Shown here: piece by piece, positions 1 to 64,000 of the stretch
Layout of the letters: each line of letters begins with the position of its first letter
Position numbering within the stretch: position 1 is the stretch's first letter
Origin: Escherichia coli
GTDB lineage: Bacteria > Pseudomonadota > Gammaproteobacteria > Enterobacterales > Enterobacteriaceae
Length of the DNA stretch: 64,000 bases
Assembly (NCBI RefSeq): GCF_003790525.1
Contig: NZ_CP033632.1
Reading direction: 5' to 3' (one strand)
Program-made: the position numbers and the translations under genes
Notes under the pieces: model-generated
Databases searched by the model: none
Seen by the model: only the letters and a program-made list of their open reading frames with translations
Told to the model about the DNA's origin: nothing

Positions 1-645
1 TGTAAATAATTGTTCAAAACTCATAAACACTCCTTTGTTAAAGGGCAGGAAGCGGTAAACGTCTCTCCCTTAGTTAAGCCATCAATCACTCGATTAGTTT
101 CTGAATGGCAATCAGCGCGTTTGCAATGGCGAGCACAGCCCTGAGAACGATGATTAACAGATTCATCATCCGTTTCTCTAGGTTGATACTGGAGGAAGTC
201 ACCGTAGCTTGCTCATACATCGCCTGTCACAACGGCTCTCTCACATTGTTGGATGTAGAGTACCTTCCCTCTACCAGAGCACTGAACACAGCACCACCCG
301 TTTGTTCAGCCAGGACTTTAATTCGTTCATCCCCAGATAGCGCAGGGGTTAGAAGCAAGGGAGACACACTGTACAGCGCCAACACAAAGATTATACAGAT
401 GCATGCATAAAATTCATTTAAAGAAATTACCATTGACAGACAATCTGAAGTCAAACTAGACAACAGGTGTCTAGTGCCATAATACTATGAGTGTTGGGTG
501 TAGAGTATCTTCCTCCAGTCAGAGCCACCAACTCAAGGCTGGAAAACACAAAAAAGCCAAATTACCAGTCGGTTTTTTTTGTGCTTGTCGTTCAGCTGTA
601 CTTCCGTTTTTTCCCCCCTTCATTGAAGAAGTAGTAGGCAGAGCA

Positions 646-871
646 GGTAATGACTCCAACTTATTGATAGTGTTTTATGTTCAGATAATGCCCGATGACT
701 TTGTCATGCAGCTCCACCGATTTTGAGAACGACAGCGACTTCCGTCCCAGCCGTGCCAGGTGCTGCCTCAGATTCAGGTTATGCCGCTCAATTCGCTGCG
801 TATATCGCTTGCTGATTACGTGCAGCTTTCCCTTCAGGCGGGATTCATACAGCGGCCAGCCATCCGTCATC
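646..871 (-). mobile_element. insB: IS1 fragment (3' end of insB plus terminal IR), truncated by IS26
   Basis: ORF 661..876 translates to the InsB C-terminus (...[46 protein letters not shown]); IS1 terminal sequence ggtaatgactccaac starts at 646. Confidence 0.85.
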
Positions 872-1691
872 GGCACTGTTGCAAATAGTCGGTGGTGATA
901 AACTTATCATCCCCTTTTGCTGATGGAGCTGCACATGAACCCATTCAAAGGCCGGCATTTTCAGCGTGACATCATTCTGTGGGCCGTACGCTGGTACTGC
1001 AAATACGGCATCAGTTACCGTGAGCTGCAGGAGATGCTGGCTGAACGCGGAGTGAATGTCGATCACTCCACGATTTACCGCTGGGTTCAGCGTTATGCGC
1101 CTGAAATGGAAAAACGGCTGCGCTGGTACTGGCGTAACCCTTCCGATCTTTGCCCGTGGCACATGGATGAAACCTACGTGAAGGTCAATGGCCGCTGGGC
1201 GTATCTGTACCGGGCCGTCGACAGCCGGGGCCGCACTGTCGATTTTTATCTCTCCTCCCGTCGTAACAGCAAAGCTGCATACCGGTTTCTGGGTAAAATC
1301 CTCAACAACGTGAAGAAGTGGCAGATCCCACGATTCATCAACACGGATAAAGCGCCCGCCTATGGTCGCGCGCTTGCTCTGCTCAAACGCGAAGGCCGGT
1401 GCCCGTCTGACGTTGAACACCGACAGATTAAGTACCGGAACAACGTGATTGAATGCGATCATGGCAAACTGAAACGGATAATCAACGCCACGCTGGGATT
1501 TAAATCCATGAAGACGGCTTACGCCACCATCAAAGGTATTGAGGTGATGCGTGCACTACGCAAAGGCCAGGCCTCAGCATTTTATTATGGTGATCCCCTG
1601 GGCGAAATGCGCCTGGTAAGCAGAGTTTTTGAAATGTAAGGCCTTTGAATAAGACAAAAGGCTGCCTCATCGCTAACTTTGCAACAGTGCC
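872..1691 (+). mobile_element. IS26: IS26 copy 1 (820 bp, 14-bp terminal IRs ggcactgttgcaaa)
   Basis: Terminal IRs at both ends; contains the Tnp26 ORF. Confidence 0.97.
917..1639 (+). CDS. tnp26: IS26 transposase Tnp26, Asn184 allele (canonical start MNPFKG at 935)
   Basis: ORF translation matches Tnp26; motif RIINATLGF. Confidence 0.95.
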   Translation: MLMELHMNPFKGRHFQRDIILWAVRWYCKYGISYRELQEMLAERGVNVDHSTIYRWVQRYAPEMEKRLRWYWRNPSDLCPWHMDETYVKVNGRWAYLYRAVDSRGRTVDFYLSSRRNSKAAYRFLGKILNNVKKWQIPRFINTDKAPAYGRALALLKREGRCPSDVEHRQIKYRNNVIECDHGKLKRIINATLGFKSMKTAYATIKGIEVMRALRKGQASAFYYGDPLGEMRLVSRVFEM

Positions 1692-1706
1692 AGAAGGTGA
1701 ACACTG

Positions 1707-2291
1707 ATGCCCCGCCCCAAGCTCAAGTCCGATGACGAGGTACTCGAGGCCGCCACCGTAGTGCTGAAGCGTTGCGGTCCCATAGAGTTCACGCTCAGCG
1801 GAGTAGCAAAGGAGGTGGGGCTCTCCCGCGCAGCGTTAATCCAGCGCTTCACCAACCGCGATACGCTGCTGGTGAGGATGATGGAGCGCGGCGTCGAGCA
1901 GGTGCGGCATTACCTGAATGCGATACCGATAGGCGCAGGGCCGCAAGGGCTCTGGGAATTTTTGCAGGTGCTCGTTCGGAGCATGAACACTCGCAACGAC
2001 TTCTCGGTGAACTATCTCATCTCCTGGTACGAGCTCCAGGTGCCGGAGCTACGCACGCTTGCGATCCAGCGGAACCGCGCGGTGGTGGAGGGGATCCGCA
2101 AGCGACTGCCCCCAGGTGCTCCTGCGGCAGCTGAGTTGCTCCTGCACTCGGTCATCGCTGGCGCGACGATGCAGTGGGCCGTCGATCCGGATGGTGAGCT
2201 AGCTGATCATGTGCTGGCTCAGATCGCTGCCATCCTGTGTTTAATGTTTCCCGAACACGACGATTTCCAACTCCTCCAGGCACATGCGTAA
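1707..2291 (+). CDS. mphR(A): TetR-family repressor MphR(A), 194 aa
   Basis: Translation MPRPKLKSDDEVLEAATVVLKRCGPIEF... matches MphR(A) from memory; IS6100 lies downstream as in the usual mph(A) module. Confidence 0.85.
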   Translation: MPRPKLKSDDEVLEAATVVLKRCGPIEFTLSGVAKEVGLSRAALIQRFTNRDTLLVRMMERGVEQVRHYLNAIPIGAGPQGLWEFLQVLVRSMNTRNDFSVNYLISWYELQVPELRTLAIQRNRAVVEGIRKRLPPGAPAAAELLLHSVIAGATMQWAVDPDGELADHVLAQIAAILCLMFPEHDDFQLLQAHA

Positions 2292-2729
2292 ACGGAGGTG
2301 TGCAGAGTCCCTGCGGCAGGCGACGAACACGACCGTCGTCGATTAGTACCGGTACGGTCGGTGGTATCGAAGTCTTGATCACCACTCAGGTCTACGGCTT
2401 ACAAATGGTGACCATCCCGATACTTGCGTCAGAGCACCGGGCCGATTCTTTGACAGTGAATCACTCCCGTAAGGTTGTGCCGGTGTGGGTGTCCCGGGTC
2501 GAGACGATACTCCGCCAATGCGCCCAGCAAACAACCTGGCCATCGCAGGTGGTGGGGAGCGGTGTGGCGGATGAGTTGGACAAGTTGGTGTAGCAGCACG
2601 AGCACGGCGAGATAACATCGCAGGAGTTCGACATGCTCAAGAGACAGCTGATTGCGAATCGCGATGCAGATTCATAACCCGATTGCGGGTTGGCTTCACT
2701 CCACCATCACCGAGCAGACTAGCACGGCG

Positions 2730-3609
2730 GGCTCTGTTGCAAAGATTGGCGGCAGTCAGAGGTAGGCTGTCGCTCTGCGCCGATCAGGCGGCTGCTGCGA
2801 AATGGTGGTTGAGCATGCCCATGGCCTCCGTCAGCGCCGAGGGCCCAATGCCAAAAGCTCTCTCCACAAGGCGCACCTCGCCCCTGATGCCGGGCTGCAG
2901 GCACCAGGGGCGAGCCTGTCCTTTGCGCAGGGCTCGCATGACTTCGAATCCCTTGATCGTGGCATAGGCCGTGGGGATCGATTTGAAACCGCGCACCGGC
3001 TTGATCAGTATCTTGAGCTTTCCGTGATCGGCCTCGATCACGTTATTGAGATACTTCACCTGCCGGTGGGCCGTCTCCCGGTCCAGCTTTCCTTCGCGCT
3101 TCAATTCGGTGATCGCTGCACCATAGCTCGGCGCTTTGTCGGTATTGAGCGTGGCAGGCTTTTCCCAGTGCTTCAGGCCTCGCAGGGCCTTGCCCAGGAA
3201 CCGCTTCGCTGCCTTGGCGCTGCGGGTCGGCGACAGGTAGAAATCGATCGTGTCGCCCCGCTTGTCGACTGCCCGGTACAGGTAGGTCCACTTGCCCCGC
3301 ACCTTGACGTAGGTTTCATCCAGGCGCCAGCTCGGATCAAAGCCACGCCGCCAGAACCAGCGCAGCCGCTTCTCCATCTCCGGGGCGTAGCACTGGACCC
3401 AGCGATAGATCGTCGTATGGTCGACCGAAATGCCGCGTTCCGCCAGCATTTCCTCAAGGTCGCGATAGCTGATCGGATAGCGACAATACCAGCGCACCGC
3501 CCACAGGATCACATCACCCTGGAAATGGCGCCACTTGAAATCCGTCATCGTTCCGTCCGTCCAATCTCCGCCAAGCATGCTCAAGCTTCACGATTTTTGC
3601 AACAGAGCC
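2730..3609 (-). mobile_element. IS6100: IS6100 (880 bp)
   Basis: 14-bp IRs ggctctgttgcaaa at 2730 and, reverse-complemented, at 3596..3609; encodes an IS6-family transposase. Confidence 0.92.
2784..3548 (-). CDS. IS6100 transposase (254 aa from MTDFKWRHFQGD)
   Basis: ORF 2784..3584 translation; IS6-family DDE protein about 60 percent identical to Tnp26. Confidence 0.9.
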   Translation of the reverse strand: MTDFKWRHFQGDVILWAVRWYCRYPISYRDLEEMLAERGISVDHTTIYRWVQCYAPEMEKRLRWFWRRGFDPSWRLDETYVKVRGKWTYLYRAVDKRGDTIDFYLSPTRSAKAAKRFLGKALRGLKHWEKPATLNTDKAPSYGAAITELKREGKLDRETAHRQVKYLNNVIEADHGKLKILIKPVRGFKSIPTAYATIKGFEVMRALRKGQARPWCLQPGIRGEVRLVERAFGIGPSALTEAMGMLNHHFAAAA

Positions 3610-3636
3610 CACACGAGTATTGAGCATAGTCGAGAT
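3610..3636. other. 27-bp fragment of class 1 integron/Tn402 IRt-proximal sequence, between IS6100 and IS26
   Basis: cacacgagtattgagcatagtcgagat is the exact reverse complement of 60699..60725, just inside IRt. Confidence 0.8.
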
Positions 3637-4456
3637 GGCACTGTTGCAAAGTTAGCGATGAGGCAGCCTTTTGTCTTATTCAAAGGCCTTACATTTCAAA
3701 AACTCTGCTTACCAGGCGCATTTCGCCCAGGGGATCACCATAATAAAATGCTGAGGCCTGGCCTTTGCGTAGTGCACGCATCACCTCAATACCTTTGATG
3801 GTGGCGTAAGCCGTCTTCATGGATTTAAATCCCAGCGTGGCGTTGATTATCCGTTTCAGTTTGCCATGATCGCATTCAATCACGTTGTTCCGGTACTTAA
3901 TCTGTCGGTGTTCAACGTCAGACGGGCACCGGCCTTCGCGTTTGAGCAGAGCAAGCGCGCGACCATAGGCGGGCGCTTTATCCGTGTTGATGAATCGTGG
4001 GATCTGCCACTTCTTCACGTTGTTGAGGATTTTACCCAGAAACCGGTATGCAGCTTTGCTGTTACGACGGGAGGAGAGATAAAAATCGACAGTGCGGCCC
4101 CGGCTGTCGACGGCCCGGTACAGATACGCCCAGCGGCCATTGACCTTCACGTAGGTTTCATCCATGTGCCACGGGCAAAGATCGGAAGGGTTACGCCAGT
4201 ACCAGCGCAGCCGTTTTTCCATTTCAGGCGCATAACGCTGAACCCAGCGGTAAATCGTGGAGTGATCGACATTCACTCCGCGTTCAGCCAGCATCTCCTG
4301 CAGCTCACGGTAACTGATGCCGTATTTGCAGTACCAGCGTACGGCCCACAGAATGATGTCACGCTGAAAATGCCGGCCTTTGAATGGGTTCATGTGCAGC
4401 TCCATCAGCAAAAGGGGATGATAAGTTTATCACCACCGACTATTTGCAACAGTGCC
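3637..4456 (-). mobile_element. IS26: IS26 copy 2
   Basis: 820 bp with terminal IRs. Confidence 0.97.
3689..4411 (-). CDS. tnp26: IS26 transposase Tnp26, Asn184 allele
   Basis: ORF translation identical to copy 1. Confidence 0.95.
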   Translation of the reverse strand: MLMELHMNPFKGRHFQRDIILWAVRWYCKYGISYRELQEMLAERGVNVDHSTIYRWVQRYAPEMEKRLRWYWRNPSDLCPWHMDETYVKVNGRWAYLYRAVDSRGRTVDFYLSSRRNSKAAYRFLGKILNNVKKWQIPRFINTDKAPAYGRALALLKREGRCPSDVEHRQIKYRNNVIECDHGKLKRIINATLGFKSMKTAYATIKGIEVMRALRKGQASAFYYGDPLGEMRLVSRVFEM

Positions 4457-4517
4457 CTATAAAGAACTAAAGAAATGAAGATACAAAGATACGAATATCT
4501 GAATAAAAACAGAAAAA

Positions 4518-4637
4518 TGCGTACCCATCCACCTTTCAGTGCGTACCCATCCACCTTTCAGTGCGCAGCCATCCACCTTTCATGAAAATTACAGTGCGTA
4601 CCCATCCACCTTTCAGTGCGTACCCATCCACCTTTCA
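4518..4637. repeat. Five direct ~22-bp iterons (consensus tgcgtacccatccacctttcag) in blocks of 3 and 2
   Basis: Tandem direct repeats read directly in the sequence. Confidence 0.85.
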
Positions 4638-4806
4638 TTTTGAGGCGACAAAAAACAACACCTATCTTAATGAAATTATTGATAAAAAAACTGGCACAAT
4701 GTTTGCAGAATAAGTTAGAGTAAGTTAAAGATCTTAAAGTAGATCTACCGATCTACATTTAAGATCTTAAAAACAAGAAGTTTAATAAGCAAAAAAACAC
4801 AAAAAA

Positions 4807-4861
4807 TCTGTGGATAACTTTGCTCAAAACAAAAAATTCACACTACCTGTGGATAACTTTG
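4807..4861. promoter_or_regulatory. Two 16-bp direct repeats (ctgtggataactttgc), each containing a DnaA-box-like tgtggataa
   Basis: Repeats at 4807..4822 and 4846..4861, next to an AT-rich tract and the iterons. Confidence 0.6.
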
Positions 4862-5499
4862 CGTAAACCCAGAGGACAGATCACTCTGAACCAAGACAAC
4901 CACACATAAAAACAATATGCTCGCTTTTTAACCACTGCGCGTAATTGCCTGATGTTATCCCTGTGCTGTTCCGCTTCCTCGCTCACTAACTCGCTACACT
5001 CGGTCGTTCGGCTGCGGCGAGCGGTGTCTCCTTTCTCAAAACCAGAAGAGTTCAGATCATACGATCCGTTGATTGATCCTTTTTGGATCTTTCACTGAGA
5101 AGCCCTGAATCGCTTTCTAACGCTTTGTTCGATGTAACCATGAGGAAAACCATGTGAAATCGAAAAAATCGCTCAGAATGCGATACAGCGCGTTTTAGAG
5201 GGTATTTACAAAACAGTCGTTGCCTTGAGGAAATTTTGATCAAGATTGAACTCCTATCCGGATCATGGCAACAGATCACAGCAACAAGGCCGCTAAAAAG
5301 CGTTGAGCGGCGTTAAAAACCGTTAAACCGTAGCTGACTATAACGAAACGGGAAAAAACGCTCAGAACGCGTTACAGAGCGTTTTAAGGCGATGTCGGAA
5401 AGAGCCATACCTCACCTGTTCTGATGTTTTTCTCAACACAAGCACTTTTAAGAGTACTTTTAAAGATGCTATTATGCCAATAAGACAAGCGGAGGACTT

Positions 5500-5751
5500 A
5501 TGAGCTATCAAATTCTGACAACCACAGCGGCCAGTATTACTGACCTGAAAAAAAATCCTATGGGAACCGTAGCTGAAGGTGAAGGGGACGCTGTTGCGAT
5601 CCTGAACCGAAACGAACCGGCGTTCTATTGCGTTCCACCAAAACTTTACGCCTACTATCGGGAACTCGCTGAAGATGCTGAGTTAAACGCTGTTGCTGAT
5701 GAGCGCATGAAAAACCCGGAAATTGTGAAGGTTAACCTGGATGACCTATGA
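5500..5751 (+). CDS. Type II antitoxin (StbD/RelB-like, Phd/YefM-type), 83 aa
   Basis: Small acidic protein overlapping a RelE/ParE-like toxin gene by 11 bp. Confidence 0.65.
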   Translation: MSYQILTTTAASITDLKKNPMGTVAEGEGDAVAILNRNEPAFYCVPPKLYAYYRELAEDAELNAVADERMKNPEIVKVNLDDL

Positions 5752-6022
5752 ACTGGCTTTTGACCGCAGAGCACTGAAGGAATGGCAGAAACTCGGCCAC
5801 ACCATCCGTGAACAATTCAAAAAGAAGCTGGCAGAACGGCTGGAAAATCCACGCGTACCCGCAGCCCGGTTACATGGTCATGCTGATCGCTATAAAATCA
5901 AACTTCGTGCATCTGGCTACAGACTTGTATATCAAGTCATTGATGAGAAAGTCGTTTTACTCGTTATTGCTGTTGGAAGAAGGGAAAGCAGCGAAGTTTA
6001 TCAGATTGCAGATATGCGCTGA
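5741..6022 (+). CDS. RelE/ParE-family toxin (StbE-like), 93 aa
   Basis: Translation ...RLHGHADRYKIKLRASGYRLVYQVIDEKVVLLVIAVGRRESSEVY is typical of RelE/ParE. Confidence 0.75.
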   Translation: MTYELAFDRRALKEWQKLGHTIREQFKKKLAERLENPRVPAARLHGHADRYKIKLRASGYRLVYQVIDEKVVLLVIAVGRRESSEVYQIADMR

Positions 6023-6208
6023 ACTGAAACCCGCCCCGTAATTCGCGGCTGCAGCCGCTCAGACGCGCAGATGCTACACACCGTCACGGCGTACCGTTCG
6101 CAAGCTTACGCGCTAACTGCGAAAGGCTAATTGCGTGTTGTTAGTCCGGTAATGGGCTTTGCAGGGAGGGGGGATGTCCCTGATCTTAATTAAGCTGGTT
6201 TGTTTCCG

Positions 6209-6350
6209 GGCACTGTTGCAAAGTTAGCGATGAGGCAGCCTTTTGTCTTATTCAAAGGCCTTACATTTCAAAAACTCTGCTTACCAGGCGCATTTCGCCT
6301 AGGGGATCACCATAATAAAATGCTGAGGCCTGGCCTTTGCGTAGTGCACG
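6209..6350 (-). mobile_element. IS26: IS26 stub (142 bp of the end distal to the tnp start)
   Basis: Matches 3637..3778 with one SNP (t at 6300); homology ends abruptly at 6350. Confidence 0.85.
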
Positions 6351-6518
6351 TATAGGAAATTGAAAAACCAGTCGATACCATTGTCCACGCCTTATGCCAC
6401 GTGAGCCTTTCTGCTTTTCCCACCACTCCGGTGGTTTCCCTCTCTGTATGGTCGATTTTTATACCGTAACAGGCTGTTTTTTATACTTTCACCGATTCCC
6501 GGGCACACTTAGCCTGTG

Positions 6519-7718
6519 TCAGGCCGGCATATACCTCAGTAGACTGATATCCCGCGCGTTTTTCTTCAGCCCTGATACATTCAGCCCCGCAATGGCCCGG
6601 CGGTATACCATCCGGCAGCCACACAGCACGCATTCGAACGGGTCACGACTCAGGAACTGTTTCACCATTTGTGCATAGCACACTTTCGCCACTGGTTCCG
6701 GTTTATCCATCCCCAGTGCACGGTACACCTGCGGCAGCTTCTCTCCACACACACGGTTGGCAAGGAACCCGAAGTACCTCACCATCTTAAAAAACTTCTC
6801 CGGGATGTGCTGTTTCAGCCTCGCGACCAGCTCACGCTGTGTCAGCGTTTCCGTCGCCGTTTCTCCCGTTTTGTGGTCCAGGTAACGGAAGCTCAGGCTT
6901 GCCCCTCCGTTGTAATGAGCCAGTCGGGAAGCCGCTATTGGTGGCTTCTTCAGATAACGACCCAGGTAGCGTGCCGTATTCCGCCCTCCGGCTGTCTTCT
7001 TCGACATGTACACATGCCAGTATTTTCCGCCGGATTTCAGCACCAGGCTTCTCCACTGTGATTCCGTCGTGATATGTGACAACGACTCCGGCATTGCCAT
7101 CCCCTCTGACCACGCTTTCAGAAGCAGCTGCCGCATATTCCACATCCACCGTGAACGCATCGCGTCTTTCAGGAAGCTCAGCTTTTTCCACTGACCATGC
7201 TTATTCAGACCTCCACAGGTTACAGACACATGTACATGCGGATGCCAGTTGAGACGACGGCCATACGTGTGGATGGCGCAGAAGATACCGGGTTCCAGCC
7301 CCCGTTTTCGGGCGGCATACAGCAGATTCTCCACCGCCAGACGGCACACGTCATTCAGCAGCCAGCGGTTGCTTTCGAACACCGGCCACAGCGTGTCCGG
7401 CAGGGTGAAGACCAGATGTACCCAGTCGCAGTCAGGAAGACGATTCAGCTGTGTTGCTGTCCACAGGTCTGTGGCCTTCTTTCCGCAGGACGGGCAGGCA
7501 CGGCTGCCGCATGAGTTGGTCAGGTACTTTACGTGCTGACAGTCCGGGTTATCACACCCGAACTCTTTTACACCCAGTATCCGTGTGCCGCAGGCCAGCA
7601 TTTTGGTGACGGCTTCAACCTCGATATCGCGCAGACCGCCCGCATCCAGGAAGGACGTCCAGCACTGGTTGGCTGTGAACAGACGTTTCAGAGGGCGGGG
7701 AGTAAAACCGGACAACAT
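6519..7718 (-). CDS. IS91-family (HUH rolling-circle) transposase, 399 aa
   Basis: N-terminal Cys cluster CDNPDCQHVKYLTNSCGSRACPSCGKK and IS91-like body, recalled not searched. Confidence 0.65.
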   Translation of the reverse strand: MLSGFTPRPLKRLFTANQCWTSFLDAGGLRDIEVEAVTKMLACGTRILGVKEFGCDNPDCQHVKYLTNSCGSRACPSCGKKATDLWTATQLNRLPDCDWVHLVFTLPDTLWPVFESNRWLLNDVCRLAVENLLYAARKRGLEPGIFCAIHTYGRRLNWHPHVHVSVTCGGLNKHGQWKKLSFLKDAMRSRWMWNMRQLLLKAWSEGMAMPESLSHITTESQWRSLVLKSGGKYWHVYMSKKTAGGRNTARYLGRYLKKPPIAASRLAHYNGGASLSFRYLDHKTGETATETLTQRELVARLKQHIPEKFFKMVRYFGFLANRVCGEKLPQVYRALGMDKPEPVAKVCYAQMVKQFLSRDPFECVLCGCRMVYRRAIAGLNVSGLKKNARDISLLRYMPA

Positions 7719-7727
7719 GAGGATGGA

Positions 7728-7916
7728 TTAAACCCCGGTATCCTGTAGCAGGGTAAGGGCTGCTGTATCGCCACGGCGCTTCAGGATGGAGGTCGTCACC
7801 ATCGCAGGTGGTGGGTCCATGGGTTTGAGCATTTTCATCCAGTCCCATTCTCGTTGTGAGAGCTTCTCAGCACCAACAGAGAGCAGAACTGTATCGATAC
7901 TTTTGCGGGTCAACAT
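7728..7916 (-). CDS. Small ORF upstream of the IS91-family transposase, 62 aa
   Basis: Same strand, 9 bp upstream of the transposase gene; IS91-like elements often carry a small upstream ORF. Confidence 0.3.
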   Translation of the reverse strand: MLTRKSIDTVLLSVGAEKLSQREWDWMKMLKPMDPPPAMVTTSILKRRGDTAALTLLQDTGV

Positions 7917-8026
7917 AAGGGGATGAGTCCTTAATAAAACAGGTCCTCAGAGCATACATATTCTGCGGGGCGTGCGGCAACAACAGGACGAACCGGGGCG
8001 GTTTTCAATTTGCAGCCGCCAGGCTG

Positions 8027-9477
8027 CCGTGGTTCATGATAACTTCTGCTCTTCATCGTGCGGCCGACTGGGCTAAATCTGTGTTCTCTTCGGCGGCGCT
8101 GGGTGATCCTCGCCGTACTGCCCGCTTGGTTAACGTCGCCGCCCAATTGGCAAAATATTCTGGTAAATCAATAACCATCTCATCAGAGGGTAGTGAAGCC
8201 ATGCAGGAAGGCGCTTACCGATTTATCCGCAATCCCAACGTTTCTGCCGAGGCGATCAGAAAGGCTGGCGCCATGCAAACAGTCAAGTTGGCTCAGGAGT
8301 TTCCCGAACTGCTGGCCATTGAGGACACCACCTCTTTGAGTTATCGCCACCAGGTCGCCGAAGAGCTTGGCAAGCTGGGCTCTATTCAGGATAAATCCCG
8401 CGGATGGTGGGTTCACTCCGTTCTCTTGCTCGAGGCCACCACATTCCGCACCGTAGGATTACTGCATCAGGAGTGGTGGATGCGCCCGGATGACCCTGCC
8501 GATGCGGATGAAAAGGAGAGTGGCAAATGGCTGGCAGCGGCCGCAACTAGCCGGTTACGCATGGGCAGCATGATGAGCAACGTGATTGCGGTCTGTGACC
8601 GCGAAGCCGATATTCATGCTTATCTGCAGGACAAACTGGCGCATAACGAGCGCTTCGTGGTGCGCTCCAAGCACCCACGCAAGGACGTAGAGTCTGGGTT
8701 GTATCTGTACGACCATCTGAAGAACCAACCGGAGTTGGGTGGCTATCAGATCAGCATTCCGCAAAAGGGCGTGGTGGATAAACGCGGTAAACGTAAAAAT
8801 CGACCAGCCCGCAAGGCGAGCTTGAGCCTGCGCAGTGGGCGCATCACGCTAAAACAGGGGAATATCACGCTCAACGCGGTGCTGGCCGAGGAGATTAACC
8901 CGCCCAAGGGTGAGACCCCGTTGAAATGGTTGTTGCTGACCAGCGAACCGGTCGAGTCGCTAGCCCAAGCCTTGCGCGTCATCGACATTTATACCCATCG
9001 CTGGCGGATCGAGGAGTTCCATAAGGCATGGAAAACCGGAGCAGGAGCCGAGAGGCAACGCATGGAGGAGCCGGATAATCTGGAGCGGATGGTCTCGATC
9101 CTCTCGTTTGTTGCGGTCAGGCTGTTACAGCTCAGAGAAAGCTTCACGCTGCCGCAAGCACTCAGGGCGCAAGGGCTGCTAAAGGAAGCGGAACACGTAG
9201 AAAGCCAGTCCGCAGAAACGGTGCTGACCCCGGATGAATGTCAGCTACTGGGCTATCTGGACAAGGGAAAACGCAAGCGCAAAGAGAAAGCAGGTAGCTT
9301 GCAGTGGGCTTACATGGCGATAGCTAGACTGGGCGGTTTTATGGACAGCAAGCGAACCGGAATTGCCAGCTGGGGCGCCCTCTGGTAAGCTTGGGAAGCC
9401 CTGCAAAGTAAACTGGATGGCTTTCTTGCCGCCAAGGATCTGATGGCGCAGGGGATCAAGATCTGATCAAGAGACAG
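8027..9477 (+). mobile_element. IS50L: IS50L of Tn5, missing about 90 bp including the outside end
   Basis: Inside end agatctgatcaagagacag at 9459..9477; IS50 homology begins only about 6 bp upstream of the tnp start. Confidence 0.85.
8036..9388 (+). CDS. tnp: IS50L transposase, 450 aa (ochre-truncated relative to the 476-aa IS50R Tnp)
   Basis: Translation MITSALHRAADWAKSVF...; ends at ...GIASWGALW as expected for IS50L. Confidence 0.88.
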   Translation: MITSALHRAADWAKSVFSSAALGDPRRTARLVNVAAQLAKYSGKSITISSEGSEAMQEGAYRFIRNPNVSAEAIRKAGAMQTVKLAQEFPELLAIEDTTSLSYRHQVAEELGKLGSIQDKSRGWWVHSVLLLEATTFRTVGLLHQEWWMRPDDPADADEKESGKWLAAAATSRLRMGSMMSNVIAVCDREADIHAYLQDKLAHNERFVVRSKHPRKDVESGLYLYDHLKNQPELGGYQISIPQKGVVDKRGKRKNRPARKASLSLRSGRITLKQGNITLNAVLAEEINPPKGETPLKWLLLTSEPVESLAQALRVIDIYTHRWRIEEFHKAWKTGAGAERQRMEEPDNLERMVSILSFVAVRLLQLRESFTLPQALRAQGLLKEAEHVESQSAETVLTPDECQLLGYLDKGKRKRKEKAGSLQWAYMAIARLGGFMDSKRTGIASWGALW

Positions 9478-9482
9478 GATGA

Positions 9483-10289
<807 letters not shown>

Positions 10290-10309
10290 GCGGGACTCTG
10301 GGGTTCGAA

Positions 10310-10532
10310 ATGACCGACCAAGCGACGCCCAACCTGCCATCACGAGATTTCGATTCCACCGCCGCCTTCTATGAAAGGTTGGGCTTCGGAATCGTTTTCC
10401 GGGACGCCGGCTGGATGATCCTCCAGCGCGGGGATCTCATGCTGGAGTTCTTCGCCCACCCCGGGCTCGATCCCCTCGCGAGTTGGTTCAGCTGCTGCCT
10501 GAGGCTGGACGACCTCGCGGAGTTCTACCGGC
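10310..10532 (+). pseudogene. ble: Tn5 bleomycin-resistance gene ble, 3' end removed by IS26
   Basis: Translation MTDQATPNLPSRDFDSTAAFYERLGFGIVFRDAGWMILQRGDLMLEFFAHPGLDPLASWFSCCLRLDDLAEFYR matches Ble, then runs into the IS26 IR. Confidence 0.85.
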
Positions 10533-11352
10533 GGCACTGTTGCAAATAGTCGGTGGTGATAAACTTATCATCCCCTTTTGCTGATGGAGCTGCACATGAA
10601 CCCATTCAAAGGCCGGCATTTTCAGCGTGACATCATTCTGTGGGCCGTACGCTGGTACTGCAAATACGGCATCAGTTACCGTGAGCTGCAGGAGATGCTG
10701 GCTGAACGCGGAGTGAATGTCGATCACTCCACGATTTACCGCTGGGTTCAGCGTTATGCGCCTGAAATGGAAAAACGGCTGCGCTGGTACTGGCGTAACC
10801 CTTCCGATCTTTGCCCGTGGCACATGGATGAAACCTACGTGAAGGTCAATGGCCGCTGGGCGTATCTGTACCGGGCCGTCGACAGCCGGGGCCGCACTGT
10901 CGATTTTTATCTCTCCTCCCGTCGTAACAGCAAAGCTGCATACCGGTTTCTGGGTAAAATCCTCAACAACGTGAAGAAGTGGCAGATCCCGCGATTCATC
11001 AACACGGATAAAGCGCCCGCCTATGGTCGCGCGCTTGCTCTGCTCAAACGCGAAGGCCGGTGCCCGTCTGACGTTGAACACCGACAGATTAAGTACCGGA
11101 ACAACGTGATTGAATGCGATCATGGCAAACTGAAACGGATAATCGGCGCCACGCTGGGATTTAAATCCATGAAGACGGCTTACGCCACCATCAAAGGTAT
11201 TGAGGTGATGCGTGCACTACGCAAAGGCCAGGCCTCAGCATTTTATTATGGTGATCCCCTGGGCGAAATGCGCCTGGTAAGCAGAGTTTTTGAAATGTAA
11301 GGCCTTTGAATAAGACAAAAGGCTGCCTCATCGCTAACTTTGCAACAGTGCC
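10533..11352 (+). mobile_element. IS26: IS26 copy 3 (Gly184 allele)
   Basis: 820 bp with terminal IRs. Confidence 0.97.
10578..11300 (+). CDS. tnp26: IS26 transposase Tnp26, Gly184 allele (RIIGATLGF)
   Basis: ORF translation. Confidence 0.95.
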   Translation: MLMELHMNPFKGRHFQRDIILWAVRWYCKYGISYRELQEMLAERGVNVDHSTIYRWVQRYAPEMEKRLRWYWRNPSDLCPWHMDETYVKVNGRWAYLYRAVDSRGRTVDFYLSSRRNSKAAYRFLGKILNNVKKWQIPRFINTDKAPAYGRALALLKREGRCPSDVEHRQIKYRNNVIECDHGKLKRIIGATLGFKSMKTAYATIKGIEVMRALRKGQASAFYYGDPLGEMRLVSRVFEM

Positions 11353-11401
11353 CTCTGCGGTGCTAAAAAGAACAAGATTCACCGCAACCCAGGACACTGC
11401 C

Positions 11402-11881
11402 ATGTTAGATTACCGCTTCCCGACAGCTTTGCAGATGGTTCTCAGCGTAGCAATGGCGGAGCAGATGGGTGAACGTTCGACGAGTGCGATTCTGGCCTAC
11501 GGCCTGGAAGCGAACCCGAGCTTTATCCGTAAACTAATGGTTCCGCTAACTCGTGACGGCATTATCGTCTCCACGCTTGGTCGCAACGGCTCAATTCATC
11601 TTGGCCGTCCGGCGGACAAGATCACCCTGCGTGATATCTATCTTTCGGTTATCGAAGATAAAAAACTGTGGGCGTCGCGTCCTGACGTCCCGGCCCGCTG
11701 CGTGGTCAGCGCCAACGCCTGCTGGTACTTCAAATCGGTTGCCGATGAAGCAGAGCAGGCTTCGTTAAACGTCCTCGCTCGCCATACCGTGGCCAGCGCG
11801 CTGGAGGCGGTCAAAAACGCCGATACCAGCGGCTGCGACCCGGTGCCGGAAATGATCGCCCGCTTTAAAAAAGCGCATTAA
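11402..11881 (+). CDS. oqxR: Rrf2-family repressor OqxR
   Basis: Start taken at MLDYRFPTALQ...; placed next to oqxAB; the track ORF extends into the IS26 end. Confidence 0.7.
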   Translation: MLDYRFPTALQMVLSVAMAEQMGERSTSAILAYGLEANPSFIRKLMVPLTRDGIIVSTLGRNGSIHLGRPADKITLRDIYLSVIEDKKLWASRPDVPARCVVSANACWYFKSVADEAEQASLNVLARHTVASALEAVKNADTSGCDPVPEMIARFKKAH

Positions 11882-11897
11882 TCATTTTCTGGTGACG

Positions 11898-11935
11898 AAA
11901 AAAAACCGCCTTCAAATTGTGAAGGCGGTTTTTTT
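11898..11935. terminator. Bidirectional rho-independent terminator between oqxR and oqxB
   Basis: A-run, stem ccgccttca/tgaaggcgg, T-run. Confidence 0.75.
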
Positions 11936-11950
11936 GTTATCTGCTGCAGG

Positions 11951-14900
11951 CTAGGCGGGCAGATCCTCCTGGACCGGCTTCCTGCGGGTCACCAGTTTCC
12001 GTAGCGTCACGTAAAACACCGGCGTCAGGAACAGACCGAAGAGCGTCACGCCCAGCATCCCGGAGAACACCGTGATCCCGGTGACGCCGCGGACTTCCGC
12101 CCCCGCGCCGTGGCCGAGGATCAGCGGAATGGTCCCGGCGATAAAGGCGATGGAGGTCATCACGATCGGGCGCAGACGCAGGCGGCATGCCTCCAGCGCC
12201 GCTTCCATGATGCCTTTCCCCTGGATCTCCAGCTCGCGGGCAAACTCGACGATCAGAATGGCGTTTTTACAGGCCAGGCCCATCAGGACCACCAGACCCA
12301 CCTGCACGAAGACGTTGTTATCGCCCCCGGTCAGCCAGACGCCAAACAGCGCGGAGAGCATCGTCATCGGTACGATAAGGATCACCGCCAGCGGCAGGGT
12401 CCAGCTTTCATACAGCGCGGCCAGTACGAGGAATGCCAGCAGCACCGCCACCGGGAAGACGATCAGCGCCGTGTTGCCCTGGGTGGCCTGCTGGAAGCTG
12501 AGATCCGTCCACTCAATATTCATCCCATTCGGCAGGATCTGCTTCGACAGCTCTTCCAGATGCGTCATCGCCTGCGAAGAAGAGAGGACCCGCGGATCGG
12601 CATCGCCAATCAGGTCCGCCGCCGGATAACCGTTGTAGCGGATCACCGGATCCGGCCCGTAGGTGGTACTGATATTCACCATACTGCCGATCGGTACCAT
12701 TTCGCCCTGATTATTGCGGGTGCGCAGATTGGCGATATCTTCCACGCTCTCGCGGTATGGTCCGTCAGCCTGGGCCATCACGCGCCAGGTACGCCCGAAC
12801 TGGTTAAAGTCATTGACATAAGACGAGCCGAGATAGGTCTGCAGCGTACCGAACAGATCGGTTAGCGATACCCCCTGCGCTTTCGCCTTATCGCGATCGA
12901 CCTGCACGTCCAGCTGCGGCACGTTAGCCTGGTAAGTCGAGATCGGGAAGTGCATCCCCGGCGTCTGCATAATCGCCCCGGACATCGCATTCACCGCGCT
13001 TTGCAGCGCGCCATAGCCCAGCCCTCCGCGATCCTGGATGTACAGGGAGTAGCCGGAACCCTGACCCAGACCTAAAATCGGCGGCGGCAGGATGGAAAAG
13101 CCAAAGCCCTGCTGGATTTGCGCGATTTTGGCGTTGATCTCCGCGTTAATTTCCGCCGCCGTGTGTTTGCGCTGGTCGAACGGTTTCAGGCCAAAAAAGA
13201 CCGTCCCGGTATTCGGCGTGTTGGTGAACTGCAGCGCGTTAAGCCCCGGGAAAGCGACCGCATAGTCGACCCCTTCGGTATTCATCCCGATCTCGCTCAT
13301 TTTGCGGATCACCGCGTCGGTGCGCGCCAGCGACGACCCTTCCGGCATCTTCACGCCGCCAATGAGATACAGCTTATCCTGGGTGGGAATAAACCCGCCG
13401 GGGACGACTTTAAACATCACCCCAGCGGCGCAGAGCAGCAGCAGGTACACCGCAAACACTGCGCCACGGCGTCCAAGCGTTTTGCCTACCAGTCCCTGAT
13501 AGCCGTTCGAGCTGCGCAGGAAAAAGCGGTTAAACGGACGGAAAATCCAGCCAAACAGGCGATCGATCAGCCGGGTAGGGAGGTCTTTCTTCGCGCCGTG
13601 CGGCTTTAACAGCAGGGCCGCCAGCGCCGGGGAGAGCGTCAGCGAGTTGATGGCCGAGATCACCGTCGAGATGGCGATGGTCACCGCGAACTGTTTGTAG
13701 AACTGGCCGGTGACCCCGGAGAGAAACGCCATCGGCACGAACACCGCACACAGCACCAGCGCAATGGCGATAATCGGCCCGGAGACCTCACGCATCGCCT
13801 GATGCGCCGCGGCAAGCGGCGCAAGCCCCTCTTCGATATTACGCTCGACGTTCTCCACCACCACGATGGCGTCGTCCACCACGATACCGATAGCCAGTAC
13901 CAGCCCGAACAGGCTCAGGGTATTCAGCGAGAAGCCCAGCAGATAGAGAATGCTGAAGGTACCCACCACCGATACCGGCACAGCGATCAACGGGATAATC
14001 GACGCGCGCCAGGTCTGCAGGAACAGGATCACTACCAGCACCACCAGCACTACCGCCTCCAGCAGCGTCTGCACCACCGCGCGGATGGAGTCGCGGACGA
14101 AAACCGTCGGGTCGTACGGCGCCGCCCATTGCATATCTTCCGGGAAGCGGGTGGCCAGCTCGGCCATTTTGGCGCGTACCGCGTTCGACAGATCGATGGC
14201 GTTAGCGCCGGGTGACTGGAAGATACCGATCCCGACCGCATCCTTATTGTTGAGCTGGGAGCGCAGCGCATAGCTACCGGAACCCATCTCGATGCGCGCC
14301 ACGTCGCGCAGGCGGACCAGCGAGCCATCCTGCGCCGTTTTCAGAATGATATTGCCAAACTCTTCTTCGGTATGCAGACGGCCCTGGGCGTTAATGGAGA
14401 TCAGGAAATCGCTCTCCTGCGGCAGCGGCTCGGCGCCAAGCTGTCCGGCAGACACCTGGACGTTTTGCTCCTGCATCGCCGTCACCACATCCGAGGCCGT
14501 CAGACCGCGGGCAGCGACCTTATTGGGATCCAGCCAGACGCGCATCGCATATTCACCGGAGCCAAAAATCTGGATCTGGCCGACGCCGGGCAGGCGCGCC
14601 AGCTCATCCTTCACTTTCAGCGTGGCGTAGTTGCGCATATACAGCGAGTCGTACTTCCCGCCGGGGGAGAACAGATGCACCACCAGGGTCAGCGTCGGAG
14701 ACTGCTTCTGGGTGGTGATCCCCAGACGGCGTACATCCTCCGGCAGACGCGCTTCGGCCTGCGCGACGCGGTTCTGCACCTGAACCTGCGCCTGATCCGG
14801 GTCGGTACCCGGGCGGAAGGTGACGGTGGTGACCAGCACGCCGTCGGAGCCGGCGACCGATTTCATGTACATCATGTTTTCAACGCCGTTGATCGCTTCC

Positions 14901-15103
14901 TCCAGCGGCGTCGCCACGGTCTCGGCAATCACTTTCGGGTTGGCGCCGGGATACTCCGCGCGCACCTGGACGCTCGGCGGGACGACATCCGGATATTCGC
15001 TCACCGGCAGCAGTGGGATAGCGATTAACCCGGTGATAAAAATTAAAATCGACAGCACCGCGGCGAAAATCGGCCTGTCGATAAAAAAGCGGGAAAAGTC
15101 CAT
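11951..15103 (-). CDS. oqxB: RND efflux transporter OqxB, 1050 aa
   Basis: AcrB-like 1050-aa translation; paired with the adaptor gene. Confidence 0.9.
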   Translation of the reverse strand: MDFSRFFIDRPIFAAVLSILIFITGLIAIPLLPVSEYPDVVPPSVQVRAEYPGANPKVIAETVATPLEEAINGVENMMYMKSVAGSDGVLVTTVTFRPGTDPDQAQVQVQNRVAQAEARLPEDVRRLGITTQKQSPTLTLVVHLFSPGGKYDSLYMRNYATLKVKDELARLPGVGQIQIFGSGEYAMRVWLDPNKVAARGLTASDVVTAMQEQNVQVSAGQLGAEPLPQESDFLISINAQGRLHTEEEFGNIILKTAQDGSLVRLRDVARIEMGSGSYALRSQLNNKDAVGIGIFQSPGANAIDLSNAVRAKMAELATRFPEDMQWAAPYDPTVFVRDSIRAVVQTLLEAVVLVVLVVILFLQTWRASIIPLIAVPVSVVGTFSILYLLGFSLNTLSLFGLVLAIGIVVDDAIVVVENVERNIEEGLAPLAAAHQAMREVSGPIIAIALVLCAVFVPMAFLSGVTGQFYKQFAVTIAISTVISAINSLTLSPALAALLLKPHGAKKDLPTRLIDRLFGWIFRPFNRFFLRSSNGYQGLVGKTLGRRGAVFAVYLLLLCAAGVMFKVVPGGFIPTQDKLYLIGGVKMPEGSSLARTDAVIRKMSEIGMNTEGVDYAVAFPGLNALQFTNTPNTGTVFFGLKPFDQRKHTAAEINAEINAKIAQIQQGFGFSILPPPILGLGQGSGYSLYIQDRGGLGYGALQSAVNAMSGAIMQTPGMHFPISTYQANVPQLDVQVDRDKAKAQGVSLTDLFGTLQTYLGSSYVNDFNQFGRTWRVMAQADGPYRESVEDIANLRTRNNQGEMVPIGSMVNISTTYGPDPVIRYNGYPAADLIGDADPRVLSSSQAMTHLEELSKQILPNGMNIEWTDLSFQQATQGNTALIVFPVAVLLAFLVLAALYESWTLPLAVILIVPMTMLSALFGVWLTGGDNNVFVQVGLVVLMGLACKNAILIVEFARELEIQGKGIMEAALEACRLRLRPIVMTSIAFIAGTIPLILGHGAGAEVRGVTGITVFSGMLGVTLFGLFLTPVFYVTLRKLVTRRKPVQEDLPA

Positions 15104-15126
15104 GTCTTGGATTCTCTGATTAGGGA

Positions 15127-16302
15127 TCAGTTAAGGGTGGCGCTGGAGGTCATGGCAACGGTTTTGGCGTTAACCGGCATACCCGGCATAAACACTTTTT
15201 GTAAGCCGTCGACGATGACGCTATCCCCAGGATTCAACCCCTTCTGAACGATGCGTAAACCGTCTGCCAGCCGCCCTGGGGTAATGTCGCGGCGCTGTGC
15301 TTTACCATCTTTATCAACGATATAGACGTATTTACGATCCTGATCGGTCAGTACCGCTTTGTCGTCGATCAGCGTGGCTTTGAACTCTGCGCTGCCCGGC
15401 AGACGCACGCGGGCAAACAGCCCCGGCGTGAACAGACGCTGCGAGTTATCCAGCAGCGCACGCATGCGGATGGTGCCGGTACTCGGCGTTAACTGATTAT
15501 CGAGAAAATCCACTTTGCCCTGGTGGGGGTAACCCTCCTCGCCCACCAGGCCAATCTCCACCGGGAGCGCCTGATTATCGCTGGACGCGCCTTGCCCGCG
15601 GCGGGCGAGGTTTTGATAGTGGAGGTAGGTTGACTCGTCGACGTCAAAGTAGACGTACACCGTCTTTTGCGAGACCAGGGTGGTGAGCACGCTGGCGGTG
15701 TCGCCCGCGGTGACCAGGTTACCGCTGGTGATCAGCGCCCGGCTGGCGCGGCCGTCAATAGGGGCGGTCACTTTGGTGAAGTCGAGGTTAAGCTGCGCGG
15801 CATCCACCGCCGCCTGCGCGGCGCGAATGTCGGCCTGCGCCTGAACCGCGGCTGACCGGCGCTGCTCCCACTCTTCACGGGAGACGAGGTTGGTATGGAC
15901 TAATTTATCGGTGCGGTTCGCCTCGCTTTGCGCGAGGCTGGCCTGCGTTTTGGCTCTTGCCAACGCCGCCTGCGCCTGCTCCAGCGCGGCGCGATAGGTT
16001 CTGTCATCTATCGTGAACAGCACCTGGCCCTTTTTCACCTCCTGGCCGTCAGTGTAATTCACTTTATCAATGTATCCCGAGACGCGAGGGCGAAGCTGAA
16101 CGCTCTCCACCGCTTCAATGCGACCGTTAAAACTATCCCACTGACTGATCGACTTCACCAGCACCTTAGCGGCGCTGACCGTCGGGGCGGGAGGCGCAGC
16201 ATTCTGTGCGACGCTGTCGTCGCAGCCGACGAGCAGAAAGGAGAGCATCATCGCGCCGAGCGCGGTCAGGTGAATGTTTCCCCAGGTTTTTTGCAGGCTC
16301 AT
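15127..16302 (-). CDS. oqxA: RND periplasmic adaptor OqxA, 391 aa
   Basis: Membrane-fusion-protein translation upstream of oqxB. Confidence 0.9.
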   Translation of the reverse strand: MSLQKTWGNIHLTALGAMMLSFLLVGCDDSVAQNAAPPAPTVSAAKVLVKSISQWDSFNGRIEAVESVQLRPRVSGYIDKVNYTDGQEVKKGQVLFTIDDRTYRAALEQAQAALARAKTQASLAQSEANRTDKLVHTNLVSREEWEQRRSAAVQAQADIRAAQAAVDAAQLNLDFTKVTAPIDGRASRALITSGNLVTAGDTASVLTTLVSQKTVYVYFDVDESTYLHYQNLARRGQGASSDNQALPVEIGLVGEEGYPHQGKVDFLDNQLTPSTGTIRMRALLDNSQRLFTPGLFARVRLPGSAEFKATLIDDKAVLTDQDRKYVYIVDKDGKAQRRDITPGRLADGLRIVQKGLNPGDSVIVDGLQKVFMPGMPVNAKTVAMTSSATLN

Positions 16303-16558
16303 TATTTTTATTCCGGTAAATGTAGCCGCCGGGCAAGACGCAGCGTGAGAAGCCGCGCCACTTCCTTTGTCCGGGCTGGCTTAAGGCCATTTGTGTCGAT
16401 CATCGCCACAAAACTGTAACAATTTCGAATACACTATCGCGGCGATTGTAGGAAGGCGCTTAACTAAGTGCAAGAATAATTGTTGCACTTTATGTGCGGT
16501 CCAGGGGGGGGATAAAAAACCGCGATCCCGGCGTGGATTTAAATGTAACAATAAAACT

Positions 16559-17378
16559 GGCACTGTTGCAAATAGTCGGTGGTGATAAACTTATCATCCC
16601 CTTTTGCTGATGGAGCTGCACATGAACCCATTCAAAGGCCGGCATTTTCAGCGTGACATCATTCTGTGGGCCGTACGCTGGTACTGCAAATACGGCATCA
16701 GTTACCGTGAGCTGCAGGAGATGCTGGCTGAACGCGGAGTGAATGTCGATCACTCCACGATTTACCGCTGGGTTCAGCGTTATGCGCCTGAAATGGAAAA
16801 ACGGCTGCGCTGGTACTGGCGTAACCCTTCCGATCTTTGCCCGTGGCACATGGATGAAACCTACGTGAAGGTCAATGGCCGCTGGGCGTATCTGTACCGG
16901 GCCGTCGACAGCCGGGGCCGCACTGTCGATTTTTATCTCTCCTCCCGTCGTAACAGCAAAGCTGCATACCGGTTTCTGGGTAAAATCCTCAACAACGTGA
17001 AGAAGTGGCAGATCCCACGATTCATCAACACGGATAAAGCGCCCGCCTATGGTCGCGCGCTTGCTCTGCTCAAACGCGAAGGCCGGTGCCCGTCTGACGT
17101 TGAACACCGACAGATTAAGTACCGGAACAACGTGATTGAATGCGATCATGGCAAACTGAAACGGATAATCAACGCCACGCTGGGATTTAAATCCATGAAG
17201 ACGGCTTACGCCACCATCAAAGGTATTGAGGTGATGCGTGCACTACGCAAAGGCCAGGCCTCAGCATTTTATTATGGTGATCCCCTGGGCGAAATGCGCC
17301 TGGTAAGCAGAGTTTTTGAAATGTAAGGCCTTTGAATAAGACAAAAGGCTGCCTCATCGCTAACTTTGCAACAGTGCC
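16559..17378 (+). mobile_element. IS26: IS26 copy 4
   Basis: 820 bp with terminal IRs. Confidence 0.97.
16604..17326 (+). CDS. tnp26: IS26 transposase Tnp26, Asn184 allele
   Basis: ORF translation. Confidence 0.95.
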   Translation: MLMELHMNPFKGRHFQRDIILWAVRWYCKYGISYRELQEMLAERGVNVDHSTIYRWVQRYAPEMEKRLRWYWRNPSDLCPWHMDETYVKVNGRWAYLYRAVDSRGRTVDFYLSSRRNSKAAYRFLGKILNNVKKWQIPRFINTDKAPAYGRALALLKREGRCPSDVEHRQIKYRNNVIECDHGKLKRIINATLGFKSMKTAYATIKGIEVMRALRKGQASAFYYGDPLGEMRLVSRVFEM

Positions 17379-19084
17379 ATATGACGATGGCTGCTAAAGA
17401 GCTGCTGGAGTCACAAGGGCTGAAGGTCACGGCGCTGGCCCCCTATGGGACACAGAAAAAAGCGCTTGAAGATGATGGATTACCGGCCCGCACCGTTGCC
17501 GCTTTCCTCAAAGCGAAGGATAAAAAGCTGGATGAAAAATCAGTCGTATTCATTGATGAAGCCGGGGTTATACCCGCCCGACAGATGAAACAGCTGATGG
17601 AGGTAATCGAGAAGCATAACGCTCGCGCGGTATTCCTGGGGGATACGTCACAGACGAAAGCGGTAGAAGCCGGTAAGCCTTTTGAGCAGCTGATTAAAGC
17701 AGGTATGCAGACCAGCTACATGAAAGACATTCAGCGACAGAAGAATGAAGTTTTGCTTGAGGCGGTTAAGTATGCCGCTGAAGGTAATGCCGCGCGCGCC
17801 CTGAAAAATATCACCGGCGTGAACGAACTGAAGGAAGAAGCGCCCCGACTCGCTCAACTTGCCGATCGCTACCTGTCTCTGTCCTCAGAACAACAGGATG
17901 CCACCCTGATAATCTCTGGTACGAACGCCTCACGCAAAACCCTCAATGACTACATCCGGGGCAATCTGGGGCTTGCCGGAACCGGCGAAACGTTCACGCT
18001 ACTTGACCGCGTGGATTCGACACAGGCGGAACGCCGCGACAGCCGTTATTTCAGTAAAGGGCAAATCATTATCCCCGAACAGGATTACAAAAATGGTATG
18101 AAGCGGGGCGAGTCTTACCAGGTTCTTGATACCGGGCCGGGCAACAAATTGACGGTTGAAAGCATCAGCGGTGAGCAGATCGCTTTCAGCCCGCGTACAC
18201 ACACCAAGCTGTCTGTATACCAGGCAGTCAGCGCCGAACTGGCGCCGGGCGATAAGGTTATGGTAACGCGTAACGATAAAACGCTGGACGTTGCCAACGG
18301 CGACCGCTTCACGGTGAAAACCGTGGAGGGTGAAAAACTGACGCTTGAGGACAAAAAAGGGCGCACGGTTGAGCTGGATAAAAAACAGGCTTCTTATCTT
18401 TCCTATGCTTATGCAACCACCGTCCACAAATCCCAGGGGCTTACCTGTGATCGCGTGTTGTTCAACATAGATACCAAATCGCTTACCACTTCTAAGGACG
18501 TTTTTTATGTTGGTATTTCGCGTGCGCGTCATGAGGTGGAAATTTTTACCGACGATAAAAAATCTTTGGCATCGAGCGTGAGCCGCGACAGCCCGAAAAC
18601 CACGGCCGCAGAAATTGACCGTTTCTTTGGACTTGAGGCCAGGTTTAAGGATATTGGCCGCGATACCAGTTTAGAAACCCGATCAGCTGAAAAAGGTCTG
18701 CCAGAAGCCACGGGGGAAAGCATGGCGTTTAACCAGAAACCCGATGAACATAACATGACAACCGGCACTGATTATCAGCCGGTGAGCAACGCAGAGGACG
18801 CCTTTCATCTTAAGCAGAACCCTATGGATGATTCCGTTGGCCTGCGGCGTCATGAAGCACAGCAAAATGATGCAGAGCTGGCCCATGATTATGCTGCTGC
18901 CGACGATCAGCAGTGGAGCGCGCAGGAGTATGCCGATTACGAGCATTATGCCGAAGCATCCGACTACGACTTTGACAGCAGCATTTACGACGATTACGCC
19001 ATGCCGCAGACGTCTCAGGCGGAACAGAGCCATACCGGAAAAGAACACACCCATGAGCATGAAGAAGGGGGCCATGAAATCTGA
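17379..19084 (+). pseudogene. traI: Conjugative relaxase/helicase (TraI-like) C-terminal fragment; 5' part removed by IS26
   Basis: Reading frame starts at the IS26 boundary; helicase-like body with an acidic C-terminal tail. Confidence 0.7.
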
Positions 19085-19710
19085 TGGAGCAGATCGACAA
19101 GCGCAAGCAGGATAAACTGAAGTTCGACCGGGTAATTAATCTGGCGCACAGACTGCCGCAACCGGCGATCCATGACTTACTACGCGCGCTGATACTGCCA
19201 ATTCAGGCCGATTACTTGCTGGCCGTTGGCACGGAGGGCCAGGACGCGCGCCCGGACATGAACGAGCGCGAGTTCTTCTTCACAAAAATCATCTGGGCGA
19301 TGGATTACACGCACATGAAATCACTCAGGCTTGCAGCTGAAGATTTTCCCCTGGCGCTTGCGACGGCCAAGATCCTGCCGTGGCCGTGGGGTGAATCAAG
19401 CTACCGGAGTGCTTTAGCCGATATAGGCAGCGCTAAGGGCAATCCGTGGGTACAGGATATTAACCACCGCGTTACTTTGTGGTTGCCCTGGCGGATAGGC
19501 TTTGTACGAGGAGGGAACCATTCTATTGCCAGCGGCGTTCTGGCCGGTGAGGGTGAGGTAATACCCGATACGGTTTATGATATGCGGTATTTGCTCGATA
19601 TTGTCAGCACTGACGGGTATTACTGGTACATGAGCGGGAAGATCTGCGAGAGAGTCAGTGACTACCGTACAGCCGCCTTTTTTGAAATAGGCCGCCTGCT
19701 TACACTGTGA
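19084..19710 (+). CDS. Hypothetical protein, 208 aa, coupled to the relaxase gene
   Basis: ATGA stop/start overlap with the upstream gene; no recognised domain. Confidence 0.5.
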   Translation: MEQIDKRKQDKLKFDRVINLAHRLPQPAIHDLLRALILPIQADYLLAVGTEGQDARPDMNEREFFFTKIIWAMDYTHMKSLRLAAEDFPLALATAKILPWPWGESSYRSALADIGSAKGNPWVQDINHRVTLWLPWRIGFVRGGNHSIASGVLAGEGEVIPDTVYDMRYLLDIVSTDGYYWYMSGKICERVSDYRTAAFFEIGRLLTL

Positions 19711-19753
19711 TTCCTTCAAAATATCTCAACGAAATTTCCCGACACCTGTTTAA

Positions 19754-19774
19754 GGGGGAACCGCAGAATTCGGA
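19754..19774. repeat. 21-bp remnant of a Tn21/Tn501-family terminal inverted repeat
   Basis: gggggaaccgcagaattcgga matches the first 21 bp of the 38-bp IR; compare the complete IR at 49753..49790. Confidence 0.6.
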
Positions 19775-20172
19775 TTTCATATAACCTATTTTTGTTGTTC
19801 AAGTTTGATTCCTTGGACTCTTCAGAATACAGACAGCAAATAAAGACCTTTCGTTTGAAGTATGTATTTCTTGCAGCAAAAATAATCAAAACCGCAAGAT
19901 ATGTAATCATGAAGTTGTCGGAAAACTATCCGTACAAGGGAGTGTATGAAAAATGTCTGGTATAATAAGAATATCATCAATAAAATTGAGTGTTGCTCTG
20001 TGGATAACTTGCAGAGTTTATTAAGTATCATTGCAGCAAAGATGAAATCAATGATTTATCAAAAATGATTGAAAGGTGGTTGTAAATAATGTTACAATGT
20101 GTGAGAAGCAGTCTAAATTCTTCGTGAAATAGTGATTTTTGAAGCTAATAAAAAACACACGTGGAATTTAGG
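19775..20172 (+). mobile_element. ISEcp1: ISEcp1 3' remnant with IRR and outward promoter; left boundary approximate
   Basis: Sequence ...tgttgctctgtggataacttgcagag...ttgaaa...tacaat...acacacgtggaatttagg recalled as the ISEcp1 right end; a 42-bp spacer follows. Confidence 0.8.
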
Positions 20173-20196
20173 GAATACTGATGTAACACGGATTGA

Positions 20197-21090
<894 letters not shown>

Positions 21091-21092
21091 CT

Positions 21093-22149
21093 GGTTTTGT
21101 TGAATAAATCGAACTTTTGCTGAGTTGAAGGATCAGATCACGTATCTTCCCGACAACGCAGACCGTTCCGTGGCAAAGCAAAAGTTCAAAATCACCAACT
21201 GGCCCACCTACAATAAAGCCCTCATCAACCGTGGCTCCATAACTTTCTGGCTGGATGATGAAGCTATTCAGGCCTGGTATGAGTCAGCAACACCTTCTTC
21301 ACGAGGCAGACCTCAGCGCTATTCTGACCTTGCCATCACGACTGTGCTGGTCATTAAACGCGTATTCAGGCTGACCCTGCGCGCTGCGCAGGGCTTTATT
21401 GATTCCATTTTTTCTCTGATGAACGTTCCGCTACGCTGCCCGGATTACAGCTGTGTCAGCAGGCGGGCAAAGTCGGTTAATATCAGTTTCAAAACGCCCA
21501 CCCGGGGTGAAATCGCACACCTGGTAATTGATTCCACCGGGCTGAAGGTCTTCGGTGAAGGCGAGTGGAAAGTCAAAAAGCATGGCCAGGAACGCCGTCG
21601 TATATGGCGTAAGCTGCATCTGGCAGTTGACAGTAAAACACATGAAATCATCTGCGCTGACCTGTCGCTGAACAACGTTACGGACTCAGAGGCCTTCCCC
21701 GGGTTAATCCGGCAAACCCACCGGAAAATCAGGTCAGCCGCCGCCGATGGAGCTTACGATACCCGGCTCTGTCACGATGAACTGCGGCGTAAGAAAATCA
21801 GCGCGCTTATCCCGCCCCGAAAAGGTGCGGGTTACTGGCCCGGTGAATATGCAGACCGTAACCGTGCAGTGGCTAATCAGCGAATGACCGGGAGTAATGC
21901 GCGGTGGAAATGGACAACAGATTACAACCGTCGCTCGATAGCGGAAACGGCGATGTACCGGGTAAAACAGCTGTTCGGGGGTTCACTGACGCTGCGTGAC
22001 TACGATGGTCAGGTTGCGGAGGCTATGGCCCTGGTACGAGCGCTGAACAAAATGACGAAAGCAGGTATGCCTGAAAGCGTGCGTATTGCCTGAAAACACA
22101 ACCCGCTACGGGGGAGACTTACCCGAAATCTGATTTATTCAACAAAGCC
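21093..22149 (+). mobile_element. IS903: IS903 (1057 bp, 18-bp IRs)
   Basis: IRs ggttttgttgaataaatc at 21093 and gatttattcaacaaagcc at 22132..22149. Confidence 0.9.
21170..22093 (+). CDS. IS903 transposase (GTG start)
   Basis: ORF 21125..22093 translation is IS5-family. Confidence 0.88.
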   Translation: MAKQKFKITNWPTYNKALINRGSITFWLDDEAIQAWYESATPSSRGRPQRYSDLAITTVLVIKRVFRLTLRAAQGFIDSIFSLMNVPLRCPDYSCVSRRAKSVNISFKTPTRGEIAHLVIDSTGLKVFGEGEWKVKKHGQERRRIWRKLHLAVDSKTHEIICADLSLNNVTDSEAFPGLIRQTHRKIRSAAADGAYDTRLCHDELRRKKISALIPPRKGAGYWPGEYADRNRAVANQRMTGSNARWKWTTDYNRRSIAETAMYRVKQLFGGSLTLRDYDGQVAEAMALVRALNKMTKAGMPESVRIA

Positions 22150-23247
22150 ACGCGCTGGACACACCACGATGACAGCGGTTTTATCCCTTACGCCATCACC
22201 ACCGGCCTTGATTACGAGGCGATGACCGAACAGCGCAAAGGCTATGAGAACTTTGTTTATCAGAACGGCGTTTACGATCTCGGCACCAAAGGTGATATGC
22301 GACGTAACGAACGTAACCTGATGTGGAACCTCGATCCCTACATTCAAACGCACTGGCAGCTCACCTCAGCCCTGGGGCTGGACGCCGGGGCGCGCTATAG
22401 CTCGGTATGGTTTGATTCCAACGATCGTTATGTTGTAGGTAAAAATGGTGATGATAGCGGCGAAGCGAGCTATCACAAGTGGCTTCCGGCGGCAGCGCTG
22501 AAGTATGCCATGACGCCGCAGTGGAACGTTTACCTCTCTGCCGGGAGGGGATTTGAAACGCCGACCATTAACGAGCTGTCCTATCGTCCCGATGGTCAGT
22601 CCGGGCTTAACTTTGCTCTGCAACCGGCCACTAACACCACCGTTGAAGCAGGCAGTAAATGGCAGGTGGGCACCGGGATGGCGAGCCTGAGCGTCTTCAA
22701 TACGGACACGAAAAATGAAATTGTCGTTGCCGCCAGCGACAATGGCCGTACGTCCTATCAGAACGCGGGCAAGACGCGCCGCCGCGGGGTCGAACTGGGA
22801 TGGGATCAGCAATTTGCGCCCGCCTGGCGCGCCAAACTGGCGTGGACGCTGCTGGATGCGACCTACCGTGAAAACGCCGGCGATGCTATTCAGAGCGGCA
22901 ATCGGATCCCGGGGATTGCACGTAATAGCGCCTATGCCTCCTTTGGCTGGGTGCCGGAAGAGGGATGGTACGCTGGCGCTGAAGTCCGCTATATGAGCGA
23001 TATTCAGGTCAACGATGCCAATAGCGAGCAGGCTCCAGCCTATACGGTGACGGCACTGAATACCGGCTATAAATATGTGCTAGATAACTGGACCGTCGAC
23101 CTCTATACGCGCGTTGATAACCTGTTTGATAAGCGCTACGTCGGCTCTGTTATCGTCAACGAGAGCAACGGACGCTATTATGAACCGGCGCCGGGCCGTA
23201 ACTATGGCGTTGGGCTATCGGTCAGCTATCAGTTTGATTCGCTGTAA
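22150..23247 (+). pseudogene. iroN: TonB-dependent siderophore receptor (IroN-like) C-terminal fragment
   Basis: Beta-barrel C-terminus ending ...YGVGLSVSYQFDSL; starts at the IS903 boundary. Confidence 0.75.
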
Positions 23248-23791
23248 CAATACGGCTGCCGGAGAGTGCTATTGAGGTGAGGCTCCGGCAGCGGGTAAAG
23301 GCGTTGATTCCTGGTAACAATAAGCTGCTTATTGATGTATCAGTAAGCATGCCGGCAGCCATTGCGCTTGATATAATACTACCCCATATGAGCAAGAGTA
23401 TTTTCACGGAAAAGCTAGCAGCCAATTTCGGCCTCGCGGCCTTCCCGCTTCTCAATTGAGCATATAATTTTTCCGCAGCCAAAACCTGCTCAGGTTCAGG
23501 CTTGGTCCTTACAGACTGGTATTCAACAATCGAACCATTCTTAGCTATTGGCGTTACATAAGCACTTACCCAATAGTGGTCGCCATTTTTACAGCGATTT
23601 TTTACTAGCCCCATCCATGAGCGGCCAGATTTTAATGTACTCCACATATGCTCAAATGCAGCAGGCGGCATATCTGGGTGTCTTACGATGTTGTGAGGCT
23701 GGCCTAATAGTTCTTCCTCAGTGAAACCACTGATTTTAATGAAGTCAGGATTAACGTACGTGATATGGCTTTGAGGGGAGGTAGTCGAAAG
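23222..23791 (-). pseudogene. PAS-domain sensor (Aer-like) fragment, 5' end removed by IS26
   Basis: PAS-like segment PAAFEHMWSTLKSGRSWMGLVKNRCKNGDHYWV; coding frame continues up to the IS26 boundary. Confidence 0.55.
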
Positions 23792-24611
23792 GGCACTGTT
23801 GCAAAGTTAGCGATGAGGCAGCCTTTTGTCTTATTCAAAGGCCTTACATTTCAAAAACTCTGCTTACCAGGCGCATTTCGCCCAGGGGATCACCATAATA
23901 AAATGCTGAGGCCTGGCCTTTGCGTAGTGCACGCATCACCTCAATACCTTTGATGGTGGCGTAAGCCGTCTTCATGGATTTAAATCCCAGCGTGGCGCCG
24001 ATTATCCGTTTCAGTTTGCCATGATCGCATTCAATCACGTTGTTCCGGTACTTAATCTGTCGGTGTTCAACGTCAGACGGGCACCGGCCTTCGCGTTTGA
24101 GCAGAGCAAGCGCGCGACCATAGGCGGGCGCTTTATCCGTGTTGATGAATCGCGGGATCTGCCACTTCTTCACGTTGTTGAGGATTTTACCCAGAAACCG
24201 GTATGCAGCTTTGCTGTTACGACGGGAGGAGAGATAAAAATCGACAGTGCGGCCCCGGCTGTCGACGGCCCGGTACAGATACGCCCAGCGGCCATTGACC
24301 TTCACGTAGGTTTCATCCATGTGCCACGGGCAAAGATCGGAAGGGTTACGCCAGTACCAGCGCAGCCGTTTTTCCATTTCAGGCGCATAACGCTGAACCC
24401 AGCGGTAAATCGTGGAGTGATCGACATTCACTCCGCGTTCAGCCAGCATCTCCTGCAGCTCACGGTAACTGATGCCGTATTTGCAGTACCAGCGTACGGC
24501 CCACAGAATGATGTCACGCTGAAAATGCCGGCCTTTGAATGGGTTCATGTGCAGCTCCATCAGCAAAAGGGGATGATAAGTTTATCACCACCGACTATTT
24601 GCAACAGTGCC
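23792..24611 (-). mobile_element. IS26: IS26 copy 5 (Gly184 allele)
   Basis: 820 bp with terminal IRs. Confidence 0.97.
23844..24566 (-). CDS. tnp26: IS26 transposase Tnp26, Gly184 allele
   Basis: ORF translation. Confidence 0.95.
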   Translation of the reverse strand: MLMELHMNPFKGRHFQRDIILWAVRWYCKYGISYRELQEMLAERGVNVDHSTIYRWVQRYAPEMEKRLRWYWRNPSDLCPWHMDETYVKVNGRWAYLYRAVDSRGRTVDFYLSSRRNSKAAYRFLGKILNNVKKWQIPRFINTDKAPAYGRALALLKREGRCPSDVEHRQIKYRNNVIECDHGKLKRIIGATLGFKSMKTAYATIKGIEVMRALRKGQASAFYYGDPLGEMRLVSRVFEM

Positions 24612-24933
24612 GTAATTATTTAGGATATAGCTCTGTGATTTAGTCTTTTTAGGGCGTTTATTTATGTCTTTATGCTGTAATGTCGGTGCTGATTTGGTCT
24701 TCAATAAGGCGATTTTTAGCCCGCTTTTTCCGGGGGGATGAAATGTTATTGGATTGCTAAATGATTTCAAAAAAGGGGTAACATAGAGCGGGGATTAGTG
24801 TGGCGAGGCGCAGGTTTCCGATGGCAGGCTAAACGCAAAAAATGCGCTTTTTAGCCGGTGATGAGGTGAGGCCGGGAGGGGATGCGTCGCCGATCACAGT
24901 TTACAACAGGGTTTGATAACGGGAGGAAAAGTC

Positions 24934-25350
24934 ATGCTGCAGGGATTGAATCATCTGACGCTGGCGGTCAGCGATCTGGCGTCAAGCCTGGCATTTTATC
25001 AGCAGTTACCTGGAATGCGCCTGCACGCCAGCTGGGATAGCGGAGCCTATCTCTCCTGTGGGGCGCTGTGGCTGTGCTTGTCGCTGGATGAGCAGCGGCG
25101 TAAAACGCCCCCTCAGGAAAGCGACTATACCCACTACGCCTTCAGCGTGGCGGAAGAAGAGTTTGCCGGGGTGGTGGCTCTGCTGGCGCAGGCGGGGGCT
25201 GAGGTATGGAAAGATAACCGCAGTGAAGGGGCGTCTTACTATTTTCTCGACCCTGACGGCCATAAGCTGGAGCTGCATGTGGGGAATCTGGCGCAGCGGC
25301 TGGCCGCCTGTCGCGAACGCCCCTACAAGGGGATGGTCTTTTTTGATTGA
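24934..25350 (+). CDS. fosA3: Fosfomycin glutathione transferase FosA3, 138 aa
   Basis: Translation from [40 protein letters not shown]... matches FosA3. Confidence 0.9.
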
Positions 25351-25354
25351 CGGG

Positions 25355-25873
25355 TTAGTTCAGCTTACTGCCGGATTTCAACGTGCAGATCCACAGCGGT
25401 GAATTGATAGAGCTGAGCAAGATAGCCTTTTCGTTGAGCTTCTGAGCGTTGAGAAACAGCCCGTCGTGGCTGTCGGACATCTCGCGCATAAAGTAGTCGA
25501 AAATCACGTTCGGCGATTCATCAATCGAGGAGGCGCTCGATTCCCACTGATTGATGCGGTAATGACGCTCGGTGGCCGAGATGCGTTTGCTGCTGTAGGT
25601 AAACTTCACGTAGCGTTGCAGGTAGAGCCAGCCGGCGGCGGAGTCGGTGTAACCTTCGACCACCATCGAGCCTTTACCCTGCGCGCCAAAATTGAAGTGA
25701 ATATTGCCGTTAACGTTCTCTTTGTCCATGTTCTCAAAGCGCATGATGCCCTTAGTGGAACAGCTCATGACACCCGCGTTGTCGGCAGGCAGCAGCCGCC
25801 AGGCGCTAAACGCGGCGGCGGCAATAAATACCAGAACGCAGAGGGCAAAGAACGGACGCGGCGCGAGTCTCAT
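25355..25873 (-). CDS. Hypothetical membrane-anchored protein (orf1 of the fosA3 module)
   Basis: N-terminal hydrophobic segment; position in the usual fosA3 module. Confidence 0.6.
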   Translation of the reverse strand: MRLAPRPFFALCVLVFIAAAAFSAWRLLPADNAGVMSCSTKGIMRFENMDKENVNGNIHFNFGAQGKGSMVVEGYTDSAAGWLYLQRYVKFTYSSKRISATERHYRINQWESSASSIDESPNVIFDYFMREMSDSHDGLFLNAQKLNEKAILLSSINSPLWICTLKSGSKLN

Positions 25874-26661
25874 TACGGCTTCCAGGAGTAGTAAAAGTAG
25901 TTATCGCAATAGCTGAACGGGTTATCTTCATGCATGGCGCAGTGGGCAAGGAACACGCGCCCCAGCCCGTTGGTTTCGAGCCGATCGCCGTAGAAGAAAA
26001 GAAAACGTTCACCGGGTTTACAGGCAATATTCAGCCGCTGGCGTACCTCATCGAAGTTTTTGCCGTAGGACTCTTCACTGACCGAACGTCGCATTTCATC
26101 GCTGGCCAGCAGTTCGCACTGGCTATGGCTGAGGCGGGTCAGCGCGATAGGCTGGGATTCACTGATGCCGACCAGACTGAAGGCAACCAGAAGCAGGGCA
26201 ATGGTGAGCAAGCAGGCTCCGGCCATGTACCAGCACATCCCGCGAGCATGTGCGGAGCGCGGTGCGTCTGGCGTTGTCGTAACGGGCGGCGGTTCGGCAG
26301 GCGTCTGTTGTGGTGAAACCGGCGGCGCGTCGTCCAGCGCTTCGATAATGACCTCGGGATTAAGCTGCAAATAGCCGCGCGAGACGGTGACGATGATGTT
26401 ATCGACGCCGTAATGGCGAAAGGTCTTCCGCAGCATGCTGAGATACTGATTCAGATTGCTGTTGGATGAGGTTAATCCATTGTCATCCCAGACTTTTTTC
26501 AGAACATCTTCCCGGCTGACAATCTCGGTATGGCGCAGAAAATAGTTAAACAGGGCGCTGGCGGTGAGGGATAGCTGGCTGTCCGGTTCATCGCTTTGCG
26601 GCAGCGTCAGGGTTCCGTCGGTGGCGTCGTAGATAAAACGGGCATTGATGTTGTAGCGCAT
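25873..26661 (-). CDS. CadC/ToxR-like membrane-anchored winged-helix regulator (orf2)
   Basis: OmpR/PhoB-type DNA-binding N-terminus, proline-rich linker, one transmembrane segment. Confidence 0.6.
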   Translation of the reverse strand: MRYNINARFIYDATDGTLTLPQSDEPDSQLSLTASALFNYFLRHTEIVSREDVLKKVWDDNGLTSSNSNLNQYLSMLRKTFRHYGVDNIIVTVSRGYLQLNPEVIIEALDDAPPVSPQQTPAEPPPVTTTPDAPRSAHARGMCWYMAGACLLTIALLLVAFSLVGISESQPIALTRLSHSQCELLASDEMRRSVSEESYGKNFDEVRQRLNIACKPGERFLFFYGDRLETNGLGRVFLAHCAMHEDNPFSYCDNYFYYSWKP

Positions 26662-26680
26662 CGCGGCCTCAGTCTGTGCT

Positions 26681-27108
26681 TCACGCGGGAAGCGTCATTT
26701 TATTCAGGGAGTCAACCAGCGCGCGACGGTGGTCGGCGCTCATGGTGATCCCTTCCGTCAACTCCGAAAGCCAGATGCCGTCAGCGGCGTAGCGCACCAG
26801 CGTGCCGGTTGGGCTGTTATCCAGCTCATCGCCCTGCGCCAGTTTCTCCAGCATCCAGTCGCGCCAGCATTTGCGCAGCACCGGTTCATCGGGCATTGCC
26901 AGCGACAAAACCATAAGCTGGCGGCTTTCATGGGTGTCCGTGAGATCCGCCAGATAGTTCAGATAGGCGCGGGTAAACCGGCCATAGCTCACGCCATCCT
27001 GTTGCATCAGCGCGGTAATCGCTTCTTCCATGATTGCCAGCAGACGCGCGAACAGGGCGAATATTAGCGCCTGCTTGTTCGGGAAATGGTGGATAAGGCC
27101 GCCTTTAC
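26681..27108 (-). pseudogene. TetR-family regulator C-terminal fragment (orf3), 5' end removed by IS26
   Basis: TetR-like ligand-domain sequence; frame runs into the IS26 end. Confidence 0.6.
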
Positions 27109-27928
27109 GGCACTGTTGCAAAGTTAGCGATGAGGCAGCCTTTTGTCTTATTCAAAGGCCTTACATTTCAAAAACTCTGCTTACCAGGCGCATTTCGCCC
27201 AGGGGATCACCATAATAAAATGCTGAGGCCTGGCCTTTGCGTAGTGCACGCATCACCTCAATACCTTTGATGGTGGCGTAAGCCGTCTTCATGGATTTAA
27301 ATCCCAGCGTGGCGCCGATTATCCGTTTCAGTTTGCCATGATCGCATTCAATCACGTTGTTCCGGTACTTAATCTGTCGGTGTTCAACGTCAGACGGGCA
27401 CCGGCCTTCGCGTTTGAGCAGAGCAAGCGCGCGACCATAGGCGGGCGCTTTATCCGTGTTGATGAATCGCGGGATCTGCCACTTCTTCACGTTGTTGAGG
27501 ATTTTACCCAGAAACCGGTATGCAGCTTTGCTGTTACGACGGGAGGAGAGATAAAAATCGACAGTGCGGCCCCGGCTGTCGACGGCCCGGTACAGATACG
27601 CCCAGCGGCCATTGACCTTCACGTAGGTTTCATCCATGTGCCACGGGCAAAGATCGGAAGGGTTACGCCAGTACCAGCGCAGCCGTTTTTCCATTTCAGG
27701 CGCATAACGCTGAACCCAGCGGTAAATCGTGGAGTGATCGACATTCACTCCGCGTTCAGCCAGCATCTCCTGCAGCTCACGGTAACTGATGCCGTATTTG
27801 CAGTACCAGCGTACGGCCCACAGAATGATGTCACGCTGAAAATGCCGGCCTTTGAATGGGTTCATGTGCAGCTCCATCAGCAAAAGGGGATGATAAGTTT
27901 ATCACCACCGACTATTTGCAACAGTGCC
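27109..27928 (-). mobile_element. IS26: IS26 copy 6 (Gly184 allele)
   Basis: 820 bp with terminal IRs. Confidence 0.97.
27161..27883 (-). CDS. tnp26: IS26 transposase Tnp26, Gly184 allele
   Basis: ORF translation. Confidence 0.95.
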   Translation of the reverse strand: MLMELHMNPFKGRHFQRDIILWAVRWYCKYGISYRELQEMLAERGVNVDHSTIYRWVQRYAPEMEKRLRWYWRNPSDLCPWHMDETYVKVNGRWAYLYRAVDSRGRTVDFYLSSRRNSKAAYRFLGKILNNVKKWQIPRFINTDKAPAYGRALALLKREGRCPSDVEHRQIKYRNNVIECDHGKLKRIIGATLGFKSMKTAYATIKGIEVMRALRKGQASAFYYGDPLGEMRLVSRVFEM

Positions 27929-28400
27929 GGCTATCGCTGCTGCTGAGGCTGCAATTGACGACTATAGAGGCGATGCTTGCGATGGATGGAGCGAAGAGGT
28001 CGAAAGCATTTGCTGGGGGGTAATTATTCAGCAGGCAACCAAGGTCGGTGAACGCAAGAAGAGGAAATGCGACAGAGTATCACCATGGATTGAAAGAGTT
28101 TGTGATTATGAGCTTCGACCTAATGTCGAAATCCCAGCCACCGATGCTTTCCTGTCTGAAATTCGTGCGGAAGCACGCAACGAGGGGATTAACTATACCG
28201 CCAGCCGTCTTGCTGCTGCGTTCAATCACGGATTTATCAATAAGTCTTTGCGTGAAGTTTTCGACGTTACACGCATGATTTTGTCAGCGAAAGAAGAGTT
28301 GGCTAATGAAGCGCATCCGATTGATGGCCTGTCTGGTGAATATGCGGAGAAATCCCTTGAAGAATGGGCGGAACAAATTCGCAAAGGAAGCAGCCAGTGA
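27929..28400 (+). CDS. Hypothetical phage protein; 5' end probably removed by IS26
   Basis: Frame opens at the IS26 boundary; shares the PATDAFL-E-RA segment with the gene at 28684. Confidence 0.5.
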
Positions 28401-28687
28401 ATATCGACACGACAATAACGATCGATACGCTCCTAAATACCGGTCTGGCACTTCTCGGTTGGCTTTACATCATGTCCCGCACATGGCGATGGCTGGGTTC
28501 CATTTTCCTAAAACAGTGGAAAAAACGGCGCAAACAGGAACTACGCCAGAAGGCATTAGAAGCGTTCTATGACGCATTTGAGCTTAGCCGCATTGAACCA
28601 GGTACAACAGCCAGGATAGCGACAAAAGGCGACCTGATGATAGTGATGTTCCGACAGGAGAGAGCAGAGAAAGGGGAATCAGCATGA
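28397..28687 (+). CDS. Small membrane protein (GTG start)
   Basis: GTGA overlap with the upstream stop; one hydrophobic segment. Confidence 0.45.
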   Translation: MNIDTTITIDTLLNTGLALLGWLYIMSRTWRWLGSIFLKQWKKRRKQELRQKALEAFYDAFELSRIEPGTTARIATKGDLMIVMFRQERAEKGESA

Positions 28688-29418
28688 AATTTTCCAAATT
28701 TTCTGAGTTGGTGAATCGTATTTTGTCCAACAACCACAGCCATCGTCGCGATATGGATGTAACAATCGTTGTTCATTCGCCTGGCAGCATTGGTTCAACA
28801 CCTTCAGTTGAGGTTCAGTCAATTCACGCTGGTTTTGATTGGGATTCCGGGAAAGTGCTTATTTTCCCATCACAGCCACTGACCACGCTAACACCAGAAC
28901 AGATTACTGATATCACTGATAGTGTGCGCAAAGGTCAGTCTTGGCACGCATATCAGGAATACAAGAAGCATCAAGAGCAGTTGGAAAAATTGTCGATTGA
29001 ACTGGATGCCGCAAAACAGCGCATTGCAGAGCTGGAGGGTAATCGCACGGCGCTGGCAGTGGAGAATGAGCTGGCTCGTAAGGCAGTTCAGGCATTCTGC
29101 GATGTTGTTGGCGACAACACCGAGGTTATCGCTGAGGTGGTTGGGCGAGATGGCGTTCTGGTTATTTTGGAGGCCATGAAGGCAACAGGAAATATGCCAG
29201 CCACCGATGCTTTCCTGGCTGAAGTGCGGGCGCAGGGCGTGGATGCTGCTATAGAAGCTGCAAAAAATCTGGTGGCCCAAGAATATGAGTATAAGGATTT
29301 CAAAGCGGCGCAGAGTGATTGCTGTATGCACCCTGGTTCAGACCTGGTAGGGAAGGTTGAAATGACTGAGTGGTTAGTTGACTTTGCTGCCCAGCTTCGC
29401 AAAGGAGGCAACCAGTGA
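28684..29418 (+). CDS. Hypothetical phage protein, coiled-coil, 244 aa
   Basis: ATGA overlap; paralogous C-terminal region to 27929..28400. Confidence 0.55.
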   Translation: MKFSKFSELVNRILSNNHSHRRDMDVTIVVHSPGSIGSTPSVEVQSIHAGFDWDSGKVLIFPSQPLTTLTPEQITDITDSVRKGQSWHAYQEYKKHQEQLEKLSIELDAAKQRIAELEGNRTALAVENELARKAVQAFCDVVGDNTEVIAEVVGRDGVLVILEAMKATGNMPATDAFLAEVRAQGVDAAIEAAKNLVAQEYEYKDFKAAQSDCCMHPGSDLVGKVEMTEWLVDFAAQLRKGGNQ

Positions 29419-29933
29419 GCGAAATTAATTACCAGGCACTGCGTGAGGCGGCGGAACGTGCAATTCCAGCAATGGAACGCCTGTTAATGTTGCCAGCTGA
29501 TGATGATTTGTTAAGTGAACAGGAACTTAAAGATTACGGTGTGGATATTGATGCGCTCAACGCCTTCAAATTTCTGGCCGGACCAGAAACCGTGCTGGCA
29601 CTACTGGATGAACGGGAAAGGAACCAGCAATACATCAAACGCCGCGACCAGGAGAACGAGGATATTGCGCTAACGGTAGGGAAGCTGCGCGTTGAGCTTG
29701 AAGCAGCAAAATCAAAACTCAACGAGCAGCGTGAATATTACGAGGGAGTAATCGCGGATGGAAGTAAGCGCATAGCAGAACTGGAGGAGCGGGAAATACT
29801 GCTCCCGGAACGTAGCAGCATGCTTCATCGAACAGATTTTCACGATGATTACCAAACGGTAATGGCATACAAAGTTTCTGAAGTCATCGCTGCAATCCGC
29901 GCCGCAGGCATTCGCATCAAAGGAGGTGAGTAA
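29415..29933 (+). CDS. Hypothetical coiled-coil protein, 172 aa
   Basis: GTGA overlap with the upstream gene. Confidence 0.55.
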   Translation: MSEINYQALREAAERAIPAMERLLMLPADDDLLSEQELKDYGVDIDALNAFKFLAGPETVLALLDERERNQQYIKRRDQENEDIALTVGKLRVELEAAKSKLNEQREYYEGVIADGSKRIAELEEREILLPERSSMLHRTDFHDDYQTVMAYKVSEVIAAIRAAGIRIKGGE

Positions 29934-30109
29934 TGCGTGTGGCATGTATCGGCTTGTTACCGTACCCGACTCGTTTTTGGGCTTCTGCGCTAATTGCAAA
30001 GCCGTATGTCCTGATGGCTGACAACATCATCCCGGCACCAAAGCGCCGCCATACCGGTATTGCAGCGGCACGACGAGCAGCAAAGAGACGCAGGAGAGCA
30101 AAGCGATGA
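29933..30109 (+). CDS. Small basic protein, 58 aa (below the ORF-track threshold)
   Basis: Manual translation [58 protein letters not shown]; overlaps neighbours at both ends. Confidence 0.4.
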   Translation: MRVACIGLLPYPTRFWASALIAKPYVLMADNIIPAPKRRHTGIAAARRAAKRRRRAKR

Positions 30110-30282
30110 AAAACCGTAAGGCAAAACGACTTTTTTTACAGCGACCTGTGCGTGTGGTGGAGCTGGTTATTAGCAACCATAAGATAGCGGTACTCCATCC
30201 ATTTGGTCAGGTGGCTTTTGCCGCAAAGCGTAAGCCTACTGCGTCACAGAACAGGCGGAAGAAAGGGTACGCAGTAAGATGA
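30106..30282 (+). CDS. Small basic protein, 58 aa, starting MKNRKAK
   Basis: Manual translation; ATGA overlap with the next gene; paralog of 30279..30467. Confidence 0.4.
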   Translation: MKNRKAKRLFLQRPVRVVELVISNHKIAVLHPFGQVAFAAKRKPTASQNRRKKGYAVR

Positions 30283-30467
30283 AAAACCGTAAAGCAAAGA
30301 TTCTGTTAGTTCGTAGAAACGCTCCTGGCGTCTGGCAGTGGGTGAGACTCAGCAACCGACGGATGGGGTTGATGAAATATTACGGGATGATGGATTGTGG
30401 TTTTTGCAAAAAGCCCAGCGCGGCGCAAAACCGCTGGAAAAACCATTTGCGCACTAAAGGAGAGTGA
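30279..30467 (+). CDS. Small basic protein, 62 aa, starting MKNRKAK
   Basis: ORF-track entry; tandem paralog of the preceding gene. Confidence 0.45.
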   Translation: MKNRKAKILLVRRNAPGVWQWVRLSNRRMGLMKYYGMMDCGFCKKPSAAQNRWKNHLRTKGE

Positions 30468-30468
30468 T

Positions 30469-30984
30469 ATGGCGTTAACACACCGCGAACTCTGTCAGAT
30501 TGCGTACAAGTTCCTTAAGCGCAACGGGTTCAAGGTTTGTTTTCATGACCGCTTTATAGCTGTAACCAGTACCGGAGAACAGCCAGATGCTATGGGGTTC
30601 AGAAATTCAGCATCATGCCTGATAGAGGCGAAGTGTTCTCGTGCTGATTTGTTGGCAGATAGAAAAAAGCGTTTTCGTAAAAATCCGTCTCTTGGAATGG
30701 GCGACTGGCGATTCTTTATTAGTGAGCCGGGAATTATTTCAATTGAGGATTTACCACCTGGCTGGGGATTACTTCACGTTGTTAACGGAAGAGTACGGAA
30801 AGTACATGGGTGGCCCAAGGGTAATTGCTGTTGGGGTAACCCTGAAGATAAACCTTTTATTGGGAATAAGCAGGTTGAATGCGATTACATGTTATCTGCA
30901 TTAAGGCGCATGGAGTTGAGAGGGCACCTTAATGAAATATATGACGGTGTAATTGTTAATAAGAAAGAAGGAAACGCGGCATGA
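30469..30984 (+). CDS. PD-(D/E)xK-type nuclease-like protein (about 171 aa from MALTHRELCQ)
   Basis: Motif ...EQPDAMGF...CLIEAKCS... (PD, then E-x-K); AAGGAG Shine-Dalgarno 9 bp upstream. Confidence 0.5.
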   Translation: MALTHRELCQIAYKFLKRNGFKVCFHDRFIAVTSTGEQPDAMGFRNSASCLIEAKCSRADLLADRKKRFRKNPSLGMGDWRFFISEPGIISIEDLPPGWGLLHVVNGRVRKVHGWPKGNCCWGNPEDKPFIGNKQVECDYMLSALRRMELRGHLNEIYDGVIVNKKEGNAA

Positions 30985-31838
30985 TCACTATTACCAAAGA
31001 GCGACTGCTGACAATCAAGCAGTGGCGCGAAACATACGGACCTGATAGCAACGTTGTACTGCCAGCAGAAGAAGCGGAAGAACTGGCGCGTATCGTGCTG
31101 GCATCGCTGGAAGCAGAGCCTGTTCTGTATCAGTCCTGCACTCGCCCCACCTGGAATAGCGGTGTTCCGTGGACGGAATGGAAAGAACGTAGTCGTGAGT
31201 GCTACGAAGACGATTTGCGTTTTACAGACACGCCTGACCATGCCGGTTGGATATACAAATGTCGAAAACTATATACCACTCCGCCAGCGCCGATAGCGTT
31301 AGAGGCCATTGAAAACGCAATTGAATACATTCGTAGTATCGCTTTTCACATCGATGAAGACGATTACCACGGCAAACATATTGCGTATTTCATGCGACAA
31401 GCATTGGCCTGGCTGGAAGGGCATTCATGCAGCGACGACAGACTGGGTAAAGCCGACAATCAACCAGTACGCGGCAACCAGGCTGCCGAATCCAATCGCG
31501 GTAATGAGTGGACCGGCAATCCTGATATTGATAACGCAATCATCATGCTCGACCGCATAGATACGGCGGAAAGTTACGATGATGACCGTATTGAGGCTGT
31601 TAAGGCTGTTTTGCGTAGACTGGCAGGCAACTCTCCGGTAACTCCGGATGGTTGGATAAGCTGTAGTGAGCGAATGCCCCCTCAAGATGATTGGATTTTA
31701 ATTTATTCAAAGCACGGCGAGTATATGGCAGGACAGGTACAAGGGGAATACGTGGAGTTGAGCGACGGCACTTTATCGTGGTTAGGGAACGCCTTGTTCT
31801 GGATGCCGCTACCAGAACCGCCGCAGGAGGCGAAATGA
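30981..31838 (+). CDS. Phage protein with a DUF551-like C-terminal domain, 285 aa
   Basis: C-terminal GWISCSERMPPQDDWILIY...LSWLGNALFWMPLPEPP resembles DUF551. Confidence 0.5.
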   Translation: MITITKERLLTIKQWRETYGPDSNVVLPAEEAEELARIVLASLEAEPVLYQSCTRPTWNSGVPWTEWKERSRECYEDDLRFTDTPDHAGWIYKCRKLYTTPPAPIALEAIENAIEYIRSIAFHIDEDDYHGKHIAYFMRQALAWLEGHSCSDDRLGKADNQPVRGNQAAESNRGNEWTGNPDIDNAIIMLDRIDTAESYDDDRIEAVKAVLRRLAGNSPVTPDGWISCSERMPPQDDWILIYSKHGEYMAGQVQGEYVELSDGTLSWLGNALFWMPLPEPPQEAK

Positions 31839-32095
31839 TGGATGTAAAAGAGAAGGTTTTGCAGGTGATGCGTTCCCGGGCTGCCCTGCAAGATAAAGCT
31901 CTCGGCGGGGAATATCCATTCAGGATGGCAACCTGGAATCTGCGGTTGGCAATGGAGAAGGAATTTCCTGATGAAGAATGGCGTTCGGCAGATTTGCGCA
32001 AAATTCTTATGGAGCTGGCTAAAGACGGAACAGTATCCAAAGATACCCATGCCAGCCGGATTGGTCAGGCGGTATGGAGACTGGAGGTGAGGTAA
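31835..32095 (+). CDS. Hypothetical protein, 86 aa
   Basis: ATGA coupling to the upstream gene. Confidence 0.45.
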   Translation: MMDVKEKVLQVMRSRAALQDKALGGEYPFRMATWNLRLAMEKEFPDEEWRSADLRKILMELAKDGTVSKDTHASRIGQAVWRLEVR

Positions 32096-32376
32096 TGGCT
32101 AACCTGCAACTTGCCGTTAAAGGTGAATACTTCGATGCCATGATTCGCGGGGAGAAAACGGAAGAGTATCGCCTGTGTAATGACTACTGGAATAAGCGCC
32201 TCGTTAACCGTAAGTATTACCGCCTGATTATCACAAAGGGATATCCGAAGCGCGAAGACTTCAGTCGCAGAATTGACGTCCCGTATAACGGATATGAAAT
32301 AAAAACAATCACACATCCACACTTCGGTGATAAACCGGTAAAGGTGTTCGCGATAAAAGTGAAGATTAATAGCTAA
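32095..32376 (+). CDS. ASCH/PUA-like small protein, 93 aa
   Basis: N-terminal KGEYFDAMIRGEKTEEYR motif typical of ASCH-type domains. Confidence 0.45.
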   Translation: MANLQLAVKGEYFDAMIRGEKTEEYRLCNDYWNKRLVNRKYYRLIITKGYPKREDFSRRIDVPYNGYEIKTITHPHFGDKPVKVFAIKVKINS

Positions 32377-32399
32377 ATTTCAATTAACACGGAGTAATT

Positions 32400-32693
32400 A
32401 TGTGGCGCGGTAATAATCATGGCGGAAGTCAGATGATACTTACCGAATATACGTTCGACCACAAAACCAATAAATCACGTTCAGTATATTTGCTTCGGCA
32501 CAATAGCCGCGTAAGAAATACCGTTCTGGAGCAAAATCTGACCGTTGAAATGGATAATTTGGGAAACTTCAAGCCAACAATATCGCTTGATGATTTTCCG
32601 TGTGGTTTAAGCGAAAGAGAAGCAATGCTGAAATTAGCAGAATGGCTACAAAGATTAAGCATTGCTATTGAAGATAACTGGTCTGAACCTTAA
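32400..32693 (+). CDS. Hypothetical protein, 97 aa
   Basis: ORF with GGAG Shine-Dalgarno. Confidence 0.45.
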   Translation: MWRGNNHGGSQMILTEYTFDHKTNKSRSVYLLRHNSRVRNTVLEQNLTVEMDNLGNFKPTISLDDFPCGLSEREAMLKLAEWLQRLSIAIEDNWSEP

Positions 32694-32699
32694 ATTAAT

Positions 32700-33074
32700 A
32701 TGATGACACTAAAACATTTTCTTGACCGCCCATTATGGGCGGCAGCCGCAGGCTATGACTTTAATTATATGGATTGCATGTCTTATACTGCCAATGCATA
32801 CGACCATTCGTTCAGCCTGCTGTTTAATTCTTTAAGAATATTGCCGGAAACAGAAGTTGGAGAGCTTCATTTATGGATATTGGGCTTTATCGCGGCTGGA
32901 GTTGGTATTGCCGTATGGCCTTTTATTTTCTGGCTGGTGGCTGTTGTAGTGTGGTTTAAGTGCAAGACGTACCGGAAAAAGTATTTCTTAGGTGATGGAA
33001 TGACTGATATTGCCAAAATGAACATTGAAAAATGGACTAAGGAATGTGAAAAGAAATGGCGCAAAAAGAAATGA
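32700..33074 (+). CDS. Membrane protein, 124 aa, basic C-terminus
   Basis: Hydrophobic stretch LWILGFIAAGVGIAVWPFIFWLVAVVVWF. Confidence 0.5.
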   Translation: MMTLKHFLDRPLWAAAAGYDFNYMDCMSYTANAYDHSFSLLFNSLRILPETEVGELHLWILGFIAAGVGIAVWPFIFWLVAVVVWFKCKTYRKKYFLGDGMTDIAKMNIEKWTKECEKKWRKKK

Positions 33075-33730
33075 CTACTCTAACGACAGCATACTTACAG
33101 CAATTGGTATTTTTTGCAGGCGAGGCTACTTGTCATCCTGACGCAAACTATTTATTGGAATTTGAGAGGTTAGCGTCACCCGGTATCGTTCTGGAACTGG
33201 CCCAACAGGTGCTGGCCTTGAGACAAAAAGAGCAACATGAAAGTAATACGTGTAGATTGAATTTTGAGCAGTGGCTGGAACAGCAACGCGGGAAAATCGA
33301 TGTGGACTGTGGTTGTGTGTCCACTGAAACATTCATGCACTGGCTGCGGGTAGCTTACGAGGCTGGCAACTATCCGGATATTCCGGATAGTTCGGTGCCA
33401 GCGCCAGGAAAGGGCGTCACCGGTGAACGTATCCGCATTAAGCCGCATGTTTATCGCGAACTGGTTAACCGTCTCCACGATACAGCGATCAAGTGTGCTG
33501 GCACTCAGCAATTACGAGAAAGAATTAGCCGTGTTTTGGGCGACGTTATTACGCCATATCATCATAAACAAGCCGAGAAAAGCGGTCTGGAAAGGTGTCA
33601 TCTTGAGGCAGCATTAAACATTAAGCCGGGGCATACGCTAGGCATTATTGATGCACTGTTGGTTCATAAGATGGCCAGGGCTTTATTGTCGTTGGTGGAC
33701 GCTGGTGATACAAGCGAGGGTGAAGTATGA
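33056..33730 (+). CDS. Hypothetical protein, 224 aa
   Basis: ORF overlapping the upstream gene. Confidence 0.5.
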   Translation: MAQKEMTTLTTAYLQQLVFFAGEATCHPDANYLLEFERLASPGIVLELAQQVLALRQKEQHESNTCRLNFEQWLEQQRGKIDVDCGCVSTETFMHWLRVAYEAGNYPDIPDSSVPAPGKGVTGERIRIKPHVYRELVNRLHDTAIKCAGTQQLRERISRVLGDVITPYHHKQAEKSGLERCHLEAALNIKPGHTLGIIDALLVHKMARALLSLVDAGDTSEGEV

Positions 33731-34089
33731 GAGTTGCAGATCACATCAAACACCTTGAAAGAATTATCGAAAACGGTGAACTCTTAAGAGATCAGATGAG
33801 ACGCACGGCAGAAGCCAGGGAGGCGATAATCCGCAGTCAGGCTGGTAAATTAAAGCAATTGTCAGAGATTAACACGCTATACAAGAACAGACGTAACCGG
33901 GCGGTGATGCGGCTTCAGAAAGCACGTAATGAAATTAAATTGGTGGAGGCAAAACTGAAAAAACAGATCCAGCGTTACGATCAGCAAGATGCTTTTTATG
34001 CCGCCATCAAGGCGGCTGCTAATGAAATAGGCATCTGGAAGTTGCTGGTGGAGAAAGCAAAGACGAAGTTAAATGCCAACGAAAGCTGA
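33727..34089 (+). CDS. Hypothetical coiled-coil protein, 120 aa; last gene of the + strand operon
   Basis: ATGA coupling to the upstream gene. Confidence 0.5.
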   Translation: MRVADHIKHLERIIENGELLRDQMRRTAEAREAIIRSQAGKLKQLSEINTLYKNRRNRAVMRLQKARNEIKLVEAKLKKQIQRYDQQDAFYAAIKAAANEIGIWKLLVEKAKTKLNANES

Positions 34090-34164
34090 ACTACAGGTGC
34101 CCACCAGCACATACAGAAAATGATTGTTTCCACATCAAGGAGATTTTAATGTTTCACTGAAACA

Positions 34165-34302
34165 TTAAGTAAGCCAGTGCATAATTCCATTTTTTACTGA
34201 CCTTAAAAGCAAAATCAAAACGATGATGAGGATAATAGCCAGAATCTGGCTAATAATAGGCGCATCTAAAAATGCACTCAGGAACTGAAAAAAAGCGTTC
34301 AT
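34165..34302 (-). CDS. Small hydrophobic peptide, 45 aa (possible membrane-active toxin or holin-like peptide)
   Basis: Manual translation MNAFFQFLSAFLDAPIISQILAIILIIVLILLLRSVKNGIMHWLT; below the ORF-track threshold. Confidence 0.3.
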   Translation of the reverse strand: MNAFFQFLSAFLDAPIISQILAIILIIVLILLLRSVKNGIMHWLT

Positions 34303-35164
34303 TCAGGTGGTTCCTTGTCAAATGTAAAGGTGCACTTGCTCACGTTGACGTAGAAACCCAACCCCTATATAGTTGGATTCGGTGAATGAAAGTCGTTAAC
34401 GTGAGCTTACGGCACATGTTTTCGGAAAAACATCAGGGAACGGCTAATTCCTTGATGCGGGTGGGGTCTGTAATGCAGACCCTATCTATTAACGTCATGA
34501 TTGCATCTCAAATTTTCTCCTTATCTTCAATTAATCTACATTCATTTCATCTGTTAGCCACCACAATATGTAGAAAATGGCCCTCTTGCAAGTGCATAAC
34601 TTTGTGGATAACTCAGGAAGGAAAAAGTGGCTTTCGCGCACCTTCGGTCAGACAAGGTGTCCGGGAAAGTCAACGCAAAGAAAAAAATTGTTAAAAATAA
34701 CGTTTGTTGGAATTGTATATTTTTATCCCCTTCAATGGTTAGCATTCTATTAACATCTTTTTTTAGAGACAGAAAAACATATCGTAACAACATATATACA
34801 GTGTTAAGCGGCGAGTATTATCCTGCGGTGGGAATTCTGGGCGCTGTTAGATTCGACTTTCTCAGCAGGATTACATCGTCAACTTGCGACGTTGCCGTAT
34901 GACTTTCGTGTAATAGGTGACAATGATGCGGCTAGTGAGTTACTTGTGAAGTTTTTCGGAAAAGGTTTTGTGGCCTCGGATCTTGATGAGCTACAGCAAC
35001 ATGAAGTGTCTAATTTGATTTTTAGCCATAGCCAATAAGCCTCCCTCCTCCATCAAGGCCACAATTTGTGACCTTAAACAATTTGTTTTCTGCTTTTTCT
35101 TATTTGAGAAAATAACGTTGTTGACAGCTAATAGGCTCGTTGTTGTTATACATGCCTGTATAGA

Positions 35165-35521
35165 TTATGACCGTAAATTATTAGCGGATTTTAAGCCATA
35201 TTCACCGTTGTAGAAATTACTCATGTTCCATTCATTAGGAAGTTCTTTTCTGTCCAATGTATAGTGGCGCACGATATAACGATCTTCATCTTCTTCGATG
35301 GACAGGCGGACATAGCCAATGTGAATCACCGATACGGGCGGTGTTCGTATTGCATAGATGTCGCGGAGATATACCGGCAGCTCGACAAATGCATCAGGTG
35401 CATCTGTGATGCTCGTTTTTTCACAGTATTCATATAACGCATCGTTGATATCGTTAAGAGATTCATGATCGTATATTTCCAGGTAATTACCGCGATCGCG
35501 ATGGTACTCGATTTTAGCCAT
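35165..35521 (-). CDS. Hypothetical protein, 118 aa (second gene of a two-gene operon)
   Basis: Start codon immediately follows the stop of the upstream gene. Confidence 0.55.
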   Translation of the reverse strand: MAKIEYHRDRGNYLEIYDHESLNDINDALYEYCEKTSITDAPDAFVELPVYLRDIYAIRTPPVSVIHIGYVRLSIEEDEDRYIVRHYTLDRKELPNEWNMSNFYNGEYGLKSANNLRS

Positions 35522-36106
35522 TCAAAATCCCCTGTTATCGTTTTGCATTTCTCTAATCCGGTTCAGAACTACTTCATGCTGGACTTGGATAGCGGCTTTT
35601 TCGTTTTCAAGCCGGGCAATAGACATCTCTAATTCTTTGCTGTACCAGGCGAGCTGGGCCAGGTTCATCCGGTTGTGGTCGAGAGTTGGAGACACTTCGA
35701 CGCGATCCCTTTCTTCCTGCTTTAATGAGAAGAGATTTATCTCATCCCTTGAGGAAAATTCAGCAACAATTTCTTGTTGATGATCCGGTCGCTGCGGCAT
35801 CCTCGCCAGTATAAATGGCGGTTCTTTTGAAAACATGAATGTCGGTTCAGACCGTGTTTTTACCCAGCTTGCCTGCTGTCTTTCGGCAAGTTCACAGGCT
35901 TCATCATAGTTATCTGCCAAACAAAGCACGGATGGACGGTCCCACGCCCCACCATTCAGACAATAAACTACAATTTTCCCGTCAGGTTGTGTAACCCCAT
36001 ATGGATGGTCCCACCAGGCGTCCAGCTGAGCTTTAGAGCGTTTCTCGTTAGGAGTGCAGTCAAAATTTTTGGGCAATACAGGATCGAGAGGAATGCGGGC
36101 AGGCAT
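35522..36106 (-). CDS. Hypothetical protein, 194 aa, C-terminal coiled coil (first gene of the operon)
   Basis: AAGGA Shine-Dalgarno 9 bp upstream; divergent from humD. Confidence 0.55.
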   Translation of the reverse strand: MPARIPLDPVLPKNFDCTPNEKRSKAQLDAWWDHPYGVTQPDGKIVVYCLNGGAWDRPSVLCLADNYDEACELAERQQASWVKTRSEPTFMFSKEPPFILARMPQRPDHQQEIVAEFSSRDEINLFSLKQEERDRVEVSPTLDHNRMNLAQLAWYSKELEMSIARLENEKAAIQVQHEVVLNRIREMQNDNRGF

Positions 36107-36241
36107 AGCTAATTCCTTATTAACTGATTGGCAACGAGGTTACGCTGATCCGTTGGTGATGAATAGTAGCAAAGAGCACAAAATCATCAGCGGTGGTTGA
36201 TGTACGTAACGCGTTTGCACCAAAGGTGTCTCTTTAATGTA

Positions 36242-36261
36242 TACTGTATAAATGAACAGTA
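36242..36261. promoter_or_regulatory. LexA (SOS) box tactgtataaatgaacagta upstream of humD
   Basis: CTGT-N8-ACAG consensus read directly, 20 bp before the humD start. Confidence 0.8.
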
Positions 36262-36280
36262 TTATTGAGGTGAAAACGCT

Positions 36281-36670
36281 ATGGGCTTCCCTTCTCCTGC
36301 GGCGGATTATGTTGAAAGCCGAATTTCTCTTGATCAGCAACTAATCAGGCATCCATCAGCAACCTACTTCATGCGGGCAGTTGATAGCCATCACCGTGAG
36401 GGAATATTGCAGGGTGCTTTGCTGGTGGTTGATTCCTCGCTTACTCCGGTTGATGGTTCTCTGCTTGTGTGCGCTATGGAGGGTGAATATCGCATAAAGA
36501 GATACAGGAAGTATCCGCGCCAGCACCTGGAGGATTTAAGCACCGGGAAGAAAGAGGCGTTACCAGTAGATGACGATGGATGCACGGGCAGTAATGCTGT
36601 TTTTGGTGTGATCACTCATGTCATCAATGATGCCAGAAGTGGGGAGTTTGATGATTGTCCGGTTATTTAA
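36281..36670 (+). CDS. humD: HumD (UmuD'-like, LexA/S24 peptidase-type)
   Basis: 129-aa translation with S24-like features; LexA box upstream; position before phd-doc as in P1. Confidence 0.8.
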   Translation: MGFPSPAADYVESRISLDQQLIRHPSATYFMRAVDSHHREGILQGALLVVDSSLTPVDGSLLVCAMEGEYRIKRYRKYPRQHLEDLSTGKKEALPVDDDGCTGSNAVFGVITHVINDARSGEFDDCPVI

Positions 36671-36742
36671 GCTGCAAAGGGCTGGTGCTTTATGCCTGTG
36701 AAGTTTATAATTGTGTACACATAACGAGTACACGAGGTGTTT

Positions 36743-36964
36743 ATGCAATCCATTAACTTCCGTACCGCGCGTGGCAACCTTTCTGAAGTGCTCAACAATG
36801 TTGAAGCCGGGGAAGAGGTTGAAATCACCCGCAGAGGCCGTGAGCCAGCAGTAATTGTCAGCAAGGCTACTTTCGAAGCCTACAAAAAAGCGGCGCTGGA
36901 TGCTGAATTTGCATCCCTGTTTGACACCCTGGACTCCACCAACAAGGAACTGGTTAACCGATAA
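36743..36964 (+). CDS. phd: Phd antitoxin, 73 aa
   Basis: Translation [73 protein letters not shown]. Confidence 0.9.
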
Positions 36965-37344
36965 TGAGGCATATATCACCGGAAGAACTTATTGCGCTTC
37001 ATGATGCGAATATAAGCCGCTACGGCGGCCTGCCGGGAATGTCTGATCCGGGTAGGGCAGAGGCCATTATCGGGAGAGTTCAGGCCAGAGTTGCCTACGA
37101 AGAGATCACCGACCTTTTCGAAGTCTCTGCCACCTACCTGGTGGCTACAGCGAGAGGGCATATATTCAATGATGCCAATAAGCGTACCGCGCTAAACAGT
37201 GCGCTGCTATTTCTACGCCGTAACGGGGTGCAGGTATTTGATTCACCTGAACTGGCAGACCTTACCGTAGGCGCTGCGACTGGCGAGATATCTGTATCTT
37301 CTGTCGCCGACACGTTACGTAGATTGTATGGTTCTGCGGAGTAG
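36964..37344 (+). CDS. doc: Doc toxin, 126 aa
   Basis: Translation [43 protein letters not shown]...; overlaps the phd stop. Confidence 0.9.
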
Positions 37345-37348
37345 ATTA

Positions 37349-37528
37349 ATGGCACGCAAATACAACAAGTTGTCCCGTGAAGCGTTAAAGATGCTTCTTG
37401 ATGGCGTGAGTCGCCGCAAGGTAAAGCAATACCTGGTTGGTAAGCAAATTGGTGCCAGGACAGCTATTGCTGTGTTATGCCGTCAGGAAATGGTTGTGCT
37501 TAAACAGAGAATGCCGGGCAGCAGATAA
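37349..37528 (+). CDS. Small basic protein (P1 pdcA position)
   Basis: ORF 37328..37528 with internal start MARKYNK; assignment by position only. Confidence 0.4.
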   Translation: MARKYNKLSREALKMLLDGVSRRKVKQYLVGKQIGARTAIAVLCRQEMVVLKQRMPGSR

Positions 37529-37555
37529 AGCCCAATCAGTGATTAAAGGTGTGAT

Positions 37556-38599
37556 GTGAAAGCCGTAATTACTCCATTTGTACAGAAAGAGCTTGGCCTC
37601 GCCACGTTCAAAGTGGATCAGGAGGTCAGAAAGCTGGTGGAGGCTGGCCGTAAATTTATTATGGAGCCGGTGCCGCGTGAGTTAATCGAGCACATGGAAG
37701 ACGGCCTCGTTGTTACCGAGCAAACCATGGCAACAAATGAGGCGTTGCAGCCGTTTTTTAACAGCGATGAACTGTTTCGCCGTATTGGTGGAATTGACGC
37801 GCTGGTGGCGTGGTTGCGTAGGAAAGAGGGTCAATGCCAGGCCGCAGATCGTAGTTGGTGTGACAACCATATTGTCCACGCTGAACGAGACAATAGCGCG
37901 GTGTTGTTGTGCTGGCATCACGATAACCATTACCGGATGCGTGGTTTTAATGAGCTGAAAGAAACGCTGCACAATAATCGCGTTAACTGGATACTGGATG
38001 TCGCCCGTCAGGAAATGGGCCTTTCAAATAGCCATGATTTAAGTATTCAGGAGCTGTGCTGGTGGGCTTTCATGCGCAACATGATGCACCTGATGCCGGA
38101 AGAAGTCTGCCGCATATCAATAAATAAGATGAAGGCTACTCCGCAGGATAGCGGACCTCTGAAAGAGGCGGATATTCGCCCGTATGACGATCGCGCTACA
38201 GCATATGTTCAGATGATGGAAGAACGCGCCGCGCCGATGCGTGCAAAAGTATGCCCTGTGGATGTTGACTCCGACCCTGGCATGGCGCATTTCAAAATAC
38301 CAAAACTGCAATCGCTAAAATTACCTGAGTACATGGACTTTGTTGCTTCCCGTCCATGCTGTGGGTGTGGAGCTGCGGGAGCTGGCGCTCACATTACGCC
38401 TTATATCGTTCGTCATAGTCGATTATGCGCGCATGACATTTACGCAATTCCTCTGTGCCAGTCATGCCAGCGTGATATTGAGCGTGACCGCGATAATTGG
38501 GAGAAGACGCACGGTAGGTTGGCGATGCATCAACGATTGTTCTTTGATTACGCGCTTGGAGTGGGCGTTATCACAAGTCATTCGTCGAGTGTTAGATAA
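37556..38599 (+). CDS. Cys-rich hypothetical protein, 347 aa (P1 pdcB position)
   Basis: C-terminal Cys/His cluster ...[12 protein letters not shown]...CQSCQRD... Confidence 0.5.
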
Positions 38600-38687
38600 A
38601 ATTGCTCTAATGTATTGCTATTTCTTTAATCGAGGGTATTATATTCCACGTTGATTAGTTGACATGGGCTAATCAGTAGGTGACAGG

Positions 38688-39140
38688 ATGTTACTTAACT
38701 GGCAGGGACGCCACTTCATGGAAATAAATCACTCACGAATAACATCGTACGAGATTGCGGATTACATGATCCGCACTAAATCTCTTCTATCAGCGAAAGA
38801 ACTCGCAGCAATTCTTGAAAAGGAATACCCGCATCTGGATGTCGATAAGCGCGATGTTTATCTGCGCTTAAAGGCTATCGCTGTGTCTAAGTATTCGTCT
38901 GTTTTGATAGATGACAGTACACGCCCACGTAGATTTCAGATCCACTCTCTGAATCCTGAATTCTTTCGCCGTAGCCGCGCTCCGCGCCGGTTTGATGAAA
39001 AACTCCAGAACGAACTCTATATGACGCAGGACGAAAAGGAACGCCGGGAGCACCAGCCTTGGGTAATGGCGCGTCAACTTTTCAATAAGGTGGCCCGTCA
39101 GCACCGTCATTACGGTAATGCCACATCCGCACGTATCTGA
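38688..39140 (+). CDS. lpa: Late promoter activator Lpa-like, 150 aa
   Basis: Positioned immediately upstream of pacA as in P1; sequence not verified from memory. Confidence 0.55.
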   Translation: MLLNWQGRHFMEINHSRITSYEIADYMIRTKSLLSAKELAAILEKEYPHLDVDKRDVYLRLKAIAVSKYSSVLIDDSTRPRRFQIHSLNPEFFRRSRAPRRFDEKLQNELYMTQDEKERREHQPWVMARQLFNKVARQHRHYGNATSARI

Positions 39141-39225
39141 TTGATTGCTTGCCCGTTCCGGGCCTTTTGACATGTGACTTTCGTTACCCTCGCGTCAAAA
39201 AGAGTTTTTACGAAAGGAAGCATAA

Positions 39226-40419
39226 GTGACCTGGGACGATCACAAGAAGAATTTTGCTCGCCTGGCGCGAGATGGTGGTTACACCATCGCACAGTATGCC
39301 GCCGAGTTTAATCTTAACCCTAATACCGCACGTCGTTATCTCCGTGCCTTCAAAGAAGACACCAGGACTACGGACAGCCGCAAGCCAAATAAGCCAGTCA
39401 GGAAGCCACTAAAAAGCATGATCATTGATCACTCTAATGATCAACATGCAGGTGATCACATTTCGGCTGAAATAGCGGAAAAACAAAGAGTTAATGCCGT
39501 TGTCAGTGCCGCAGTCGAGAATGCGAAGCGCCAAAATAAGCGCATAAATGATCGTTCAGATGATCATGACGTGATCACCCGCGCCCACCGGACCTTACGT
39601 GATCGCCTGGAACGCGACACCCTGGATGATGATGGTGAACGCTTTGAATTCGAAGCTGGCGATTACCTGATAGATAACGTTGAAGCGCGGAAGGCCGCGC
39701 GCGCTATGTTGCGTCGGTCCGGGGCCGATGTTCTGGAAACCACTCTTCTGGAAAAGTCTCTTTCTCATCTCCTTATGCTGGAGAACGCCAGGGATACGTG
39801 TATTCGCCTAGTGCAGGAAATGCGCGATCAGCAAAAAGACGATGATGAAGGTACTCCGCCTGAATACCGTATCGCGAGCATGCTAAACAGCTGTTCCGCG
39901 CAGATAAGCAGCCTGATCAACACCATTTACAGCATCCGGAATAACTATCGAAAAGAAAGCCGGGAGGCGGAAAAGCACGCTTTATCTATGGGGCAAGCTG
40001 GCATTGTTAAGCTGGCATACGAACGAAAGCGTGAAAATAACTGGTCAGTGCTGGAAGCGGCTGAATTCATCGAGGCGCATGGAGGAAAAGTGCCTCCCCT
40101 GATGCTGGAGCAAATCAAAGCCGATCTGCGTGCTCCTAAGACCAATACCGATGATGAGGAAAACCAAACAGCATCTGGCGCTCCATCACTTGAAGATCTG
40201 GATAAAATCGCGCGAGAACGGGCCGCCAGCCGCCGCGCTGATGCCGCATTGTGGATTGAGCATCGTAGAGAAGAAATTGCCGATATCGTCGATACAGGTG
40301 GTTATGGTGATGTCGATGCGGAAGGCATATCAAACGAAGCATGGCTTGAACAGGATCTGGACGAAGACGAGGAGGAAGACGAAGAAGTTACCCGCAAACT
40401 GTACGGGGATGATGATTAA
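39226..40419 (+). CDS. pacA: Terminase small subunit PacA, 397 aa (GTG start)
   Basis: Translation starts [27 protein letters not shown]...; contains the pac hexamer cluster. Confidence 0.85.
39419..39577. other. pac: P1-type pac site: 4 + 3 tgatca/tgatcg hexamers
   Basis: Hexamers at 39419, 39426, 39438, 39453 and 39549, 39561, 39572. Confidence 0.8.
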
Positions 40420-49790: not shown

Positions 49791-51606
49791 GTTTTCCGGG
49801 CATCCGTAAGGGCCGAAACTTCCCGTCTTCCAGTCTGCGGCTCTGCCGCCAGACGTAATCGCCGGTTAGGTTGATGTGCTCCCAGCCCAGCGGCGACAGG
49901 AATTGCAGCAGCTCGCCGTCCACCGGCTTGCCGGCCTCGACCAACCCCTGGGTGGCGCGTTCCAGGTACACCGTGTTCCACAGCACGATAGCCGCCGTCA
50001 CCAGGTTGAGGCCGCTGGCCCGGTAGCGCTGCTGCTCGAAGCTCCGATCCCTGATTTCCCCAAGGCGGTTGAAGAACACCGCCCTGGCCAGCGAGTTGCG
50101 CGCCTCACCTTTGTTCAGGCCGGCATGCACGCGGCGGAGCAGTTCAACACTTTGCAGCCAGTCCAGGATGAACAGCGTGCGCTCGATCCGGCCCAGCTCG
50201 CGCAGGGCCACGGCCAGTCCGTTCTGGCGCGGGTAGCTGCCGAGCTTGCGCAGCATCAGCGAGGCGGTGACGGTGCCCTGCTTGATCGAGCTGGCCAGGC
50301 GCAGGATGTCGTCCCAGTGGGCACGCACGTGCTTGATGTTCAGGGTGCCGCCGATCAGCGGGCGCAACGTCGGGTAGGCTTGCACGCCCTGCGGCACGTA
50401 CAGCTTGGTTTCGCCGAGGTCGCGGATGCGCGGCGCGAAGCGGAAGCCTAGCAGGTGCATCAGGGCAAAGACGTGATCGGTGAAGCCGGCCGTGTCGGTG
50501 TAGTGCTCCTCGATCCGCAGGTCGGACTCGTGGTACAGCAGGCCGTCGAGCACATAGGTGGAATCGCGGACGCCGACATTCACCACGCGGGTGCTGAACG
50601 GCGCGTACTGGTCGGAGATATGGGTATAGAACAGCCGTCCCGGCTCGCTACCGTACTTCGGGTTGACGTGCCCGGTGCTCTCGCCCCGGCCCCCCGCGCG
50701 GAAGCGCTGGCCATCGGAGGATGAGGTCGTGCCGTCGCCCCAGTGGGCGGCAAAGGCGTGGCGATACTGGTGGTTGACCAGCTCGGCCAAGGCCGCCGAA
50801 TAGGTTTCGTCGCGGATGTGCCAGGCTTGCAGCCAGGACAGCTTGGCGTAGGTCAGGCCGGGGCTCGACTCGGCCATCTTGGTCAGCCCGAGGTTGATCG
50901 CATCACCGAGGATTGCGGACAGCAGCAACGTCCTGTCTTTGGCCTCGGCCCCGTCCTTCAAGTGGGTGAAGTGGCGGCTGAAGCCCGTCCAGTCGTCCAC
51001 GTCCATCAGCAGTTCGGTGATCTTGATGCGCGGCAGTAACTGGCTGGTTTGGTCGATCAGCGCCTGCGCCCGATCCGGCACCGCCGCATCCAGCGGGGTG
51101 ATTTTCAGCCCTGACTCGGTGAGGATGGCATCGGGCAGCTCGTTGTCCTTGGCCAGGCGGGTGACGGTGGCCAACTGCTCGTCCAGCAGCTGCAAACGCT
51201 CTTCCAGGTACTGGTCGCTGTTCGGGTTGATCGCCAGGGGCAGGGCCTGCTCGCGCTTGAGTGCGGCGAACTTCTCGGCCGGCAGCAGGTAGTCGTCGAA
51301 GTCGCGGAACTGCCGCGAGCCCTTGACCCAGATGTCGCCGGAGCGCAGGGCGTTCTTCAGCTCGGACAGGGCGCAGATTTCGTAGAATTTCCGGTCGAGG
51401 CCTTCCGGGGTGATCACCAGCGGCTTCCAGCGCGGCTTGATGAAGGCCGTGGGTGCATCGGCCGGCACCTTGCGCAGGTTGTCGGCGTTCATCTCACGCA
51501 GGGTCTGCACGGCTGCCAGCACGCCTTGCGCGGCCGGCCCGTGCTGTTCCCCAACTTTTCGCTCGGCGAAGAGTATGAACATGCGCCGCCGGCGACGAAT
51601 CGCCAA
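49786..51606 (-). pseudogene. tnpA: Tn3-family transposase (Tn1721-type), C-terminal about 600 codons only
   Basis: 606-aa ORF ending next to the IR; full-length proteins are near 990 aa. Confidence 0.85.
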
Positions 51607-51649
51607 ATCTCACCGTATCTCCCGAGCGGACGATTTCGCACCGGTCTGC

Positions 51650-51933
51650 CCGTCGAAGGGCTTGCGATCGAACGGGGCGACCTTTTCTATGCATGTCCGC
51701 GAGCCAGCGTCTTTTATGGCACGGCGCTCGACGCCGACCTTCGGACGCGCGGCGTAAGCACGCTTGTCATGGCCGGGATAAGCACCACCGGCGTTGTTCT
51801 TTCAAGCGTCGCCTGGGCTAGTGATGCGGACTACGACGTGCGTTTGGTCCAGGACTGCTGCTACGACCCGGATCGGGATGCCCACGAAGCTCTGTTGCGT
51901 TCCGGGTTCGGCGGACGTGTACAGGTCGTGTAA
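51650..51933 (+). pseudogene. Isochorismatase-family hydrolase C-terminal fragment
   Basis: Tail ...LVMAGISTTGVVLSSVAWASDADYDVRLVQDCCYDPDRDAHEALLRSGFGGRVQVV. Confidence 0.55.
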
Positions 51934-52070
51934 TTTTCGGGCCTCGCATGATCGCGGCCATAGCCGCAGGTGGATTGGTGCGAGGCAGGGCCAGTCCAAG
52001 TCAGGGTGCGGTCATCGCGGCGCCTGCAACTCTCAAAAACCCATCGCCGTAGCGGAGGTCTTGTAATCGC

Positions 52071-52955
52071 ATGTCATTACGCACGCCCGATTTATTGTTC
52101 ACAGCGATAGCACCTGCCATTTGGGGCAGCACCTACATTGTCACCACCCAATACCTGCCGAACTTCTCACCGATGACGGTCGCGATGCTGCGGGCGTTGC
52201 CGGCGGGTTTATTGCTCGTGATGATCGTCCGACAGATTCCAACGGGAATCTGGTGGATGCGCATCTTCATCCTCGGCGCACTTAATATTTCGCTATTCTG
52301 GAGCTTGTTGTTTATTTCGGTCTACCGCCTGCCGGGCGGGGTCGCGGCGACGGTAGGCGCTGTGCAGCCGCTGATGGTCGTGTTCATCTCTGCCGCTCTG
52401 CTAGGTAGCCCGATACGATTGATGGCGGTCCTGGGGGCTATTTGCGGAACTGCGGGCGTGGCGCTGTTGGTGTTGACACCAAACGCAGCGCTAGATCCTG
52501 TCGGCGTCGCAGCGGGCCTGGCGGGGGCGGTTTCCATGGCGTTCGGAACCGTGCTGACCCGCAAGTGGCAACCTCCCGTGCCTCTGCTCACCTTTACCGC
52601 CTGGCAACTGGCGGCCGGAGGACTTCTGCTCGTTCCAGTAGCTTTAGTGTTTGATCCGCCAATCCCGATGCCTACAGGAACCAATGTTCTCGGCCTGGCG
52701 TGGCTCGGCCTGATCGGAGCGGGTTTAACCTACTTCCTTTGGTTCCGGGGGATCTCGCGACTCGAACCTACAGTTGTTTCCTTACTGGGCTTTCTCAGCC
52801 CGGGGACCGCCGTGTTGCTAGGATGGTTGTTCTTGGATCAGACGCTGAGTGCGCTTCAAATCATCGGCGTCCTGCTCGTGATCGGGAGTATCTGGCTGGG
52901 CCAACGTTCCAACCGCACTCCTAGGGCGCGTATAGCTTGCCGGAAGTCGCCTTGA
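52071..52955 (+). CDS. pecM: EamA-family transporter PecM
   Basis: Ten-helix membrane protein beside tetA(A), as in Tn1721. Confidence 0.8.
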   Translation: MSLRTPDLLFTAIAPAIWGSTYIVTTQYLPNFSPMTVAMLRALPAGLLLVMIVRQIPTGIWWMRIFILGALNISLFWSLLFISVYRLPGGVAATVGAVQPLMVVFISAALLGSPIRLMAVLGAICGTAGVALLVLTPNAALDPVGVAAGLAGAVSMAFGTVLTRKWQPPVPLLTFTAWQLAAGGLLLVPVALVFDPPIPMPTGTNVLGLAWLGLIGAGLTYFLWFRGISRLEPTVVSLLGFLSPGTAVLLGWLFLDQTLSALQIIGVLLVIGSIWLGQRSNRTPRARIACRKSP

Positions 52956-52986
52956 CCCGCATGGCATAGGCCTATCGTTTCCACGA

Positions 52987-54186
52987 TCAGCGATCGGCTC
53001 GTTGCCCTGCGCCGCTCCAAAGCCCGCGACGCAGCGCCGGCAGGCAGAGCAAGTAGAGGGCAGCGCCTGCAATCCATGCCCACCCGTTCCACGTTGTTAT
53101 AGAAGCCGCATAGATCGCCGTGAAGAGGAGGGGTCCGACGATCGAGGTCAGGCTGGTGAGCGCCGCCAGTGAGCCTTGCAGCTGCCCCTGACGTTCCTCA
53201 TCCACCTGCCTGGACAACATTGCTTGCAGCGCCGGCATTCCGATGCCACCCGAAGCAAGCAGGACCATGATCGGGAACGCCATCCATCCCCGTGTCGCGA
53301 AGGCAAGCAGGATGTAGCCTGTGCCGTCGGCAATCATTCCGAGCATGAGTGCCCGCCTTTCGCCGAGCCGGGCGGCTACAGGGCCGGTGATCATTGCCTG
53401 GGCGAGTGAATGCAGAATGCCAAATGCGGCAAGCGAAATGCCGATCGTGGTCGCGTCCCAGTGAAAGCGATCCTCGCCGAAAATGACCCAAAGCGCGGCC
53501 GGCACCTGTCCGACAAGTTGCATGATGAAGAAGACCGCCATCAGGGCGGCGACGACGGTCATGCCCCGGGCCCACCGGAACGAAGCGAGCGGGTTGAGAG
53601 CCTCCCGGCGTAACGGCCGGCGTTCGCCTTTGTGCGACTCCGGCAAAAGGAAACAGCCCGTCAGGAAATTGAGGCCGTTCAAGGCTGCCGCGGCGAAGAA
53701 CGGAGCGTGGGGGGAGAAACCGCCCATCAGCCCACCGAGCACAGGTCCCGCGACCATCCCGAACCCGAAACAGGCGCTCATGAAGCCGAAGTGCCGCGCG
53801 CGCTCATCGCCATCAGTGATATCGGCAATATAAGCGCCGGCTACCGCCCCAGTCGCCCCGGTGATGCCGGCCACGATCCGCCCGATATAGAGAACCCAAA
53901 GGAAAGGCGCCGTCGCCATGATGGCGTAGTCGACAGCAGCGCCGGCCAGCGAGACGAGCAAGACCGGCCGCCGCCCGAAACGATCCGACAGCGCGCCCAG
54001 CACAGGTGCGCAGGCAAATTGCATCAACGCATACAGCGCCAGCAGAATGCCATAGTGGGCGGTGACGTCGTTCGAGTGAACCAGATCGCGCAGGAGGCCC
54101 GGCAGCACCGGCATAATCAGGCCGATGCCGACAGCGTCGAGCGCGACAGTGCTCAGAATTACGATCAGGGGTCTGTTGGGTTTCAC
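52987..54186 (-). CDS. tet(A): Tetracycline efflux protein TetA(A), 399 aa (GTG start)
   Basis: Translation from KPNRPLIVILSTVALDAVGIGLIMPVLPGLLRDLVHSNDVTAHYG... matches TetA(A). Confidence 0.95.
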   Translation of the reverse strand: MKPNRPLIVILSTVALDAVGIGLIMPVLPGLLRDLVHSNDVTAHYGILLALYALMQFACAPVLGALSDRFGRRPVLLVSLAGAAVDYAIMATAPFLWVLYIGRIVAGITGATGAVAGAYIADITDGDERARHFGFMSACFGFGMVAGPVLGGLMGGFSPHAPFFAAAALNGLNFLTGCFLLPESHKGERRPLRREALNPLASFRWARGMTVVAALMAVFFIMQLVGQVPAALWVIFGEDRFHWDATTIGISLAAFGILHSLAQAMITGPVAARLGERRALMLGMIADGTGYILLAFATRGWMAFPIMVLLASGGIGMPALQAMLSRQVDEERQGQLQGSLAALTSLTSIVGPLLFTAIYAASITTWNGWAWIAGAALYLLCLPALRRGLWSGAGQRADR

Positions 54187-54291
54187 GTCTGGCCTCCGGA
54201 CCAGCCTCCGCTGGTCCGATTGAACGCGCGGATTCTTTATCACTGATAAGTTGGTGGACATATTATGTTTATCAGTGATAAAGTGTCAAGC

Positions 54292-54942
54292 ATGACAAAG
54301 TTGCAGCCGAATACAGTGATCCGTGCCGCCCTGGACCTGTTGAACGAGGTCGGCGTAGACGGTCTGACGACACGCAAACTGGCGGAACGGTTGGGGGTTC
54401 AGCAGCCGGCGCTTTACTGGCACTTCAGGAACAAGCGGGCGCTGCTCGACGCACTGGCCGAAGCCATGCTGGCGGAGAATCATACGCATTCGGTGCCGAG
54501 AGCCGACGACGACTGGCGCTCATTTCTGATCGGGAATGCCCGCAGCTTCAGGCAGGCGCTGCTCGCCTACCGCGATGGCGCGCGCATCCATGCCGGCACG
54601 CGACCGGGCGCACCGCAGATGGAAACGGCCGACGCGCAGCTTCGCTTCCTCTGCGAGGCGGGTTTTTCGGCCGGGGACGCCGTCAATGCGCTGATGACAA
54701 TCAGCTACTTCACTGTTGGGGCCGTGCTTGAGGAGCAGGCCGGCGACAGCGATGCCGGCGAGCGCGGCGGCACCGTTGAACAGGCTCCGCTCTCGCCGCT
54801 GTTGCGGGCCGCGATAGACGCCTTCGACGAAGCCGGTCCGGACGCAGCGTTCGAGCAGGGACTCGCGGTGATTGTCGATGGATTGGCGAAAAGGAGGCTC
54901 GTTGTCAGGAACGTTGAAGGACCGAGAAAGGGTGACGATTGA
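54292..54942 (+). CDS. tetR(A): Tetracycline repressor TetR(A), 216 aa
   Basis: Translation MTKLQPNTVIRAALDLLNEVGVDGLTTRKLAERLGVQQPALYWHF... Confidence 0.95.
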   Translation: MTKLQPNTVIRAALDLLNEVGVDGLTTRKLAERLGVQQPALYWHFRNKRALLDALAEAMLAENHTHSVPRADDDWRSFLIGNARSFRQALLAYRDGARIHAGTRPGAPQMETADAQLRFLCEAGFSAGDAVNALMTISYFTVGAVLEEQAGDSDAGERGGTVEQAPLSPLLRAAIDAFDEAGPDAAFEQGLAVIVDGLAKRRLVVRNVEGPRKGDD

Positions 54943-55026
54943 TCAGGACCGCTGCCGGAGCGCAACCCACTCACTACAGCAGAGCCATGTAGACAACATC
55001 CCCTCCCCCTTTCCACCGCGTCAGAC

Positions 55027-55054
55027 GCCCGTAGCAGCCCGCTACGGGCTTTTT
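55027..55054 (+). terminator. Rho-independent terminator downstream of tetR(A)
   Basis: Stem gcccgtagc/gctacgggc followed by ttttt. Confidence 0.65.
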
Positions 55055-55289
55055 CATGCCCTGCCCTAGCGTCCAAGCCTCACGGCCGCGCTCGGCCTCT
55101 CTGGCGGCCTTCTGGCGCTCCTGCTGCGGCGTCCGCTCGTGGGCCGTGGCGCGGGTCCGCGCGCCGGCCTCGTGCGCCTGGCGCTCGCGGGCGAGGTCCA
55201 GGGCGGCCGTCTTCACGTTCTGCCTTGCGCAGATGAGATAGATCTAGCGTGGACTCAAGGCTCTCGCGAATGGCTCGCGTTGGAAACTT

Positions 55290-55960
55290 TCATTGACACT
55301 TGAGGGGCACCGCAGGGAAATTCTCGTCCTTGCGAGAACCGGCTATGTCGTGCTGCGCATCGAGCCTGCGCCCTTGGCTTGTCTCGCCCCTCTCCGCGTC
55401 GCTACGGGGCTTCCAGCGCCTTTCCGACGCTCACCGGGCTGGTTGCCCTCGCCGCTGGGCTGGCGGCCGTCTATGGCCCTGCAAACGCGCCAGAAACGCC
55501 GTCGAAGCCGTGTGCGAGACACCGCGGCCGCCGGCGTTGTGGATACCTCGCGGAAAACTTGGCCCTCACTGACAGATGAGGGGCGCGATCCTTGACACTT
55601 GAGGGGCAGAGTGCTGACAGATGAGGGGCGCACCTATTGACATTTGAGGGGCTGTCCACAGGCAGAAAATCCAGCATTTGCAAGGGTTTCCGCCCGTTTT
55701 TCGGCCACCGCTAACCTGTCTTTTAACCTGCTTTTAAACCAATATTTATAAACCTTGTTTTTAACCAGGGCTGCGCCCTGTGCGCGTGACCGCGCACGCC
55801 GAAGGGGGGTGCCCCCCCTTCTCGAACCCTCCCGGCCCGCTAACGCGGGCCTCCCATCCCCCCAGGGGCTGCGCCCCTCGGCCGCGAACGGCCTCACCCC
55901 AAAAATGGCAGCGCCTACGGCGCTGACTCTTTCGTTGACCAGGCGCAAGCGCCTGGAAAT
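55290..55960. other. oriV: IncP-1 (RK2-like) oriV relic with iterons, A+T-rich and GC-rich tracts
   Basis: 17-bp iterons tgaca(c/g)(a/t)tgaggggc at 55294, 55570, 55593, 55615, 55638, followed by the AT-rich and GC-rich oriV segments as recalled. Confidence 0.8.
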
Positions 55961-55969
55961 GCTCAATTA

Positions 55970-56007
55970 GGGGGCACCTCAGAAAACGGAAAATAAAGCA
56001 CGCTAAG
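55970..56007. repeat. Tn21-subgroup 38-bp terminal IR at the mer end
   Basis: gggggcacctcagaaaacggaaaataaagcacgctaag. Confidence 0.85.
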
Positions 56008-56437
56008 GCATAGCTGACCTTGCCAGGCCTGCTTCGCCCTGTAGTGACGCGATCAACGGGCAGGAAACATTCCCCTTTCGTGCATGGCAGGCGCACACGA
56101 GTTCAGACAGCACGGTTTCCATGCGCGCCAAGTCGGCCATCTTCTCGCGCACGTCCTTGAGCTTGTGTTCGGCCAGGCTGCTGGCCTCCTCGCAGTGGGT
56201 GCCATCGTCGAGCCGCAACAGCTCGGCAATCTCGTCCAGACTGAACCCCAGCCGCTGTGCCGATTTCACGAATTTCACCCGAACCACGTCCGCCTCCCCA
56301 TAGCGGCGGATGCTGCCGTAAGGCTTGTCCGGTTCCCGCAACAGGCCCTTGCGCTGATAGAAGCGGATTGTCTCCACGTTGACCCCGGCCGCCTTGGCAA
56401 AAACGCCAATGGTCAGGTTTTCCAAATTATTTTCCAT
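56003..56437 (-). CDS. merR: MerR regulator, 144 aa
   Basis: Translation from [33 protein letters not shown]... Confidence 0.92.
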
Positions 56438-56508
56438 ATCGCTTGACTCCGTACATGAGTACGGAAGTAAGGTTACGCTATCCAATCCAAATTCAAAAGG
56501 GCCAACGT

Positions 56509-56859
56509 ATGTCTGAACCACAAAACGGGCGCGGTGCGCTCTTCGCCGGCGGGCTGGCCGCCATTCTTGCATCGACCTGCTGCCTGGGGCCGCTAGTACT
56601 GGTCGCCCTGGGCTTCTCCGGTGCTTGGATCGGCAACCTGACGGTGCTGGAACCCTATCGACCGTTGTTCATCGGCGCGGCGCTAGTGGCGCTGTTCTTC
56701 GCCTGGAAGCGGATTTACCGGCCCGTGCAGGCATGCAAGCCAGGTGAGGTCTGCGCGATTCCGCAGGTGCGCGCCACCTACAAGCTGATTTTCTGGATCG
56801 TGGCCGTGCTGGTCCTGGTCGCGCTTGGATTTCCCTATGTCGTTCCATTTTTCTATTAA
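56509..56859 (+). CDS. merT: MerT, 116 aa
   Basis: Translation [42 protein letters not shown]... Confidence 0.92.
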
Positions 56860-56872
56860 CCAGGAGTTCATC

Positions 56873-57148
56873 ATGAAGAAACTGTTTGCCTCCCTTGCCC
56901 TCGCCGCCACTGTTGCCCCGGTGTGGGCCGCTACCCAGACCGTCACGCTAGCGGTTCCCGGCATGACTTGCGCCGCCTGCCCGATCACAGTCAAGAAAGC
57001 GCTCTCCAAGGTCGAAGGCGTGAGCAAGGTCGATGTGGGCTTCGAGAAGCGCGAGGCCGTCGTCACTTTTGACGACACCAAGGCCAGCGTACAGAAGCTG
57101 ACCAAGGCCACCGCAGACGCCGGCTATCCGTCCAGCGTCAAGCAGTGA
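56873..57148 (+). CDS. merP: MerP, 91 aa
   Basis: Signal peptide plus GMTCAAC metal-binding motif. Confidence 0.92.
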   Translation: MKKLFASLALAATVAPVWAATQTVTLAVPGMTCAACPITVKKALSKVEGVSKVDVGFEKREAVVTFDDTKASVQKLTKATADAGYPSSVKQ

Positions 57149-57183
57149 GCCAGCAAGCCAACGACAACAGCGAGAGCCGCTTC

Positions 57184-57606
57184 ATGGGACTGATGACACG
57201 CATTGCCGATAAAACCGGCGCGCTCGGCAGCGTCGTTTCCGCGATGGGCTGCGCCGCCTGCTTTCCAGCCCTCGCCAGCTTCGGCGCGGCCATCGGGCTG
57301 GGCTTCTTGAGCCAGTACGAGGGACTGTTCATCAGCCGCCTGCTGCCGCTGTTTGCCGCGCTGGCCTTCCTGGCGAACGCGCTGGGTTGGTTCAGTCATC
57401 GGCAATGGCTGCGCAGTCTGCTCGGCATGATCGGCCCGGCCATCGTGTTTGCGGCCACGGTCTGGCTGCTCGGCAACTGGTGGACGGCGAACCTGATGTA
57501 CGTCGGCCTGGCCTTGATGATTGGGGTGTCGATCTGGGACTTCGTGTCGCCGGCGCATCGCCGTTGCGGACCGGACGGCTGCGAACTCCCCGCCAAGCGC
57601 TTGTGA
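57184..57606 (+). CDS. merC: MerC, 140 aa
   Basis: Translation from MGLMTRIADKTGALGSVVSAMGCAACFPALASFG... Confidence 0.85.
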   Translation: MGLMTRIADKTGALGSVVSAMGCAACFPALASFGAAIGLGFLSQYEGLFISRLLPLFAALAFLANALGWFSHRQWLRSLLGMIGPAIVFAATVWLLGNWWTANLMYVGLALMIGVSIWDFVSPAHRRCGPDGCELPAKRL

Positions 57607-59352
<1,746 letters not shown>

Positions 59353-59369
59353 GGACAAGGAGGTGTGCG

Positions 59370-59732
59370 ATGAGCGCCTACACGGTATCGCAACTGGCCC
59401 ATAACGTTGGGGTGAGCGTACATATCGTGCGCGACTACCTGGTGCGCGGCTTGTTACGGCCGGTGGCCTGCACCACGGGCGGCTACGGCGTGTTCGACGA
59501 TGCGGCCTTGCAACGGCTGTGCTTCGTGCGCGCGGCCTTCGAGGCGGGTATCGGCCTGGATGCCCTGGCGCGGCTGTGCCGTGCGCTCGACGCAGCGGAC
59601 GGCGCACAAGCCGCAGCGCAGCTTGCCGTGCTGCGCCAGTTGGTCGAGCGGCGGCGCGCGGCGTTGGCCCATCTGGACGCGCAACTGGCCTCCATGCCAG
59701 CCGAGCGGGCGCACGAGGAGGCATTGCCGTGA
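59370..59732 (+). CDS. merD: MerD
   Basis: MerR-like HTH protein after merA; start taken at [11 protein letters not shown]. Confidence 0.85.
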
Positions 59733-59965
59733 ACGCCCCTGACAAACTGCCGCCCGAGACGCGCCAACCCGTTTCCGGCTACCTGTGGGGTGCGCTGGCC
59801 GTGTTGACCTGCCCCTGCCATCTGCCGATTCTCGCCGCCGTGCTGGCCGGGACGACCGCCGGTGCCTTCCTTGGCGAGCATTGGGGTGTTGCCGCGCTCG
59901 CGCTGACCGGCTTGTTCGTTCTGGCCGTAACGCGGCTGCTGCGCGCCTTCCGGGGCGGATCATGA
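59729..59965 (+). CDS. merE: MerE, 78 aa (GTG start)
   Basis: Translation [47 protein letters not shown]... Confidence 0.85.
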
Positions 59966-60669
59966 CGAGTTCGCAGCCCGCCGGATGGACGGCGGCCGAG
60001 TTGGCGCAGGCGGCGGCGCGCGGACAGCTTGACCTGCATTACCAGCCGCTGGTCGATCTGCGCGATCACCGGATCGCTGGCGCGGAAGCGTTGATGCGCT
60101 GGCGGCATCCGAGGCTTGGCCTGTTGCCGCCCGGCCAGTTCCTGCCGCTGGCCGAGTCGTTCGGCCTGATGCCGGAAATAGGCGCGTGGGTGCTGGGCGA
60201 GGCCTGTCGCCAGATGCACAAGTGGCAAGGACCGGCATGGCAACCGTTCCGTCTTGCCATCAATGTGTCCGCCAGCCAGGTTGGGCCAACGTTCGACGAC
60301 GAGGTAAAGCTGGTGCTGGCCGATATGGCCCTGCCCGCCGAGCTTCTGGAGATCGAACTGACCGAATCGGTCGCATTCGGCAATCCAGCCCTGTTCGCCA
60401 GTTTCGACGCCTTGCGCGCCATCGGCGTGCGCTTCGCCGCCGACGACTTCGGCACCGGCTATTCCTGCCTGCAACATCTGAAATGCTGCCCCATCACCAC
60501 ATTGAAAATCGACCAATCCTTTGTCGCCAGGCTCCCGGATGATGCCCGTGACCAAACTATCGTGCGGGCGGTGATCCAGCTCGCGCACGGGCTGGGCATG
60601 GATGTCATTTTCAGAAGACGACTGCACCAGTTGATTGGGCGTAATGGCTGTTGTGCAGCCAGCTCCTGA
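59962..60669 (+). CDS. urf2: Urf2 (EAL-domain protein); 3' end encoded by integron IRt-proximal DNA
   Basis: ATGA overlap with merE; frame runs through IRt as in Tn21. Confidence 0.8.
   Translation: MTSSQPAGWTAAELAQAAARGQLDLHYQPLVDLRDHRIAGAEALMRWRHPRLGLLPPGQFLPLAESFGLMPEIGAWVLGEACRQMHKWQGPAWQPFRLAINVSASQVGPTFDDEVKLVLADMALPAELLEIELTESVAFGNPALFASFDALRAIGVRFAADDFGTGYSCLQHLKCCPITTLKIDQSFVARLPDDARDQTIVRAVIQLAHGLGMDVIFRRRLHQLIGRNGCCAASS
60603..60627. repeat. IRt: Class 1 integron/Tn402 IRt (25 bp)
   Basis: tgtcattttcagaagacgactgcac. Confidence 0.85.
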
Positions 60670-60743
60670 CAGTTCAATATCAGAAGTGATCTGCACCAAT
60701 CTCGACTATGCTCAATACTCGTGTGCACCAAAGCGAGGTGAGC

Positions 60744-62423
60744 ATGGCGACGGACACCCCACGGATTCCAGAACAAGGCGTGGCCACTCTGCCTGATGAG
60801 GCTTGGGAGCGTGCGCGCCGTCGTGCGGAGATCATCAGTCCGTTGGCGCAGTCGGAGACGGTCGGGCACGAAGCGGCCGATATGGCGGCTCAGGCGCTGG
60901 GCTTGTCTCGGCGCCAGGTATACGTTCTGATCCGGCGTGCCCGGCAAGGCAGCGGCCTCGTGACGGATCTGGTGCCCGGCCAGTCCGGTGGAGGTAAAGG
61001 TAAGGGGCGCTTGCCGGAACCGGTCGAGCGCGTCATCCACGAGCTACTGCAAAAGCGGTTCCTGACCAAGCAGAAGCGCAGCCTAGCGGCCTTTCACCGC
61101 GAAGTCACTCAGGTGTGCAAGGCTCAAAAACTGCGAGTGCCGGCGCGCAATACCGTGGCCTTACGGATCGCTAGCCTTGACCCGCGCAAGGTCATCCGCC
61201 GGCGGGAAGGCCAGGATGCCGCTCGTGACCTACAAGGTGTGGGCGGCGAGCCTCCTGCCGTGACCGCGCCGCTGGAGCAGGTGCAGATAGACCATACGGT
61301 CATCGACCTGATCGTGGTCGATGACCGCGACCGGCAACCTATTGGCCGCCCGTACCTGACCCTCGCCATCGACGTGTTCACCCGCTGCGTGCTCGGCATG
61401 GTCGTCACGCTGGAAGCGCCGTCTGCCGTTTCGGTTGGCCTGTGCCTCGTGCATGTCGCCTGCGACAAGCGCCCTTGGCTGGAAGGACTGAACGTGGAAA
61501 TGGATTGGCAGATGAGCGGCAAGCCCTTGCTGCTCTACCTAGACAACGCGGCCGAGTTCAAGAGCGAGGCCCTGCGCCGGGGTTGCGAGCAGCATGGCAT
61601 CCGGCTGGACTATCGCCCGCTGGGACAGCCGCACTATGGCGGCATCGTGGAACGGATCATCGGCACGGCGATGCAGATGATTCACGACGAACTGCCGGGA
61701 ACGACCTTCTCCAACCCTGACCAGCGCGGCGACTACGATTCCGAAAACAAGGCCGCCCTGACGCTGCGCGAGCTAGAGCGCTGGCTCACATTGGCGGTCG
61801 GCACCTACCACGGTTCGGTGCACAACGGCCTGCTCCAACCGCCGGCCGCGCGCTGGGCCGAGGCCGTGGCGCGTGTCGGCGTACCGGCCGTCGTCACACG
61901 CGCTACTTCGTTCCTGGTCGATTTTCTGCCGATCCTCCGGCGCACGCTGACCCGCACCGGCTTTGTCATCGACCACATCCACTACTACGCCGATGCGCTC
62001 AAGCCGTGGATTGCGCGGCGTGAACGCTGGCCGTCCTTTCTGATCCGGCGCGATCCGCGCGACATCAGCCGTATCTGGGTCCTGGAACCGGAGGGACAGC
62101 ATTACCTGGAAATTCCCTACCGTACCTTGTCGCATCCGGCTGTCACCCTCTGGGAACAACGGCAGGCGCTGGCGAAACTGCGGCAGCAAGGGCGCGAACA
62201 GGTGGATGAGTCGGCGCTGTTCCGCATGATCGGCCAGATGCGTGAGATTGTGACCAGCGCGCAGAAGGCCACACGCAAGGCGCGGCGTGACGCGGATCGC
62301 CGCCAGCACCTCAAGACATCAGCTCGGCCGGACAAGCCCGTTCCGCCGGATACGGATATTGCCGACCCGCAGGCAGACAACTTGCCACCCGCCAAACCGT
62401 TCGACCAGATTGAGGAGTGGTAG
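60744..62423 (+). CDS. tniA: Tn402-type transposase TniA, 559 aa
   Basis: Translation from MATDTPRIPEQGVATLPDEAWERARRRAEIISPLAQ... Confidence 0.92.
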   Translation: MATDTPRIPEQGVATLPDEAWERARRRAEIISPLAQSETVGHEAADMAAQALGLSRRQVYVLIRRARQGSGLVTDLVPGQSGGGKGKGRLPEPVERVIHELLQKRFLTKQKRSLAAFHREVTQVCKAQKLRVPARNTVALRIASLDPRKVIRRREGQDAARDLQGVGGEPPAVTAPLEQVQIDHTVIDLIVVDDRDRQPIGRPYLTLAIDVFTRCVLGMVVTLEAPSAVSVGLCLVHVACDKRPWLEGLNVEMDWQMSGKPLLLYLDNAAEFKSEALRRGCEQHGIRLDYRPLGQPHYGGIVERIIGTAMQMIHDELPGTTFSNPDQRGDYDSENKAALTLRELERWLTLAVGTYHGSVHNGLLQPPAARWAEAVARVGVPAVVTRATSFLVDFLPILRRTLTRTGFVIDHIHYYADALKPWIARRERWPSFLIRRDPRDISRIWVLEPEGQHYLEIPYRTLSHPAVTLWEQRQALAKLRQQGREQVDESALFRMIGQMREIVTSAQKATRKARRDADRRQHLKTSARPDKPVPPDTDIADPQADNLPPAKPFDQIEEW

Positions 62424-62425
62424 CC

Positions 62426-64000: not shown

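What the first reader, a model, noticed from the sequence alone, without database searches (positions are those of the whole stretch)
240..545. Two related 32-bp direct repeats flanking a small palindrome and a promoter-like element in unassigned DNA
ggatgtagagtaccttccctctaccagagcac (about 248..279) and gggtgtagagtatcttcctccagtcagagccac (about 506..538) are imperfect direct repeats. Between them lie the palindrome ctagaca-acagg-tgtctag (447..465) and a TAGACA-17-TAATAC promoter-like arrangement. The ORFs called here look non-coding, so this may be a small RNA or regulatory locus next to the IS1 insertion point.
Basis: seen in the sequence. Interest (0 to 1): 0.25.

Follow-up and report, generated by a model that had tools for sequence, protein, structure and literature searches.

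The report
Plasmid DinQ-like toxin–antisense RNA module
The two repeats are the antisense RNA and its target site in a known plasmid toxin–antitoxin "addiction" module (dqlB/agrB), so the locus is ordinary, although this copy looks partly worn out.

Summary
The direct repeat is real: 247-280 against 492-525, 27 of 34 identical, where shuffles reach at most 24. It has a known explanation. Window 1-645 is a plasmid-borne DinQ-like type I toxin-antitoxin module. The toxin gene dqlB lies at 86-169 on the minus strand (NCBIfam NF041473, above its cut-off). An AgrB-like antisense RNA lies at about 492-581 on the plus strand (Rfam RF02891, 51.8 bits against a threshold of 40).

Repeat copy 2 is the 5' end of the small RNA. 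Repeat copy 1, read on the minus strand, is its target in the dqlB 5'UTR, 79 nt upstream of the start codon. The predicted duplex has 26 Watson-Crick pairs, 5 G-U pairs and 2 mismatches (-46.8 kcal/mol; shuffled -14.3). Thirteen homologous modules each carry their own co-varying repeat pair.

The promoter-like element sits correctly for the small RNA. The palindrome overlaps its -35 box and has no statistical support of its own.

The family was described in 2016 and validated on pOXA-48 and pOXA-484 in 2025. More than 100 plasmid records carry this exact sequence, nearly all annotated as dqlB.

One new detail: this copy has lost the otherwise invariant GGAG ribosome-binding site, its sequestering hairpin and both terminator hairpins. 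It is probably an attenuated second module of a tandem pair.

The parts
86..169 (-). dqlB toxin CDS, 27 aa: MMNLLIIVLRAVLAIANALIAIQKLIE. It is a C-terminally shortened variant; 10 of the 14 comparison modules encode 31 aa.
   Evidence: NCBIfam NF041473 scores 42 bits against a cut-off of 35. It is annotated as dqlB (WP_272056275.1) in an identical plasmid. It is 63% identical to the validated pOXA-48-type DqlB, E 2e-10. An 8-nt deletion relative to relatives is visible in the alignments.
41..71 (-). Remnant of the dqlB mRNA 3' terminator hairpin. The left arm is mutated.
   Evidence: Predicted energy is -10.6 kcal/mol with a different fold, against -20.5 to -28.4 kcal/mol for a co-varying perfect hairpin in 12 other modules. 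Alignments.
176..179 (-). Shine-Dalgarno position. It reads AGAG here and GGAG in 15 of the 16 other modules examined; only L019 shares AGAG.
   Evidence: The SD-sequestering hairpin CUCCAG...CUGGAG scores -6.5 to -12.7 kcal/mol in 13 other modules and is not formed in the window.
188..198 (-). 'Element 3' of the dqlB 5'UTR, CUUCCUCCAGU. It is identical to small RNA positions 509-519, so it mimics the small RNA and can pair with the target region.
   Evidence: Inverted repeat I3, arms 188-198 and 509-519, 11 nt, 100% complementary. Duplex with the target region is -15.1 kcal/mol. The model comes from dinQ (PMC5066626).
248..280 (-). Repeat copy 1: the AgrB-binding site in the dqlB 5'UTR, about +104 to +136 of the mRNA and 79 nt upstream of the ATG.
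   Evidence: The position, 72-79 nt upstream of the start codon, is conserved in all 14 modules with a measured duplex.
391..396 (-). -10 box TATAAT of the dqlB promoter. The inferred transcription start is about 383-384.
   Evidence: T, A, T, A and the last T are invariant in a 13-module alignment. The same '-10 plus 7' rule reproduces the published dinQ numbering in K-12.
455..475 (.). Palindrome ACTAGACA-acagg-TGTCTAGT in the non-transcribed spacer between the two divergent promoters. Its left arm carries the small RNA -35 box.
   Evidence: It is present only in the IncX1-type relatives, and two similar 7-5-7 palindromes occur in an IncX5 module. It is not above chance and has no other copy in the window.
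457..486 (+). Promoter of the AgrB-like small RNA: TAGACA (457-462), 17 nt, TAATAC (480-485).
   Evidence: The intact relatives have TAATAT in place of TAATAC.
492..581 (+). AgrB-like antitoxin small RNA. It has a single-stranded 5' antisense stretch (repeat copy 2, 493-525), a stem-loop at 514-543 and a weakened terminator at 546-581.
   Evidence: Rfam RF02891 scores 51.8 bits against a gathering score of 40, and it is the only Rfam hit in the 64 kb. Fold. The stem-loop is conserved in 15 small RNAs. The terminator hairpin is -1.9 kcal/mol, against -6.7 to -12.3 kcal/mol in 15 others.
646..871 (-). IS1 remnant (right end), cut off by IS26, which starts at 872. This is context, not part of the module.
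   Evidence: The ORF at 661-876 (minus strand) matches positions 156-199 of 199 of the IS1 transposase profile. The ORF at 917-1639 is an IS6-family transposase, 278 bits.

Best explanation
Window 1-645 is a plasmid-borne DinQ-like type I toxin-antitoxin module, dqlB/agrB. Two divergent promoters lie between the repeats.

The leftward promoter (-10 TATAAT at 396->391, start about 383) makes a dqlB mRNA of roughly 350 nt with a 214-nt 5'UTR. That mRNA encodes a 27-aa hydrophobic membrane peptide (169->86). The rightward promoter (TAGACA-17-TAATAC, start about 492) makes an AgrB-like RNA of about 90 nt.

The two genes are transcribed in opposite directions from a directly repeated DNA segment. 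As a result, the small RNA's free 5' end (493-525) is complementary to the mRNA at 280->248.

The rest is inferred from dinQ/agrB and from pOXA-48 dqlB/agrB. Small RNA binding occupies 'element 2' of the UTR. This frees 'element 3' (198->188, a copy of the small RNA sequence) to close a hairpin over the ribosome-binding site, which blocks translation, and the duplex is cut by RNase III. When the plasmid is lost, the antitoxin RNA is no longer resupplied, toxin is made and the cell dies.

A sub-claim holds at about 0.6 confidence: this particular copy is attenuated or decaying. It is the second of two tandem modules. It has lost the GGAG ribosome-binding site with its hairpin, four C-terminal codons, the mRNA 3' hairpin and the small RNA terminator stem. 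It has also gained two extra mismatches in the target.
For: Identity of the parts:
- Rfam AgrB lies above its gathering score.
- NCBIfam DqlB lies above its cut-off.
- Identical plasmids are annotated as dqlB.

Pairing:
- The duplex has 26 Watson-Crick pairs, 5 G-U pairs and 2 mismatches over 33 nt, at -46.8 kcal/mol. Shuffled small RNA gives -14.3 kcal/mol, sd 3.4.
- The 5' 22 nt of the small RNA is unpaired in its own predicted fold.

Comparative evidence:
- Sixteen of 17 modules have their own repeat pair. They come from IncX1/3/4/5, IncI1, IncK, IncN, IncL/M and IncF plasmids and the K-12 chromosome.
- The target lies 72-79 nt upstream of the ATG in all 14 modules with a measured duplex.
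- Cognate duplexes average -53.5 kcal/mol and non-cognate ones -31.9 kcal/mol.
- Of all positions across 13 modules, 92.5% are paired, and 23 of 33 positions show changes on both sides. With permuted partners, 73.9% are paired, and none of 2000 permutations reaches the observed value.
- Differences between small RNA and target favour G-U-compatible transitions 18 to 6.
- The dqlB -10 box is invariant.

Mechanism from the literature:
- dinQ elements 1-4 and the AgrB site G88-A119 (PMC5066626).
- My coordinates reproduce that numbering in K-12.
- For pOXA-48 dqlB/agrB: toxicity, rescue by agrB, compensatory mutations and killing on plasmid loss (PMC12365149).
- pOXA-484, an IncX3 plasmid (PMC12317039).

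Attenuation.
Against: No expression data exist for this copy. The transcription starts are inferred from consensus boxes.

The small RNA promoter scan hit is at chance frequency on its own. The small RNA terminator is very weak, at -1.9 kcal/mol, and the terminator scan found none, so the 3' end at 581 is uncertain.

The specificity of element 3 for its own element 2 is weak: -18.8 kcal/mol cognate against -15.7 kcal/mol non-cognate.

Co-variation of two direct repeats could partly reflect gene conversion rather than selection for pairing.

Against the attenuation sub-claim:
- DinQ itself is 27 aa.
- PGAP does not flag the gene as a pseudogene.
- The exact sequence is spread over more than 100 plasmids.
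- One tandem relative (L020) has the same 3' variant with an intact GGAG.
Confidence: 0.92

Rival explanations
1. The module is a fully functional addiction system as it stands. The AGAG, the 27-aa peptide and the altered 3' ends are tolerated allelic variation, not decay.
For: The toxin still scores above the NCBIfam cut-off. DinQ is also 27 aa. The small RNA-target duplex is still -46.8 kcal/mol. The sequence is identical in 113 plasmid records from four genera. The 3' variant occurs together with an intact GGAG in L020.
Against: The window is the outlier for four separately conserved, co-varying RNA elements. GGAG is otherwise invariant apart from L019. The lesions accumulate stepwise from L003 to L020 to L019 to the window, and only in plasmids that also carry an intact first module. 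The spread of the sequence can be explained by hitch-hiking with the IS1/IS26 resistance region.
Confidence: 0.33
2. Repeat copy 1 is a second small RNA gene of the AgrA type, transcribed rightward like copy 2, rather than a target site in the toxin mRNA.
For: The K-12 chromosome does carry two tandem AgrB-like genes, agrA and agrB.
Against: No AgrB-model match occurs at 247-340 even at E <= 1. No promoter-like or terminator-like site flanks copy 1 on the plus strand. Copy 1 sits at the conserved distance of 72-79 nt from the toxin ATG, exactly like the experimentally mapped dinQ target G88-A119.
Confidence: 0.03
3. The repeats are a neutral scar of duplication or recombination next to IS elements and have no RNA function.
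For: The region borders IS1 and IS26 and lies in a tandemly duplicated arrangement.
Against: The same repeat architecture is found in modules far from any IS, including the chromosome, with compensatory co-variation and a G-U bias. Base-pairing was proven by compensatory mutagenesis in a homologue (PMC12365149).
Confidence: 0.02
4. The palindrome at 455-475 is an operator for a plasmid-encoded dimeric regulator that controls the antitoxin promoter. This adds protein control to the RNA circuit and does not exclude the main explanation.
For: The palindrome has perfect 8-bp arms overlapping the -35 box and lies in non-transcribed DNA between divergent promoters. The arms are kept while the centre differs (T/A) in IncX1 relatives. 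An IncX5 module has two palindromes of the same 7-5-7 geometry.
Against: Palindromes of this kind occur in 21% of shuffles. There is no other copy in the 64 kb. The palindrome is absent from most lineages of the family, whose small RNA promoters use TTGCA-type -35 boxes. The flanking DNA is equally conserved among the IncX1 relatives, so arm conservation carries no information. No candidate regulator was identified.
Confidence: 0.1

Closest known systems
dqlB-agrB of pOXA-48 (IncL), validated as a type I toxin-antitoxin addiction module (PMC12365149)
   Same: Both have a small hydrophobic DqlB toxin; the window peptide is 63% identical and 93% similar. Both have a divergently transcribed small RNA whose 5' end is a direct DNA repeat of a roughly 33-35-nt site in the toxin 5'UTR. 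Both share the invariant 5'UTR blocks, the -10 box and the ACGGATG start context.
   Different: The repeat sequence is entirely different (12-14 of 24 positions would pair across modules). The pOXA-48 small RNA is not detected by the Rfam AgrB model. pOXA-48 has an intact GGAG hairpin and strong terminators, and the window copy does not. Repeat spacing is 188 nt there and 245 nt here.
agrB-dqlB of IncX3 pOXA-484 (PMC12317039)
   Same: The family and architecture are the same. The IncX3 type (L010) is nearly identical to the first module of the tandem pair, which sits directly left of the window start in identical plasmids (L001 3340-3999).
   Different: The window holds the second module, which is of IncX1 type. 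Its recognition sequence is different (cross-duplex -26.7 to -35 kcal/mol against -43 to -47 kcal/mol cognate), and it carries the lesions listed above.
Chromosomal dinQ-agrAB of E. coli K-12 (PMC3567139, PMC5066626)
   Same: Both have a 27-aa single-transmembrane toxin and a long 5'UTR with the antisense site about 75-79 nt upstream of the start. The AgrB-type RNA has a free 5' antisense end, an internal stem-loop and a terminator.
   Different: K-12 has a LexA box over the promoter and two small RNA genes. The window has neither. BLASTP finds no alignment between the toxins. The context is plasmid, not arsR-gor.
Other type I systems with a divergently encoded, non-overlapping small RNA (tisB/istR-1, zorO/orzO, shoB/ohsC) and plasmid hok/sok
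   Same: In all of them a small RNA pairs with a long toxin 5'UTR away from the ribosome-binding site, and translation depends on UTR processing or refolding. hok/sok shares the role in plasmid-loss killing. This comparison rests on my own knowledge and on the reviews listed. The terminator half of related small RNAs gives weak sub-threshold OrzO-P matches.
   Different: There is no sequence or family relationship. hok/sok is an overlapping, cis-encoded antisense pair.

Membership tests
AgrB antisense RNA (Rfam RF02891) | Covariance-model score at or above the curated gathering score | tested here: met
   51.8 bits against 40, covering the full model 1-84, at 494-581 on the plus strand
AgrB antisense RNA (Rfam RF02891) | A 5' stretch of about 33 nt complementary to the 5'UTR of the adjacent dinQ/dql toxin mRNA | tested here: met
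   31 of 33 positions pair (26 Watson-Crick, 5 G-U), -46.8 kcal/mol against -14.3 kcal/mol shuffled. The pairing co-varies across 13 modules.
AgrB antisense RNA (Rfam RF02891) | Internal stem-loop followed by a Rho-independent terminator | tested here: inconclusive
   The stem-loop at 514-543 is present and conserved. The terminator stem is damaged, at -1.9 kcal/mol against -6.7 to -12.3 kcal/mol in 15 relatives. The terminator scan found no site. The run of 8 T's is retained.
AgrB antisense RNA (Rfam RF02891) | The RNA is actually transcribed and neutralises the toxin | not testable with these tools
   No expression data. This has been shown only for homologues (PMC12365149, PMC12317039, PMC3567139).
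DinQ-like type I toxin DqlB (NCBIfam NF041473; dql family, PMC5066626) | Profile score above the curated cut-off; a hydrophobic single-helix peptide of about 27-31 aa | tested here: met
   42 bits against 35. The peptide is MMNLLIIVLRAVLAIANALIAIQKLIE, 63% identical to the validated pOXA-48-type DqlB.
DinQ-like type I toxin DqlB (NCBIfam NF041473; dql family, PMC5066626) | Conserved 5'UTR of about 195-214 nt behind a sigma-70 -10 box, with the antisense site 72-79 nt upstream of the ATG | tested here: met
   TATAAT at 396->391 is invariant in alignment. The UTR is 214 nt. The target lies 79 nt from the ATG.
DinQ-like type I toxin DqlB (NCBIfam NF041473; dql family, PMC5066626) | GGAG Shine-Dalgarno that can be sequestered in a hairpin (elements 3:4) | tested here: not met
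   The window reads AGAG. The hairpin is not predicted in the window, whereas 13 other modules fold it at -6.5 to -12.7 kcal/mol.
DinQ-like type I toxin DqlB (NCBIfam NF041473; dql family, PMC5066626) | Rho-independent terminator after the toxin ORF | tested here: not met
   The left arm is mutated: -10.6 kcal/mol with another fold, against -20.5 to -28.4 kcal/mol in 12 relatives.
DinQ-like type I toxin DqlB (NCBIfam NF041473; dql family, PMC5066626) | The peptide is toxic when expressed | not testable with these tools
   This needs an expression assay.
Chromosomal SOS-regulated dinQ-agrAB locus | LexA box at the toxin promoter | tested here: not met
   No CTGT-N8-ACAG site with up to 1 mismatch in 1-700. 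No CTG-N10-CAG between the toxin and the small RNA, while the K-12 control is found.
Chromosomal SOS-regulated dinQ-agrAB locus | Two small RNA genes (agrA and agrB) in the arsR-gor intergenic region | tested here: not met
   One AgrB hit in the window against two in K-12. The context is plasmid or IS.
Plasmid addiction (post-segregational killing) module | Stable toxin mRNA, unstable antitoxin RNA, and killing on plasmid loss | not testable with these tools
   Shown for the pOXA-48 and pOXA-484 homologues only.

The most novel reading that the evidence does not exclude
In tandem dqlB/agrB arrays of IncX1-type backbones, the second module is losing its toxin arm step by step while keeping a small RNA. 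That small RNA pairs better with the intact toxin mRNAs of other plasmids than with its own: -50 to -57 kcal/mol against IncX1, IncX4, IncX5 and IncF types, compared with -46.8 kcal/mol for its own target. On this reading the copy would act mainly as an antitoxin-only 'anti-addiction' element, protecting the host from killing when a competing plasmid with a related module is displaced.
Probability: 0.1. Interest if true: 0.45.

Novelty: already known. Interest (0 to 1): 0.15.

Why it matters
The finding assigns a function to a stretch that looked like unassigned DNA beside IS1. That stretch is a plasmid-maintenance (addiction) module travelling with a multidrug-resistance region. Such modules help resistance plasmids persist without antibiotic selection, and dqlB/agrB was only validated in 2025.

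The one detail not taken from the literature is the apparent stepwise decay of the second module in tandem arrays. This is of modest interest for how redundant toxin-antitoxin copies erode, and for whether orphaned antitoxin RNAs cross-protect against related plasmids.

A practical note for annotation: the Rfam AgrB model misses the IncL/M and IncN antitoxin RNAs. In those cases the repeat-pair signature is a more sensitive detector.

Tried and rejected
1. SOS control. No LexA box occurs in or near the module. The CTG-N10-CAG motif inside the 5'UTR of relatives was proposed as a weak LexA site in PMC12211044; it reads CCG here and lies inside the transcript, so I rejected it as an operator.

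2. A hok-like long-range 5'-3' pairing of the toxin mRNA. The idea came from inverted repeat I7 (61-71 against 357-367) and from the minimum-energy fold. Duplex energies in 15 modules are within about 1 sd of shuffled controls in nearly all cases, so I rejected it.

3. The whole-mRNA fold is no more stable than shuffles (z = 0.13), and neither is the small RNA fold (z = -0.63). Fold energy alone says nothing here.

4. Specificity of element 3 for its own element 2. The effect is weak (-18.8 against -15.7 kcal/mol), so I do not use it as evidence.

5. The palindrome as a repeated regulatory motif. There is no other copy in the window. The orientation of its TGTCT half-sites is opposite to that of resolvase res sites (my own knowledge), so I did not pursue it.

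6. Long ORFs across the region (105-410 plus strand, 227-463 minus strand, 487-726 plus strand). None matches a family.

7. BLASTP of the window toxin against K-12 DinQ gave no alignment. The relationship rests on the profile model and the UTR homology instead.

8. Copy 1 as an AgrA-like gene. Rejected.

Full report
**Observation.**
- The direct repeat is 247-280 against 492-525, 27 of 34 identical, spacing 245 nt. In 300 dinucleotide-preserving shuffles of 1-645, the best 34-mer repeat averaged 20.4 (sd 0.96, maximum 24). The repeat is therefore real.
- The palindrome ctagaca-acagg-tgtctag lies at 456-474, or 455-475 with 8-bp arms. Perfect palindromes with 7-bp arms occur in 21% of shuffles, and no other copy of the motif exists in the 64 kb.
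- The promoter-like element is TAGACA (457-462), 17 nt, TAATAC (480-485). The scan tool finds one such site where 0.8 is expected.

**What it is.**
- Megablast of 1-660 finds 589 plasmid records. Of these, 112 are at least 99% identical, from Escherichia, Salmonella, Klebsiella and Shigella. Seventeen of the 25 top-listed records annotate 'DinQ-like type I toxin DqlB' under the match; the other eight list no feature there.
- In NZ_CP029182 the gene corresponds to window 86-169 on the minus strand. Its 27-aa product scores 42 bits against NCBIfam NF041473, whose cut-off is 35.
- Rfam places an AgrB antisense RNA at 494-581 on the plus strand, at 51.8 bits against a gathering score of 40. This is the only Rfam family match in the whole window.

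**Meaning of the repeats.**
The small RNA and the toxin mRNA are transcribed in opposite directions. A direct repeat in the DNA therefore makes the two RNAs complementary.
- Copy 2 (493-525) is the 5' end of the small RNA. Its first 22 nt or so are unpaired in the RNA's own predicted fold.
- Copy 1, read on the minus strand (280->248), lies in the dqlB 5'UTR, 79 nt upstream of the ATG.
- The duplex has 26 Watson-Crick pairs, 5 G-U pairs and 2 mismatches, at -46.8 kcal/mol. Shuffled small RNA gives -14.3 kcal/mol, sd 3.4.

**Comparative evidence.**
I fetched 17 modules. They come from IncX1, X3, X4, X5, X6, IncI1, IncI-gamma, IncK, IncN, IncL/M (a pOXA-48 plasmid) and IncF plasmids, plus the K-12 dinQ-agrAB locus.
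- Sixteen modules have their own repeat pair, with repeat spacing of 187-245 nt (430 nt in K-12, where agrA intervenes).
- The target lies 72-79 nt upstream of the toxin ATG in all 14 modules with a measured duplex.
- The recognition sequence differs between lineages but matches within each module. Cognate duplexes average -53.5 kcal/mol and non-cognate ones -31.9 kcal/mol.
- Of all positions across 13 modules, 92.5% are paired, and 23 of 33 positions show changes on both sides. With permuted partners, 73.9% are paired, and none of 2000 permutations reaches the observed value.
- Differences between small RNA and target are G-U-compatible transitions 18 times and incompatible transitions 6 times. 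This argues for selection on pairing rather than mere gene conversion.
- The -10 box of the toxin promoter (TATAAT/TATACT, window 396->391) is invariant across 13 modules.
- Placing the transcription start 7 nt downstream of the -10 box reproduces the published dinQ numbering in K-12, where the AgrB site is G88-A119. The same rule gives a start near 383 in the window and a 5'UTR of 214 nt.

**Mechanism.**
Only predicted sequence complementarity, co-variation and promoter positions are shown here. The rest is inferred from homologues.
- In dinQ, four UTR elements form mutually exclusive pairings. AgrB binds the region holding element 2. Element 3 then closes a hairpin over the Shine-Dalgarno sequence, and RNase III cuts the duplex (PMC5066626).
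- In the window, element 3 (198->188, CUUCCUCCAGU) is an exact copy of small RNA positions 509-519 (inverted repeat I3). This fits the competition model.
- For pOXA-48 dqlB/agrB, published work shows toxicity, rescue by agrB in trans, loss and restoration of repression by compensatory mutations, and killing on plasmid loss (PMC12365149).
- For the IncX3 pOXA-484 module, toxicity, neutralisation and plasmid stabilisation were shown (PMC12317039).
- Unlike chromosomal dinQ, the window has no LexA box and only one small RNA gene.

**State of this copy.**
Against all relatives, the window module is an outlier in four conserved elements.
- The ribosome-binding site reads AGAG instead of GGAG, so the sequestering hairpin is not predicted. 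Thirteen other modules fold it at -6.5 to -12.7 kcal/mol.
- An 8-nt deletion shortens the toxin from 31 to 27 aa and changes its C-terminus.
- The mRNA 3' hairpin is -10.6 kcal/mol, against -20.5 to -28.4 kcal/mol elsewhere.
- The small RNA terminator stem is -1.9 kcal/mol, against -6.7 to -12.3 kcal/mol elsewhere.

In addition, the target has two substitutions not seen in its closest relatives, and the small RNA -10 box reads TAATAC instead of TAATAT.

The closest relatives form a series:

| Locus | Arrangement | State of the window-type module |
|---|---|---|
| L003, L021 | single module | intact |
| L020 | tandem | 3' variant, GGAG kept |
| L019 | tandem | 3' variant, plus AGAG |
| window | tandem | as L019, plus target and small RNA terminator changes |

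In identical plasmids, an intact first module of the validated IncX3 type lies immediately left of the window start. I therefore rate attenuation or decay of a redundant second module at about 0.6. The alternative, a functional variant, is not excluded. DinQ is also 27 aa, and PGAP does not call the gene a pseudogene.

**Palindrome.**
It lies in the non-transcribed spacer between the divergent promoters and carries the small RNA -35 box. It occurs only in the IncX1-type lineage, and an IncX5 module has two palindromes of similar geometry, within a lineage-specific insertion. Nothing distinguishes it statistically, so an operator role remains a low-probability possibility.

**Context.**
IS1 begins at 646 and only its last 226 bp or so remain, because it is cut by IS26 at 872. 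The rest of the window is a mosaic resistance region with phage-like genes.

**Verdict.**
The locus belongs to a family named in 2016 and validated in 2025, and public records already annotate it, so novelty is low.

Noticed in passing
L001 (NZ_CP029182) 3340-3999, directly left of window position 1: A second, intact dqlB/agrB module sits in tandem with the window module. It has a 31-aa toxin, a GGAG hairpin, strong terminators and its own repeat pair (GTCAGTTGTAGAGAGT...). It is of the IncX3 type validated on pOXA-484. The same tandem occurs in two IncX1 plasmids (L019, L020).
   Followed up: yes
window 41-71, 176-179, 546-581; L003, L019, L020, L021: There is a stepwise series from an intact single module (L003, L021) to the window's damaged copy, and the lesions are seen only in tandem arrays. 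This looks like erosion of a redundant toxin-antitoxin copy.
   Followed up: partly
L015 (IncN), L016/L017 (IncL/M, pOXA-48 type), L011 (IncX6): The Rfam AgrB model finds no small RNA in the IncN and IncL/M modules even at E <= 1, although clear cognate repeat pairs exist there. The IncX6 module has neither an Rfam hit nor a convincing repeat within about 860 nt, so its antitoxin, if any, was not located.
   Followed up: partly
window 295-316: A CTG-N10-CAG motif is conserved inside the 5'UTR of many relatives and was proposed elsewhere as a weak LexA site (PMC12211044). It reads CCG in the window. It overlaps a conserved UTR stem-loop, so its conservation is probably due to RNA structure.
   Followed up: partly
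window 646-3584: An IS1 right-end remnant (646-871) is truncated by IS26, which starts at 872 (transposase 917-1639). Next come a TetR-family regulator gene at 1707-2291, which I recognise from memory as mphR(A), and a second, different IS6-family transposase gene at 2784-3584 on the minus strand. No mph(A) or mrx gene lies between IS26 and the regulator.
   Followed up: partly
window 601-645: The 25-45 nt between the small RNA terminator and IS1 (from about 618) do not align with the sequence downstream of the module in IncX1 relatives. There may be another, older junction there.
   Followed up: no
window 872-64000: The rest of the window matches mosaic resistance plasmids. Annotated features include oqxAB, aph(3')-IIa, IS91, mer and tet(A), together with phage-like genes (terminase, integrase, antirepressor) and a DMSO/selenate reductase gene. 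This suggests a phage-plasmid or hybrid backbone.
   Followed up: no
window 36244-36259 and 43545-43560: There are two perfect CTGT-N8-ACAG (LexA-box-like) sites. The overall count of such sites in the window is at chance level.
   Followed up: no

What the first reader, a model, noticed from the sequence alone, without database searches (positions are those of the whole stretch)
1692..2729. Orphan mphR(A): macrolide phosphotransferase and mrx missing
In the usual module, IS26 is followed by mph(A), mrx, mphR(A) and then IS6100. Here IS26 ends 15 bp before the mphR(A) start codon, so mph(A) and mrx are absent, most likely through an IS26-mediated adjacent deletion. The repressor is left without its target operon, and a resistance call based on mphR alone would be wrong.
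Basis: partly seen in the sequence, partly recalled or inferred. Interest (0 to 1): 0.3.

Follow-up and report, generated by a model that had tools for sequence, protein, structure and literature searches.

The report
Orphan mphR(A) left by IS26 deletion
A common mobile element (IS26) has cut the macrolide-resistance genes mph(A) and mrx out of their usual cassette, leaving only the repressor gene; this is an ordinary scar in a multidrug-resistance plasmid, and the region should not confer macrolide resistance.

Summary
IS26 (872-1691, +) ends 15 bp before the ATG of an intact mphR(A) (1707-2291). The protein is 100% identical to the crystallised MphR(A). The usual spacer, IS6100 (2730-3609), 27 bp and an inverted IS26 (3637-4456) follow. 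Window 1692-3634 is base-for-base identical to the canonical IS26-mph(A)-mrx(A)-mphR(A)-IS6100 module.

mph(A), mrx(A) and the PmphA operator are absent from all 64 kb. Plasmid pHB42-F3 has the same IncX1 backbone, IS1 remnant and IS26 left flank, but with the module intact. The window differs from it by one clean 2,194-bp loss that starts at the IS26 end. IS26 keeps its orientation and has no 8-bp target duplication.

This fits an IS26 adjacent deletion by intramolecular replicative transposition in cis. IS26 insertion followed by IS26-IS26 recombination would give the same product. The exact junction was found in none of PLSDB, 5,426 complete E. coli genomes, GTDB genome contigs or JGI metagenome contigs. 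Other IS26-truncated orphan mphR(A) loci do exist, so the phenomenon is recurrent and known.

mphR(A) keeps its Shine-Dalgarno sequence but has lost its promoter. Any expression would have to come from read-through of tnp26; this is inferred, not shown.

Interest is low.

The parts
646..871 (-). IS1 remnant (3' part of insB) truncated by IS26. Together with 1-645 it forms the IncX1-backbone flank shared with other plasmids.
   Evidence: 95.6% match to IS1 in L001. ORF 661-876 (-) is in the ORF list; I read it by eye as the C-terminal part of IS1 InsB, with no family search run. The 401-bp junction 560-960 is present at 100% in about 70 PLSDB plasmids, typed IncX1 or IncX1 hybrids.
872..1691 (+). 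IS26, 820 bp, G184N (IS26-v1) variant. tnp26 (935-1639) is transcribed towards mphR(A). No 8-bp target duplication: flanks are CCGTCATC / AGAAGGTG.
   Evidence: IRs and flanks. IS6-family transposase NF033587, E=3.9e-83. Three SNPs and residue 184 = N. Variant definition from PMC9412624.
1692..1706 (+). The last 15 bp of mrx(A) upstream of the mphR(A) ATG. It contains the mphR(A) Shine-Dalgarno-like AAGGTG (1694-1699). The mrx stop TGA is 1705-1707.
   Evidence: Identical to L001 3002-3016. The canonical mrx ends ...THTEGEH*.
1707..2291 (+). Intact mphR(A), the TetR-family macrolide-binding repressor (194 aa).
   Evidence: Aligns identically over all 194 residues with PDB 3FRQ/3G56. Translation identical to the annotated MphR(A) of CP088557. 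The same RefSeq protein, WP_001137892.1, is annotated in p1108-NDM, pHB42-F3 and 88COLEC.
2292..2729 (.). Canonical non-coding/hypothetical spacer between mphR(A) and IS6100.
   Evidence: No differences from L001 across 1692-3634. The 118-aa ORF at 2237-2593 has no NCBIfam family.
2730..3609 (-). IS6100, 880 bp, complete.
   Evidence: IRs GGCTCTGTTGCAAA read. IS6-family transposase, E=2.3e-85. Identical to L001, and 100% identical to p1108-NDM.
3610..3636 (.). 27-bp spacer between IS6100 and the inverted IS26. It is the same as in p1108-NDM; it is 25 bp in pE16EC0348-2 and 15 bp in pHB42-F3.
3637..4456 (-). Second IS26 (also G184N), inverted relative to the first. It bounds the remnant on the right.

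Best explanation
The segment 1692-2729 is what remains of the widespread IS26-mph(A)-mrx(A)-mphR(A)-IS6100 macrolide-resistance module after an IS26-mediated adjacent deletion.

The IS26 copy that normally sits 69 bp upstream of mph(A) transposed intramolecularly, in cis, into a target in the last codons of mrx(A). This removed 2,194 bp: the PmphA promoter/operator, all of mph(A), and all but 16 nt of mrx(A). The removed DNA would have left as a circle carrying one IS26 copy. The resident IS26 stayed in the same orientation against the same outer flank, and now abuts the ribosome-binding site of mphR(A).

The repressor gene is intact, but it has lost both its own promoter and its only known operator. 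It can be transcribed only by read-through from tnp26 and has nothing to regulate in this 64-kb region. The locus therefore should not confer macrolide resistance.

Shown: the anatomy, the size and ends of the deletion, the absence of a TSD, and the existence of an undeleted counterpart. Inferred: the one-step cis mechanism, read-through expression, and the phenotype.
For: - Anatomy and exact coordinates.
- Window 1692-3634 has no differences from the canonical module.
- p1108-NDM matches window 1691-4456 at 100% over 2,766 bp, then continues into intact mrx and mph(A).
- pHB42-F3 carries the same IncX1 backbone, IS1 remnant and IS26(+) flank, followed by intact mph(A)-mrx-mphR(A)-IS6100-IS26(-). 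The window equals it minus L008 21133-23326, which is 2,194 bp starting at the IS26 end.
- None of the six full IS26 copies has a TSD or a reverse-complement partner octamer.
- No mph(A), mrx or operator anywhere in the window.
- Independent orphan mphR(A) loci with other IS26 breakpoints exist. IS26 lies 90 bp upstream of mphR(A) in the 88COLEC chromosome; strains 21AH004/006/007 give a match of the same span. In a KN93 plasmid IS26 lies roughly 290 bp upstream. About 38 of 1,425 module-positive complete E. coli genomes lack full coverage of the mrx-3'/mphR(A) segment.
- tnp26 is transcribed from the left end across the IS (PMC7986276). No terminator or unusually stable hairpin lies between its stop codon and the mphR(A) ATG.
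Against: - The product is identical to that of a two-step route (IS26 insertion, then recombination with the upstream IS26), so the one-step mechanism is not proven.
- pHB42-F3 is not a literal ancestor. Its left IS26 is the standard variant, not G184N, and its IS6100-IS26 spacer is 12 bp shorter.
- The IS26 next to the IS1 remnant is a shared recombination point with varied cargo in other plasmids, so the junction could have formed elsewhere and been imported.
- There are no expression or MIC data, and the rest of the genome was not seen.
Confidence: 0.85

Rival explanations
1. Two-step origin. A second IS26 first inserted into the 3' end of mrx(A) in direct orientation, creating an 8-bp duplication. 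RecA-dependent or Tnp26-mediated recombination between it and the IS26 upstream of mph(A) then excised IS26-mph(A)-mrx as a translocatable unit.
For: It gives exactly the observed product: one IS26, no TSD, same orientation. Excision of an IS26-bounded segment by recombination between direct copies is documented (PMC4676283, listed; PMC7986276). The window holds six full IS26 copies, so substrates are abundant.
Against: No intermediate with IS26 at this position was found in PLSDB, 5,426 complete E. coli genomes, GTDB genome contigs or JGI metagenome contigs. It needs two events where one suffices.
Confidence: 0.25
2. The IS26/delta-mrx/mphR(A) junction formed in another replicon. It arrived here by IS26-targeted conservative cointegration or by homologous recombination through the IS26 next to the IS1 remnant, so the deletion did not happen in situ.
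For: The IS1-remnant|IS26 junction is shared by about 70 plasmids with different cargo to its right: intI1-dfrA12-aadA2 in p1108-NDM and pNDM33-3, backbone genes in pD90-3. This shows frequent exchange through this IS26. In p1108-NDM the module lies elsewhere, next to oqxAB.
Against: pHB42-F3 shows the intact module already sitting at this very flank, in the same orientation, with the same inverted right-hand IS26. That makes an in-situ deletion the shortest path. The junction itself was found nowhere else.
Confidence: 0.1
3. Assembly artefact: mis-joining across IS26 repeats removed mph(A)-mrx from the assembly.
For: There are six full IS26 copies and one 145-bp fragment in 28 kb, a classic source of mis-assembly.
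Against: Repeat collapse can swap what lies on either side of an IS26, but it cannot create a new IS26/mrx-3' junction. The right-hand breakpoint lies in unique sequence, where the canonical module has no IS26. The window is one contiguous 64-kb sequence spanning all the repeats.
Confidence: 0.03

Closest known systems
Canonical IS26-mph(A)-mrx(A)-mphR(A)-IS6100(-IS26) macrolide-resistance module, e.g. pE16EC0348-2 (CP088557), p1108-NDM (MG825381), pHB42-F3 (CP104331); described in PMC8407110
   Same: mphR(A), the downstream spacer and IS6100 are base-identical. The 27-bp IS6100-IS26 spacer and the inverted IS26 are identical to p1108-NDM. The left IS26 has the same orientation, and the same IncX1/IS1-remnant flank as pHB42-F3.
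   Different: It lacks 2,194 bp: the PmphA promoter/operator, mph(A), and 1,223 of the 1,239 bp of mrx(A). It is therefore not a functional resistance module.
Other IS26-truncated orphan mphR(A) loci: E. coli 88COLEC chromosome (CP070906), strains 21AH004/006/007, and a KN93 plasmid
   Same: In 88COLEC, IS26 sits directly upstream of an intact mphR(A) with mph(A) gone, followed by IS6100 and an inverted IS26. The other strains match the same junction query in two pieces.
   Different: The breakpoints differ: 90 bp of mrx retained in 88COLEC and roughly 290 bp in KN93, against 15 bp here. In 88COLEC the location is chromosomal and IS6100 is also truncated. These are independent events.
IS26 intramolecular replicative transposition in cis ('adjacent deletion'), He et al. 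2015 (PMC4471558); IS6-family review (PMC7986276)
   Same: [quoted passage not shown]
   Different: The reciprocal circular product (IS26 + mph(A) + truncated mrx) was not observed, and no transposition assay was done.

Membership tests
MphR(A) (TetR-family macrolide-binding repressor) | Sequence identity to the experimentally characterised MphR(A) protein | tested here: met
   Aligns identically over residues 1-194 with PDB 3FRQ/3G56 'Repressor protein MphR(A)', E=1.9e-127. Translation identical to the annotated MphR(A) of CP088557.
MphR(A) (TetR-family macrolide-binding repressor) | Cognate operator/PmphA promoter and regulated mph(A)-mrx operon present in cis | tested here: not met
   No match to L001 808-3000 anywhere in the window. 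No match to the 35-bp stretch just upstream of mph(A), which I take from memory to contain the operator, at up to 3 mismatches. The gene is a member; the regulatory circuit is not present.
MphR(A) (TetR-family macrolide-binding repressor) | Protein is expressed and binds macrolide/DNA | not testable with these tools
   Only inference is available: the SD AAGGTG is retained 7 nt upstream of the ATG, tnp26 is co-oriented, and no terminator lies between them.
IS26 (IS6 family) | 820-bp element with 14-bp terminal inverted repeats and a single DDE transposase (Tnp26, 234 aa) | tested here: met
   872-1691 with IRs GGCACTGTTGCAAA. NF033587 IS6-family transposase, 278 bits against a cutoff of 125. 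It differs from three other copies in the window by 3 nt, giving G184N.
IS26 (IS6 family) | 8-bp direct target duplication flanking a simple insertion | tested here: not met
   Flanks are CCGTCATC versus AGAAGGTG. This is expected for a copy that has undergone intramolecular transposition or recombination (PMC4471558).
Functional mph(A) macrolide-resistance module | Presence of mph(A) (macrolide 2'-phosphotransferase), with or without mrx(A) | tested here: not met
   Absent from the 64-kb window. The locus is a deletion derivative and must not be filed as a resistance determinant.
IS26 adjacent deletion (intramolecular replicative transposition in cis) | An undeleted counterpart exists with the same IS, same orientation and same outer flank; the missing DNA starts exactly at the IS end | tested here: met
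   pHB42-F3: window 1-1691 = L008 19442-21132 and window 1691-4456 = L008 23326-26079. The 2,194 bp between them is missing.
IS26 adjacent deletion (intramolecular replicative transposition in cis) | Reciprocal circular product, or a demonstration that the event was one-step and Tnp26-dependent | not testable with these tools
   Needs reads, PCR for the circle, or a recA-negative transposition assay.

The most novel reading that the evidence does not exclude
The deletion may be the donor scar of a translocatable unit (IS26 + PmphA-mph(A) + truncated mrx) that re-inserted next to another IS26 elsewhere in the same cell. The operon would then be split. mph(A) would sit on another replicon, either derepressed or controlled in trans by an MphR(A) now expressed constitutively from the promoter of a G184N IS26 variant. 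That would rewire the inducibility of macrolide resistance rather than simply losing it.
Probability: 0.07. Interest if true: 0.35.

Novelty: already known. Interest (0 to 1): 0.1.

Why it matters
There are three practical points.

1. For genotype-to-phenotype prediction, this plasmid region should be scored macrolide-susceptible despite carrying a gene of the mph(A) operon.
2. The unique IS26/mrx junction is a convenient epidemiological marker for this plasmid lineage. It was found in none of PLSDB, 5,426 complete E. coli genomes, GTDB genome contigs or JGI metagenome contigs.
3. It is one more documented case of IS26 trimming resistance islands, here with both the 'before' and 'after' states available.

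It opens no new biological question.

Tried and rejected
- Exact junction elsewhere. I searched a 120-bp query against PLSDB and E. coli complete genomes, and a 44-mer against GTDB genome contigs and JGI metagenome contigs. There was no hit, so recurrence or spread of this allele could not be shown.
- TSD partners. I looked for octamers among all IS26 flanks, direct or reverse-complement, that would reveal an inversion or insertion history. None were found.
- Single inversion from p1108-NDM. I tested whether the window derives from a p1108-NDM-like arrangement by one IS26 inversion. The flanks do not fit, because window 17379 onwards does not match the DNA left of L006 8001. Rejected.
- IS26 hybrid promoter for mphR(A). 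The outward -35 TTGCAA (1679-1684) has no acceptable -10 at 16-18 bp (ACACTG / CACTGA / ACTGAT), and transcription would start inside the ORF. The consensus scan found no promoter in 800-2800. Rejected in favour of read-through.
- Terminator between tnp26 and mphR(A). None was predicted, and the fold is no more stable than shuffled sequence (z = 0.82).
- Noguchi et al. 2000 (J Bacteriol 182:5052) on mphR(A) regulation. The paper is not held. The statement that mph(A)-mrx-mphR(A) is one operon transcribed from PmphA therefore rests on my own knowledge, plus the brief description in PMC5039519.
- NCBIfam has no specific MphR(A) model; there were only weak MtrR/BetI hits. Identity was established through PDB and RefSeq instead.

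Full report
**Observation**

- A complete IS26 lies at 872-1691. It has the 14-bp inverted repeats GGCACTGTTGCAAA / TTTGCAACAGTGCC, and tnp26 lies on the + strand at 935-1639.
- 15 bp follow (1692-1706, AGAAGGTGAACACTG).
- A 585-bp ORF follows at 1707-2291.

The ORF product aligns identically over all 194 residues with the crystallised repressor MphR(A), PDB 3FRQ/3G56. Its translation is identical to the annotated MphR(A) of plasmid CP088557.

Downstream come a 438-bp spacer (2292-2729), a complete IS6100 (2730-3609, - strand), 27 bp, and a second IS26 in inverted orientation (3637-4456). Both transposases score far above the IS6-family cutoff.

**What is missing**

I took a canonical module from plasmid pE16EC0348-2 (L001). 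It is annotated IS26, mph(A), mrx(A), mphR(A), IS6100, IS26. BLAST of it against the whole window matches only from L001 3001 onwards. Nothing in the 64 kb matches L001 808-3000, which holds the promoter/operator, mph(A) and mrx(A). The 35-bp region just upstream of mph(A), which I take from memory to contain the operator, has no match even with 3 mismatches.

An alignment shows no differences between window 1692-3634 and L001 3002-4944. The 15 retained bases, plus the A of the ATG, are the last 16 nt of mrx(A) (...GAA GGT GAA CAC TGA). The stop codon shares its A with the mphR(A) start codon. Base 1691 fits both IS26 and mrx, so the breakpoint is ambiguous by 1 bp.

**Surroundings**
- Window 1-871 is an IncX1-type backbone (the dqlB region in relatives) ending in an IS1 remnant (646-871) cut by IS26. 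This exact 401-bp junction occurs in about 70 PLSDB plasmids, with varied cargo to the right of IS26.
- To the right lies a mosaic resistance region containing five of the window's six full IS26 copies (the sixth is the one at 872-1691). It carries aph(3')-IIa, oqxAB, a blaCTX-M gene and fosA3.
- From about 29.6 to 45.3 kb the window is 99.2% identical to phage P1.
- A tet(A)/mer transposon region follows.
- No other macrolide-resistance gene turned up in the ORFs I examined. That was not an exhaustive screen.

**How it arose**

Two relatives supply the 'before' state.
- p1108-NDM matches window 1691-4456 at 100% over 2,766 bp: the inverted IS26, the 27-bp spacer, IS6100, the spacer and mphR(A). 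It then continues into intact mrx(A), mph(A) and IS26.
- I built a synthetic query joining the window's left flank to the mph(A) promoter region, with IS26 left out. It found pHB42-F3. That plasmid is annotated: IncX1 backbone, IS26(+), mph(A), mrx(A), mphR(A), IS6100(-), IS26(-).

Window 1-1691 aligns to L008 19442-21132, and window 1691-4456 aligns to L008 23326-26079. The window is that arrangement minus L008 21133-23326, which is 2,194 bp beginning at the first base after IS26.

IS26 keeps its orientation and its outer flank. Its flanking octamers differ (CCGTCATC / AGAAGGTG), and no other IS26 in the window carries a matching or reverse-complement octamer.

These features are what the literature gives for IS26 intramolecular replicative transposition in cis. 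[quoted passage not shown] One IS is left without a TSD, and the event is recognised when a partial gene remains (PMC4471558; PMC7986276).

The same product would arise from IS26 insertion followed by recombination between direct IS26 copies, and the sequence cannot tell these apart. pHB42-F3 is a structural counterpart, not a literal ancestor. Its left IS26 is the standard variant, while the window's copy is the G184N variant. Its IS6100-IS26 spacer is also 12 bp shorter.

**How common**

The exact junction was found in none of PLSDB, 5,426 complete E. coli genomes, GTDB genome contigs or JGI metagenome contigs.

The phenomenon is nonetheless recurrent.
- In the 88COLEC chromosome IS26 lies 90 bp upstream of an otherwise orphan mphR(A).
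- Strains 21AH004/006/007 give a junction match of the same span.
- A KN93 plasmid has IS26 roughly 290 bp upstream.
- Of 1,425 complete E. coli genomes matching the mrx-3'/mphR(A) segment, 1,387 hold at least 80% of it, so about 38 are truncated there.

**Function**

In the native system MphR represses the mphA promoter and is released by macrolides (PMC5039519). That mph(A)-mrx-mphR(A) is a single operon transcribed from that promoter is from my own knowledge (Noguchi et al. 2000; not retrievable).

Here both the promoter and the operator are gone. The Shine-Dalgarno-like AAGGTG (1694-1699) survives 7 nt upstream of the ATG. tnp26 is co-oriented and is transcribed from the IS left end across the element (PMC7986276). 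No terminator or unusually stable hairpin lies between its stop codon and the ATG.

A hybrid promoter using the IS26 outward -35 is implausible, because there is no usable -10 and transcription would start inside the ORF.

So mphR(A) is probably expressed weakly by read-through, if at all, and has no target in this region. This is inference. Without mph(A) the locus should not confer macrolide resistance.

The AMRFinderPlus and RGI predictions attached to the three annotated intact modules list mph(A)/mphA and Mrx, never mphR(A).

**Verdict**

This is an ordinary, well-understood IS26 deletion scar in a mosaic resistance region. All components are identical to known sequences, and only the precise breakpoint is new to the databases searched. 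Interest is low (0.1).

The most novel reading not excluded is that the excised IS26-mph(A) unit relocated elsewhere in the same genome, splitting the operon from its repressor. That needs the rest of the genome.

Noticed in passing
window 872-1691, 3637-4456, 16559-17378 versus 10533-11352, 23792-24611, 27109-27928: Two IS26 variants coexist in the window. Three copies, including both that flank the mphR(A) remnant, carry 3 SNPs that give Tnp26 G184N (IS26-v1). The other three are standard IS26. None of the six has an 8-bp target duplication.
   Followed up: partly
window about 29,600-45,300 (and on to about 49,700): This stretch is 99.2% identical to phage P1 (pacA/pacB terminase, cre and other genes). 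The IncX1-derived backbone fragments and the IS26-rich resistance region are therefore joined to a P1-like phage-plasmid, which suggests a hybrid or cointegrate replicon.
   Followed up: partly
window 3610-3636: The spacer between IS6100 and the adjoining IS26 is 27 bp here and in p1108-NDM, 25 bp in pE16EC0348-2 (where IS26 is in the opposite orientation), and 15 bp in pHB42-F3. This points to separate small IS26-adjacent deletions or insertions at this end of the module.
   Followed up: partly
window 6209-6353: An isolated 145-bp fragment of an IS26 end (98.6% identity) sits next to an IS91-family transposase gene (6519-7718) and a RelE/ParE-type toxin-antitoxin pair (5500-6022).
   Followed up: no
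window 9495-27108: The resistance cargo between IS26 copies comprises aph(3')-IIa (9495-10289), oqxAB (11951-16302), a relaxase fragment whose ORF starts at the IS26 end (17366-19084), a blaCTX-M gene (20215-21090) followed by an IS5-family transposase and a truncated TonB-dependent receptor, and fosA3 (about 24934-25350, identified by eye from the translation). No second macrolide-resistance gene was seen among the ORFs examined.
   Followed up: partly
window about 49,750-64,000: A tet(A)- and mer-carrying transposon region (Tn1721/Tn21-like genes, intI1 nearby) lies beside the P1-like segment. The best single plasmid match is E. coli NZ_AP027686 (86% of 44-64 kb at 99.8%).
   Followed up: no

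What the first reader, a model, noticed from the sequence alone, without database searches (positions are those of the whole stretch)
3610..3636. 27-bp integron IRt-end fragment trapped between IS6100 and IS26
The 27 bp are an exact reverse-complement copy of the sequence just inside IRt at 60699..60725. IS6100 sits next to inverted IRt-end fragments in In4-type class 1 integrons, so this is a footprint of an integron 3' end that IS26 later truncated. It is also a second copy of sequence present in the integron at the right of the window, which offers a recombination substrate.
Basis: partly seen in the sequence, partly recalled or inferred. Interest (0 to 1): 0.25.

Follow-up and report, generated by a model that had tools for sequence, protein, structure and literature searches.

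The report
IS26-cut scar of integron end
The 27 bases are a real but ordinary leftover of a class 1 integron's outer end, stuck to IS6100 and cut off by an IS26 insertion; the same scar is already present in dozens of public resistance plasmids and has no function of its own.

Summary
Observation confirmed. Window 3610-3636 is an exact 27/27 reverse-complement copy of 60699-60725, with none expected by chance, and the identity stops at the IS6100 end (3609) and the IS26 end (3637). IRt lies at 60603-60627, so the 27 bp are positions 123 to 97 of the integron's tni end and do not include IRt itself.

Interpretation supported, with refinements. The junction with IS6100 is the canonical one of the 123-bp inverted IRt-end copy that abuts the transposase-proximal end of IS6100. 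This copy is seen in In4-type ends (pHCM1: 152 bp | IS6100 | 123 bp) and in the widespread chrA-padR-IRt-IS6100-mphR(A)-mrx-mph(A)-IS26 module. Window 1691-3636 is 100% identical to that module.

Plasmid pKP49 preserves the intermediate: one IS26 inside the 123-bp piece, flanked by an 8-bp duplication (GTCGAGAT). The window keeps only the IS6100-side half; later IS26-driven rearrangement removed the rest.

The exact junction occurs in 26 of 72,556 plasmid records and 7 of 5,426 complete E. coli genomes.

The "recombination substrate" idea is nominal. 27 bp is the shortest repeat in a window holding six complete 820-bp IS26 copies.

Already known in kind; low interest. One small loose end: IS26 has used this same 8-bp target in both orientations and in several paralogous contexts.

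The parts
3610..3636 (-). 27-bp remnant: positions 123 to 97 of the class 1 integron / Tn402 tni-end (IRt end), read left to right on the + strand. It is the IS6100-proximal part of the 123-bp inverted IRt-end copy. It contains no IRt.
   Evidence: Exact inverted match to 60699-60725. It is identical to the first 27 bp after IS6100 in pKP64477a, pHCM1 and pKP49.
2730..3609 (-). Complete IS6100 (880 bp). The transposase gene is on the - strand, so its transposase-proximal end (IRL) at 3609 abuts the 27 bp.
   Evidence: 14-bp terminal repeats at 2730-2743 and 3596-3609. 100% identical to IS6100 in L002 and L003. Annotated as IS6100 family transposase WP_001389365.1 in the matching records.
3637..4456 (-). 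Complete IS26 (820 bp), Tnp26 G184N variant. Its transposase-distal end (IRR) abuts the 27 bp. The flanking 8-mers are GTCGAGAT (left) and CTATAAAG (right), so there is no target duplication around this copy.
   Evidence: Matching records annotate it as WP_001067858.1.
1692..2729 (+). The last 15 bp of mrx(A) (1692-1706), complete mphR(A) (1707-2291) and 438 bp of downstream sequence up to IS6100. This is the remainder of the mph(A) macrolide-resistance module; mph(A) and nearly all of mrx have been removed by the IS26 at 872-1691.
   Evidence: Window 1691-3636 is 100% identical to pKP64477a L002 3382-5327. The ORF 1707-2291 is 194 aa.
872..1691 (+). Complete IS26 (G184N variant), inverted relative to the copy at 3637-4456. 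It truncates mrx(A).
   Evidence: inverted pair I5.
60603..60725 (+). The resident, intact IRt end of the Tn21-borne class 1 integron. IRt is at 60603-60627. Positions 1-123 are homologous to the 123-bp fragment, and the partner of the 27-mer is at 60699-60725, just upstream of tniA (60744-62423).
   Evidence: Collinear with pRDB9, annotated merE / EAL-domain urf2 / TniA / orf5 / sul1.

Best explanation
The 27 bp are an inert scar, and three steps produced them.

(1) Long ago IS6100 became associated with the tni end of a class 1 integron. This gave the In4-type arrangement, in which the transposase-proximal end of IS6100 abuts an inverted 123-bp copy of the IRt end. That junction was carried into the common chrA-padR-IRt(123)-IS6100-mphR(A)-mrx-mph(A)-IS26 module.

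(2) An IS26 inserted into the 123-bp piece at positions 97-104 and duplicated the 8-bp target GTCGAGAT. This split the piece into a 27-bp part that stayed with IS6100 and a 104-bp part carrying IRt that stayed with padR-chrA.

(3) Later IS26-mediated events (homologous recombination between IS26 copies, or replicative or conservative IS26 transposition) replaced everything beyond that IS26. A second IS26 removed mph(A) and mrx. The result is IS26 - mphR(A) - IS6100 - 27 bp - IS26.

Steps 1 and 2 are shown by comparison with public records. The exact nature of step 3 is inferred. The fragment lacks IRt and cannot act as a transposon end. Its only use is as a lineage marker.
For: The match is exact and non-random, and it is bounded precisely by the two IS ends. 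The IS6100/27-bp junction is at IRt-end position 123, on the transposase-proximal end of IS6100, exactly as in pHCM1 (152 | IS6100 | 123), pKlebA1 and pKP64477a. The full junction is present in more than 4,000 plasmids.

Window 1691-3636 is 100% identical to the mph(A) module of pKP64477a, a module described in the literature with IRt between orf98/padR and IS6100 (PMC6331395; PMC5725488).

pKP49 carries IS26 at the same position and in the same orientation, with GTCGAGAT on both sides. Deleting IS26 plus one duplicate restores the 123 bp exactly. The reciprocal half (IS26 | GTCGAGAT plus the rest of the IRt end) exists in 13 records.

In the window the far flank of this IS26 is unrelated (CTATAAAG), and the missing 96 bp occur nowhere else in the window except in the resident integron. 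The window differs from p1108-NDM by inversion of the adjoining 12-kb segment together with an extra IS26 copy, which shows that IS26 rearrangements are active around this junction. Unmatched 8-bp IS26 flanks are the expected outcome of such events (PMC4471558).
Against: The order and type of the later IS26 events cannot be reconstructed. No pair of IS26 flanks in the window matches, either directly or as a reverse complement.

Other plasmids show IS26 abutting the same fragment at positions 66, 70, 77 and 80, all in the same IS26 orientation. That pattern also fits nested adjacent deletions from a nearby IS26, so a one-step deletion origin for the position-97 junction in this particular lineage is not formally excluded.

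The primary paper describing In4's 123- and 152-bp fragments could not be read here. The arrangement was instead demonstrated directly from sequences.
Confidence: 0.88

Rival explanations
1. The 27-bp junction arose in one step. An IS26 already lying on the padR side carried out intramolecular replicative transposition in cis into position 97, deleting the DNA in between. On this reading it was not an insertion with a target duplication followed by loss of the other half.
For: A nested series of IS26 breakpoints in the same fragment (positions 66, 70, 77, 80 and 97), all with the same IS26 end adjoining, is what repeated adjacent deletions would give. Records exist with IS6100 - 123 bp - partial padR - IS26 (H16 and H24). 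The mechanism is documented for IS26 (PMC4471558).
Against: pKP49 has the same junction with a perfect 8-bp duplication and the complete remainder of the fragment on the other side of the same IS26. A deletion cannot produce that.
Confidence: 0.08
2. The 27 bp come from the other IRt-end copy, the 152-bp terminal one. Alternatively they were copied locally from the resident Tn21 integron at the right of the window.
For: IS26 also abuts position 97 in 152-bp copies (pKlebA1, pHNAH8161B-4) and in ends bearing a complete tniA. Flipping IS6100 by recombination between the short inverted IRt-end repeats could in principle convert a 56-bp spacer into a 27-bp one. This is inference.
Against: A 152-bp origin would leave 56 bp, and on the transposase-distal end of IS6100. 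Here the spacer is 27 bp on the transposase-proximal end, and the other side of IS6100 is the mphR(A) region at 100% identity to the standard module. The resident integron end is intact with no IS6100. The identical junction occurs in plasmids unrelated to this window.
Confidence: 0.03
3. A chance 27-bp identity with no common origin.
For: None.
Against: No matches in 100 shuffles. The match has exact IS-end boundaries. The same sequence continues for 123 bp in thousands of IS6100 contexts.
Confidence: 0

Closest known systems
In4-type class 1 integron 3' end (Tn1696/In4: 3'-CS, then IS6100 flanked by inversely oriented IRt-end fragments of 123 and 152 bp)
   Same: A complete IS6100 whose transposase-proximal end joins IRt-end position 123, in the inverted orientation. 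This is the same junction as in pHCM1 and pKlebA1.
   Different: Only 27 of the 123 bp remain and IRt itself is gone. The 152-bp terminal copy is replaced by the mphR(A) region. No 3'-CS or cassette array is attached. It is a relic, not an integron.
chrA-padR(orf98)-IRt-IS6100-mphR(A)-mrx-mph(A)-IS26 macrolide-resistance module (for example Tn6242 module 2, pEK499- and pKF3-140-type regions)
   Same: Window 1691-3636 is 100% identical to this module, from the last bases of mrx through mphR(A) and IS6100 into the first 27 bp of the IRt fragment. The module is described in PMC6331395 and PMC5725488.
   Different: Both ends are cut by IS26. mph(A) and mrx are lost on one side; the 96 bp with IRt, padR, chrA and the 3'-CS are lost on the other.
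pKP49 (NZ_OL804392) IS26 insertion in the 123-bp fragment
   Same: The same IS26 position and orientation and the same adjoining 8 bp (GTCGAGAT).
   Different: pKP49 retains the duplicated 8 bp and the rest of the fragment with padR-chrA-sul1 beyond IS26. Its IS26 is the standard sequence, whereas the window's copy has the three-base G184N variant.
IS26-remodelled resistance regions (replicative transposition giving 8-bp duplications, deletions and inversions; He et al. 2015)
   Same: Multiple IS26 copies in both orientations with unmatched 8-bp flanks, and an inversion relative to p1108-NDM.
   Different: Nothing differs in kind.

Membership tests
In4-type integron 3' end | Complete IS6100 present | tested here: met
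   880 bp at 2730-3609 with both 14-bp terminal repeats, 100% identical to reference copies.
In4-type integron 3' end | The transposase-proximal end of IS6100 is joined to IRt-end position 123, with the fragment inverted | tested here: met
   The junction is identical to pHCM1, pKlebA1 and pKP64477a.
In4-type integron 3' end | Full 123-bp inverted fragment including the 25-bp IRt | tested here: not met
   Only positions 123-97 remain. The other 96 bp are absent from the window except in the resident integron.
In4-type integron 3' end | 152-bp terminal IRt-end copy on the other side of IS6100 | tested here: not met
   The other side is the mphR(A) region.
In4-type integron 3' end | 3'-CS (qacEdelta1-sul1-orf5) and cassette array attached | tested here: not met
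   IS26 and an unrelated iteron/stability region follow the 27 bp.
chrA-padR-IRt-IS6100-mphR-mrx-mph(A)-IS26 module | Sequence identity and gene order across mphR(A)-IS6100-IRt fragment | tested here: met
   100% identity over 1,946 bp to pKP64477a.
chrA-padR-IRt-IS6100-mphR-mrx-mph(A)-IS26 module | mph(A) and mrx(A) present | tested here: not met
   The IS26 at 872-1691 ends 15 bp upstream of mphR(A). Only those last 15 bp of mrx remain.
chrA-padR-IRt-IS6100-mphR-mrx-mph(A)-IS26 module | padR and chrA beyond the IRt fragment | tested here: not met
   Replaced by IS26 and unrelated DNA.
Simple IS26 insertion | 8-bp direct target duplication flanking the IS26 copy | tested here: not met
   In the window the flanks are GTCGAGAT and CTATAAAG. 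The feature is met in the relative pKP49, with GTCGAGAT on both sides.

The most novel reading that the evidence does not exclude
IRt-end positions 97-104 (ATCTCGAC), at the inner edge of the innermost IRt-like repeat (…TCAGAAGTGATCTGCACCA), may be a preferred IS26 target.

IS26 abuts position 97 in the 123-bp copy, the 152-bp copy and ends bearing a complete tniA. It does so in both IS26 orientations. The reciprocal halves lie next to at least four unrelated outer contexts. This requires at least two independent insertions at the same 8 bp. If recombination through 27-104 bp of homology is discounted, as many as five are needed.
Probability: 0.22. Interest if true: 0.25.

Novelty: already known. 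Interest (0 to 1): 0.08.

Why it matters
It matters little in itself. The fragment is a non-functional scar, and every component and mechanism is textbook for resistance-plasmid mosaics.

It has three practical uses. (1) It serves as an annotation aid: the 27 bp should be labelled as a remnant of the IRt end, not left as unexplained spacer. (2) It is a lineage tracer. The exact IS6100-27 bp-IS26 junction is rare (26 of 72,556 plasmids; 7 of 5,426 E. coli genomes). In the records listed here it comes largely from livestock-associated E. coli and Klebsiella plasmids, with some human isolates. (3) It shows that the orphan mphR(A)-IS6100 unit in this P1-like phage-plasmid descends from the common mph(A) module.

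The recurrent use of one 8-bp target by IS26 would be of modest interest to transposition specialists if it proved non-random.

Tried and rejected
1. Chance match: rejected.

2. Origin from the 152-bp terminal copy: rejected on spacer length and on which IS6100 end is involved.

3. Search for the missing 96 bp, or for matching 8-bp IS26 flanks (direct or reverse-complement), within the window to reconstruct the rearrangement: nothing found.

4. A simple one-step inversion model from a p1108-NDM-like ancestor. The segment is indeed inverted and IS26 duplicated, but the flanks CTATAAAG and ATATGACG are not reverse complements. A single intramolecular transposition with these boundaries is therefore not supported.

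5. Attempt to find the source record of the window in complete E. coli genomes. No record covers more than 45% of the 12-37 kb region, and pPEC301_3 turned out to be a different structure.

6. Attempt to split junction carriers by IS26 orientation with a 101-bp query. The count was confounded by two-piece joins. At least 15 plasmids have the window's orientation, judged from single-piece 451-bp matches.

7. Attempts to read the primary In4 paper and a major review: not held.

8. The 94.8%-identity rows span 58 bp for a 55-bp query. They were treated as not being the true junction and were not followed up.

Full report
OBSERVATION

Window 3610-3636 (CACACGAGTATTGAGCATAGTCGAGAT) has exactly one other match in the 64-kb window allowing up to 3 mismatches. 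It lies on the opposite strand at 60699-60725 with no mismatches, and 100 dinucleotide-preserving shuffles gave none. Extending base by base, identity is lost immediately on both sides.

The left boundary is the last base of a complete 880-bp IS6100 (2730-3609). The right boundary is the first base of a complete 820-bp IS26 (3637-4456). The 25-bp IRt of a class 1 integron/Tn402-type element is at 60603-60627. The partner copy therefore covers positions 97-123 counted from the outer end, just upstream of tniA (60744-62423).

One caveat: "just inside IRt" means 71 bp inside it, and IRt itself is not in the fragment.

WHAT IT IS

I rebuilt the presumed ancestral junction: the last 300 bp of IS6100 plus the reverse complement of 60603-60725. 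I searched it against 72,556 plasmid records. It is present over its full length at 100% identity in thousands of them; 4,126 of the best 5,000 records cover at least 80%.

In pHCM1 the same IS6100 is flanked by IRt positions 1-152 on its transposase-distal side and by positions 123-1 (inverted) on its transposase-proximal side. This is the In4-type arrangement. I recall that arrangement from Partridge et al. 2001, which I could not open here, so it rests on the sequences themselves.

A preprint describing a Tn402 derivative notes 11 bp of tniA next to IS6100. That agrees with a boundary at position 152, given tniA starting at position 142 here.

pKlebA1 shows 3'-CS | 1-123 | IS6100 | 152-97 | IS26. 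The window's 27 bp therefore derive from the 123-bp inverted copy. The junction is at position 123 and on the transposase-proximal end of IS6100. A derivation from the 152-bp copy would leave 56 bp on the other end.

IMMEDIATE ANCESTOR

Window 1691-3636 is 100% identical over 1,946 bp to pKP64477a. That plasmid's order is IS26 - mph(A) - mrx - mphR(A) - IS6100 - 123-bp IRt fragment - padR - chrA - sul1 - qacEdelta1 - aadA2 - dfrA12.

This module is well described. [quoted passage not shown] PMC5725488 describes the same unit in several plasmids.

In the window both ends of the module have been removed by IS26. The copy at 872-1691 ends 15 bp before mphR(A) (1707-2291). The copy at 3637-4456 replaces everything after the 27th base of the IRt fragment.

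HOW THE TRUNCATION AROSE

The 55-bp junction (14 bp IS6100 + 27 bp + 14 bp IS26) is found in 26 plasmid records and in 7 complete E. coli genomes at 100% identity. About 4,300 plasmids and 983 of 5,426 E. coli genomes carry the IS6100 end plus the same 27 bp in the ordinary untruncated context.

The reciprocal junction (IS26 end | GTCGAGAT followed by the rest of the IRt end) exists in 13 records. In pKP49 (NZ_OL804392) both junctions flank one and the same IS26. The 8 bp GTCGAGAT is present on both sides, and deleting IS26 plus one copy of the 8 bp restores the 123-bp fragment exactly, with padR-chrA-sul1 beyond it.

That is the signature of a straightforward IS26 insertion with an 8-bp target duplication at IRt-end positions 97-104. 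In the window the far flank of this IS26 is CTATAAAG, followed by plasmid iterons. The missing 96 bp occur nowhere else except in the resident integron. The IRt-bearing half was therefore separated later.

Rearrangement around this IS26 is evident in two ways:
- Relative to p1108-NDM, the 12-kb segment 4457-16558 (iterons, stability genes, IS91-family element, aph(3')-IIa, IS26, oqxAB) is inverted with respect to the IS26-27 bp-IS6100-mphR(A) unit, and IS26 is duplicated.
- The window's copy carries the three-base variant encoding Tnp26 G184N, whereas pKP49's copy at the same site is standard.

No pair of IS26 flanks in the window matches, so the individual later steps cannot be reconstructed. 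He et al. 2015 (PMC4471558) report that more than half of IS26 copies have such unmatched flanks and attribute them to intramolecular transposition.

FUNCTION

The fragment has none. It lacks IRt (positions 1-25). By inspection of the 160-bp IRt-end sequence, it also lies inside the last IRt-like repeat, which ends at position 96 (one search prints the two repeats). It cannot serve as a transposon end. It is a scar and a lineage marker.

THE "RECOMBINATION SUBSTRATE" REMARK

The two copies are inverted and 57,062 bp apart, so recombination between them would invert the interval rather than delete it. They are the shortest repeat reported in the window.

The same window holds six complete IS26 copies, three in each orientation. 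These give nine 820-bp inverted pairs and six direct pairs, plus a 146-bp IS26 fragment. From general knowledge (Shen and Huang 1986; not checked here), about 23-27 bp is the lower limit for efficient RecA-dependent exchange in E. coli. The statement is formally true but practically negligible.

THE RIGHT-HAND INTEGRON

The window's right end is collinear with pRDB9: tet(A)-tetR, merRTPCADE, the EAL-domain urf2, then IRt, tniA, a truncated tniB, orf5 and sul1, running off the window. This is a Tn21-borne class 1 integron that retains tniA. It is not In4-type and has no IS6100. The 27-bp fragment was therefore imported with the mph(A) module rather than derived from this resident integron.

A LOOSE END

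IS26 abuts IRt-end position 97 not only in the 123-bp copy. It also does so in 152-bp copies (pKlebA1, pHNAH8161B-4) and in ends with complete tniA-tniB (IncA plasmids p253A and pRIVM0001_VIM-1). About 29 exact records show this.

Both IS26 orientations occur:
- The window, pKP49, pHNAH8161B-4 and the IncA plasmids have the transposase-distal end adjoining position 97.
- pKlebA1 and pPEC301_3 have the transposase-proximal end adjoining.
- Reciprocal halves of this second orientation lie next to padR-chrA, the 3'-CS, an IncN backbone and a Tn3-family element.

Orientation cannot be changed by homologous recombination. At least two independent insertions therefore used the same 8-bp target.

Against a true hot spot, IS26 also abuts the same fragment at positions 66, 70, 77 and 80. 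The region has clearly been hit many times. With roughly six to eight independent events over about 116 possible positions, one coincidence has a probability of the order of 0.2 (my estimate). I leave this unresolved and rate a genuine target preference at about 0.2.

VERDICT

The finding is real and correctly interpreted. It is a known kind of relic in a typical IS26-remodelled resistance region, here on a P1-like phage-plasmid backbone (C1 repressor and a Cre-like recombinase). Interest is low.

Noticed in passing
window 872-1691, 3637-4456, 16559-17378 versus 10533-11352, 23792-24611, 27109-27928: Three of the six complete IS26 copies encode Tnp26 with G184N. They differ from the standard copy at nucleotide positions 207, 208 and 362 and match WP_001067858.1; the other three are standard (WP_001067855.1). 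From memory, this variant has been reported to have enhanced activity. The two types are interleaved and occur in both orientations.
   Followed up: partly
IRt-end positions 97-104 (window 60699-60706); loci L004, L006, L009-L016: IS26 has used the same 8-bp target (ATCTCGAC) in both orientations. The junction is found in 123-bp, 152-bp and full-tniA contexts, with several unrelated outer flanks. This could be a preferred target or coincidence plus recombinational spread. Other breakpoints at positions 66, 70, 77 and 80 also exist.
   Followed up: partly
window 4512-4660: About six 22-bp direct repeats (consensus near GTGCGTACCCATCCACCTTTCA), typical plasmid iterons, lie 56 bp from the IS26 end. 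In p1108-NDM the corresponding replication initiator gene lies just beyond, but in the window IS26 has replaced it. These appear to be orphan iterons without their rep gene.
   Followed up: partly
window 1707-2291: mphR(A), the repressor of the mph(A) operon, is intact. The genes it regulates, mph(A) and mrx(A), have been deleted by IS26, leaving an orphan regulator between two inverted IS26 copies.
   Followed up: yes
window 4457-16558 versus p1108-NDM (L008 495-12602): The 12-kb segment carrying stability genes, an IS91-family element, aph(3')-IIa, IS26 and oqxAB is inverted relative to the IS26-27 bp-IS6100-mphR(A) unit when compared with p1108-NDM. The single IS26 of p1108-NDM is represented by two inverted copies here. 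The flanking 8-mers do not fit a single-step intramolecular transposition.
   Followed up: partly
window about 28000-45000 (C1 repressor 41928-42779; 343-aa tyrosine recombinase 43933-44964): The backbone between the resistance regions is P1-like phage-plasmid DNA. There is a full-length match to the phage repressor C1 model at 611 bits, a Cre-sized recombinase, and terminase genes in matching records. Many ORFs in 28-41 kb had no NCBIfam match.
   Followed up: partly
window 17366-27928: A truncated TraI-type relaxase/helicase fragment abuts IS26 at 17366. It is followed by blaCTX-M (20215-21090; CTX-M-65 in matching records), IS903B, a truncated TonB-dependent receptor gene, and IS26-fosA3-IS26 (fosA3 at 24913-25350). 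This is the familiar F33-plasmid-type CTX-M/fosA3 region, transplanted onto this backbone.
   Followed up: partly
locus L015 (pKPN20-1, NZ_CP092337.1) around 350-2014: In this plasmid the IS26 carrying the reciprocal half (IS26 | positions 104-1 of the IRt end) also truncates an adjacent IS6100 at 840 of 880 bp, so IS26 directly abuts an incomplete IS6100.
   Followed up: no
locus L016 (pPEC301_3) 19939-20041: A 76-bp remnant of the transposase-proximal end of IS6100 plus the 27 bp is sandwiched between two IS26 copies, upstream of an intact mph(A) module. That module has its own complete IS6100-123 bp junction, so this plasmid holds two copies of the 27-mer context.
   Followed up: partly

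What the first reader, a model, noticed from the sequence alone, without database searches (positions are those of the whole stretch)
4457..4870. Orphan iteron-type replication origin with no rep gene
Five 22-bp iterons, an AT-rich tract and two DnaA-box repeats form a typical iteron-plasmid origin, but the side where the initiator gene should lie is occupied by IS26 (3637..4456), and the other side is a toxin-antitoxin pair. The origin is therefore probably a non-functional relic unless an initiator is supplied in trans. I could not assign the iteron sequence to an incompatibility group from memory.
Basis: partly seen in the sequence, partly recalled or inferred. Interest (0 to 1): 0.45.

Follow-up and report, generated by a model that had tools for sequence, protein, structure and literature searches.

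The report
Orphaned IncX1 plasmid origin beside IS26
This is the replication origin of a common IncX1 resistance plasmid whose initiator gene was cut off by the insertion sequence IS26; it now rides as passenger DNA in a resistance region of a P1-like phage-plasmid, which is an ordinary, already documented kind of plasmid scar.

Summary
Window 4457-4870 holds five 22-bp iterons, an AT-rich tract and two perfect DnaA boxes. The stretch is 100% identical to the origin of typed IncX1 (pOLA52-type) plasmids.

In intact relatives the initiator gene pir lies 191 bp to the left of window position 4457. pir encodes a Rep_3 protein (E = 1e-51 to R6K pi, PDB 2NRA). Here a complete IS26 (3637-4456, no target duplication) replaces pir, its promoter/operator with two further iteron-like sites, and the neighbouring repX, bis-like and ddp3 genes. 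No pir-like coding capacity exists anywhere in the 64-kb window.

The IncX1 fragment runs 4457-6208. It holds the origin, a ColE1-like 77-bp segment and the stbDE toxin-antitoxin pair, and it ends at a 142-bp IS26 stub. It belongs to a known IS26/IS1294/IS50/aph(3')-IIa/oqxAB mosaic that carries pir in F33/IncN hybrid plasmids and lacks it in IncHI2 plasmids such as pSTM6-275.

The origin is therefore inactive in cis. By analogy with R6K gamma ori it is probably still activatable by IncX1 pi supplied in trans, and a weak IncX1 incompatibility determinant. Already known; low interest.

The parts
3637..4456 (-). Complete IS26 (820 bp; transposase on the - strand) that replaces pir and everything beyond it
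   Evidence: Exact inverted repeats GGCACTGTTGCAAA...TTTGCAACAGTGCC. It is 100% identical to other IS26 copies in the window. The flanks gtcgagat and ctataaag differ, so there is no 8-bp target duplication, consistent with IS26-mediated deletion or recombination rather than simple insertion.
4457..4517 (.). 61-bp A-rich leader between the breakpoint and the iterons; the remnant of the pir-proximal side of the origin
   Evidence: Identical to L002 5001-5061. Conserved in 7 IncX1 origins. TRF finds a weak 8-bp periodicity.
4518..4583 (+). Iterons 1-3 (22 bp each, head to tail)
   Evidence: Aligned with the iterons of intact IncX1 replicons.
4595..4638 (+). Iterons 4-5, after an 11-bp spacer
4639..4808 (.). 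AT-rich tract (26-27% GC), the presumed DNA-unwinding region; it contains a 41-bp palindrome with four GATC sites at 4728-4768
   Evidence: Composition. The hairpin folds at -16 kcal/mol with z = -6.8. GATC sites lie at 4730, 4742, 4750 and 4763 against 5 per kb on average. The palindrome is invariant in 6 of 7 IncX1 origins, with a 1-bp deletion in the seventh.
4792..4867 (-). Two 37-nt direct repeats, each with a perfect DnaA box (TTATCCACA at 4809-4817 and 4848-4856)
   Evidence: The boxes are conserved while adjacent spacer bases vary between lineages.
4965..5041 (.). 77-bp segment shared with ColE1-type plasmids; a candidate single-strand initiation / primosome assembly signal (inferred)
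   Evidence: 90-96% identity to thousands of 2-9-kb mobilizable plasmids. In pSF203-5 it lies about 75-150 bp downstream of the replication start inferred from RNAI. ColE1 ssiA/n'-pas is exposed as Pol I extends from the RNA/DNA switch (PMC3167613); its distance of roughly 100-200 bp is recalled from memory. Also conserved next to the IncX4 origin.
5055..5089 (.). Second cluster of four GATC sites
   Evidence: GATC at 5055, 5063, 5075 and 5086. Conserved in IncX1 variants and IncX4.
5500..6022 (+). stbD (5500-5751) and stbE (5741-6022) toxin-antitoxin pair of the IncX backbone
   Evidence: RelE_StbE TIGR02385 and ParE_toxin PF05016. RefSeq annotation in relatives. stbDE of IncX plasmid R485 is cited in PMC3402527.
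6209..6350 (+). 142-bp IS26 stub, truncated by IS1294; the right-hand boundary of the IncX1 fragment 4457-6208
   Evidence: 99.3% to IS26 positions 1-142. Same IS26/IS1294 boundary as described in PMC6052338. The IS91-family transposase is at 6519-7718.

Best explanation
Window 4457-4870, functionally extending to about 5130, is the vegetative origin of an IncX1 (pOLA52-type) plasmid. It is the counterpart of R6K gamma ori.

In an intact IncX1 replicon the pi-like initiator is encoded by pir, immediately to the left. It binds the 22-bp iterons. Together with host DnaA at the two DnaA boxes it opens the adjacent AT-rich tract, and it represses its own promoter through two further iteron-like sites.

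Here IS26 has removed pir, its promoter/operator and the neighbouring repX, bis-like and ddp3 genes. What remains is a 1.75-kb IncX1 fragment (origin plus stbDE) inside an IS26-rich multiresistance region carried by a P1-like phage-plasmid.

Shown:
- the identity of the DNA;
- the breakpoint;
- the absence of any pi-like gene in the window;
- the same module with pir, and without pir, in other plasmids.

Inferred:
- the origin cannot fire on its own, and the carrier replicates from its own replicon outside the window;
- because every element to the right of the break is intact, the origin should still bind IncX1 pi, and probably fire, if pi is supplied in trans by a co-resident IncX1 plasmid;
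- it should act as a weak IncX1 incompatibility (iteron titration/handcuffing) determinant.
For: Identity of the DNA:
- 100% identity over 444 bp to 868 PLSDB records, including small plasmids typed IncX1.
- 100% identity over the whole 1751-bp fragment to L001, L002 and L009.

Position relative to the initiator:
- In intact relatives the repeats lie directly upstream of a Rep_3 gene (Pfam Rep3_N + Rep3_C).
- That protein matches R6K pi, PDB 2NRA, at E = 1.2e-51 over 263 residues.
- The literature states that IncX1 repX/pir normally has five upstream iterons (PMC3402527).

Conserved architecture:
- IncX4 and another IncX variant show the same layout, with 22-bp iterons in 6-7 copies upstream of the pi-like gene.
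- Across seven IncX1 origins the iterons, GATC palindrome and DnaA boxes are conserved while spacers vary.

Breakpoint and loss:
- The breakpoint lies exactly at the IS26 end, 191 bp before the pir ATG, and removes two iteron-like sites.
- No pir or repX is found in the window.

Known context:
- The same IS26/IS1294/IS50/aph(3')-IIa/oqxAB module carries pir in pHNAH8160R and F33 plasmids (PMC6052338, PMC10654068).
- It lacks pir in IncHI2 pSTM6-275 and relatives.

Precedent and carrier:
- R6K gamma-ori plasmids replicate with pi supplied in trans (PMC3163176).
- The carrier backbone is P1-like, with c1, pacAB, cre and phd/doc.
Against: - No experiment here shows origin activity, pi binding or incompatibility for this fragment.
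- The minimal IncX1 origin has not been defined in the papers I could read. The lost 191 bp, with two iteron-like sites and one near-DnaA box, could be needed in cis.
- No strict IHF consensus site was found, although R6K gamma ori uses IHF.
- Only 64 kb of the replicon and genome is visible, so a pir gene elsewhere cannot be excluded.
- The carrier's own replicon was not seen in the window.
Confidence: 0.9

Rival explanations
1. The orphan origin is not mere debris. It is retained because it helps its carrier in one of two ways. As an iteron decoy it would lower the copy number of, or displace, competing IncX1 plasmids. As a dormant second origin it would raise the copy number of the resistance plasmid when an IncX1 plasmid supplies pi.
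For: - All cis elements to the right of the break are intact and 100% identical to functional replicons.
- Orphan copies recur in several plasmid backbones: P1-like here, IncFIB/FII p2EC1-2, and many IncHI2.
- There are at least two different IS26 breakpoints only 10 bp apart.
- Iteron arrays are established incompatibility determinants (review PMC4980987).
Against: - The perfect identity is as well explained by recent origin.
- The fragment is physically linked to stbDE and oqxAB, which can explain its spread by hitch-hiking.
- Orphans are a small minority: about 27 IS26-junction records against 657 with an intact pir-ori junction.
- Five iterons on a low-copy P1-like plasmid would titrate little pi.
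- No co-occurrence or phenotype data were obtainable.
Confidence: 0.1
2. The repeats are a partition centromere or a pure copy-control/incompatibility array, like P1 incA or F incC, and not the site of initiation.
For: Direct repeats of about 20 bp also occur in partition sites and control arrays.
Against: - In intact IncX1 plasmids the array lies between the pir promoter and an AT-rich tract with DnaA boxes, the canonical origin layout.
- There is no second array downstream of pir.
- parFG and parA lie several kb away on the far side of ddp3.
- The same layout is seen in IncX4, whose iterons share the AGCTCTCATGTTT core that I recall from R6K gamma-ori iterons (the R6K sequence is from memory).
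Confidence: 0.03
3. It is the plasmid origin (oriR) of the P1-like carrier itself. P1 oriR also has five iterons, GATC-rich AT-rich DNA and two DnaA boxes.
For: The layout resembles P1 oriR superficially (from memory; five 19-bp iterons per PMC4980987), and the backbone of the window is P1-like.
Against: - The period is 22 bp, not 19.
- The DNA is 100% identical to IncX1 plasmids that encode a pi homologue next to it.
- It lies inside an IS26-bounded insert, not in the P1 backbone.
Confidence: 0.01

Closest known systems
IncX1 replication origin of pOLA52-type plasmids (pir/repX with five upstream iterons)
   Same: The DNA is 100% identical to typed IncX1 plasmids over the origin and stbDE. 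It has five 22-bp iterons in a 3+2 arrangement, the same AT-rich tract and the same two DnaA boxes (PMC3402527).
   Different: Missing here are pir, 191 bp of its upstream region with two iteron-like operator sites, and repX, the bis-like gene and ddp3. All are replaced by IS26.
R6K (IncX2) gamma ori with pi protein
   Same: The initiator family is the same: IncX1 Pir matches R6K pi at E = 1e-51. Both have a 22-bp iteron period, an adjacent AT-rich segment, DnaA boxes and autoregulatory iteron-like sites at the pir promoter. R6K gamma ori works with pi supplied in trans (PMC3163176, PMC4980987).
   Different: There are five iterons instead of seven, and the iteron sequence differs. There is a GATC palindrome in the AT-rich tract. 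No strict IHF consensus was found. No experimental work on this origin was found.
IncX1 segment of F33:A-:B- / IncN hybrid plasmids (ddp3-bis-repX-pir-stbDE bounded by IS26 and IS1294)
   Same: The right-hand boundary is the same (IS26 stub / IS1294), as is the downstream IS50-aph(3')-IIa-Tn6010(oqxAB) array (PMC6052338, PMC10654068).
   Different: Those plasmids keep pir and repX. The window has the further-deleted form that starts inside the pir-ori intergenic region.
Orphan IncX1 ori-stbDE module of IncHI2 plasmids (pSTM6-275 family) and of p2EC1-2
   Same: IS26 abuts the origin, pir is absent, and the downstream genes are the same. p2EC1-2 has the identical junction base.
   Different: The IncHI2 copies keep 10 bp more (GATTAGAGCA) at the junction. 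p2EC1-2 diverges by 2.9% beyond the iterons. The carrier backbones differ.

Membership tests
IncX1 vegetative origin | Nucleotide identity to the pir-proximal intergenic region of plasmids typed IncX1 | tested here: met
   100% over 444 bp and over 1751 bp to pESBL_DR28b (typed IncX1) and others.
IncX1 vegetative origin | Array of 22-bp direct repeats (normally five) upstream of pir/repX | tested here: met
   Five iterons. The literature norm of five is in PMC3402527. The range in relatives is 3-6.
IncX1 vegetative origin | Cognate initiator gene pir encoded next to the iterons (a complete replicon) | tested here: not met
   IS26 replaces it. There is no pir or repX signal in the window by tblastn or by a Rep_3 profile.
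IncX1 vegetative origin | Supports pi-dependent replication | not testable with these tools
   Needs a minireplicon assay with IncX1 pi supplied in trans.
R6K gamma-ori-type, pi (Rep_3)-dependent iteron origin | Initiator of the relatives is a homologue of R6K pi | tested here: met
   E = 1.2e-51 to PDB 2NRA chain C. Pfam Rep3_N and Rep3_C.
R6K gamma-ori-type, pi (Rep_3)-dependent iteron origin | Iterons flanked by an AT-rich segment and DnaA box(es) | tested here: met
R6K gamma-ori-type, pi (Rep_3)-dependent iteron origin | IHF binding sites flanking the iterons | tested here: inconclusive
   No match to WATCAANNNNTTR in 4400-5200. A consensus scan cannot exclude weaker sites.
Plasmid partition centromere | Repeats adjacent to, and bound by the product of, a par operon | tested here: not met
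   In intact relatives parFG and parA lie beyond ddp3, several kb from the repeats, and the repeats abut pir. Binding itself was not testable.
P1 oriR (origin of the P1-like carrier) | 19-bp iterons next to P1 repA, within the P1 backbone | tested here: not met
   The period is 22 bp. The DNA is IncX1 and lies inside an IS26-bounded insert.
IS26-mediated deletion/rearrangement product | Complete IS26 abutting truncated foreign DNA without an 8-bp target duplication | tested here: met
   820-bp IS26 with flanks gtcgagat and ctataaag. Alternative breakpoints lie 10 bp apart in other plasmids.

The most novel reading that the evidence does not exclude
Orphan IncX1 origins could be active players rather than scars. 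They might be selected on unrelated plasmids (P1-like, IncHI2, IncF) as iteron decoys that destabilise competing IncX1 plasmids. Alternatively they could be pi-inducible second origins that amplify the resistance plasmid when an IncX1 plasmid enters the cell.
Probability: 0.1. Interest if true: 0.45.

Novelty: already known. Interest (0 to 1): 0.12.

Why it matters
Mainly for annotation and typing. The fragment is an IncX1 origin without its initiator, so it should not be read as an IncX1 replicon.

It documents how IS26 erodes captured plasmid backbones inside resistance regions. Here the host is a P1-like phage-plasmid carrying oqxAB, aph(3')-IIa, blaCTX-M, tet(A) and mer.

A practical consequence to keep in mind: the intact iterons could interact with pi from a co-resident IncX1 plasmid, through incompatibility or extra initiation. 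The retained stbDE pair may stabilise the carrier.

Tried and rejected
- **pir or repX elsewhere in the window.** tblastn and a Rep_3 profile over all stop-to-stop frames found nothing.
- **P1 oriR of the carrier.** Rejected on period and identity.
- **Partition site.** Rejected on synteny in intact relatives.
- **Known RNA families.** An Rfam scan of the whole window found nothing in the region.
- **IHF consensus.** No match.
- **Hairpins in the ColE1-like segment.** Folding it as single-stranded DNA gave no significant structure (z = +0.9 and +1.8). The primosome-site reading therefore rests on homology and position only.
- **DnaA box at 19999 plus an iteron-like 14-mer at 20070.** Checked; it lies in the ISEcp1 remnant upstream of blaCTX-M and has no repeats, so it is chance.
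- **Source record of the window.** Not found. The best matches are mosaic and none is full-length in PLSDB or in the complete E. coli genomes. The rest of the replicon could therefore not be inspected.

Full report
**1. Observation**

The region is as described.
- Five 22-bp direct repeats (consensus TGCGTACCCATCCACCTTTCAG) lie at 4518-4583 (three, head to tail) and 4595-4638 (two), separated by an 11-bp spacer.
- Their 14-bp core occurs five times exactly. Only 0.39 matches are expected in the whole window even with two mismatches allowed.
- To the right, GC falls to 26-27% over about 4650-4850.
- Two perfect DnaA boxes (TTATCCACA, - strand) lie at 4809-4817 and 4848-4856. Each is embedded in one unit of a 37-nt direct repeat. 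There are four perfect boxes in the 64 kb against 0.28 expected.
- IS26 is exactly 3637-4456, 820 bp with intact terminal repeats.
- stbD (5500-5751) and stbE (5741-6022) form a RelE/ParE-type pair.

**2. Identity**

The 444 bp of the finding match 868 plasmid records, 203 of them at 99% identity or more. Small plasmids among them are typed IncX1, for example pESBL_DR28b.

In these intact plasmids the order is ddp3, a bis-like ORF, a second Rep_3 gene (repX), pir, then this intergenic region, then stbDE.
- Both initiator genes carry Pfam Rep3_N and Rep3_C.
- The pir product matches R6K pi (PDB 2NRA) at E = 1.2e-51 over 263 residues.
- The literature on IncX1 plasmids states that the region upstream of repX/pir normally holds five iterons, and that stbDE is the IncX addiction module (PMC3402527).

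The element is therefore the IncX1 counterpart of R6K gamma ori.

**3. What is missing**

Aligning the window with intact plasmids puts the breakpoint exactly at the IS26 end. Window 4457 equals L002 5001, and the pir start codon is at L002 4809.

The lost 191 bp contain two further iteron-like sites (GGTTTATCCACCTTAT and TGCGCAGGTATCCACCTTTTAA). They are conserved in other IncX1 replicons. By analogy with R6K they are the autoregulatory operator of the pir promoter (inference).

There is no target-site duplication around this IS26 (gtcgagat versus ctataaag). That fits IS26-mediated adjacent deletion or recombination.

No pir- or repX-like coding capacity exists anywhere in the window. The best tblastn E-values are about 1. 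A profile of four IncX pi-like proteins against all 461 stop-to-stop frames gives nothing below E = 0.08.

**4. Extent and conservation**

The IncX1-derived DNA runs from 4457 to 6208 and is 100% identical to L001, L002 and L009. It ends at a 142-bp IS26 stub (6209-6350) cut by IS1294.

Seven IncX1 origins were aligned.
- Iteron number is 3, 5 or 6.
- The 41-bp palindrome with four GATC sites (4728-4768; hairpin z = -6.8) is invariant in six of them, with a 1-bp deletion in the seventh.
- Most have two DnaA boxes. One lineage has lost one 39-bp unit.
- The differences between lineages fall in spacers, not in these motifs.

IncX4 and another IncX variant have the same layout, with 22-bp repeats in 6-7 copies upstream of their pi-like genes. 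This conservation of architecture supports the origin assignment. It argues against a partition site, since parFG and parA lie kilobases away.

**5. Context**

The fragment is part of a published mosaic.
- In F33:A-:B- and IncN hybrid plasmids, a 4.9-kb segment ddp3-bis-repX-pir-stbDE is bounded by IS26 and IS1294. It is followed by IS50, aph(3')-IIa and Tn6010 (oqxAB) (PMC6052338, PMC10654068; seen in L008).
- The window has the same right-hand structure, but IS26 has eaten further in.
- The pir-less form also exists in about two dozen IncHI2 plasmids, such as pSTM6-275. There IS26 sits 10 bp further left.
- IncFIB/FII plasmid p2EC1-2 has the identical junction base. Its first 208 bp are identical and the rest is 2.9% divergent, which indicates a mosaic.

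Rough counts:
- In PLSDB, 743 records hold at least 80% of the origin probe, 657 keep the pir-ori junction, and 27 have IS26 abutting the origin.
- In complete E. coli genomes, 532 of 5,426 have some match to pir plus origin, and 429 have it intact.

The rest of the window:
- It carries six full IS26 copies.
- Its resistance genes include oqxAB, aph(3')-IIa, blaCTX-M, tet(A) and mer.
- Its backbone at about 28-46 kb is P1-like, with c1, pacAB, cre and phd/doc.

**6. Mechanism**

*Shown:* this is IncX1 origin DNA without its initiator gene.

*Inferred from the R6K paradigm* (PMC4980987, PMC3163176):
- Without pi the origin cannot fire, so the carrier must replicate from its own replicon, which is not in the window.
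- With pi from a co-resident IncX1 plasmid, the five intact iterons, the AT-rich tract and the DnaA boxes should bind pi and DnaA. They would probably initiate.
- They should also add to iteron-mediated copy control, giving weak incompatibility.
- stbDE may still stabilise the carrier.

None of this could be tested here.

**7. Rivals**

- An adaptive decoy or inducible second origin is not excluded. The data do not require it, because recency and hitch-hiking with stbDE and oqxAB explain them.
- A partition or pure control array is contradicted by synteny.
- P1 oriR is contradicted by the 22-bp period and by sequence identity.
- Chance is excluded by the statistics and the database matches.

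**8. Side observation**

Window 4965-5041 is 90-96% identical to a segment of thousands of small ColE1-type plasmids. In one of them it lies about 75-150 bp downstream of the replication start inferred from RNAI. In ColE1, ssiA / n'-pas is exposed there as Pol I extends from the RNA/DNA switch (PMC3167613); its distance of roughly 100-200 bp is recalled from memory. It is also conserved beside the IncX4 origin. No significant hairpin was predicted, so this remains a lead.

**9. Verdict**

The unnamed group is IncX1. The element and its truncated occurrences are already known, so interest is low.

Noticed in passing
window 4965-5041: A 77-bp segment is 90-96% identical to thousands of small ColE1-type mobilizable plasmids and 88% identical to the region beside the IncX4 origin. 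In pSF203-5 it sits about 75-150 bp downstream of the replication start inferred from RNAI, which is where ColE1 ssiA/n'-pas lies. It may be a primosome-loading signal linked to the IncX origin.
   Followed up: partly
window 4728-4768 and 5055-5089: A 41-bp near-perfect palindrome carries four GATC sites inside the AT-rich tract (hairpin z = -6.8) and is invariant in 6 of 7 IncX1 origins, with a 1-bp deletion in the seventh. A second cluster of four GATC sites lies 300 bp to the right. This suggests Dam/SeqA-related control, as at oriC and P1 oriR (untested).
   Followed up: partly
window 5156-5197 and 5345-5386: Two 42-nt direct repeats (83% identical, 189 bp apart), each with an internal dyad (AACGCTC...GAGCGTT), lie between the origin and stbDE. 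Their function is unknown.
   Followed up: no
L008 10141-10975, L010 1310-2250, L011 and L012 1710-2650: Iteron copy number in intact IncX1 replicons is polymorphic through whole 22-bp unit gains and losses: 3 (2+1), 5 (3+2) or 6 (4+2). One lineage has also lost one of the two DnaA-box repeat units.
   Followed up: yes
window 4456/4457; L003 20200/20201; L009 about 6200-6211: p2EC1-2 has the identical IS26|origin junction, with 0 mismatches in the first 208 bp and then 38 in 1350 bp, a recombinant mosaic. IncHI2 plasmids (pSTM6-275 family) have IS26 10 bp further left. There are therefore at least two breakpoints within 10 bp.
   Followed up: partly
L002 3107-3949 (not in the window): Intact IncX1 relatives encode a second Rep_3 protein (repX, 280 aa) immediately downstream of pir, with an extra N-terminal segment of about 70 residues. 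Per PMC6052338 it is absent from pOLA52 itself.
   Followed up: no
window 872-27928: Six complete IS26 copies (872-1691, 3637-4456, 10533-11352, 16559-17378, 23792-24611, 27109-27928) plus a 142-bp stub (6209-6350) partition a resistance region. The region holds IS6100, IS1294, IS50, aph(3')-IIa, Tn6010 oqxAB and a blaCTX-M / IS903 / iroN unit with an ISEcp1 remnant.
   Followed up: partly
window about 27.9-46 kb: The backbone between the two resistance regions is P1-like phage-plasmid DNA (c1 repressor 41928-42779, pacAB 39226-41903, cre-like integrase 43933-44964, lpa, phd/doc by annotation of relatives). The window is therefore part of a multiresistant phage-plasmid.
   Followed up: partly
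window 494-581 (+): Rfam match to AgrB (RF02891, 51.8 bits, gathering score 40), an antisense RNA of a DinQ-like type I toxin system. A relative annotates DinQ-like toxin genes (dqlB) in the corresponding region.
   Followed up: no
window 17366-19710: An ORF with a TraI/TraA-like relaxase-helicase C-terminal part (572 aa) starts right at an IS26 end and is followed by a DUF6710 gene. This is probably another truncated plasmid-backbone fragment.
   Followed up: no

What the first reader, a model, noticed from the sequence alone, without database searches (positions are those of the whole stretch)
5160..5400. Paired imperfect 40-bp direct repeats with internal dyad symmetry upstream of the toxin-antitoxin genes
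aaaaatcgctcagaatgcgatacagcgcgttttagagg (about 5164..5201) and aaaaaacgctcagaacgcgttacagagcgttttaaggcg (about 5353..5391) are related sequences about 190 bp apart, with a gccgct...agcggc hairpin between them. This looks like an array of protein-binding sites (centromere-like, operator or resolution site) rather than coding sequence.
Basis: seen in the sequence. Interest (0 to 1): 0.3.

Follow-up and report, generated by a model that had tools for sequence, protein, structure and literature searches.

The report
Duplicated hairpin module beside IncX origin
The two 40-base repeats are real, but they belong to two diverged copies of a roughly 100-base hairpin-forming non-coding unit that sits beside the replication origin of IncX resistance plasmids (and also occurs in some phages), and they are not control sites for the neighbouring toxin-antitoxin genes; what the unit does is still unknown.

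Summary
Copies at 5156-5197 and 5345-5386 match at 35 of 42 positions, 189 bp apart; 200 shuffles reached at most 27. Each copy is the 3' part of a full unit of about 100 nt: unit 1 at 5095-5201 and unit 2 at 5293-5390.

The unit lies in a pir-less IncX1 origin fragment between IS26 copies. The order is iterons, DnaA boxes, a ColE1-type primosome-assembly-site homologue, a GATC cluster, the units, then stbDE.

One unit sits at the same position in IncX3, X4 and X5 plasmids, which carry other toxin-antitoxin genes or none. A degenerate version lies at the R6K gamma-origin enhancer. Related copies occur in an SSU5-like phage-plasmid and in phage contigs. No protein is shared between the phage and IncX contexts.

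The unit is a long imperfect hairpin whose stems show compensatory changes, followed by a sequence-conserved tail, WTACAGCKCGTTTTA. It has no Rfam match and no annotation in the records searched.

The likely StbD operator is a separate site at 5441-5475.

Best guess, at low confidence: a hairpin signal read by host replication machinery for DNA priming. Rivals are a host-protein site on duplex DNA and an RNA hairpin.

The parts
5095..5201 (.). Unit 1: a long imperfect hairpin (arms about 5102-5133 and 5160-5191, apex 5134-5159) followed by the conserved 3' tail ATACAGCGCGTTTTAGAGG.
   Evidence: CM R1 match of 36.4 bits, E about 1e-6. nhmmer E = 3e-33. As ssDNA it folds at -16.2 kcal/mol on the + strand (z -2.7) and -19.6 kcal/mol on the - strand (z -4.3). 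Covariation is shown.
5156..5197 (+). It is the 3' arm plus tail of unit 1.
   Evidence: the repeat finder family D1; chance test.
5202..5292 (.). Spacer between the units, with three GATC sites (5238, 5261, 5274) and a GTTGCC...GGCAAC inverted repeat. It is conserved in IncX1, in IncX4 strain TO60 and in locus L006.
5293..5390 (.). Unit 2: a second, diverged copy of the whole unit. It is 67% identical to unit 1 and about 69-70% identical to the IncX3/Kp36 type. Its long hairpin is degraded (12 of 18 scored pairs are Watson-Crick). Its own 5' hairpin is at 5289-5311.
   Evidence: CM R1 match of 26.9 bits, E about 3e-4. nhmmer E = 4e-11. Pair counts; identities.
5345..5386 (+). It is the 3' part of unit 2 and forms a near-perfect palindrome, AAAACGCTC-N13-GAGCGTTTT.
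4965..5030 (-). Homologue of the ColE1-family primosome assembly site region. The GAAGCGG-containing strand is the - strand. This is context that belongs to the same conserved cassette as unit 1.
   Evidence: 91-97% identity to more than 5000 plasmids, mostly small ColE1-like ones. It is conserved together with unit 1 between IncX1, X3, X4 and X5. Assigning it as a pas rests on my knowledge of pBR322/ColE1.
5055..5089 (.). Cluster of four GATC sites (GATCATACGATCC...GATCCTTTTTGGATC) between the pas homologue and unit 1. The core GATCCTTTTNNGATC is conserved in IncX1, X3, X4 and X5.
4792..4867 (.). Two 37-nt direct repeats, each carrying a DnaA box TGTGGATAA (4809, 4848).
4518..4637 (.). Five 22-bp iterons of the IncX1 gamma-type origin. 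The initiator gene pir is missing, cut off by IS26, whose end lies at 4443-4456.
   Evidence: comparison with intact IncX1 plasmids.
5441..5475 (+). Predicted stbDE promoter (TTAAGA-16-TATTAT) overlapped by the 12-bp repeats AGCACTTTTAAG and AGTACTTTTAAA.
   Evidence: (family D15). It is conserved in L006. The operator role is inferred.
5500..6022 (+). stbD (5500-5751) and stbE (5741-6022), a toxin-antitoxin pair.
   Evidence: ORFs. StbE matches Pfam ParE_toxin at 3e-14. Annotated in homologous plasmids.

Best explanation
The two repeats are the 3' portions of two tandem, anciently diverged copies of a conserved IncX origin-flank unit. The unit is a hairpin of about 100 nt followed by an invariant tail, WTACAGCKCGTTTTA.

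I think the unit works as folded single-stranded DNA, as a signal read by host replication proteins (primase or a primosome) to start DNA chains next to the iteron origin. In that view it forms a cluster of single-strand initiation signals together with the adjacent ColE1-type primosome assembly site. It would serve vegetative replication and/or complementary-strand synthesis after conjugative entry.

Unit 2 is a decaying or redundant second copy. It was retained at the junction between the replicon and its variable cargo, which here is stbDE.

Shown: the duplication, the unit's boundaries, its conservation and position, the hairpin covariation, and its independence from the TA genes. Inferred: that it acts in single-stranded form, and that priming is its function. 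In this particular window the whole origin fragment is a pir-less relic between IS26 copies, so the unit is probably idle here.
For: (1) Full-length duplication is shown.

(2) The position is fixed. The unit always follows the iterons, DnaA boxes, pas homologue and GATC cluster in IncX1, X3, X4, X5 and a 36-kb Klebsiella plasmid.

(3) The pas-GATC-unit cassette is 84-88% identical in DNA between IncX1 and IncX4, although their initiator proteins are only about 35% identical.

(4) The hairpin covaries. In 19 sequences, 81% of cells are paired against 72% in shuffles (0 of 500 shuffles reach the observed value). There are 39 double-change cells against 15 in shuffles (0 of 500). Nine of 21 pairs show compensatory changes, and slid controls pair at only 26-47%. 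Apical stems differ completely between lineages: TTCGAT/ATCGAA, ACCCG/CGGGT, ACCCC/GGGGT and GCGCTTTTTAT/ATAAAAAGCGC.

(5) The layout of variable apex, covarying stem and invariant flanking tail is, from my knowledge of RSF1010 ssiA/ssiB, G4 oric and oriT sites, what hairpin-plus-tail recognition signals look like.

(6) The immediate neighbour is a homologue of the ColE1 primosome assembly site.

(7) Related units occur in an SSU5-like phage-plasmid, next to iteron-like direct repeats, and in phage contigs. No protein is shared with the IncX loci, which points to host machinery.

(8) CAG on the + strand, which is the primase start triplet CTG on the - strand, is invariant in the tail. The 12-15 conserved bases that follow it match the length of a primase primer. 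This last point is my inference.
Against: There is no experiment, and no sequence similarity to any known initiation signal that I could test. Frpo, ssiD and ssiE gave only chance matches, and the IncFII region downstream of oriR gave no model hit.

If CTG on the - strand is the start site, the hairpin lies on the opposite side of it from the arrangement I recall for phage G4.

Pairing shows no strand bias: 13 G.T against 18 A.C. No single functional strand is therefore indicated.

The covariation alignment was fitted to the structure and contains only about five independent lineages.

R6K, the best-studied IncX plasmid, has only a degenerate version (about 15 bits, E about 0.5) and lacks the pas and the GATC cluster.

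In phages the motif often abuts gene ends, which would also suit a transcript-level role.
Confidence: 0.33

Rival explanations
1. The unit is a duplex-DNA site for a host protein that helps the origin, such as DNA gyrase or a nucleoid protein. It would then resemble the protein-less par locus of pSC101, which has direct and inverted repeats beside an iteron origin, or the R6K gamma-origin enhancer. The two copies would form a small array.
For: The 3' motif is conserved as sequence and not as a covarying small hairpin. It occurs in either orientation relative to flanking genes. No mobile-element protein is shared across contexts. The pairing statistics show no strand bias. The R6K counterpart overlaps the segment that I recognise as the 106-bp enhancer of the gamma origin (the enhancer's limits are from my knowledge of the R6K literature).
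Against: Compensatory changes keep a 20-30-bp hairpin while the apical sequence changes completely, which a fixed protein would not require. I found no match to any binding consensus I checked by eye (DnaA, IHF, LexA, ArgR, CRP, Fis). Plasmids with one unit are the majority, so an array is not needed.
Confidence: 0.2
2. The unit acts in RNA, as a hairpin in a transcript of the + strand. It could be a weak or bidirectional terminator or insulator between the origin and the downstream genes, or a leader element for them. The left arm and the tail (both GCGTTTTA-like) would compete for the same partner, TTAGAAYGC.
For: As RNA, the + strand of the motif folds at -7 to -16 kcal/mol, against -2 to -11 for the - strand in most cases. 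The natural variants AGAA, AAAA and AGAG all keep pairing with UUUU only on the + strand. A terminator-like hairpin followed by a T run is flagged on the - strand of unit 1. In phage contigs the motif lies at gene ends, in six families directly after a stop codon. A runs and T runs flank the core.
Against: No sigma-70-like promoter lies upstream of the units on either strand in the window. No Rfam family matches. The G+C core of the small hairpin is only 4-5 pairs and the T run only 4-5 bases, which is poor for an intrinsic terminator. The small hairpins show no covariation. In the six phage families where the motif follows a stop codon, the transcript would carry the weaker, - strand version.
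Confidence: 0.2
3. This is the reader's proposal: the repeats are binding sites for a plasmid protein, either the StbD/StbE operator, a ParG-type centromere or a resolvase res site.
For: The repeats have dyad symmetry, are paired, are non-coding and lie 110-340 bp upstream of stbD.
Against: The unit is kept where stbDE is absent or replaced. It also occurs in phages, with no shared proteins. A separate operator-like repeat sits on the stbDE promoter. The units contain no ACTC boxes. The recombinase gene is distant.
Confidence: 0.04
4. The second copy has no function of its own. The units mark the seam where different IncX lineages and cargo modules recombine, and the tandem pair is a by-product of such a recombination. 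It persists because it is linked to stbDE.
For: Homology between lineages ends at the 3' edge of a unit: at 5198 in IncX4 mcr-1 plasmids and at 5378 in IncX4 strain TO60. One contig carries a unit 1/unit 2 fusion with the interval deleted (L024). Unit 2 is as close to IncX3/Kp36-type units as to unit 1. Its hairpin is degraded. Most IncX types manage with one unit.
Against: The two-unit arrangement is stable in roughly 800-975 IncX1-derived records at 95-100% identity. This view explains the duplication but not what the unit itself does.
Confidence: 0.15

Closest known systems
phiX174-type primosome assembly sites (pas/n' sites) of ColE1-family plasmids
   Same: Both are non-coding, hairpin-forming sequences beside a plasmid origin that would be read by host proteins on single-stranded DNA. 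A true homologue of the ColE1 pas lies about 70 bp from unit 1 and travels with it in the same conserved cassette.
   Different: The unit itself has no detectable similarity to ColE1-like plasmids; a BLAST of 5090-5440 hits only IncX-related records and one phage-like record. It carries GAAGCCC, not the GAAGCGG hexamer that I recall for n' sites. PriA dependence is untested.
Primase-dependent G sites (G4 oric; G sites of R1, R100 and ColIb-P9)
   Same: Conserved blocks flank a sequence-variable internal domain. The primase triplet CTG is invariant on the - strand.
   Different: The covariance model finds nothing in the IncFII region downstream of oriR. The hairpin lies 3' of the CTG on the template, whereas in G4 the hairpins lie 5' of it (from memory). 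Primase dependence is untested.
Frpo / ssiD-type single-stranded DNA promoters of plasmid leading regions
   Same: Both are long imperfect hairpins in a plasmid strand, upstream of genes oriented like leading-region genes. In R6K the gene order is pir, gamma origin, unit, dnaJ-like gene, small ORFs, alpha oriT region, ddp1/ddp2. The leading-region reading of that order is my inference.
   Different: There is no sequence similarity. The stems contain no -35/-10 hexamers. Frpo elements are about 300 nt long and G+C-rich. The unit also occurs in phage-plasmids and phages, where conjugative entry is not expected.
R6K gamma-origin enhancer (106 bp) and pSC101 par locus
   Same: All are protein-less cis elements directly beside an iteron origin, next to DnaA boxes. 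The R6K counterpart of the unit (CACTGAGAAGCCCTTAGAGCC...CTTAGAAGGCGTTTTAGAAGCCC) starts inside the classic enhancer fragment. pSC101 par likewise combines direct and inverted repeats (from memory).
   Different: The R6K version is degenerate (about 15 bits). As I recall the published work, enhancer functions were mapped to DnaA box 1 and to a 20-bp stb segment at the other end. There is no sequence similarity to pSC101 par that I know of, and gyrase binding is untested.
Phd/YefM-type antitoxin operators
   Same: Both are short dyad or direct repeats upstream of a type II toxin-antitoxin operon.
   Different: Such operators overlap the promoter.

Membership tests
Type II TA operator (StbD/StbE autoregulation) | The site overlaps or abuts the TA promoter. 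| tested here: not met
   The predicted promoter is at 5448-5475. The repeats end at 5197 and 5386. A separate 12-bp repeat pair lies on the promoter (family D15).
Type II TA operator (StbD/StbE autoregulation) | The site co-occurs with its cognate TA genes. | tested here: not met
   The unit is present in IncX4 plasmids with another TA pair or none, and in IncX3, IncX5 and Kp36 plasmids and phage contigs without stbDE.
ParFG centromere (parH-type) | An array of ACTC tetramer boxes bound by ParG (the feature as I recall it for TP228). | tested here: not met
   There is one ACTC (5250, in the spacer) and no GAGT in 5090-5400.
Resolvase res site | The site is adjacent to its recombinase gene and is conserved together with it. 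| tested here: not met
   The R6K recombinase gene lies about 4 kb from the unit, beyond pir, bis and ddp3. No recombinase lies near the phage copies.
Frpo / ssDNA promoter | Sequence similarity to known Frpo/ssi elements. | tested here: not met
   blastn of ColIb Frpo1, F ssiD and F ssiE (sequences from PMC11541004, supplement 4) against 4900-5450 gave only 7-21-nt matches with E of 0.15 or more.
Frpo / ssDNA promoter | -35 and -10 hexamers reconstituted in the hairpin stem. | tested here: not met
   The consensus scan finds no promoter-like site in 5095-5400 on either strand. Inspection by eye found only 3-5 of 6 matches, without correct spacing.
Primase G site | A 5'-CTG-3' start triplet at a fixed place beside the folded domain. 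| tested here: inconclusive
   CAG on the + strand (CTG on the - strand) is invariant in 22 of 22 motif sequences, although 11 of them were retrieved with a pattern that required it. Its position relative to the hairpin differs from G4 as I recall it.
Primase G site | Primer synthesis by DnaG alone on SSB-coated single strands. | not testable with these tools
   This needs an in vitro priming assay.
Primase G site | Similarity to plasmid G sites (blocks A-C of R1, R100 and ColIb-P9). | tested here: not met
   Covariance model R1 run with filters off over an IncFII repA-oriR-downstream locus gave nothing above 7.6 bits.
phiX174-type pas | A stable hairpin in the single strand. | tested here: met
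   The ssDNA fold has z -2.7 on the + strand and -4.3 on the - strand. The hairpin is kept by compensatory changes.
phiX174-type pas | PriA-dependent primosome assembly. | not testable with these tools
   This needs an M13 ori-minus rescue assay in priA+ and priA- hosts, or reconstitution in vitro.
Intrinsic terminator | A G+C-rich stem of at least 5 pairs immediately followed by a U tract. | tested here: inconclusive
   Only the - strand of unit 1 passes the scan (5-pair stem, T6). The + strand core is 4 pairs followed by U4. The small hairpins show no covariation.
Any Rfam RNA family | A match to a curated covariance model. | tested here: not met
   No match at E of 1 or less in 4000-7000 on either strand.

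The most novel reading that the evidence does not exclude
The unit is a previously undescribed, widely distributed class of hairpin-plus-tail signal. It would be read by host machinery without any element-encoded partner, and shared by IncX resistance plasmids (including the NDM-carrying IncX3 and mcr-1-carrying IncX4 backbones), SSU5-like phage-plasmids and unrelated phages. One possibility is a new type of single-strand DNA initiation signal. Another is a nick site or recombination hotspot that sets the boundary where replicon and cargo modules are exchanged.
Probability: 0.2. Interest if true: 0.6.

Novelty: new variant of a known kind. Interest (0 to 1): 0.4.

Why it matters
IncX3 and IncX4 plasmids are major vehicles of NDM carbapenemase and mcr-1 colistin-resistance genes. 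A conserved cis element beside their origin is unannotated in more than 2000 sequenced plasmids. It is an untested determinant of their replication or establishment, and a possible target or diagnostic marker.

The same motif in phage-plasmids and phages suggests a general host-read signal that has not been catalogued. The result also corrects an easy mis-annotation: the repeats upstream of stbDE are not its operator.

For this particular window the practical significance is small. The origin fragment has lost its initiator gene and is a passenger in an IS26-bounded resistance region.

Tried and rejected
- **Rfam scan of 4000-7000:** nothing at E of 1 or less.
- **Operator, centromere or res site:** rejected by comparison across plasmids (see the membership tests).
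- **IncX oriT:** the literature places the alpha and beta oriT in long inverted repeats elsewhere (PMC3332091, PMC3402527). The covariance model gave no hit in the R6K ddp1-proximal or ddp3-proximal regions.
- **Frpo/ssiD/ssiE:** no similarity.
- **IncFII G-site region:** no model hit. I first looked for an IncFII replicon inside the window (31800-33100), but that region is not oriR.
- **Scan of 100,044 reference genomes** with GATCCTTTTNNGATC-N8-38-AAGCCCT: only three of the 26 hit loci carry the unit (L024, L037, L044; all IncX1-like sequences); the other 23, including the Serratia chromosome locus L020, show no unit, so no new diversity was gained.
- **RNAalifold on a plain MAFFT alignment** missed the long hairpin, because the IncX1-type and IncX3-type units misalign. 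A covariance-model alignment was used instead.
- **Small-hairpin models of the 40-nt repeat:** no covariation.
- **Shared-protein search between contexts:** none found. Pfam on the phage-plasmid neighbours was uninformative.
- **Binding consensus sequences checked by eye** (LexA, IHF, ArgR, CRP, Cra, sigma-54, sigma-28, lambda nut boxA/boxB, RfaH ops, attC, CRISPR I-F repeat, N15 telO): partial resemblances only, all judged to be chance.
- **Papers that might describe the region** (Stalker and Helinski 1985; Hayes 1998; Norman 2008; Nomura 1991; Tanaka 1994) are not in the library.

Full report
**1. What is in the window**

The stretch 4457-6208 is a fragment of an IncX1 plasmid backbone bounded by IS26 ends (inverted repeats at 4443-4456 and 6209). 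Megablast finds the 1741-bp segment at 100% identity in many multiresistance plasmids. In intact IncX1 plasmids it lies directly upstream of the initiator gene pir, which is followed by bis and ddp3.

Reading left to right, the fragment holds:
- five 22-bp iterons (4518-4637);
- an A+T-rich stretch with GATC palindromes;
- two DnaA boxes inside 37-nt direct repeats (4809, 4848);
- a 65-bp segment that is 91-97% identical to more than 5000 plasmids, mostly small ColE1-like ones. I recognise it as the ColE1/pBR322 primosome assembly site region, with the GAAGCGG strand being the - strand;
- a cluster of four GATC sites (5055-5089);
- the region in question;
- stbD and stbE. StbE matches ParE_toxin at 3e-14.

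Here pir has been removed by IS26, so the origin is a relic. PMC6052338 describes the same IncX1 segment, with an IS26/IS1294 boundary, in F33:A-:B- plasmids.

**2.

The two sequences are at 5156-5197 and 5345-5386, with 35 of 42 positions identical and a spacing of 189 bp. No shuffle out of 200 exceeded 27 of 42. The GCCGCT/AGCGGC hairpin is at 5289-5311.

**3. The repeats are the tips of two larger units**

A profile made only from homologues of the first copy's neighbourhood aligns to 5291-5389 over nearly its full length (E = 4e-11). A covariance model built only from IncX3/X5-type sequences recovers 5095-5201 (36 bits) and 5293-5390 (27 bits) as full-length matches.

The window therefore has two tandem units of about 100 nt, separated by a 91-bp spacer. 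The units are 67% identical to each other. Unit 2 is about as close to the IncX3/Kp36 type (69-70%) as it is to unit 1.

**4. The unit belongs to the replicon, not to the toxin-antitoxin genes**

One unit sits at the same place, after the pas homologue and the GATC cluster, in these plasmids:
- IncX4 mcr-1-type plasmids with no TA downstream (L004);
- an IncX4 plasmid with a different TA pair (L003);
- an IncX1 variant followed by mobC and nikAB (L005);
- IncX3 (L013), IncX5 (L009, L017, L045) and untyped Klebsiella and E. coli plasmids (L008, L016, L048).

The initiator proteins of IncX1 and IncX4 are about 35% identical, yet the pas-GATC-unit cassette is 84-88% identical in DNA. Together the two BLAST families cover about 2500 plasmid records, and none annotates the unit.

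The stbDE promoter predicted at 5448-5475 carries its own 12-bp repeats. These are the natural operator candidate.

**5. Anatomy and conservation pattern**

Unit 1 folds as one long imperfect hairpin. As ssDNA it folds at -16.2 kcal/mol on the + strand (z -2.7) and -19.6 kcal/mol on the - strand (z -4.3).

Across 19 distinct sequences aligned to the model:
- 81% of pair cells are standard pairs, against 72% in shuffles (0 of 500 shuffles reach the observed value) and 26-47% when partners are slid;
- 9 of 21 pairs show changes on both sides;
- 39 cells are double changes, against 15 expected (0 of 500).

The apical stem is rewritten between lineages: TTCGAT/ATCGAA, ACCCG/CGGGT, ACCCC/GGGGT and GCGCTTTTTAT/ATAAAAAGCGC. 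Loop length and sequence vary freely.

There are caveats. The alignment is fitted to the structure, and only about five lineages are independent. G.T (13) and A.C (18) mismatches are balanced, so no strand is favoured.

Its two possible internal hairpins show no covariation. Its 5' half is the 3' arm of the long hairpin, and its 3' half (WTACAGCKCGTTTTA) is an unpaired tail.

Unit 2 keeps the tail and a perfect small palindrome. Its long hairpin, however, is degraded: 12 of 18 scored pairs are Watson-Crick.

**6. Beyond IncX**

R6K has a degenerate counterpart (CACTGAGAAGCCCTTAGAGCC...CTTAGAAGGCGTTTTAGAAGCCC). It lies directly after DnaA box 1, overlaps what I know as the 106-bp gamma-origin enhancer, and has no pas or GATC cluster.

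A 112-kb Klebsiella oxytoca phage-plasmid, with capsid, portal, terminase and ParB genes, carries a clean version. This copy scores 41 bits, has a perfect 17-bp stem, and sits in a long intergenic region beside CCATTTAGCGTTAAAG direct repeats. A 222-kb phage-like Enterobacter record has a 44-nt, 91% match.

A pattern scan of viral contigs found 26 loci in about 14 families. Six of the loci are full model matches, and several others share identity beyond the forced pattern. In all of them the motif is intergenic, in either orientation relative to the flanking ORFs. In six families it directly abuts a stop codon on the opposite strand.

No protein near the phage copies resembles any protein near the IncX copies.

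**7. Mosaic junctions**

Homology between IncX lineages stops at the 3' edge of a unit:
- at 5198 in IncX4 mcr-1 plasmids;
- at 5378, just after TTACAGA, in IncX4 strain TO60.

One contig (L024) has a unit 1/unit 2 fusion with the interval deleted. The units thus mark the seam between the replicon and its variable cargo. They can recombine with each other, and this is a plausible origin of the tandem pair.

**8. Mechanism**

The following is shown:
- a duplicated, conserved, non-coding origin-flank unit;
- a hairpin maintained by compensatory change, with an invariant tail;
- independence from stbDE;
- no dedicated protein partner.

From this I infer that the unit is read by host machinery, most likely in folded single-stranded form. 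A variable apex, a covarying stem and an invariant tail is the signature of hairpin-plus-tail recognition.

Two further points make a DNA-priming (single-strand initiation) role my best guess, at a confidence of about one third. Its immediate neighbour is a primosome assembly site homologue. The tail also contains the invariant primase triplet (CTG on the - strand), followed by 12-15 conserved bases.

In R6K the genes to the right of the unit (a dnaJ-like gene and small ORFs) point toward the ddp1/ddp2 relaxase-gene end, where the alpha oriT is placed (PMC3332091). This is the arrangement expected of a leading region, with the - strand as the transferred strand. A role in complementary-strand synthesis after transfer is therefore possible, but this rests on inference alone.

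Against this view:
- there is no similarity to Frpo, ssiD or ssiE or to the IncFII region downstream of oriR;
- the geometry differs from G4 as I recall it;
- there is no strand bias;
- R6K has only a degenerate copy.

The rivals are:
- a duplex site for a host protein, like pSC101 par or an origin enhancer (0.2);
- an RNA hairpin, terminator or leader (0.2), supported by the much better + strand RNA folds and by gene-end positions in phages, but lacking a promoter, a Rfam match and covariation;
- the second copy being a recombination by-product with no function of its own (0.15);

**9. Novelty and verdict**

I found no description of this unit in the searchable literature, in Rfam, or in the annotation of about 2500 plasmid and 899 E. 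coli records. The older papers most likely to mention it are not held.

It is best filed as a new variant of a known kind: an origin-flank hairpin or initiation-signal-like element. I rate interest as moderate at 0.4. The unit is widespread in clinically important plasmids and reaches unexpectedly into phages, but its function is unproven, and in this window it sits in a dead origin fragment.

Noticed in passing
window 4965-5030: A 65-bp segment is 91-97% identical to more than 5000 plasmids, mostly small ColE1-like mobilizable ones. I recognise it as the ColE1/pBR322 primosome assembly site region. Its presence inside iteron-type IncX1, X3, X4 and X5 origins, but not in R6K, is not annotated anywhere.
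   Followed up: partly
window 5055-5089: A cluster of four GATC sites with the conserved core GATCCTTTTNNGATC is shared by IncX1, X3, X4 and X5 between the pas homologue and the hairpin unit. It could be a SeqA/Dam-controlled or unwinding element.
   Followed up: partly
window 4443-4456 and 6209: The IncX1 origin-stbDE fragment is cut by IS26 just left of the iterons, so pir is missing. On the right it is bounded by an IS26 end followed by IS1294. The origin is a non-functional passenger unless the initiator protein is supplied from elsewhere on the plasmid.
   Followed up: partly
window 5441-5475: The 12-bp direct repeats AGCACTTTTAAG and AGTACTTTTAAA overlap the predicted stbDE promoter (TTAAGA-16-TATTAT). 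This is the likely StbD operator, and it is conserved in the diverged stbDE locus of L006.
   Followed up: partly
L047 2433-2539 (K. oxytoca phage-plasmid NZ_CP138770.1); L055, L056, L059, L061, L072, L078: An SSU5-like phage-plasmid family carries a clean copy of the hairpin unit with a perfect 17-bp stem. It sits in a 600-bp intergenic region that also holds three terminator-like hairpins and two CCATTTAGCGTTAAAG direct repeats. This region could be a replication origin.
   Followed up: partly
L049 2440-2545 / L062 (222-kb phage-like record NZ_CP134650.1); L054, L058, L065, L068, L071, L075, L077: The 30-40-nt motif CTCAGAAYGCNWTACAGCGCGTTTTAGAGG recurs almost unchanged in intergenic regions of unrelated phage contigs. 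In some of them no model match to the long hairpin was found, and the fold showed only a short hairpin within the motif.
   Followed up: partly
L024 3742-3848: A contig labelled as a Lachnospiraceae MAG carries IncX1 sequence with a unit 1/unit 2 fusion, in which the 189-bp interval is deleted. This shows recombination between the two units, and probably contamination of the MAG by an enterobacterial plasmid.
   Followed up: no
L050 7010-7100 (R6K NZ_LT827129.1, - strand): The classic R6K gamma-origin enhancer fragment used in pir-dependent vectors contains the 5' two-thirds of a degenerate copy of the unit. The motif AGAAGCCCT occurs twice, about 80 nt apart.
   Followed up: partly
window 5136-5158: The apex of unit 1 reads ACCATGAGGAAAACCATGTGA. 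That is a Shine-Dalgarno-like GAGGA followed by ATG-TGA (a start-stop mini-ORF), and it resembles the MS2 coat-protein operator hairpin. It is present only in IncX1/X4-type units and is probably chance.
   Followed up: no
window 1-64000: At least six complete IS26 copies are present (240-aa transposase ORFs at 917, 3689, 10578, 16604, 23844 and 27161). The window also holds IS6100-like, IS1294 and IS50 transposases and a 1050-aa plus 391-aa efflux pair of the size of OqxB/OqxA at 11951-16302 (identified by size and context only, not by a search). This is a heavily rearranged multiresistance region like those of X1-F33:A-:B- plasmids (PMC6052338).
   Followed up: no

What the first reader, a model, noticed from the sequence alone, without database searches (positions are those of the whole stretch)
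6351..8026. IS91-family element with undefined ends, joined to the truncated IS50L at a GTTC tetranucleotide
The 399-aa transposase and a small upstream ORF indicate an IS91/IS1294-like rolling-circle element. IS91-family elements insert next to GTTC or CTTG, and the junction with IS50L reads ...ccgtggttc|atgataac. This hints that the element inserted into IS50L, deleting its outside end, but I cannot place oriIS and terIS from memory.
Basis: inference. Interest (0 to 1): 0.3.

Follow-up and report, generated by a model that had tools for sequence, protein, structure and literature searches.

The report
IS1294 copy between IS26, IS50 remnants
This is an ordinary, complete copy of the known rolling-circle insertion sequence IS1294, sitting between a stub of IS26 and a truncated IS50L in a resistance-plasmid arrangement that is already published and common.

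Summary
The element is real and is IS1294 (IS91 family). Ten independent copies from other plasmids place its ends at window 6348 (oriIS, ACGTATAGG...) and 8035 (terIS, ...CCGTGGTTC), a length of 1688 bp. That GTTC is the element's own terminal cleavage tetranucleotide: every copy ends in it, whatever follows. Native IS50 does carry GTTC at positions 89-92, immediately before its transposase ATG. The terIS|ATGATAAC junction is therefore what an insertion at that IS50 site would leave. Simple IS1294 insertions delete nothing, so the loss of IS50 bases 1-92 and the mismatched flanks need a second event. That event was either one-ended transposition into IS26 or recombination between two IS1294 copies. 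Neither ancestral junction was found in any collection searched. The structure IS26-Δble-aph(3')-IIa-ΔIS50-IS1294-ΔIS26-stbD/E is described in the literature. The finding is already known and of low interest.

The parts
6209..6347 (-). ΔIS26: the first 139 bp from the terminal inverted repeat GGCACTGTTGCAAA, ending in GTGC. Identity to IS26 actually runs to 6350, because IS26 and IS1294 share ACG at the junction. There is one C>T change at IS26 position 92 (window 6300).
   Evidence: comparison with the complete IS26 at 3637-4456
6344..6347 (+). GTGC, the tetranucleotide immediately 5' of oriIS, in the position of the IS1294 target site. It is non-canonical but fits the [G/C]-T-N-[G/C] pattern seen in all other copies.
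   Evidence: other copies: CTTG x4, GTTC x3, GTAC, CTCG, GTCC; IS91 used GTGC in 2 of 240 events
6348..8035 (+). Complete IS1294, 1688 bp. The + strand is the strand that reads oriIS to terIS, and tnpA is on the - strand.
   Evidence: 7 of 10 independent copies are 1688 bp with 0 substitutions, and boundaries are identical in all 10
6348..6440 (+). oriIS end. It starts ACGTATAGGAAATTGAAAAACC and has a small palindrome CCACC-N5-GGTGG at 6420-6434.
   Evidence: this end is conserved in IS1294b
6519..7718 (-). tnpA, 399 aa, an HUH/Y2 transposase with HPHVH at residue 159, YLGRY at residue 251 and an N-terminal zinc-binding domain.
   Evidence: UniRef names the exact sequence 'IS1294 transposase'
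7728..7916 (-). 62-aa ORF upstream of tnpA, annotated as a hypothetical protein in RefSeq. It matches no family, and whether it is a gene is unproven.
8012..8035 (+). terIS: hairpin GCAGCC-GCCA-GGCTGC (8012-8027), then CGTG, then the terminal cleavage tetranucleotide GTTC (8032-8035).
   Evidence: the last 28 bp are identical in IS1294b; (literature)
8036..9477 (+). ΔIS50L: IS50 positions 93-1534. The outside end (bases 1-92, including the native GTTC at 89-92) is missing. The ochre codon TAA at 9386-9388 marks it as IS50L.
9495..10532 (+). aph(3')-IIa (9495-10289) and Δble (10310-10532) of Tn5, cut off by IS26 (10533-11352). This is the DNA on the terIS side, the only side that one-ended transposition could carry.

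Best explanation
Window 6348-8035 is an intact copy of IS1294, an IS91-family insertion sequence that moves by rolling-circle transposition using an HUH/Y2 transposase. On the + strand it reads oriIS (6348) to terIS (8035), and tnpA is on the minus strand. The GTTC at the IS50 junction belongs to terIS. The two flanks come from different molecules or sites. The right junction (terIS|IS50 position 93) is the product of a canonical insertion 3' of the native GTTC at IS50L positions 89-92. The left junction (IS26 ...GTGC|oriIS) is the product of an oriIS-end joining at a non-canonical GTGC target in IS26. The history I consider most likely has two steps. First, IS1294 inserted into IS50L of Tn5 just upstream of the transposase ATG. 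Second, an event specific to the oriIS end joined that end to GTGC in an IS26 lying next to stbD/E on an IncX1 backbone. This second event would be one-ended transposition that read through terIS and carried ΔIS50L-aph(3')-IIa-ble along, or its intramolecular equivalent. It left IS50 bases 1-92 behind. The far end of the carried segment was later erased by IS26 activity at 10533. The element's identity, its ends, the ownership of the GTTC and the target position are shown. The order and type of the second event are inferred.
For: Identity: Pfam and NCBIfam IS91-family hits lie far above their cutoffs. The exact TnpA sequence is named IS1294 transposase in UniRef. Papers label this same structure IS1294. 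Ends: 10 independent copies all start ACGTATAGG and end CCGTGGTTC, and 7 of the 10 are 1688 bp with 0 substitutions. Polarity: [G/C]TN[G/C] lies directly 5' of oriIS in 10 of 10 copies, with no pattern 3' of terIS. This agrees with PMC13181058, which also states that the terIS of IS1294 ends in the cleavage site GTTC. IS50 target: native IS50 has GTTC at 89-92 on the correct strand, and only 0.85% of IS50 positions qualify. No deletion on simple insertion: the uninterrupted target sites of L001 and L010 are present in the window. One-ended transposition is documented for IS1294 and IS1294b at 1-14% of events and carries DNA from the terIS side. In IS1294b, blaCMY-2/ISEcp1 lies on the terIS side. 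GTGC is an observed minor target of IS91.
Against: Neither predicted ancestor junction (IS50 1-92 joined to oriIS, or terIS or other DNA joined to IS26 position 140) exists in PLSDB, complete E. coli genomes, or the metagenome and genome contig collections. The two-step history is therefore unobserved. The far end of any one-ended transposition unit is not preserved, because IS26 cuts ble at 10532/10533. Recombination between IS1294 copies demonstrably reshuffles flanks in related plasmids, so it could equally have produced the hybrid. No ISfinder comparison was possible.
Confidence: 0.9

Rival explanations
1. The hybrid flanks arose by homologous recombination between two IS1294 copies. One copy had inserted in IS26 at GTGC and the other in IS50L at GTTC. 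A crossover within the 1.7-kb repeat deleted or exchanged what lay between them. This rival concerns only the second event, not what the element is.
For: pSI111-1 carries two direct IS1294 copies bracketing a ColE1-like segment, the signature of a recombination cointegrate. pCARKWB has the same ΔIS26|oriIS junction paired with a different terIS flank. PMC6052338 invokes recombination between IS1294 copies repeatedly.
Against: It needs two independent insertions plus a crossover, three events against two. Neither parental simple insertion was found in any collection.
Confidence: 0.35
2. A single insertion of the element into IS50L at the visible GTTC deleted the IS50 outside end. The GTTC at 8032-8035 would then be the target copy.
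For: Native IS50 does have GTTC exactly there. An insertion whose two joinings used two different sites on one target molecule (IS26 GTGC and IS50 GTTC) cannot be formally excluded.
Against: All 10 independent copies end in GTTC regardless of flank. The literature places the target next to oriIS and assigns GTTC to terIS. Simple insertions leave the target intact. The oriIS flank here is IS26, not IS50.
Confidence: 0.08
3. The junctions are products of illegitimate recombination or random deletion unrelated to IS1294 activity. The 3-nt ACG shared by IS26 and IS1294 at 6348-6350 would have served as microhomology.
For: An ACG overlap exists at the left junction.
Against: Both breakpoints coincide to the base with the element's true termini. 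The left flank ends in an acceptable target tetranucleotide, expected about 6% of the time by chance. The right flank starts at a canonical target position, expected 0.85% of the time.
Confidence: 0.03

Closest known systems
IS1294 (IS91 family; Tavakoli et al. 2000, Plasmid 44:66, cited in PMC13181058)
   Same: The TnpA sequence is the one named IS1294 transposase. The element has no terminal inverted repeats and makes no target duplication. Its terIS has a hairpin and ends in GTTC. Its oriIS is flanked by GTTC- or CTTG-type targets. Published maps of this same region name it IS1294.
   Different: The element itself does not differ. Only this copy's flanks are unusual: a non-canonical GTGC next to oriIS, and flanks that are not contiguous with each other. 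The length measured here is 1688 bp. I could not check it against the ISfinder entry.
IS1294b (the blaCMY-2-mobilising variant)
   Same: It is 94.5% identical over the first 1353 bp from oriIS, and the last 28 bp of terIS are identical. It follows the same target rule, with GTCC in the ISEcp1 copy examined.
   Different: About 300 bp between the tnpA start and terIS are unrelated. Its upstream ORF (90 aa, overlapping tnpA) has no similarity to the 62-aa ORF here.
IS91
   Same: It has the same family architecture and mechanism, and the same side for the target tetranucleotide. It also shows one-ended transposition.
   Different: The IS91 terIS cleavage site is CTCG, not GTTC. IS91 carries orf121 overlapping tnpA, which the literature says other family members lack. 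The 62-aa ORF here is separated from tnpA by 9 nt and matches no family.
[quoted passage not shown]
   Same: The window 4457-11352 has the same order and the same truncations.
   Different: Those papers do not dissect the junctions. PMC6052338 suggests IS1294 mobilised the IncX1 segment, but that segment lies on the oriIS side, the side that one-ended transposition does not carry.

Membership tests
IS91 family / IS1294 | HUH/Y2 rolling-circle transposase with an N-terminal zinc-binding domain | tested here: met
   Pfam PF04986 (195 bits) and PF14319 (76 bits). NCBIfam NF033538 scores 309.6 bits against a cutoff of 125. Motifs HPHVH and YLGRY are present.
IS91 family / IS1294 | No terminal inverted repeats; distinct oriIS and terIS ends | tested here: met
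   The two 40-nt ends match at 8 of 40 positions in inverted register, which is chance level.
IS91 family / IS1294 | No target-site duplication and no target loss on insertion | tested here: met
   The joined flanks of copies L001 and L010 occur uninterrupted in the window at 23341 and 7433. This copy cannot be tested itself, because its flanks are non-contiguous.
IS91 family / IS1294 | Target tetranucleotide GTTC or CTTG immediately 5' of oriIS | tested here: inconclusive
   For this copy the tetranucleotide is GTGC, not a canonical site. Other copies show CTTG x4, GTTC x3, GTAC, CTCG and GTCC, so relaxed [G/C]TN[G/C] use is normal. GTGC was recorded for IS91 in 2 of 240 events.
IS91 family / IS1294 | terIS with a subterminal palindrome and a terminal GTTC cleavage site | tested here: met
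   The hairpin lies at 8012-8027 and the GTTC at 8032-8035. All copies and IS1294b have the same end.
IS91 family / IS1294 | Sequence identity to the ISfinder/GenBank IS1294 reference | not testable with these tools
   ISfinder was not available. Indirect support comes from the UniRef name of the identical protein and published annotation of the same module.
IS91 family / IS1294 | Demonstrated transposition activity of this copy | not testable with these tools
   The intact ORF and ends, and 0 substitutions against 7 copies at other sites, suggest competence. No experiment was done.
IS50L of Tn5 | IS50 sequence with the ochre codon near the inside end, followed by aph(3')-IIa | tested here: met
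   Window 8036-10532 equals Tn5 positions 93-2589 with 2 differences from the pMAK2 Tn5, one of which is the ochre T at Tn5 position 1443. The ORF stops at 450 aa.
IS50L of Tn5 | 19-bp outside end, required for transposition | tested here: not met
   The outside end is absent from the whole window, even allowing 2 mismatches. IS50 bases 1-92 are missing. This is therefore an immobile remnant.

The most novel reading that the evidence does not exclude
The IS1294|IS50-93 junction may record a one-ended rolling-circle transposition in which IS1294 captured aph(3')-IIa from Tn5 and delivered it into an IS26 at a non-canonical GTGC site. That would have created what is now the dominant plasmid-borne form of this kanamycin/neomycin resistance gene: about 174 of 226 PLSDB records with the 5' part of IS50 carry this junction.
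Probability: 0.4. Interest if true: 0.3.

Novelty: already known. Interest (0 to 1): 0.1.

Why it matters
It matters little beyond correct annotation. It fixes the exact ends of IS1294 in this window (6348-8035). It shows that the junction GTTC belongs to the element and that the true target side is the other end. It identifies an overlooked 139-bp IS26 stub. It also indicates that, of the two flanks, only the ΔIS50L-aph(3')-IIa side could be mobilised by this IS1294 through one-ended transposition. This is a modest correction to a published suggestion that the IncX1 segment was the cargo. IS1294 activity bears on the spread of resistance genes, but this module is already described and widespread.

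Tried and rejected
1. I searched for the reciprocal ancestral junctions, IS50 bases 1-92 joined to oriIS and terIS-GTTC joined to IS26 position 140. None was found in PLSDB, in complete E. coli genomes, or as exact patterns in metagenome and genome contigs.

2. I looked for an intact IS26 at the same IncX1 site as a possible ancestor. Seven K. pneumoniae plasmids have one. Its right flank matches DNA next to another IS26 of the window in inverted order, so it is as likely a recombination derivative. It is not decisive.

3. I examined pSI111-1 as a possible example of one-ended transposition of IS1294 with ΔIS50. It turned out to be a two-copy recombination cointegrate.

4. I tested whether the 62-aa ORF is a counterpart of the small ORFs upstream of tnpA in relatives. 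It has no similarity to the IS1294b ORF and no Pfam or NCBIfam hit. Against a 94.5%-identical Shigella copy whose tnpA is frameshifted, it shows 6 synonymous and 5 non-synonymous codon changes. Coding status remains unresolved.

5. DNA folding of the ends gave only weak z-scores. The terIS hairpin is supported by conservation rather than by energy.

6. An attempt to read Tagg et al. 2014 failed because the paper is not held. One literature query was rejected for its syntax.

Full report
**What is in the sequence**

The region contains a 399-aa ORF at 6519..7718 on the minus strand and a 62-aa ORF just upstream at 7728..7916 on the minus strand.
- The large protein matches Pfam Y2_Tnp (1.2e-57) and Zn_Tnp_IS91 (1.9e-21).
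- It also matches the NCBIfam equivalog transpos_IS91 at 309.6 bits, against a cutoff of 125.
- It carries an HUH-type motif (HPHVH at residue 159) and a YLGRY tyrosine pair.
- The exact protein sequence is named 'IS1294 transposase' in UniRef.

The quoted junction ...ccgtggttc|atgataac is real. Read against the position ruler, the GTTC is at 8032-8035 and the IS50 ATG at 8036.

**Defining the ends**

ISfinder was not available, so I defined the ends by comparison. A megablast of 6320-8060 against 72,556 plasmids gave full-length copies in many unrelated contexts, with alignments breaking at about window 6348 and 8035-8038. I fetched ten copies with flanks and lined them up.
- All ten begin ACGTATAGGAAATTG and all end ...GCAGCCGCCAGGCTGCCGTGGTTC.
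- Seven of the ten are 1688 bp with zero substitutions relative to the window copy.
- The element is therefore 6348-8035, a length of 1688 bp.
- The ends are not inverted repeats, matching at 8 of 40 positions in inverted register.

Immediately 5' of ACGTATAGG on the + strand, the ten copies carry CTTG (4), GTTC (3), GTAC, CTCG and GTCC. All fit [G/C]-T-N-[G/C]. The bases 3' of the terminal GTTC show no pattern.

The joined flanks of two of these copies occur uninterrupted in the window itself. L001's site is at 23341. L010's site is at 7433, inside IS1294, so L010 is a nested insertion. A simple insertion therefore neither duplicates nor deletes target DNA.

**Which GTTC is it?**

PMC13181058 states that in IS91-family elements the target tetranucleotide lies next to oriIS. 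It gives 5'-GTTC as that target for IS1294, and it says the terIS of IS801, IS1294 and IS1294b itself ends in the cleavage site 5'-GTTC.

The data agree with this. The GTTC at 8032-8035 is the element's own last four bases. It is preceded by the terIS hairpin GCAGCC-GCCA-GGCTGC at 8012-8027. It is present in every copy and in IS1294b, whose last 28 bp are identical.

**Was IS50 nevertheless a genuine target?**

The evidence says it was. Native IS50 reads ...CATGGTAACGTTC|ATGATAAC.... A query made of the native outside end plus window 8036-8185 matched at 100% over 242 bp in more than 15 plasmids. Window 8036-10532 equals Tn5 positions 93-2589 of the pMAK2 Tn5, with two differences. Adding bases 1-92 reconstructs the expected 1534-bp IS50.

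The break therefore lies exactly 3' of a native GTTC (positions 89-92) on the correct strand. Only 13 of 1534 positions (0.85%) qualify. An insertion there would give GTTC|oriIS...terIS-GTTC|ATGATAAC, and its right half is what is seen. The ochre TAA at 9386-9388 identifies IS50L. The 19-bp outside end is nowhere in the window.

**The other flank**

Window 6209-6347 is the first 139 bp of IS26, from the terminal repeat GGCACTGTTGCAAA. It has one C>T change and ends in GTGC. IS26 and IS1294 share ACG at the junction, so the breakpoint is ambiguous by 3 nt. The element is complete, however, and GTGC fits the relaxed target pattern. IS91 used GTGC in 2 of 240 mapped events. This looks like a transposition junction rather than a random deletion.

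If it were a simple insertion, terIS would be followed by IS26 position 140 (ACGCATCACC...). It is followed by IS50 instead. The two flanks therefore belong to two different target sites.

**How the hybrid arose (inferred)**

All routes start from IS1294 inserted in IS50L at GTTC 89-92.
- Route B: rolling-circle transposition starts at oriIS and reads through terIS. This is documented for 1-14% of IS1294 and IS1294b events and carries terIS-side DNA. In IS1294b, the ISEcp1/blaCMY-2 side is the terIS side. The transposition carries ΔIS50L-aph(3')-IIa-ble into IS26 at GTGC, and the far end is later erased by the IS26 at 10533. An intramolecular version would give the same result as an adjacent deletion.
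- Route A: a second copy inserts in IS26, and homologous recombination between the two copies follows. Recombination among IS1294 copies clearly happens in relatives. pSI111-1 has two direct copies around a ColE1-like segment. pCARKWB pairs the ΔIS26 junction with a different right flank.

I could not discriminate between the routes. Neither reciprocal junction is present in PLSDB, in complete E. coli genomes, or in the metagenome and genome contigs. I give route B about 0.5, route A about 0.35, and other routes the remainder.

**Comparison with what is known**

The arrangement is published. [quoted passage not shown] PMC6052338 and PMC10654068 describe the same segments in F33:A-:B- plasmids.

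The window matches this module:
- IS26: 3637-4456
- IncX1 stbD/E: 5500-6022
- ΔIS26: 6209-6347
- IS1294: 6348-8035
- ΔIS50L: 8036-9477
- aph(3')-IIa: 9495-10289
- Δble: up to 10532
- IS26: 10533-11352
- oqxAB (Tn6010): 11951-16302

The terIS|IS50 junction occurs in about 174 PLSDB records. Up to 177 records hold the ΔIS26|oriIS junction, a count that includes some two-piece artefacts.

**The small ORF**

RefSeq annotates the 62-aa ORF as a hypothetical protein in every copy.
- It matches no Pfam or NCBIfam family.
- It is unrelated to the 90-aa ORF upstream of IS1294b tnpA.
- It shows 6 synonymous and 5 non-synonymous codon changes against a 94.5%-identical Shigella copy whose tnpA is frameshifted.
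- The literature treats an upstream ORF (orf121) as unique to IS91.

The ORF is not evidence for family membership either way.

**Verdict**

This is a correct, slightly mis-coordinated sighting of an intact IS1294 in a well-known resistance module. The GTTC is not coincidental, but it belongs to the element. The IS50 breakpoint is a true target position. The loss of the IS50 outside end needs a second event. The finding is already known and of low interest.

Noticed in passing
It carries a C>T change at IS26 position 92 that is absent from the same junction in pCARKWB (L016).
   Followed up: partly
window 23341-23400 and 7433-7492: The window contains the uninterrupted target sites of IS1294 copies found in other plasmids (L001 at a CTTG; L010 at a GTCC inside IS1294 itself, a nested insertion in CP094915).
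   Followed up: yes
window 9390 (Tn5 position 1447): A G>C difference from the pMAK2 Tn5, four bases after the IS50L ochre change. It creates AAGCTT about 100 bp upstream of aph(3')-IIa. Any effect on the resistance-gene promoter is unknown.
   Followed up: no
PLSDB-wide: Of 226 plasmid records holding the 5' part of the IS50 transposase gene, about 174 carry the IS1294|IS50-93 junction and only 49 keep the native outside end. Most plasmid-borne aph(3')-IIa in that collection is therefore this immobilised remnant.
   Followed up: partly
L013:2058-2390 versus window 7701-8007: IS1294 and IS1294b are mosaic. They are 94.5% identical from oriIS to the start of tnpA and identical over the last 28 bp, but the roughly 300 bp between are unrelated. 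Each carries a different small ORF (62 aa versus 90 aa overlapping tnpA).
   Followed up: partly
window 4457-6208 relative to 6348-8035: PMC6052338 proposes that IS1294 mobilised the adjacent IncX1 (stbD/E) segment. That segment lies on the oriIS side, behind the IS26 stub, whereas one-ended transposition carries terIS-side DNA.
   Followed up: partly
window 872-27928: Six complete IS26 copies lie at 872, 3637, 10533, 16559, 23792 and 27109, in both orientations and in two sequence variants that differ at 3 positions. The pair at 10533 and 16559 flanks oqxAB (Tn6010).
   Followed up: partly
L017 (pSI111-1, NZ_CP050765.1) 28.7-30.4 kb and 3.6-5.3 kb: Two direct IS1294 copies bracket a roughly 3.9-kb ColE1-like segment (rop, and a fragment of a nitrate/nitrite-sensor gene). 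The segment sits between the ΔIS50 and ΔIS26 flanks, apparently a cointegrate formed by recombination within IS1294.
   Followed up: partly
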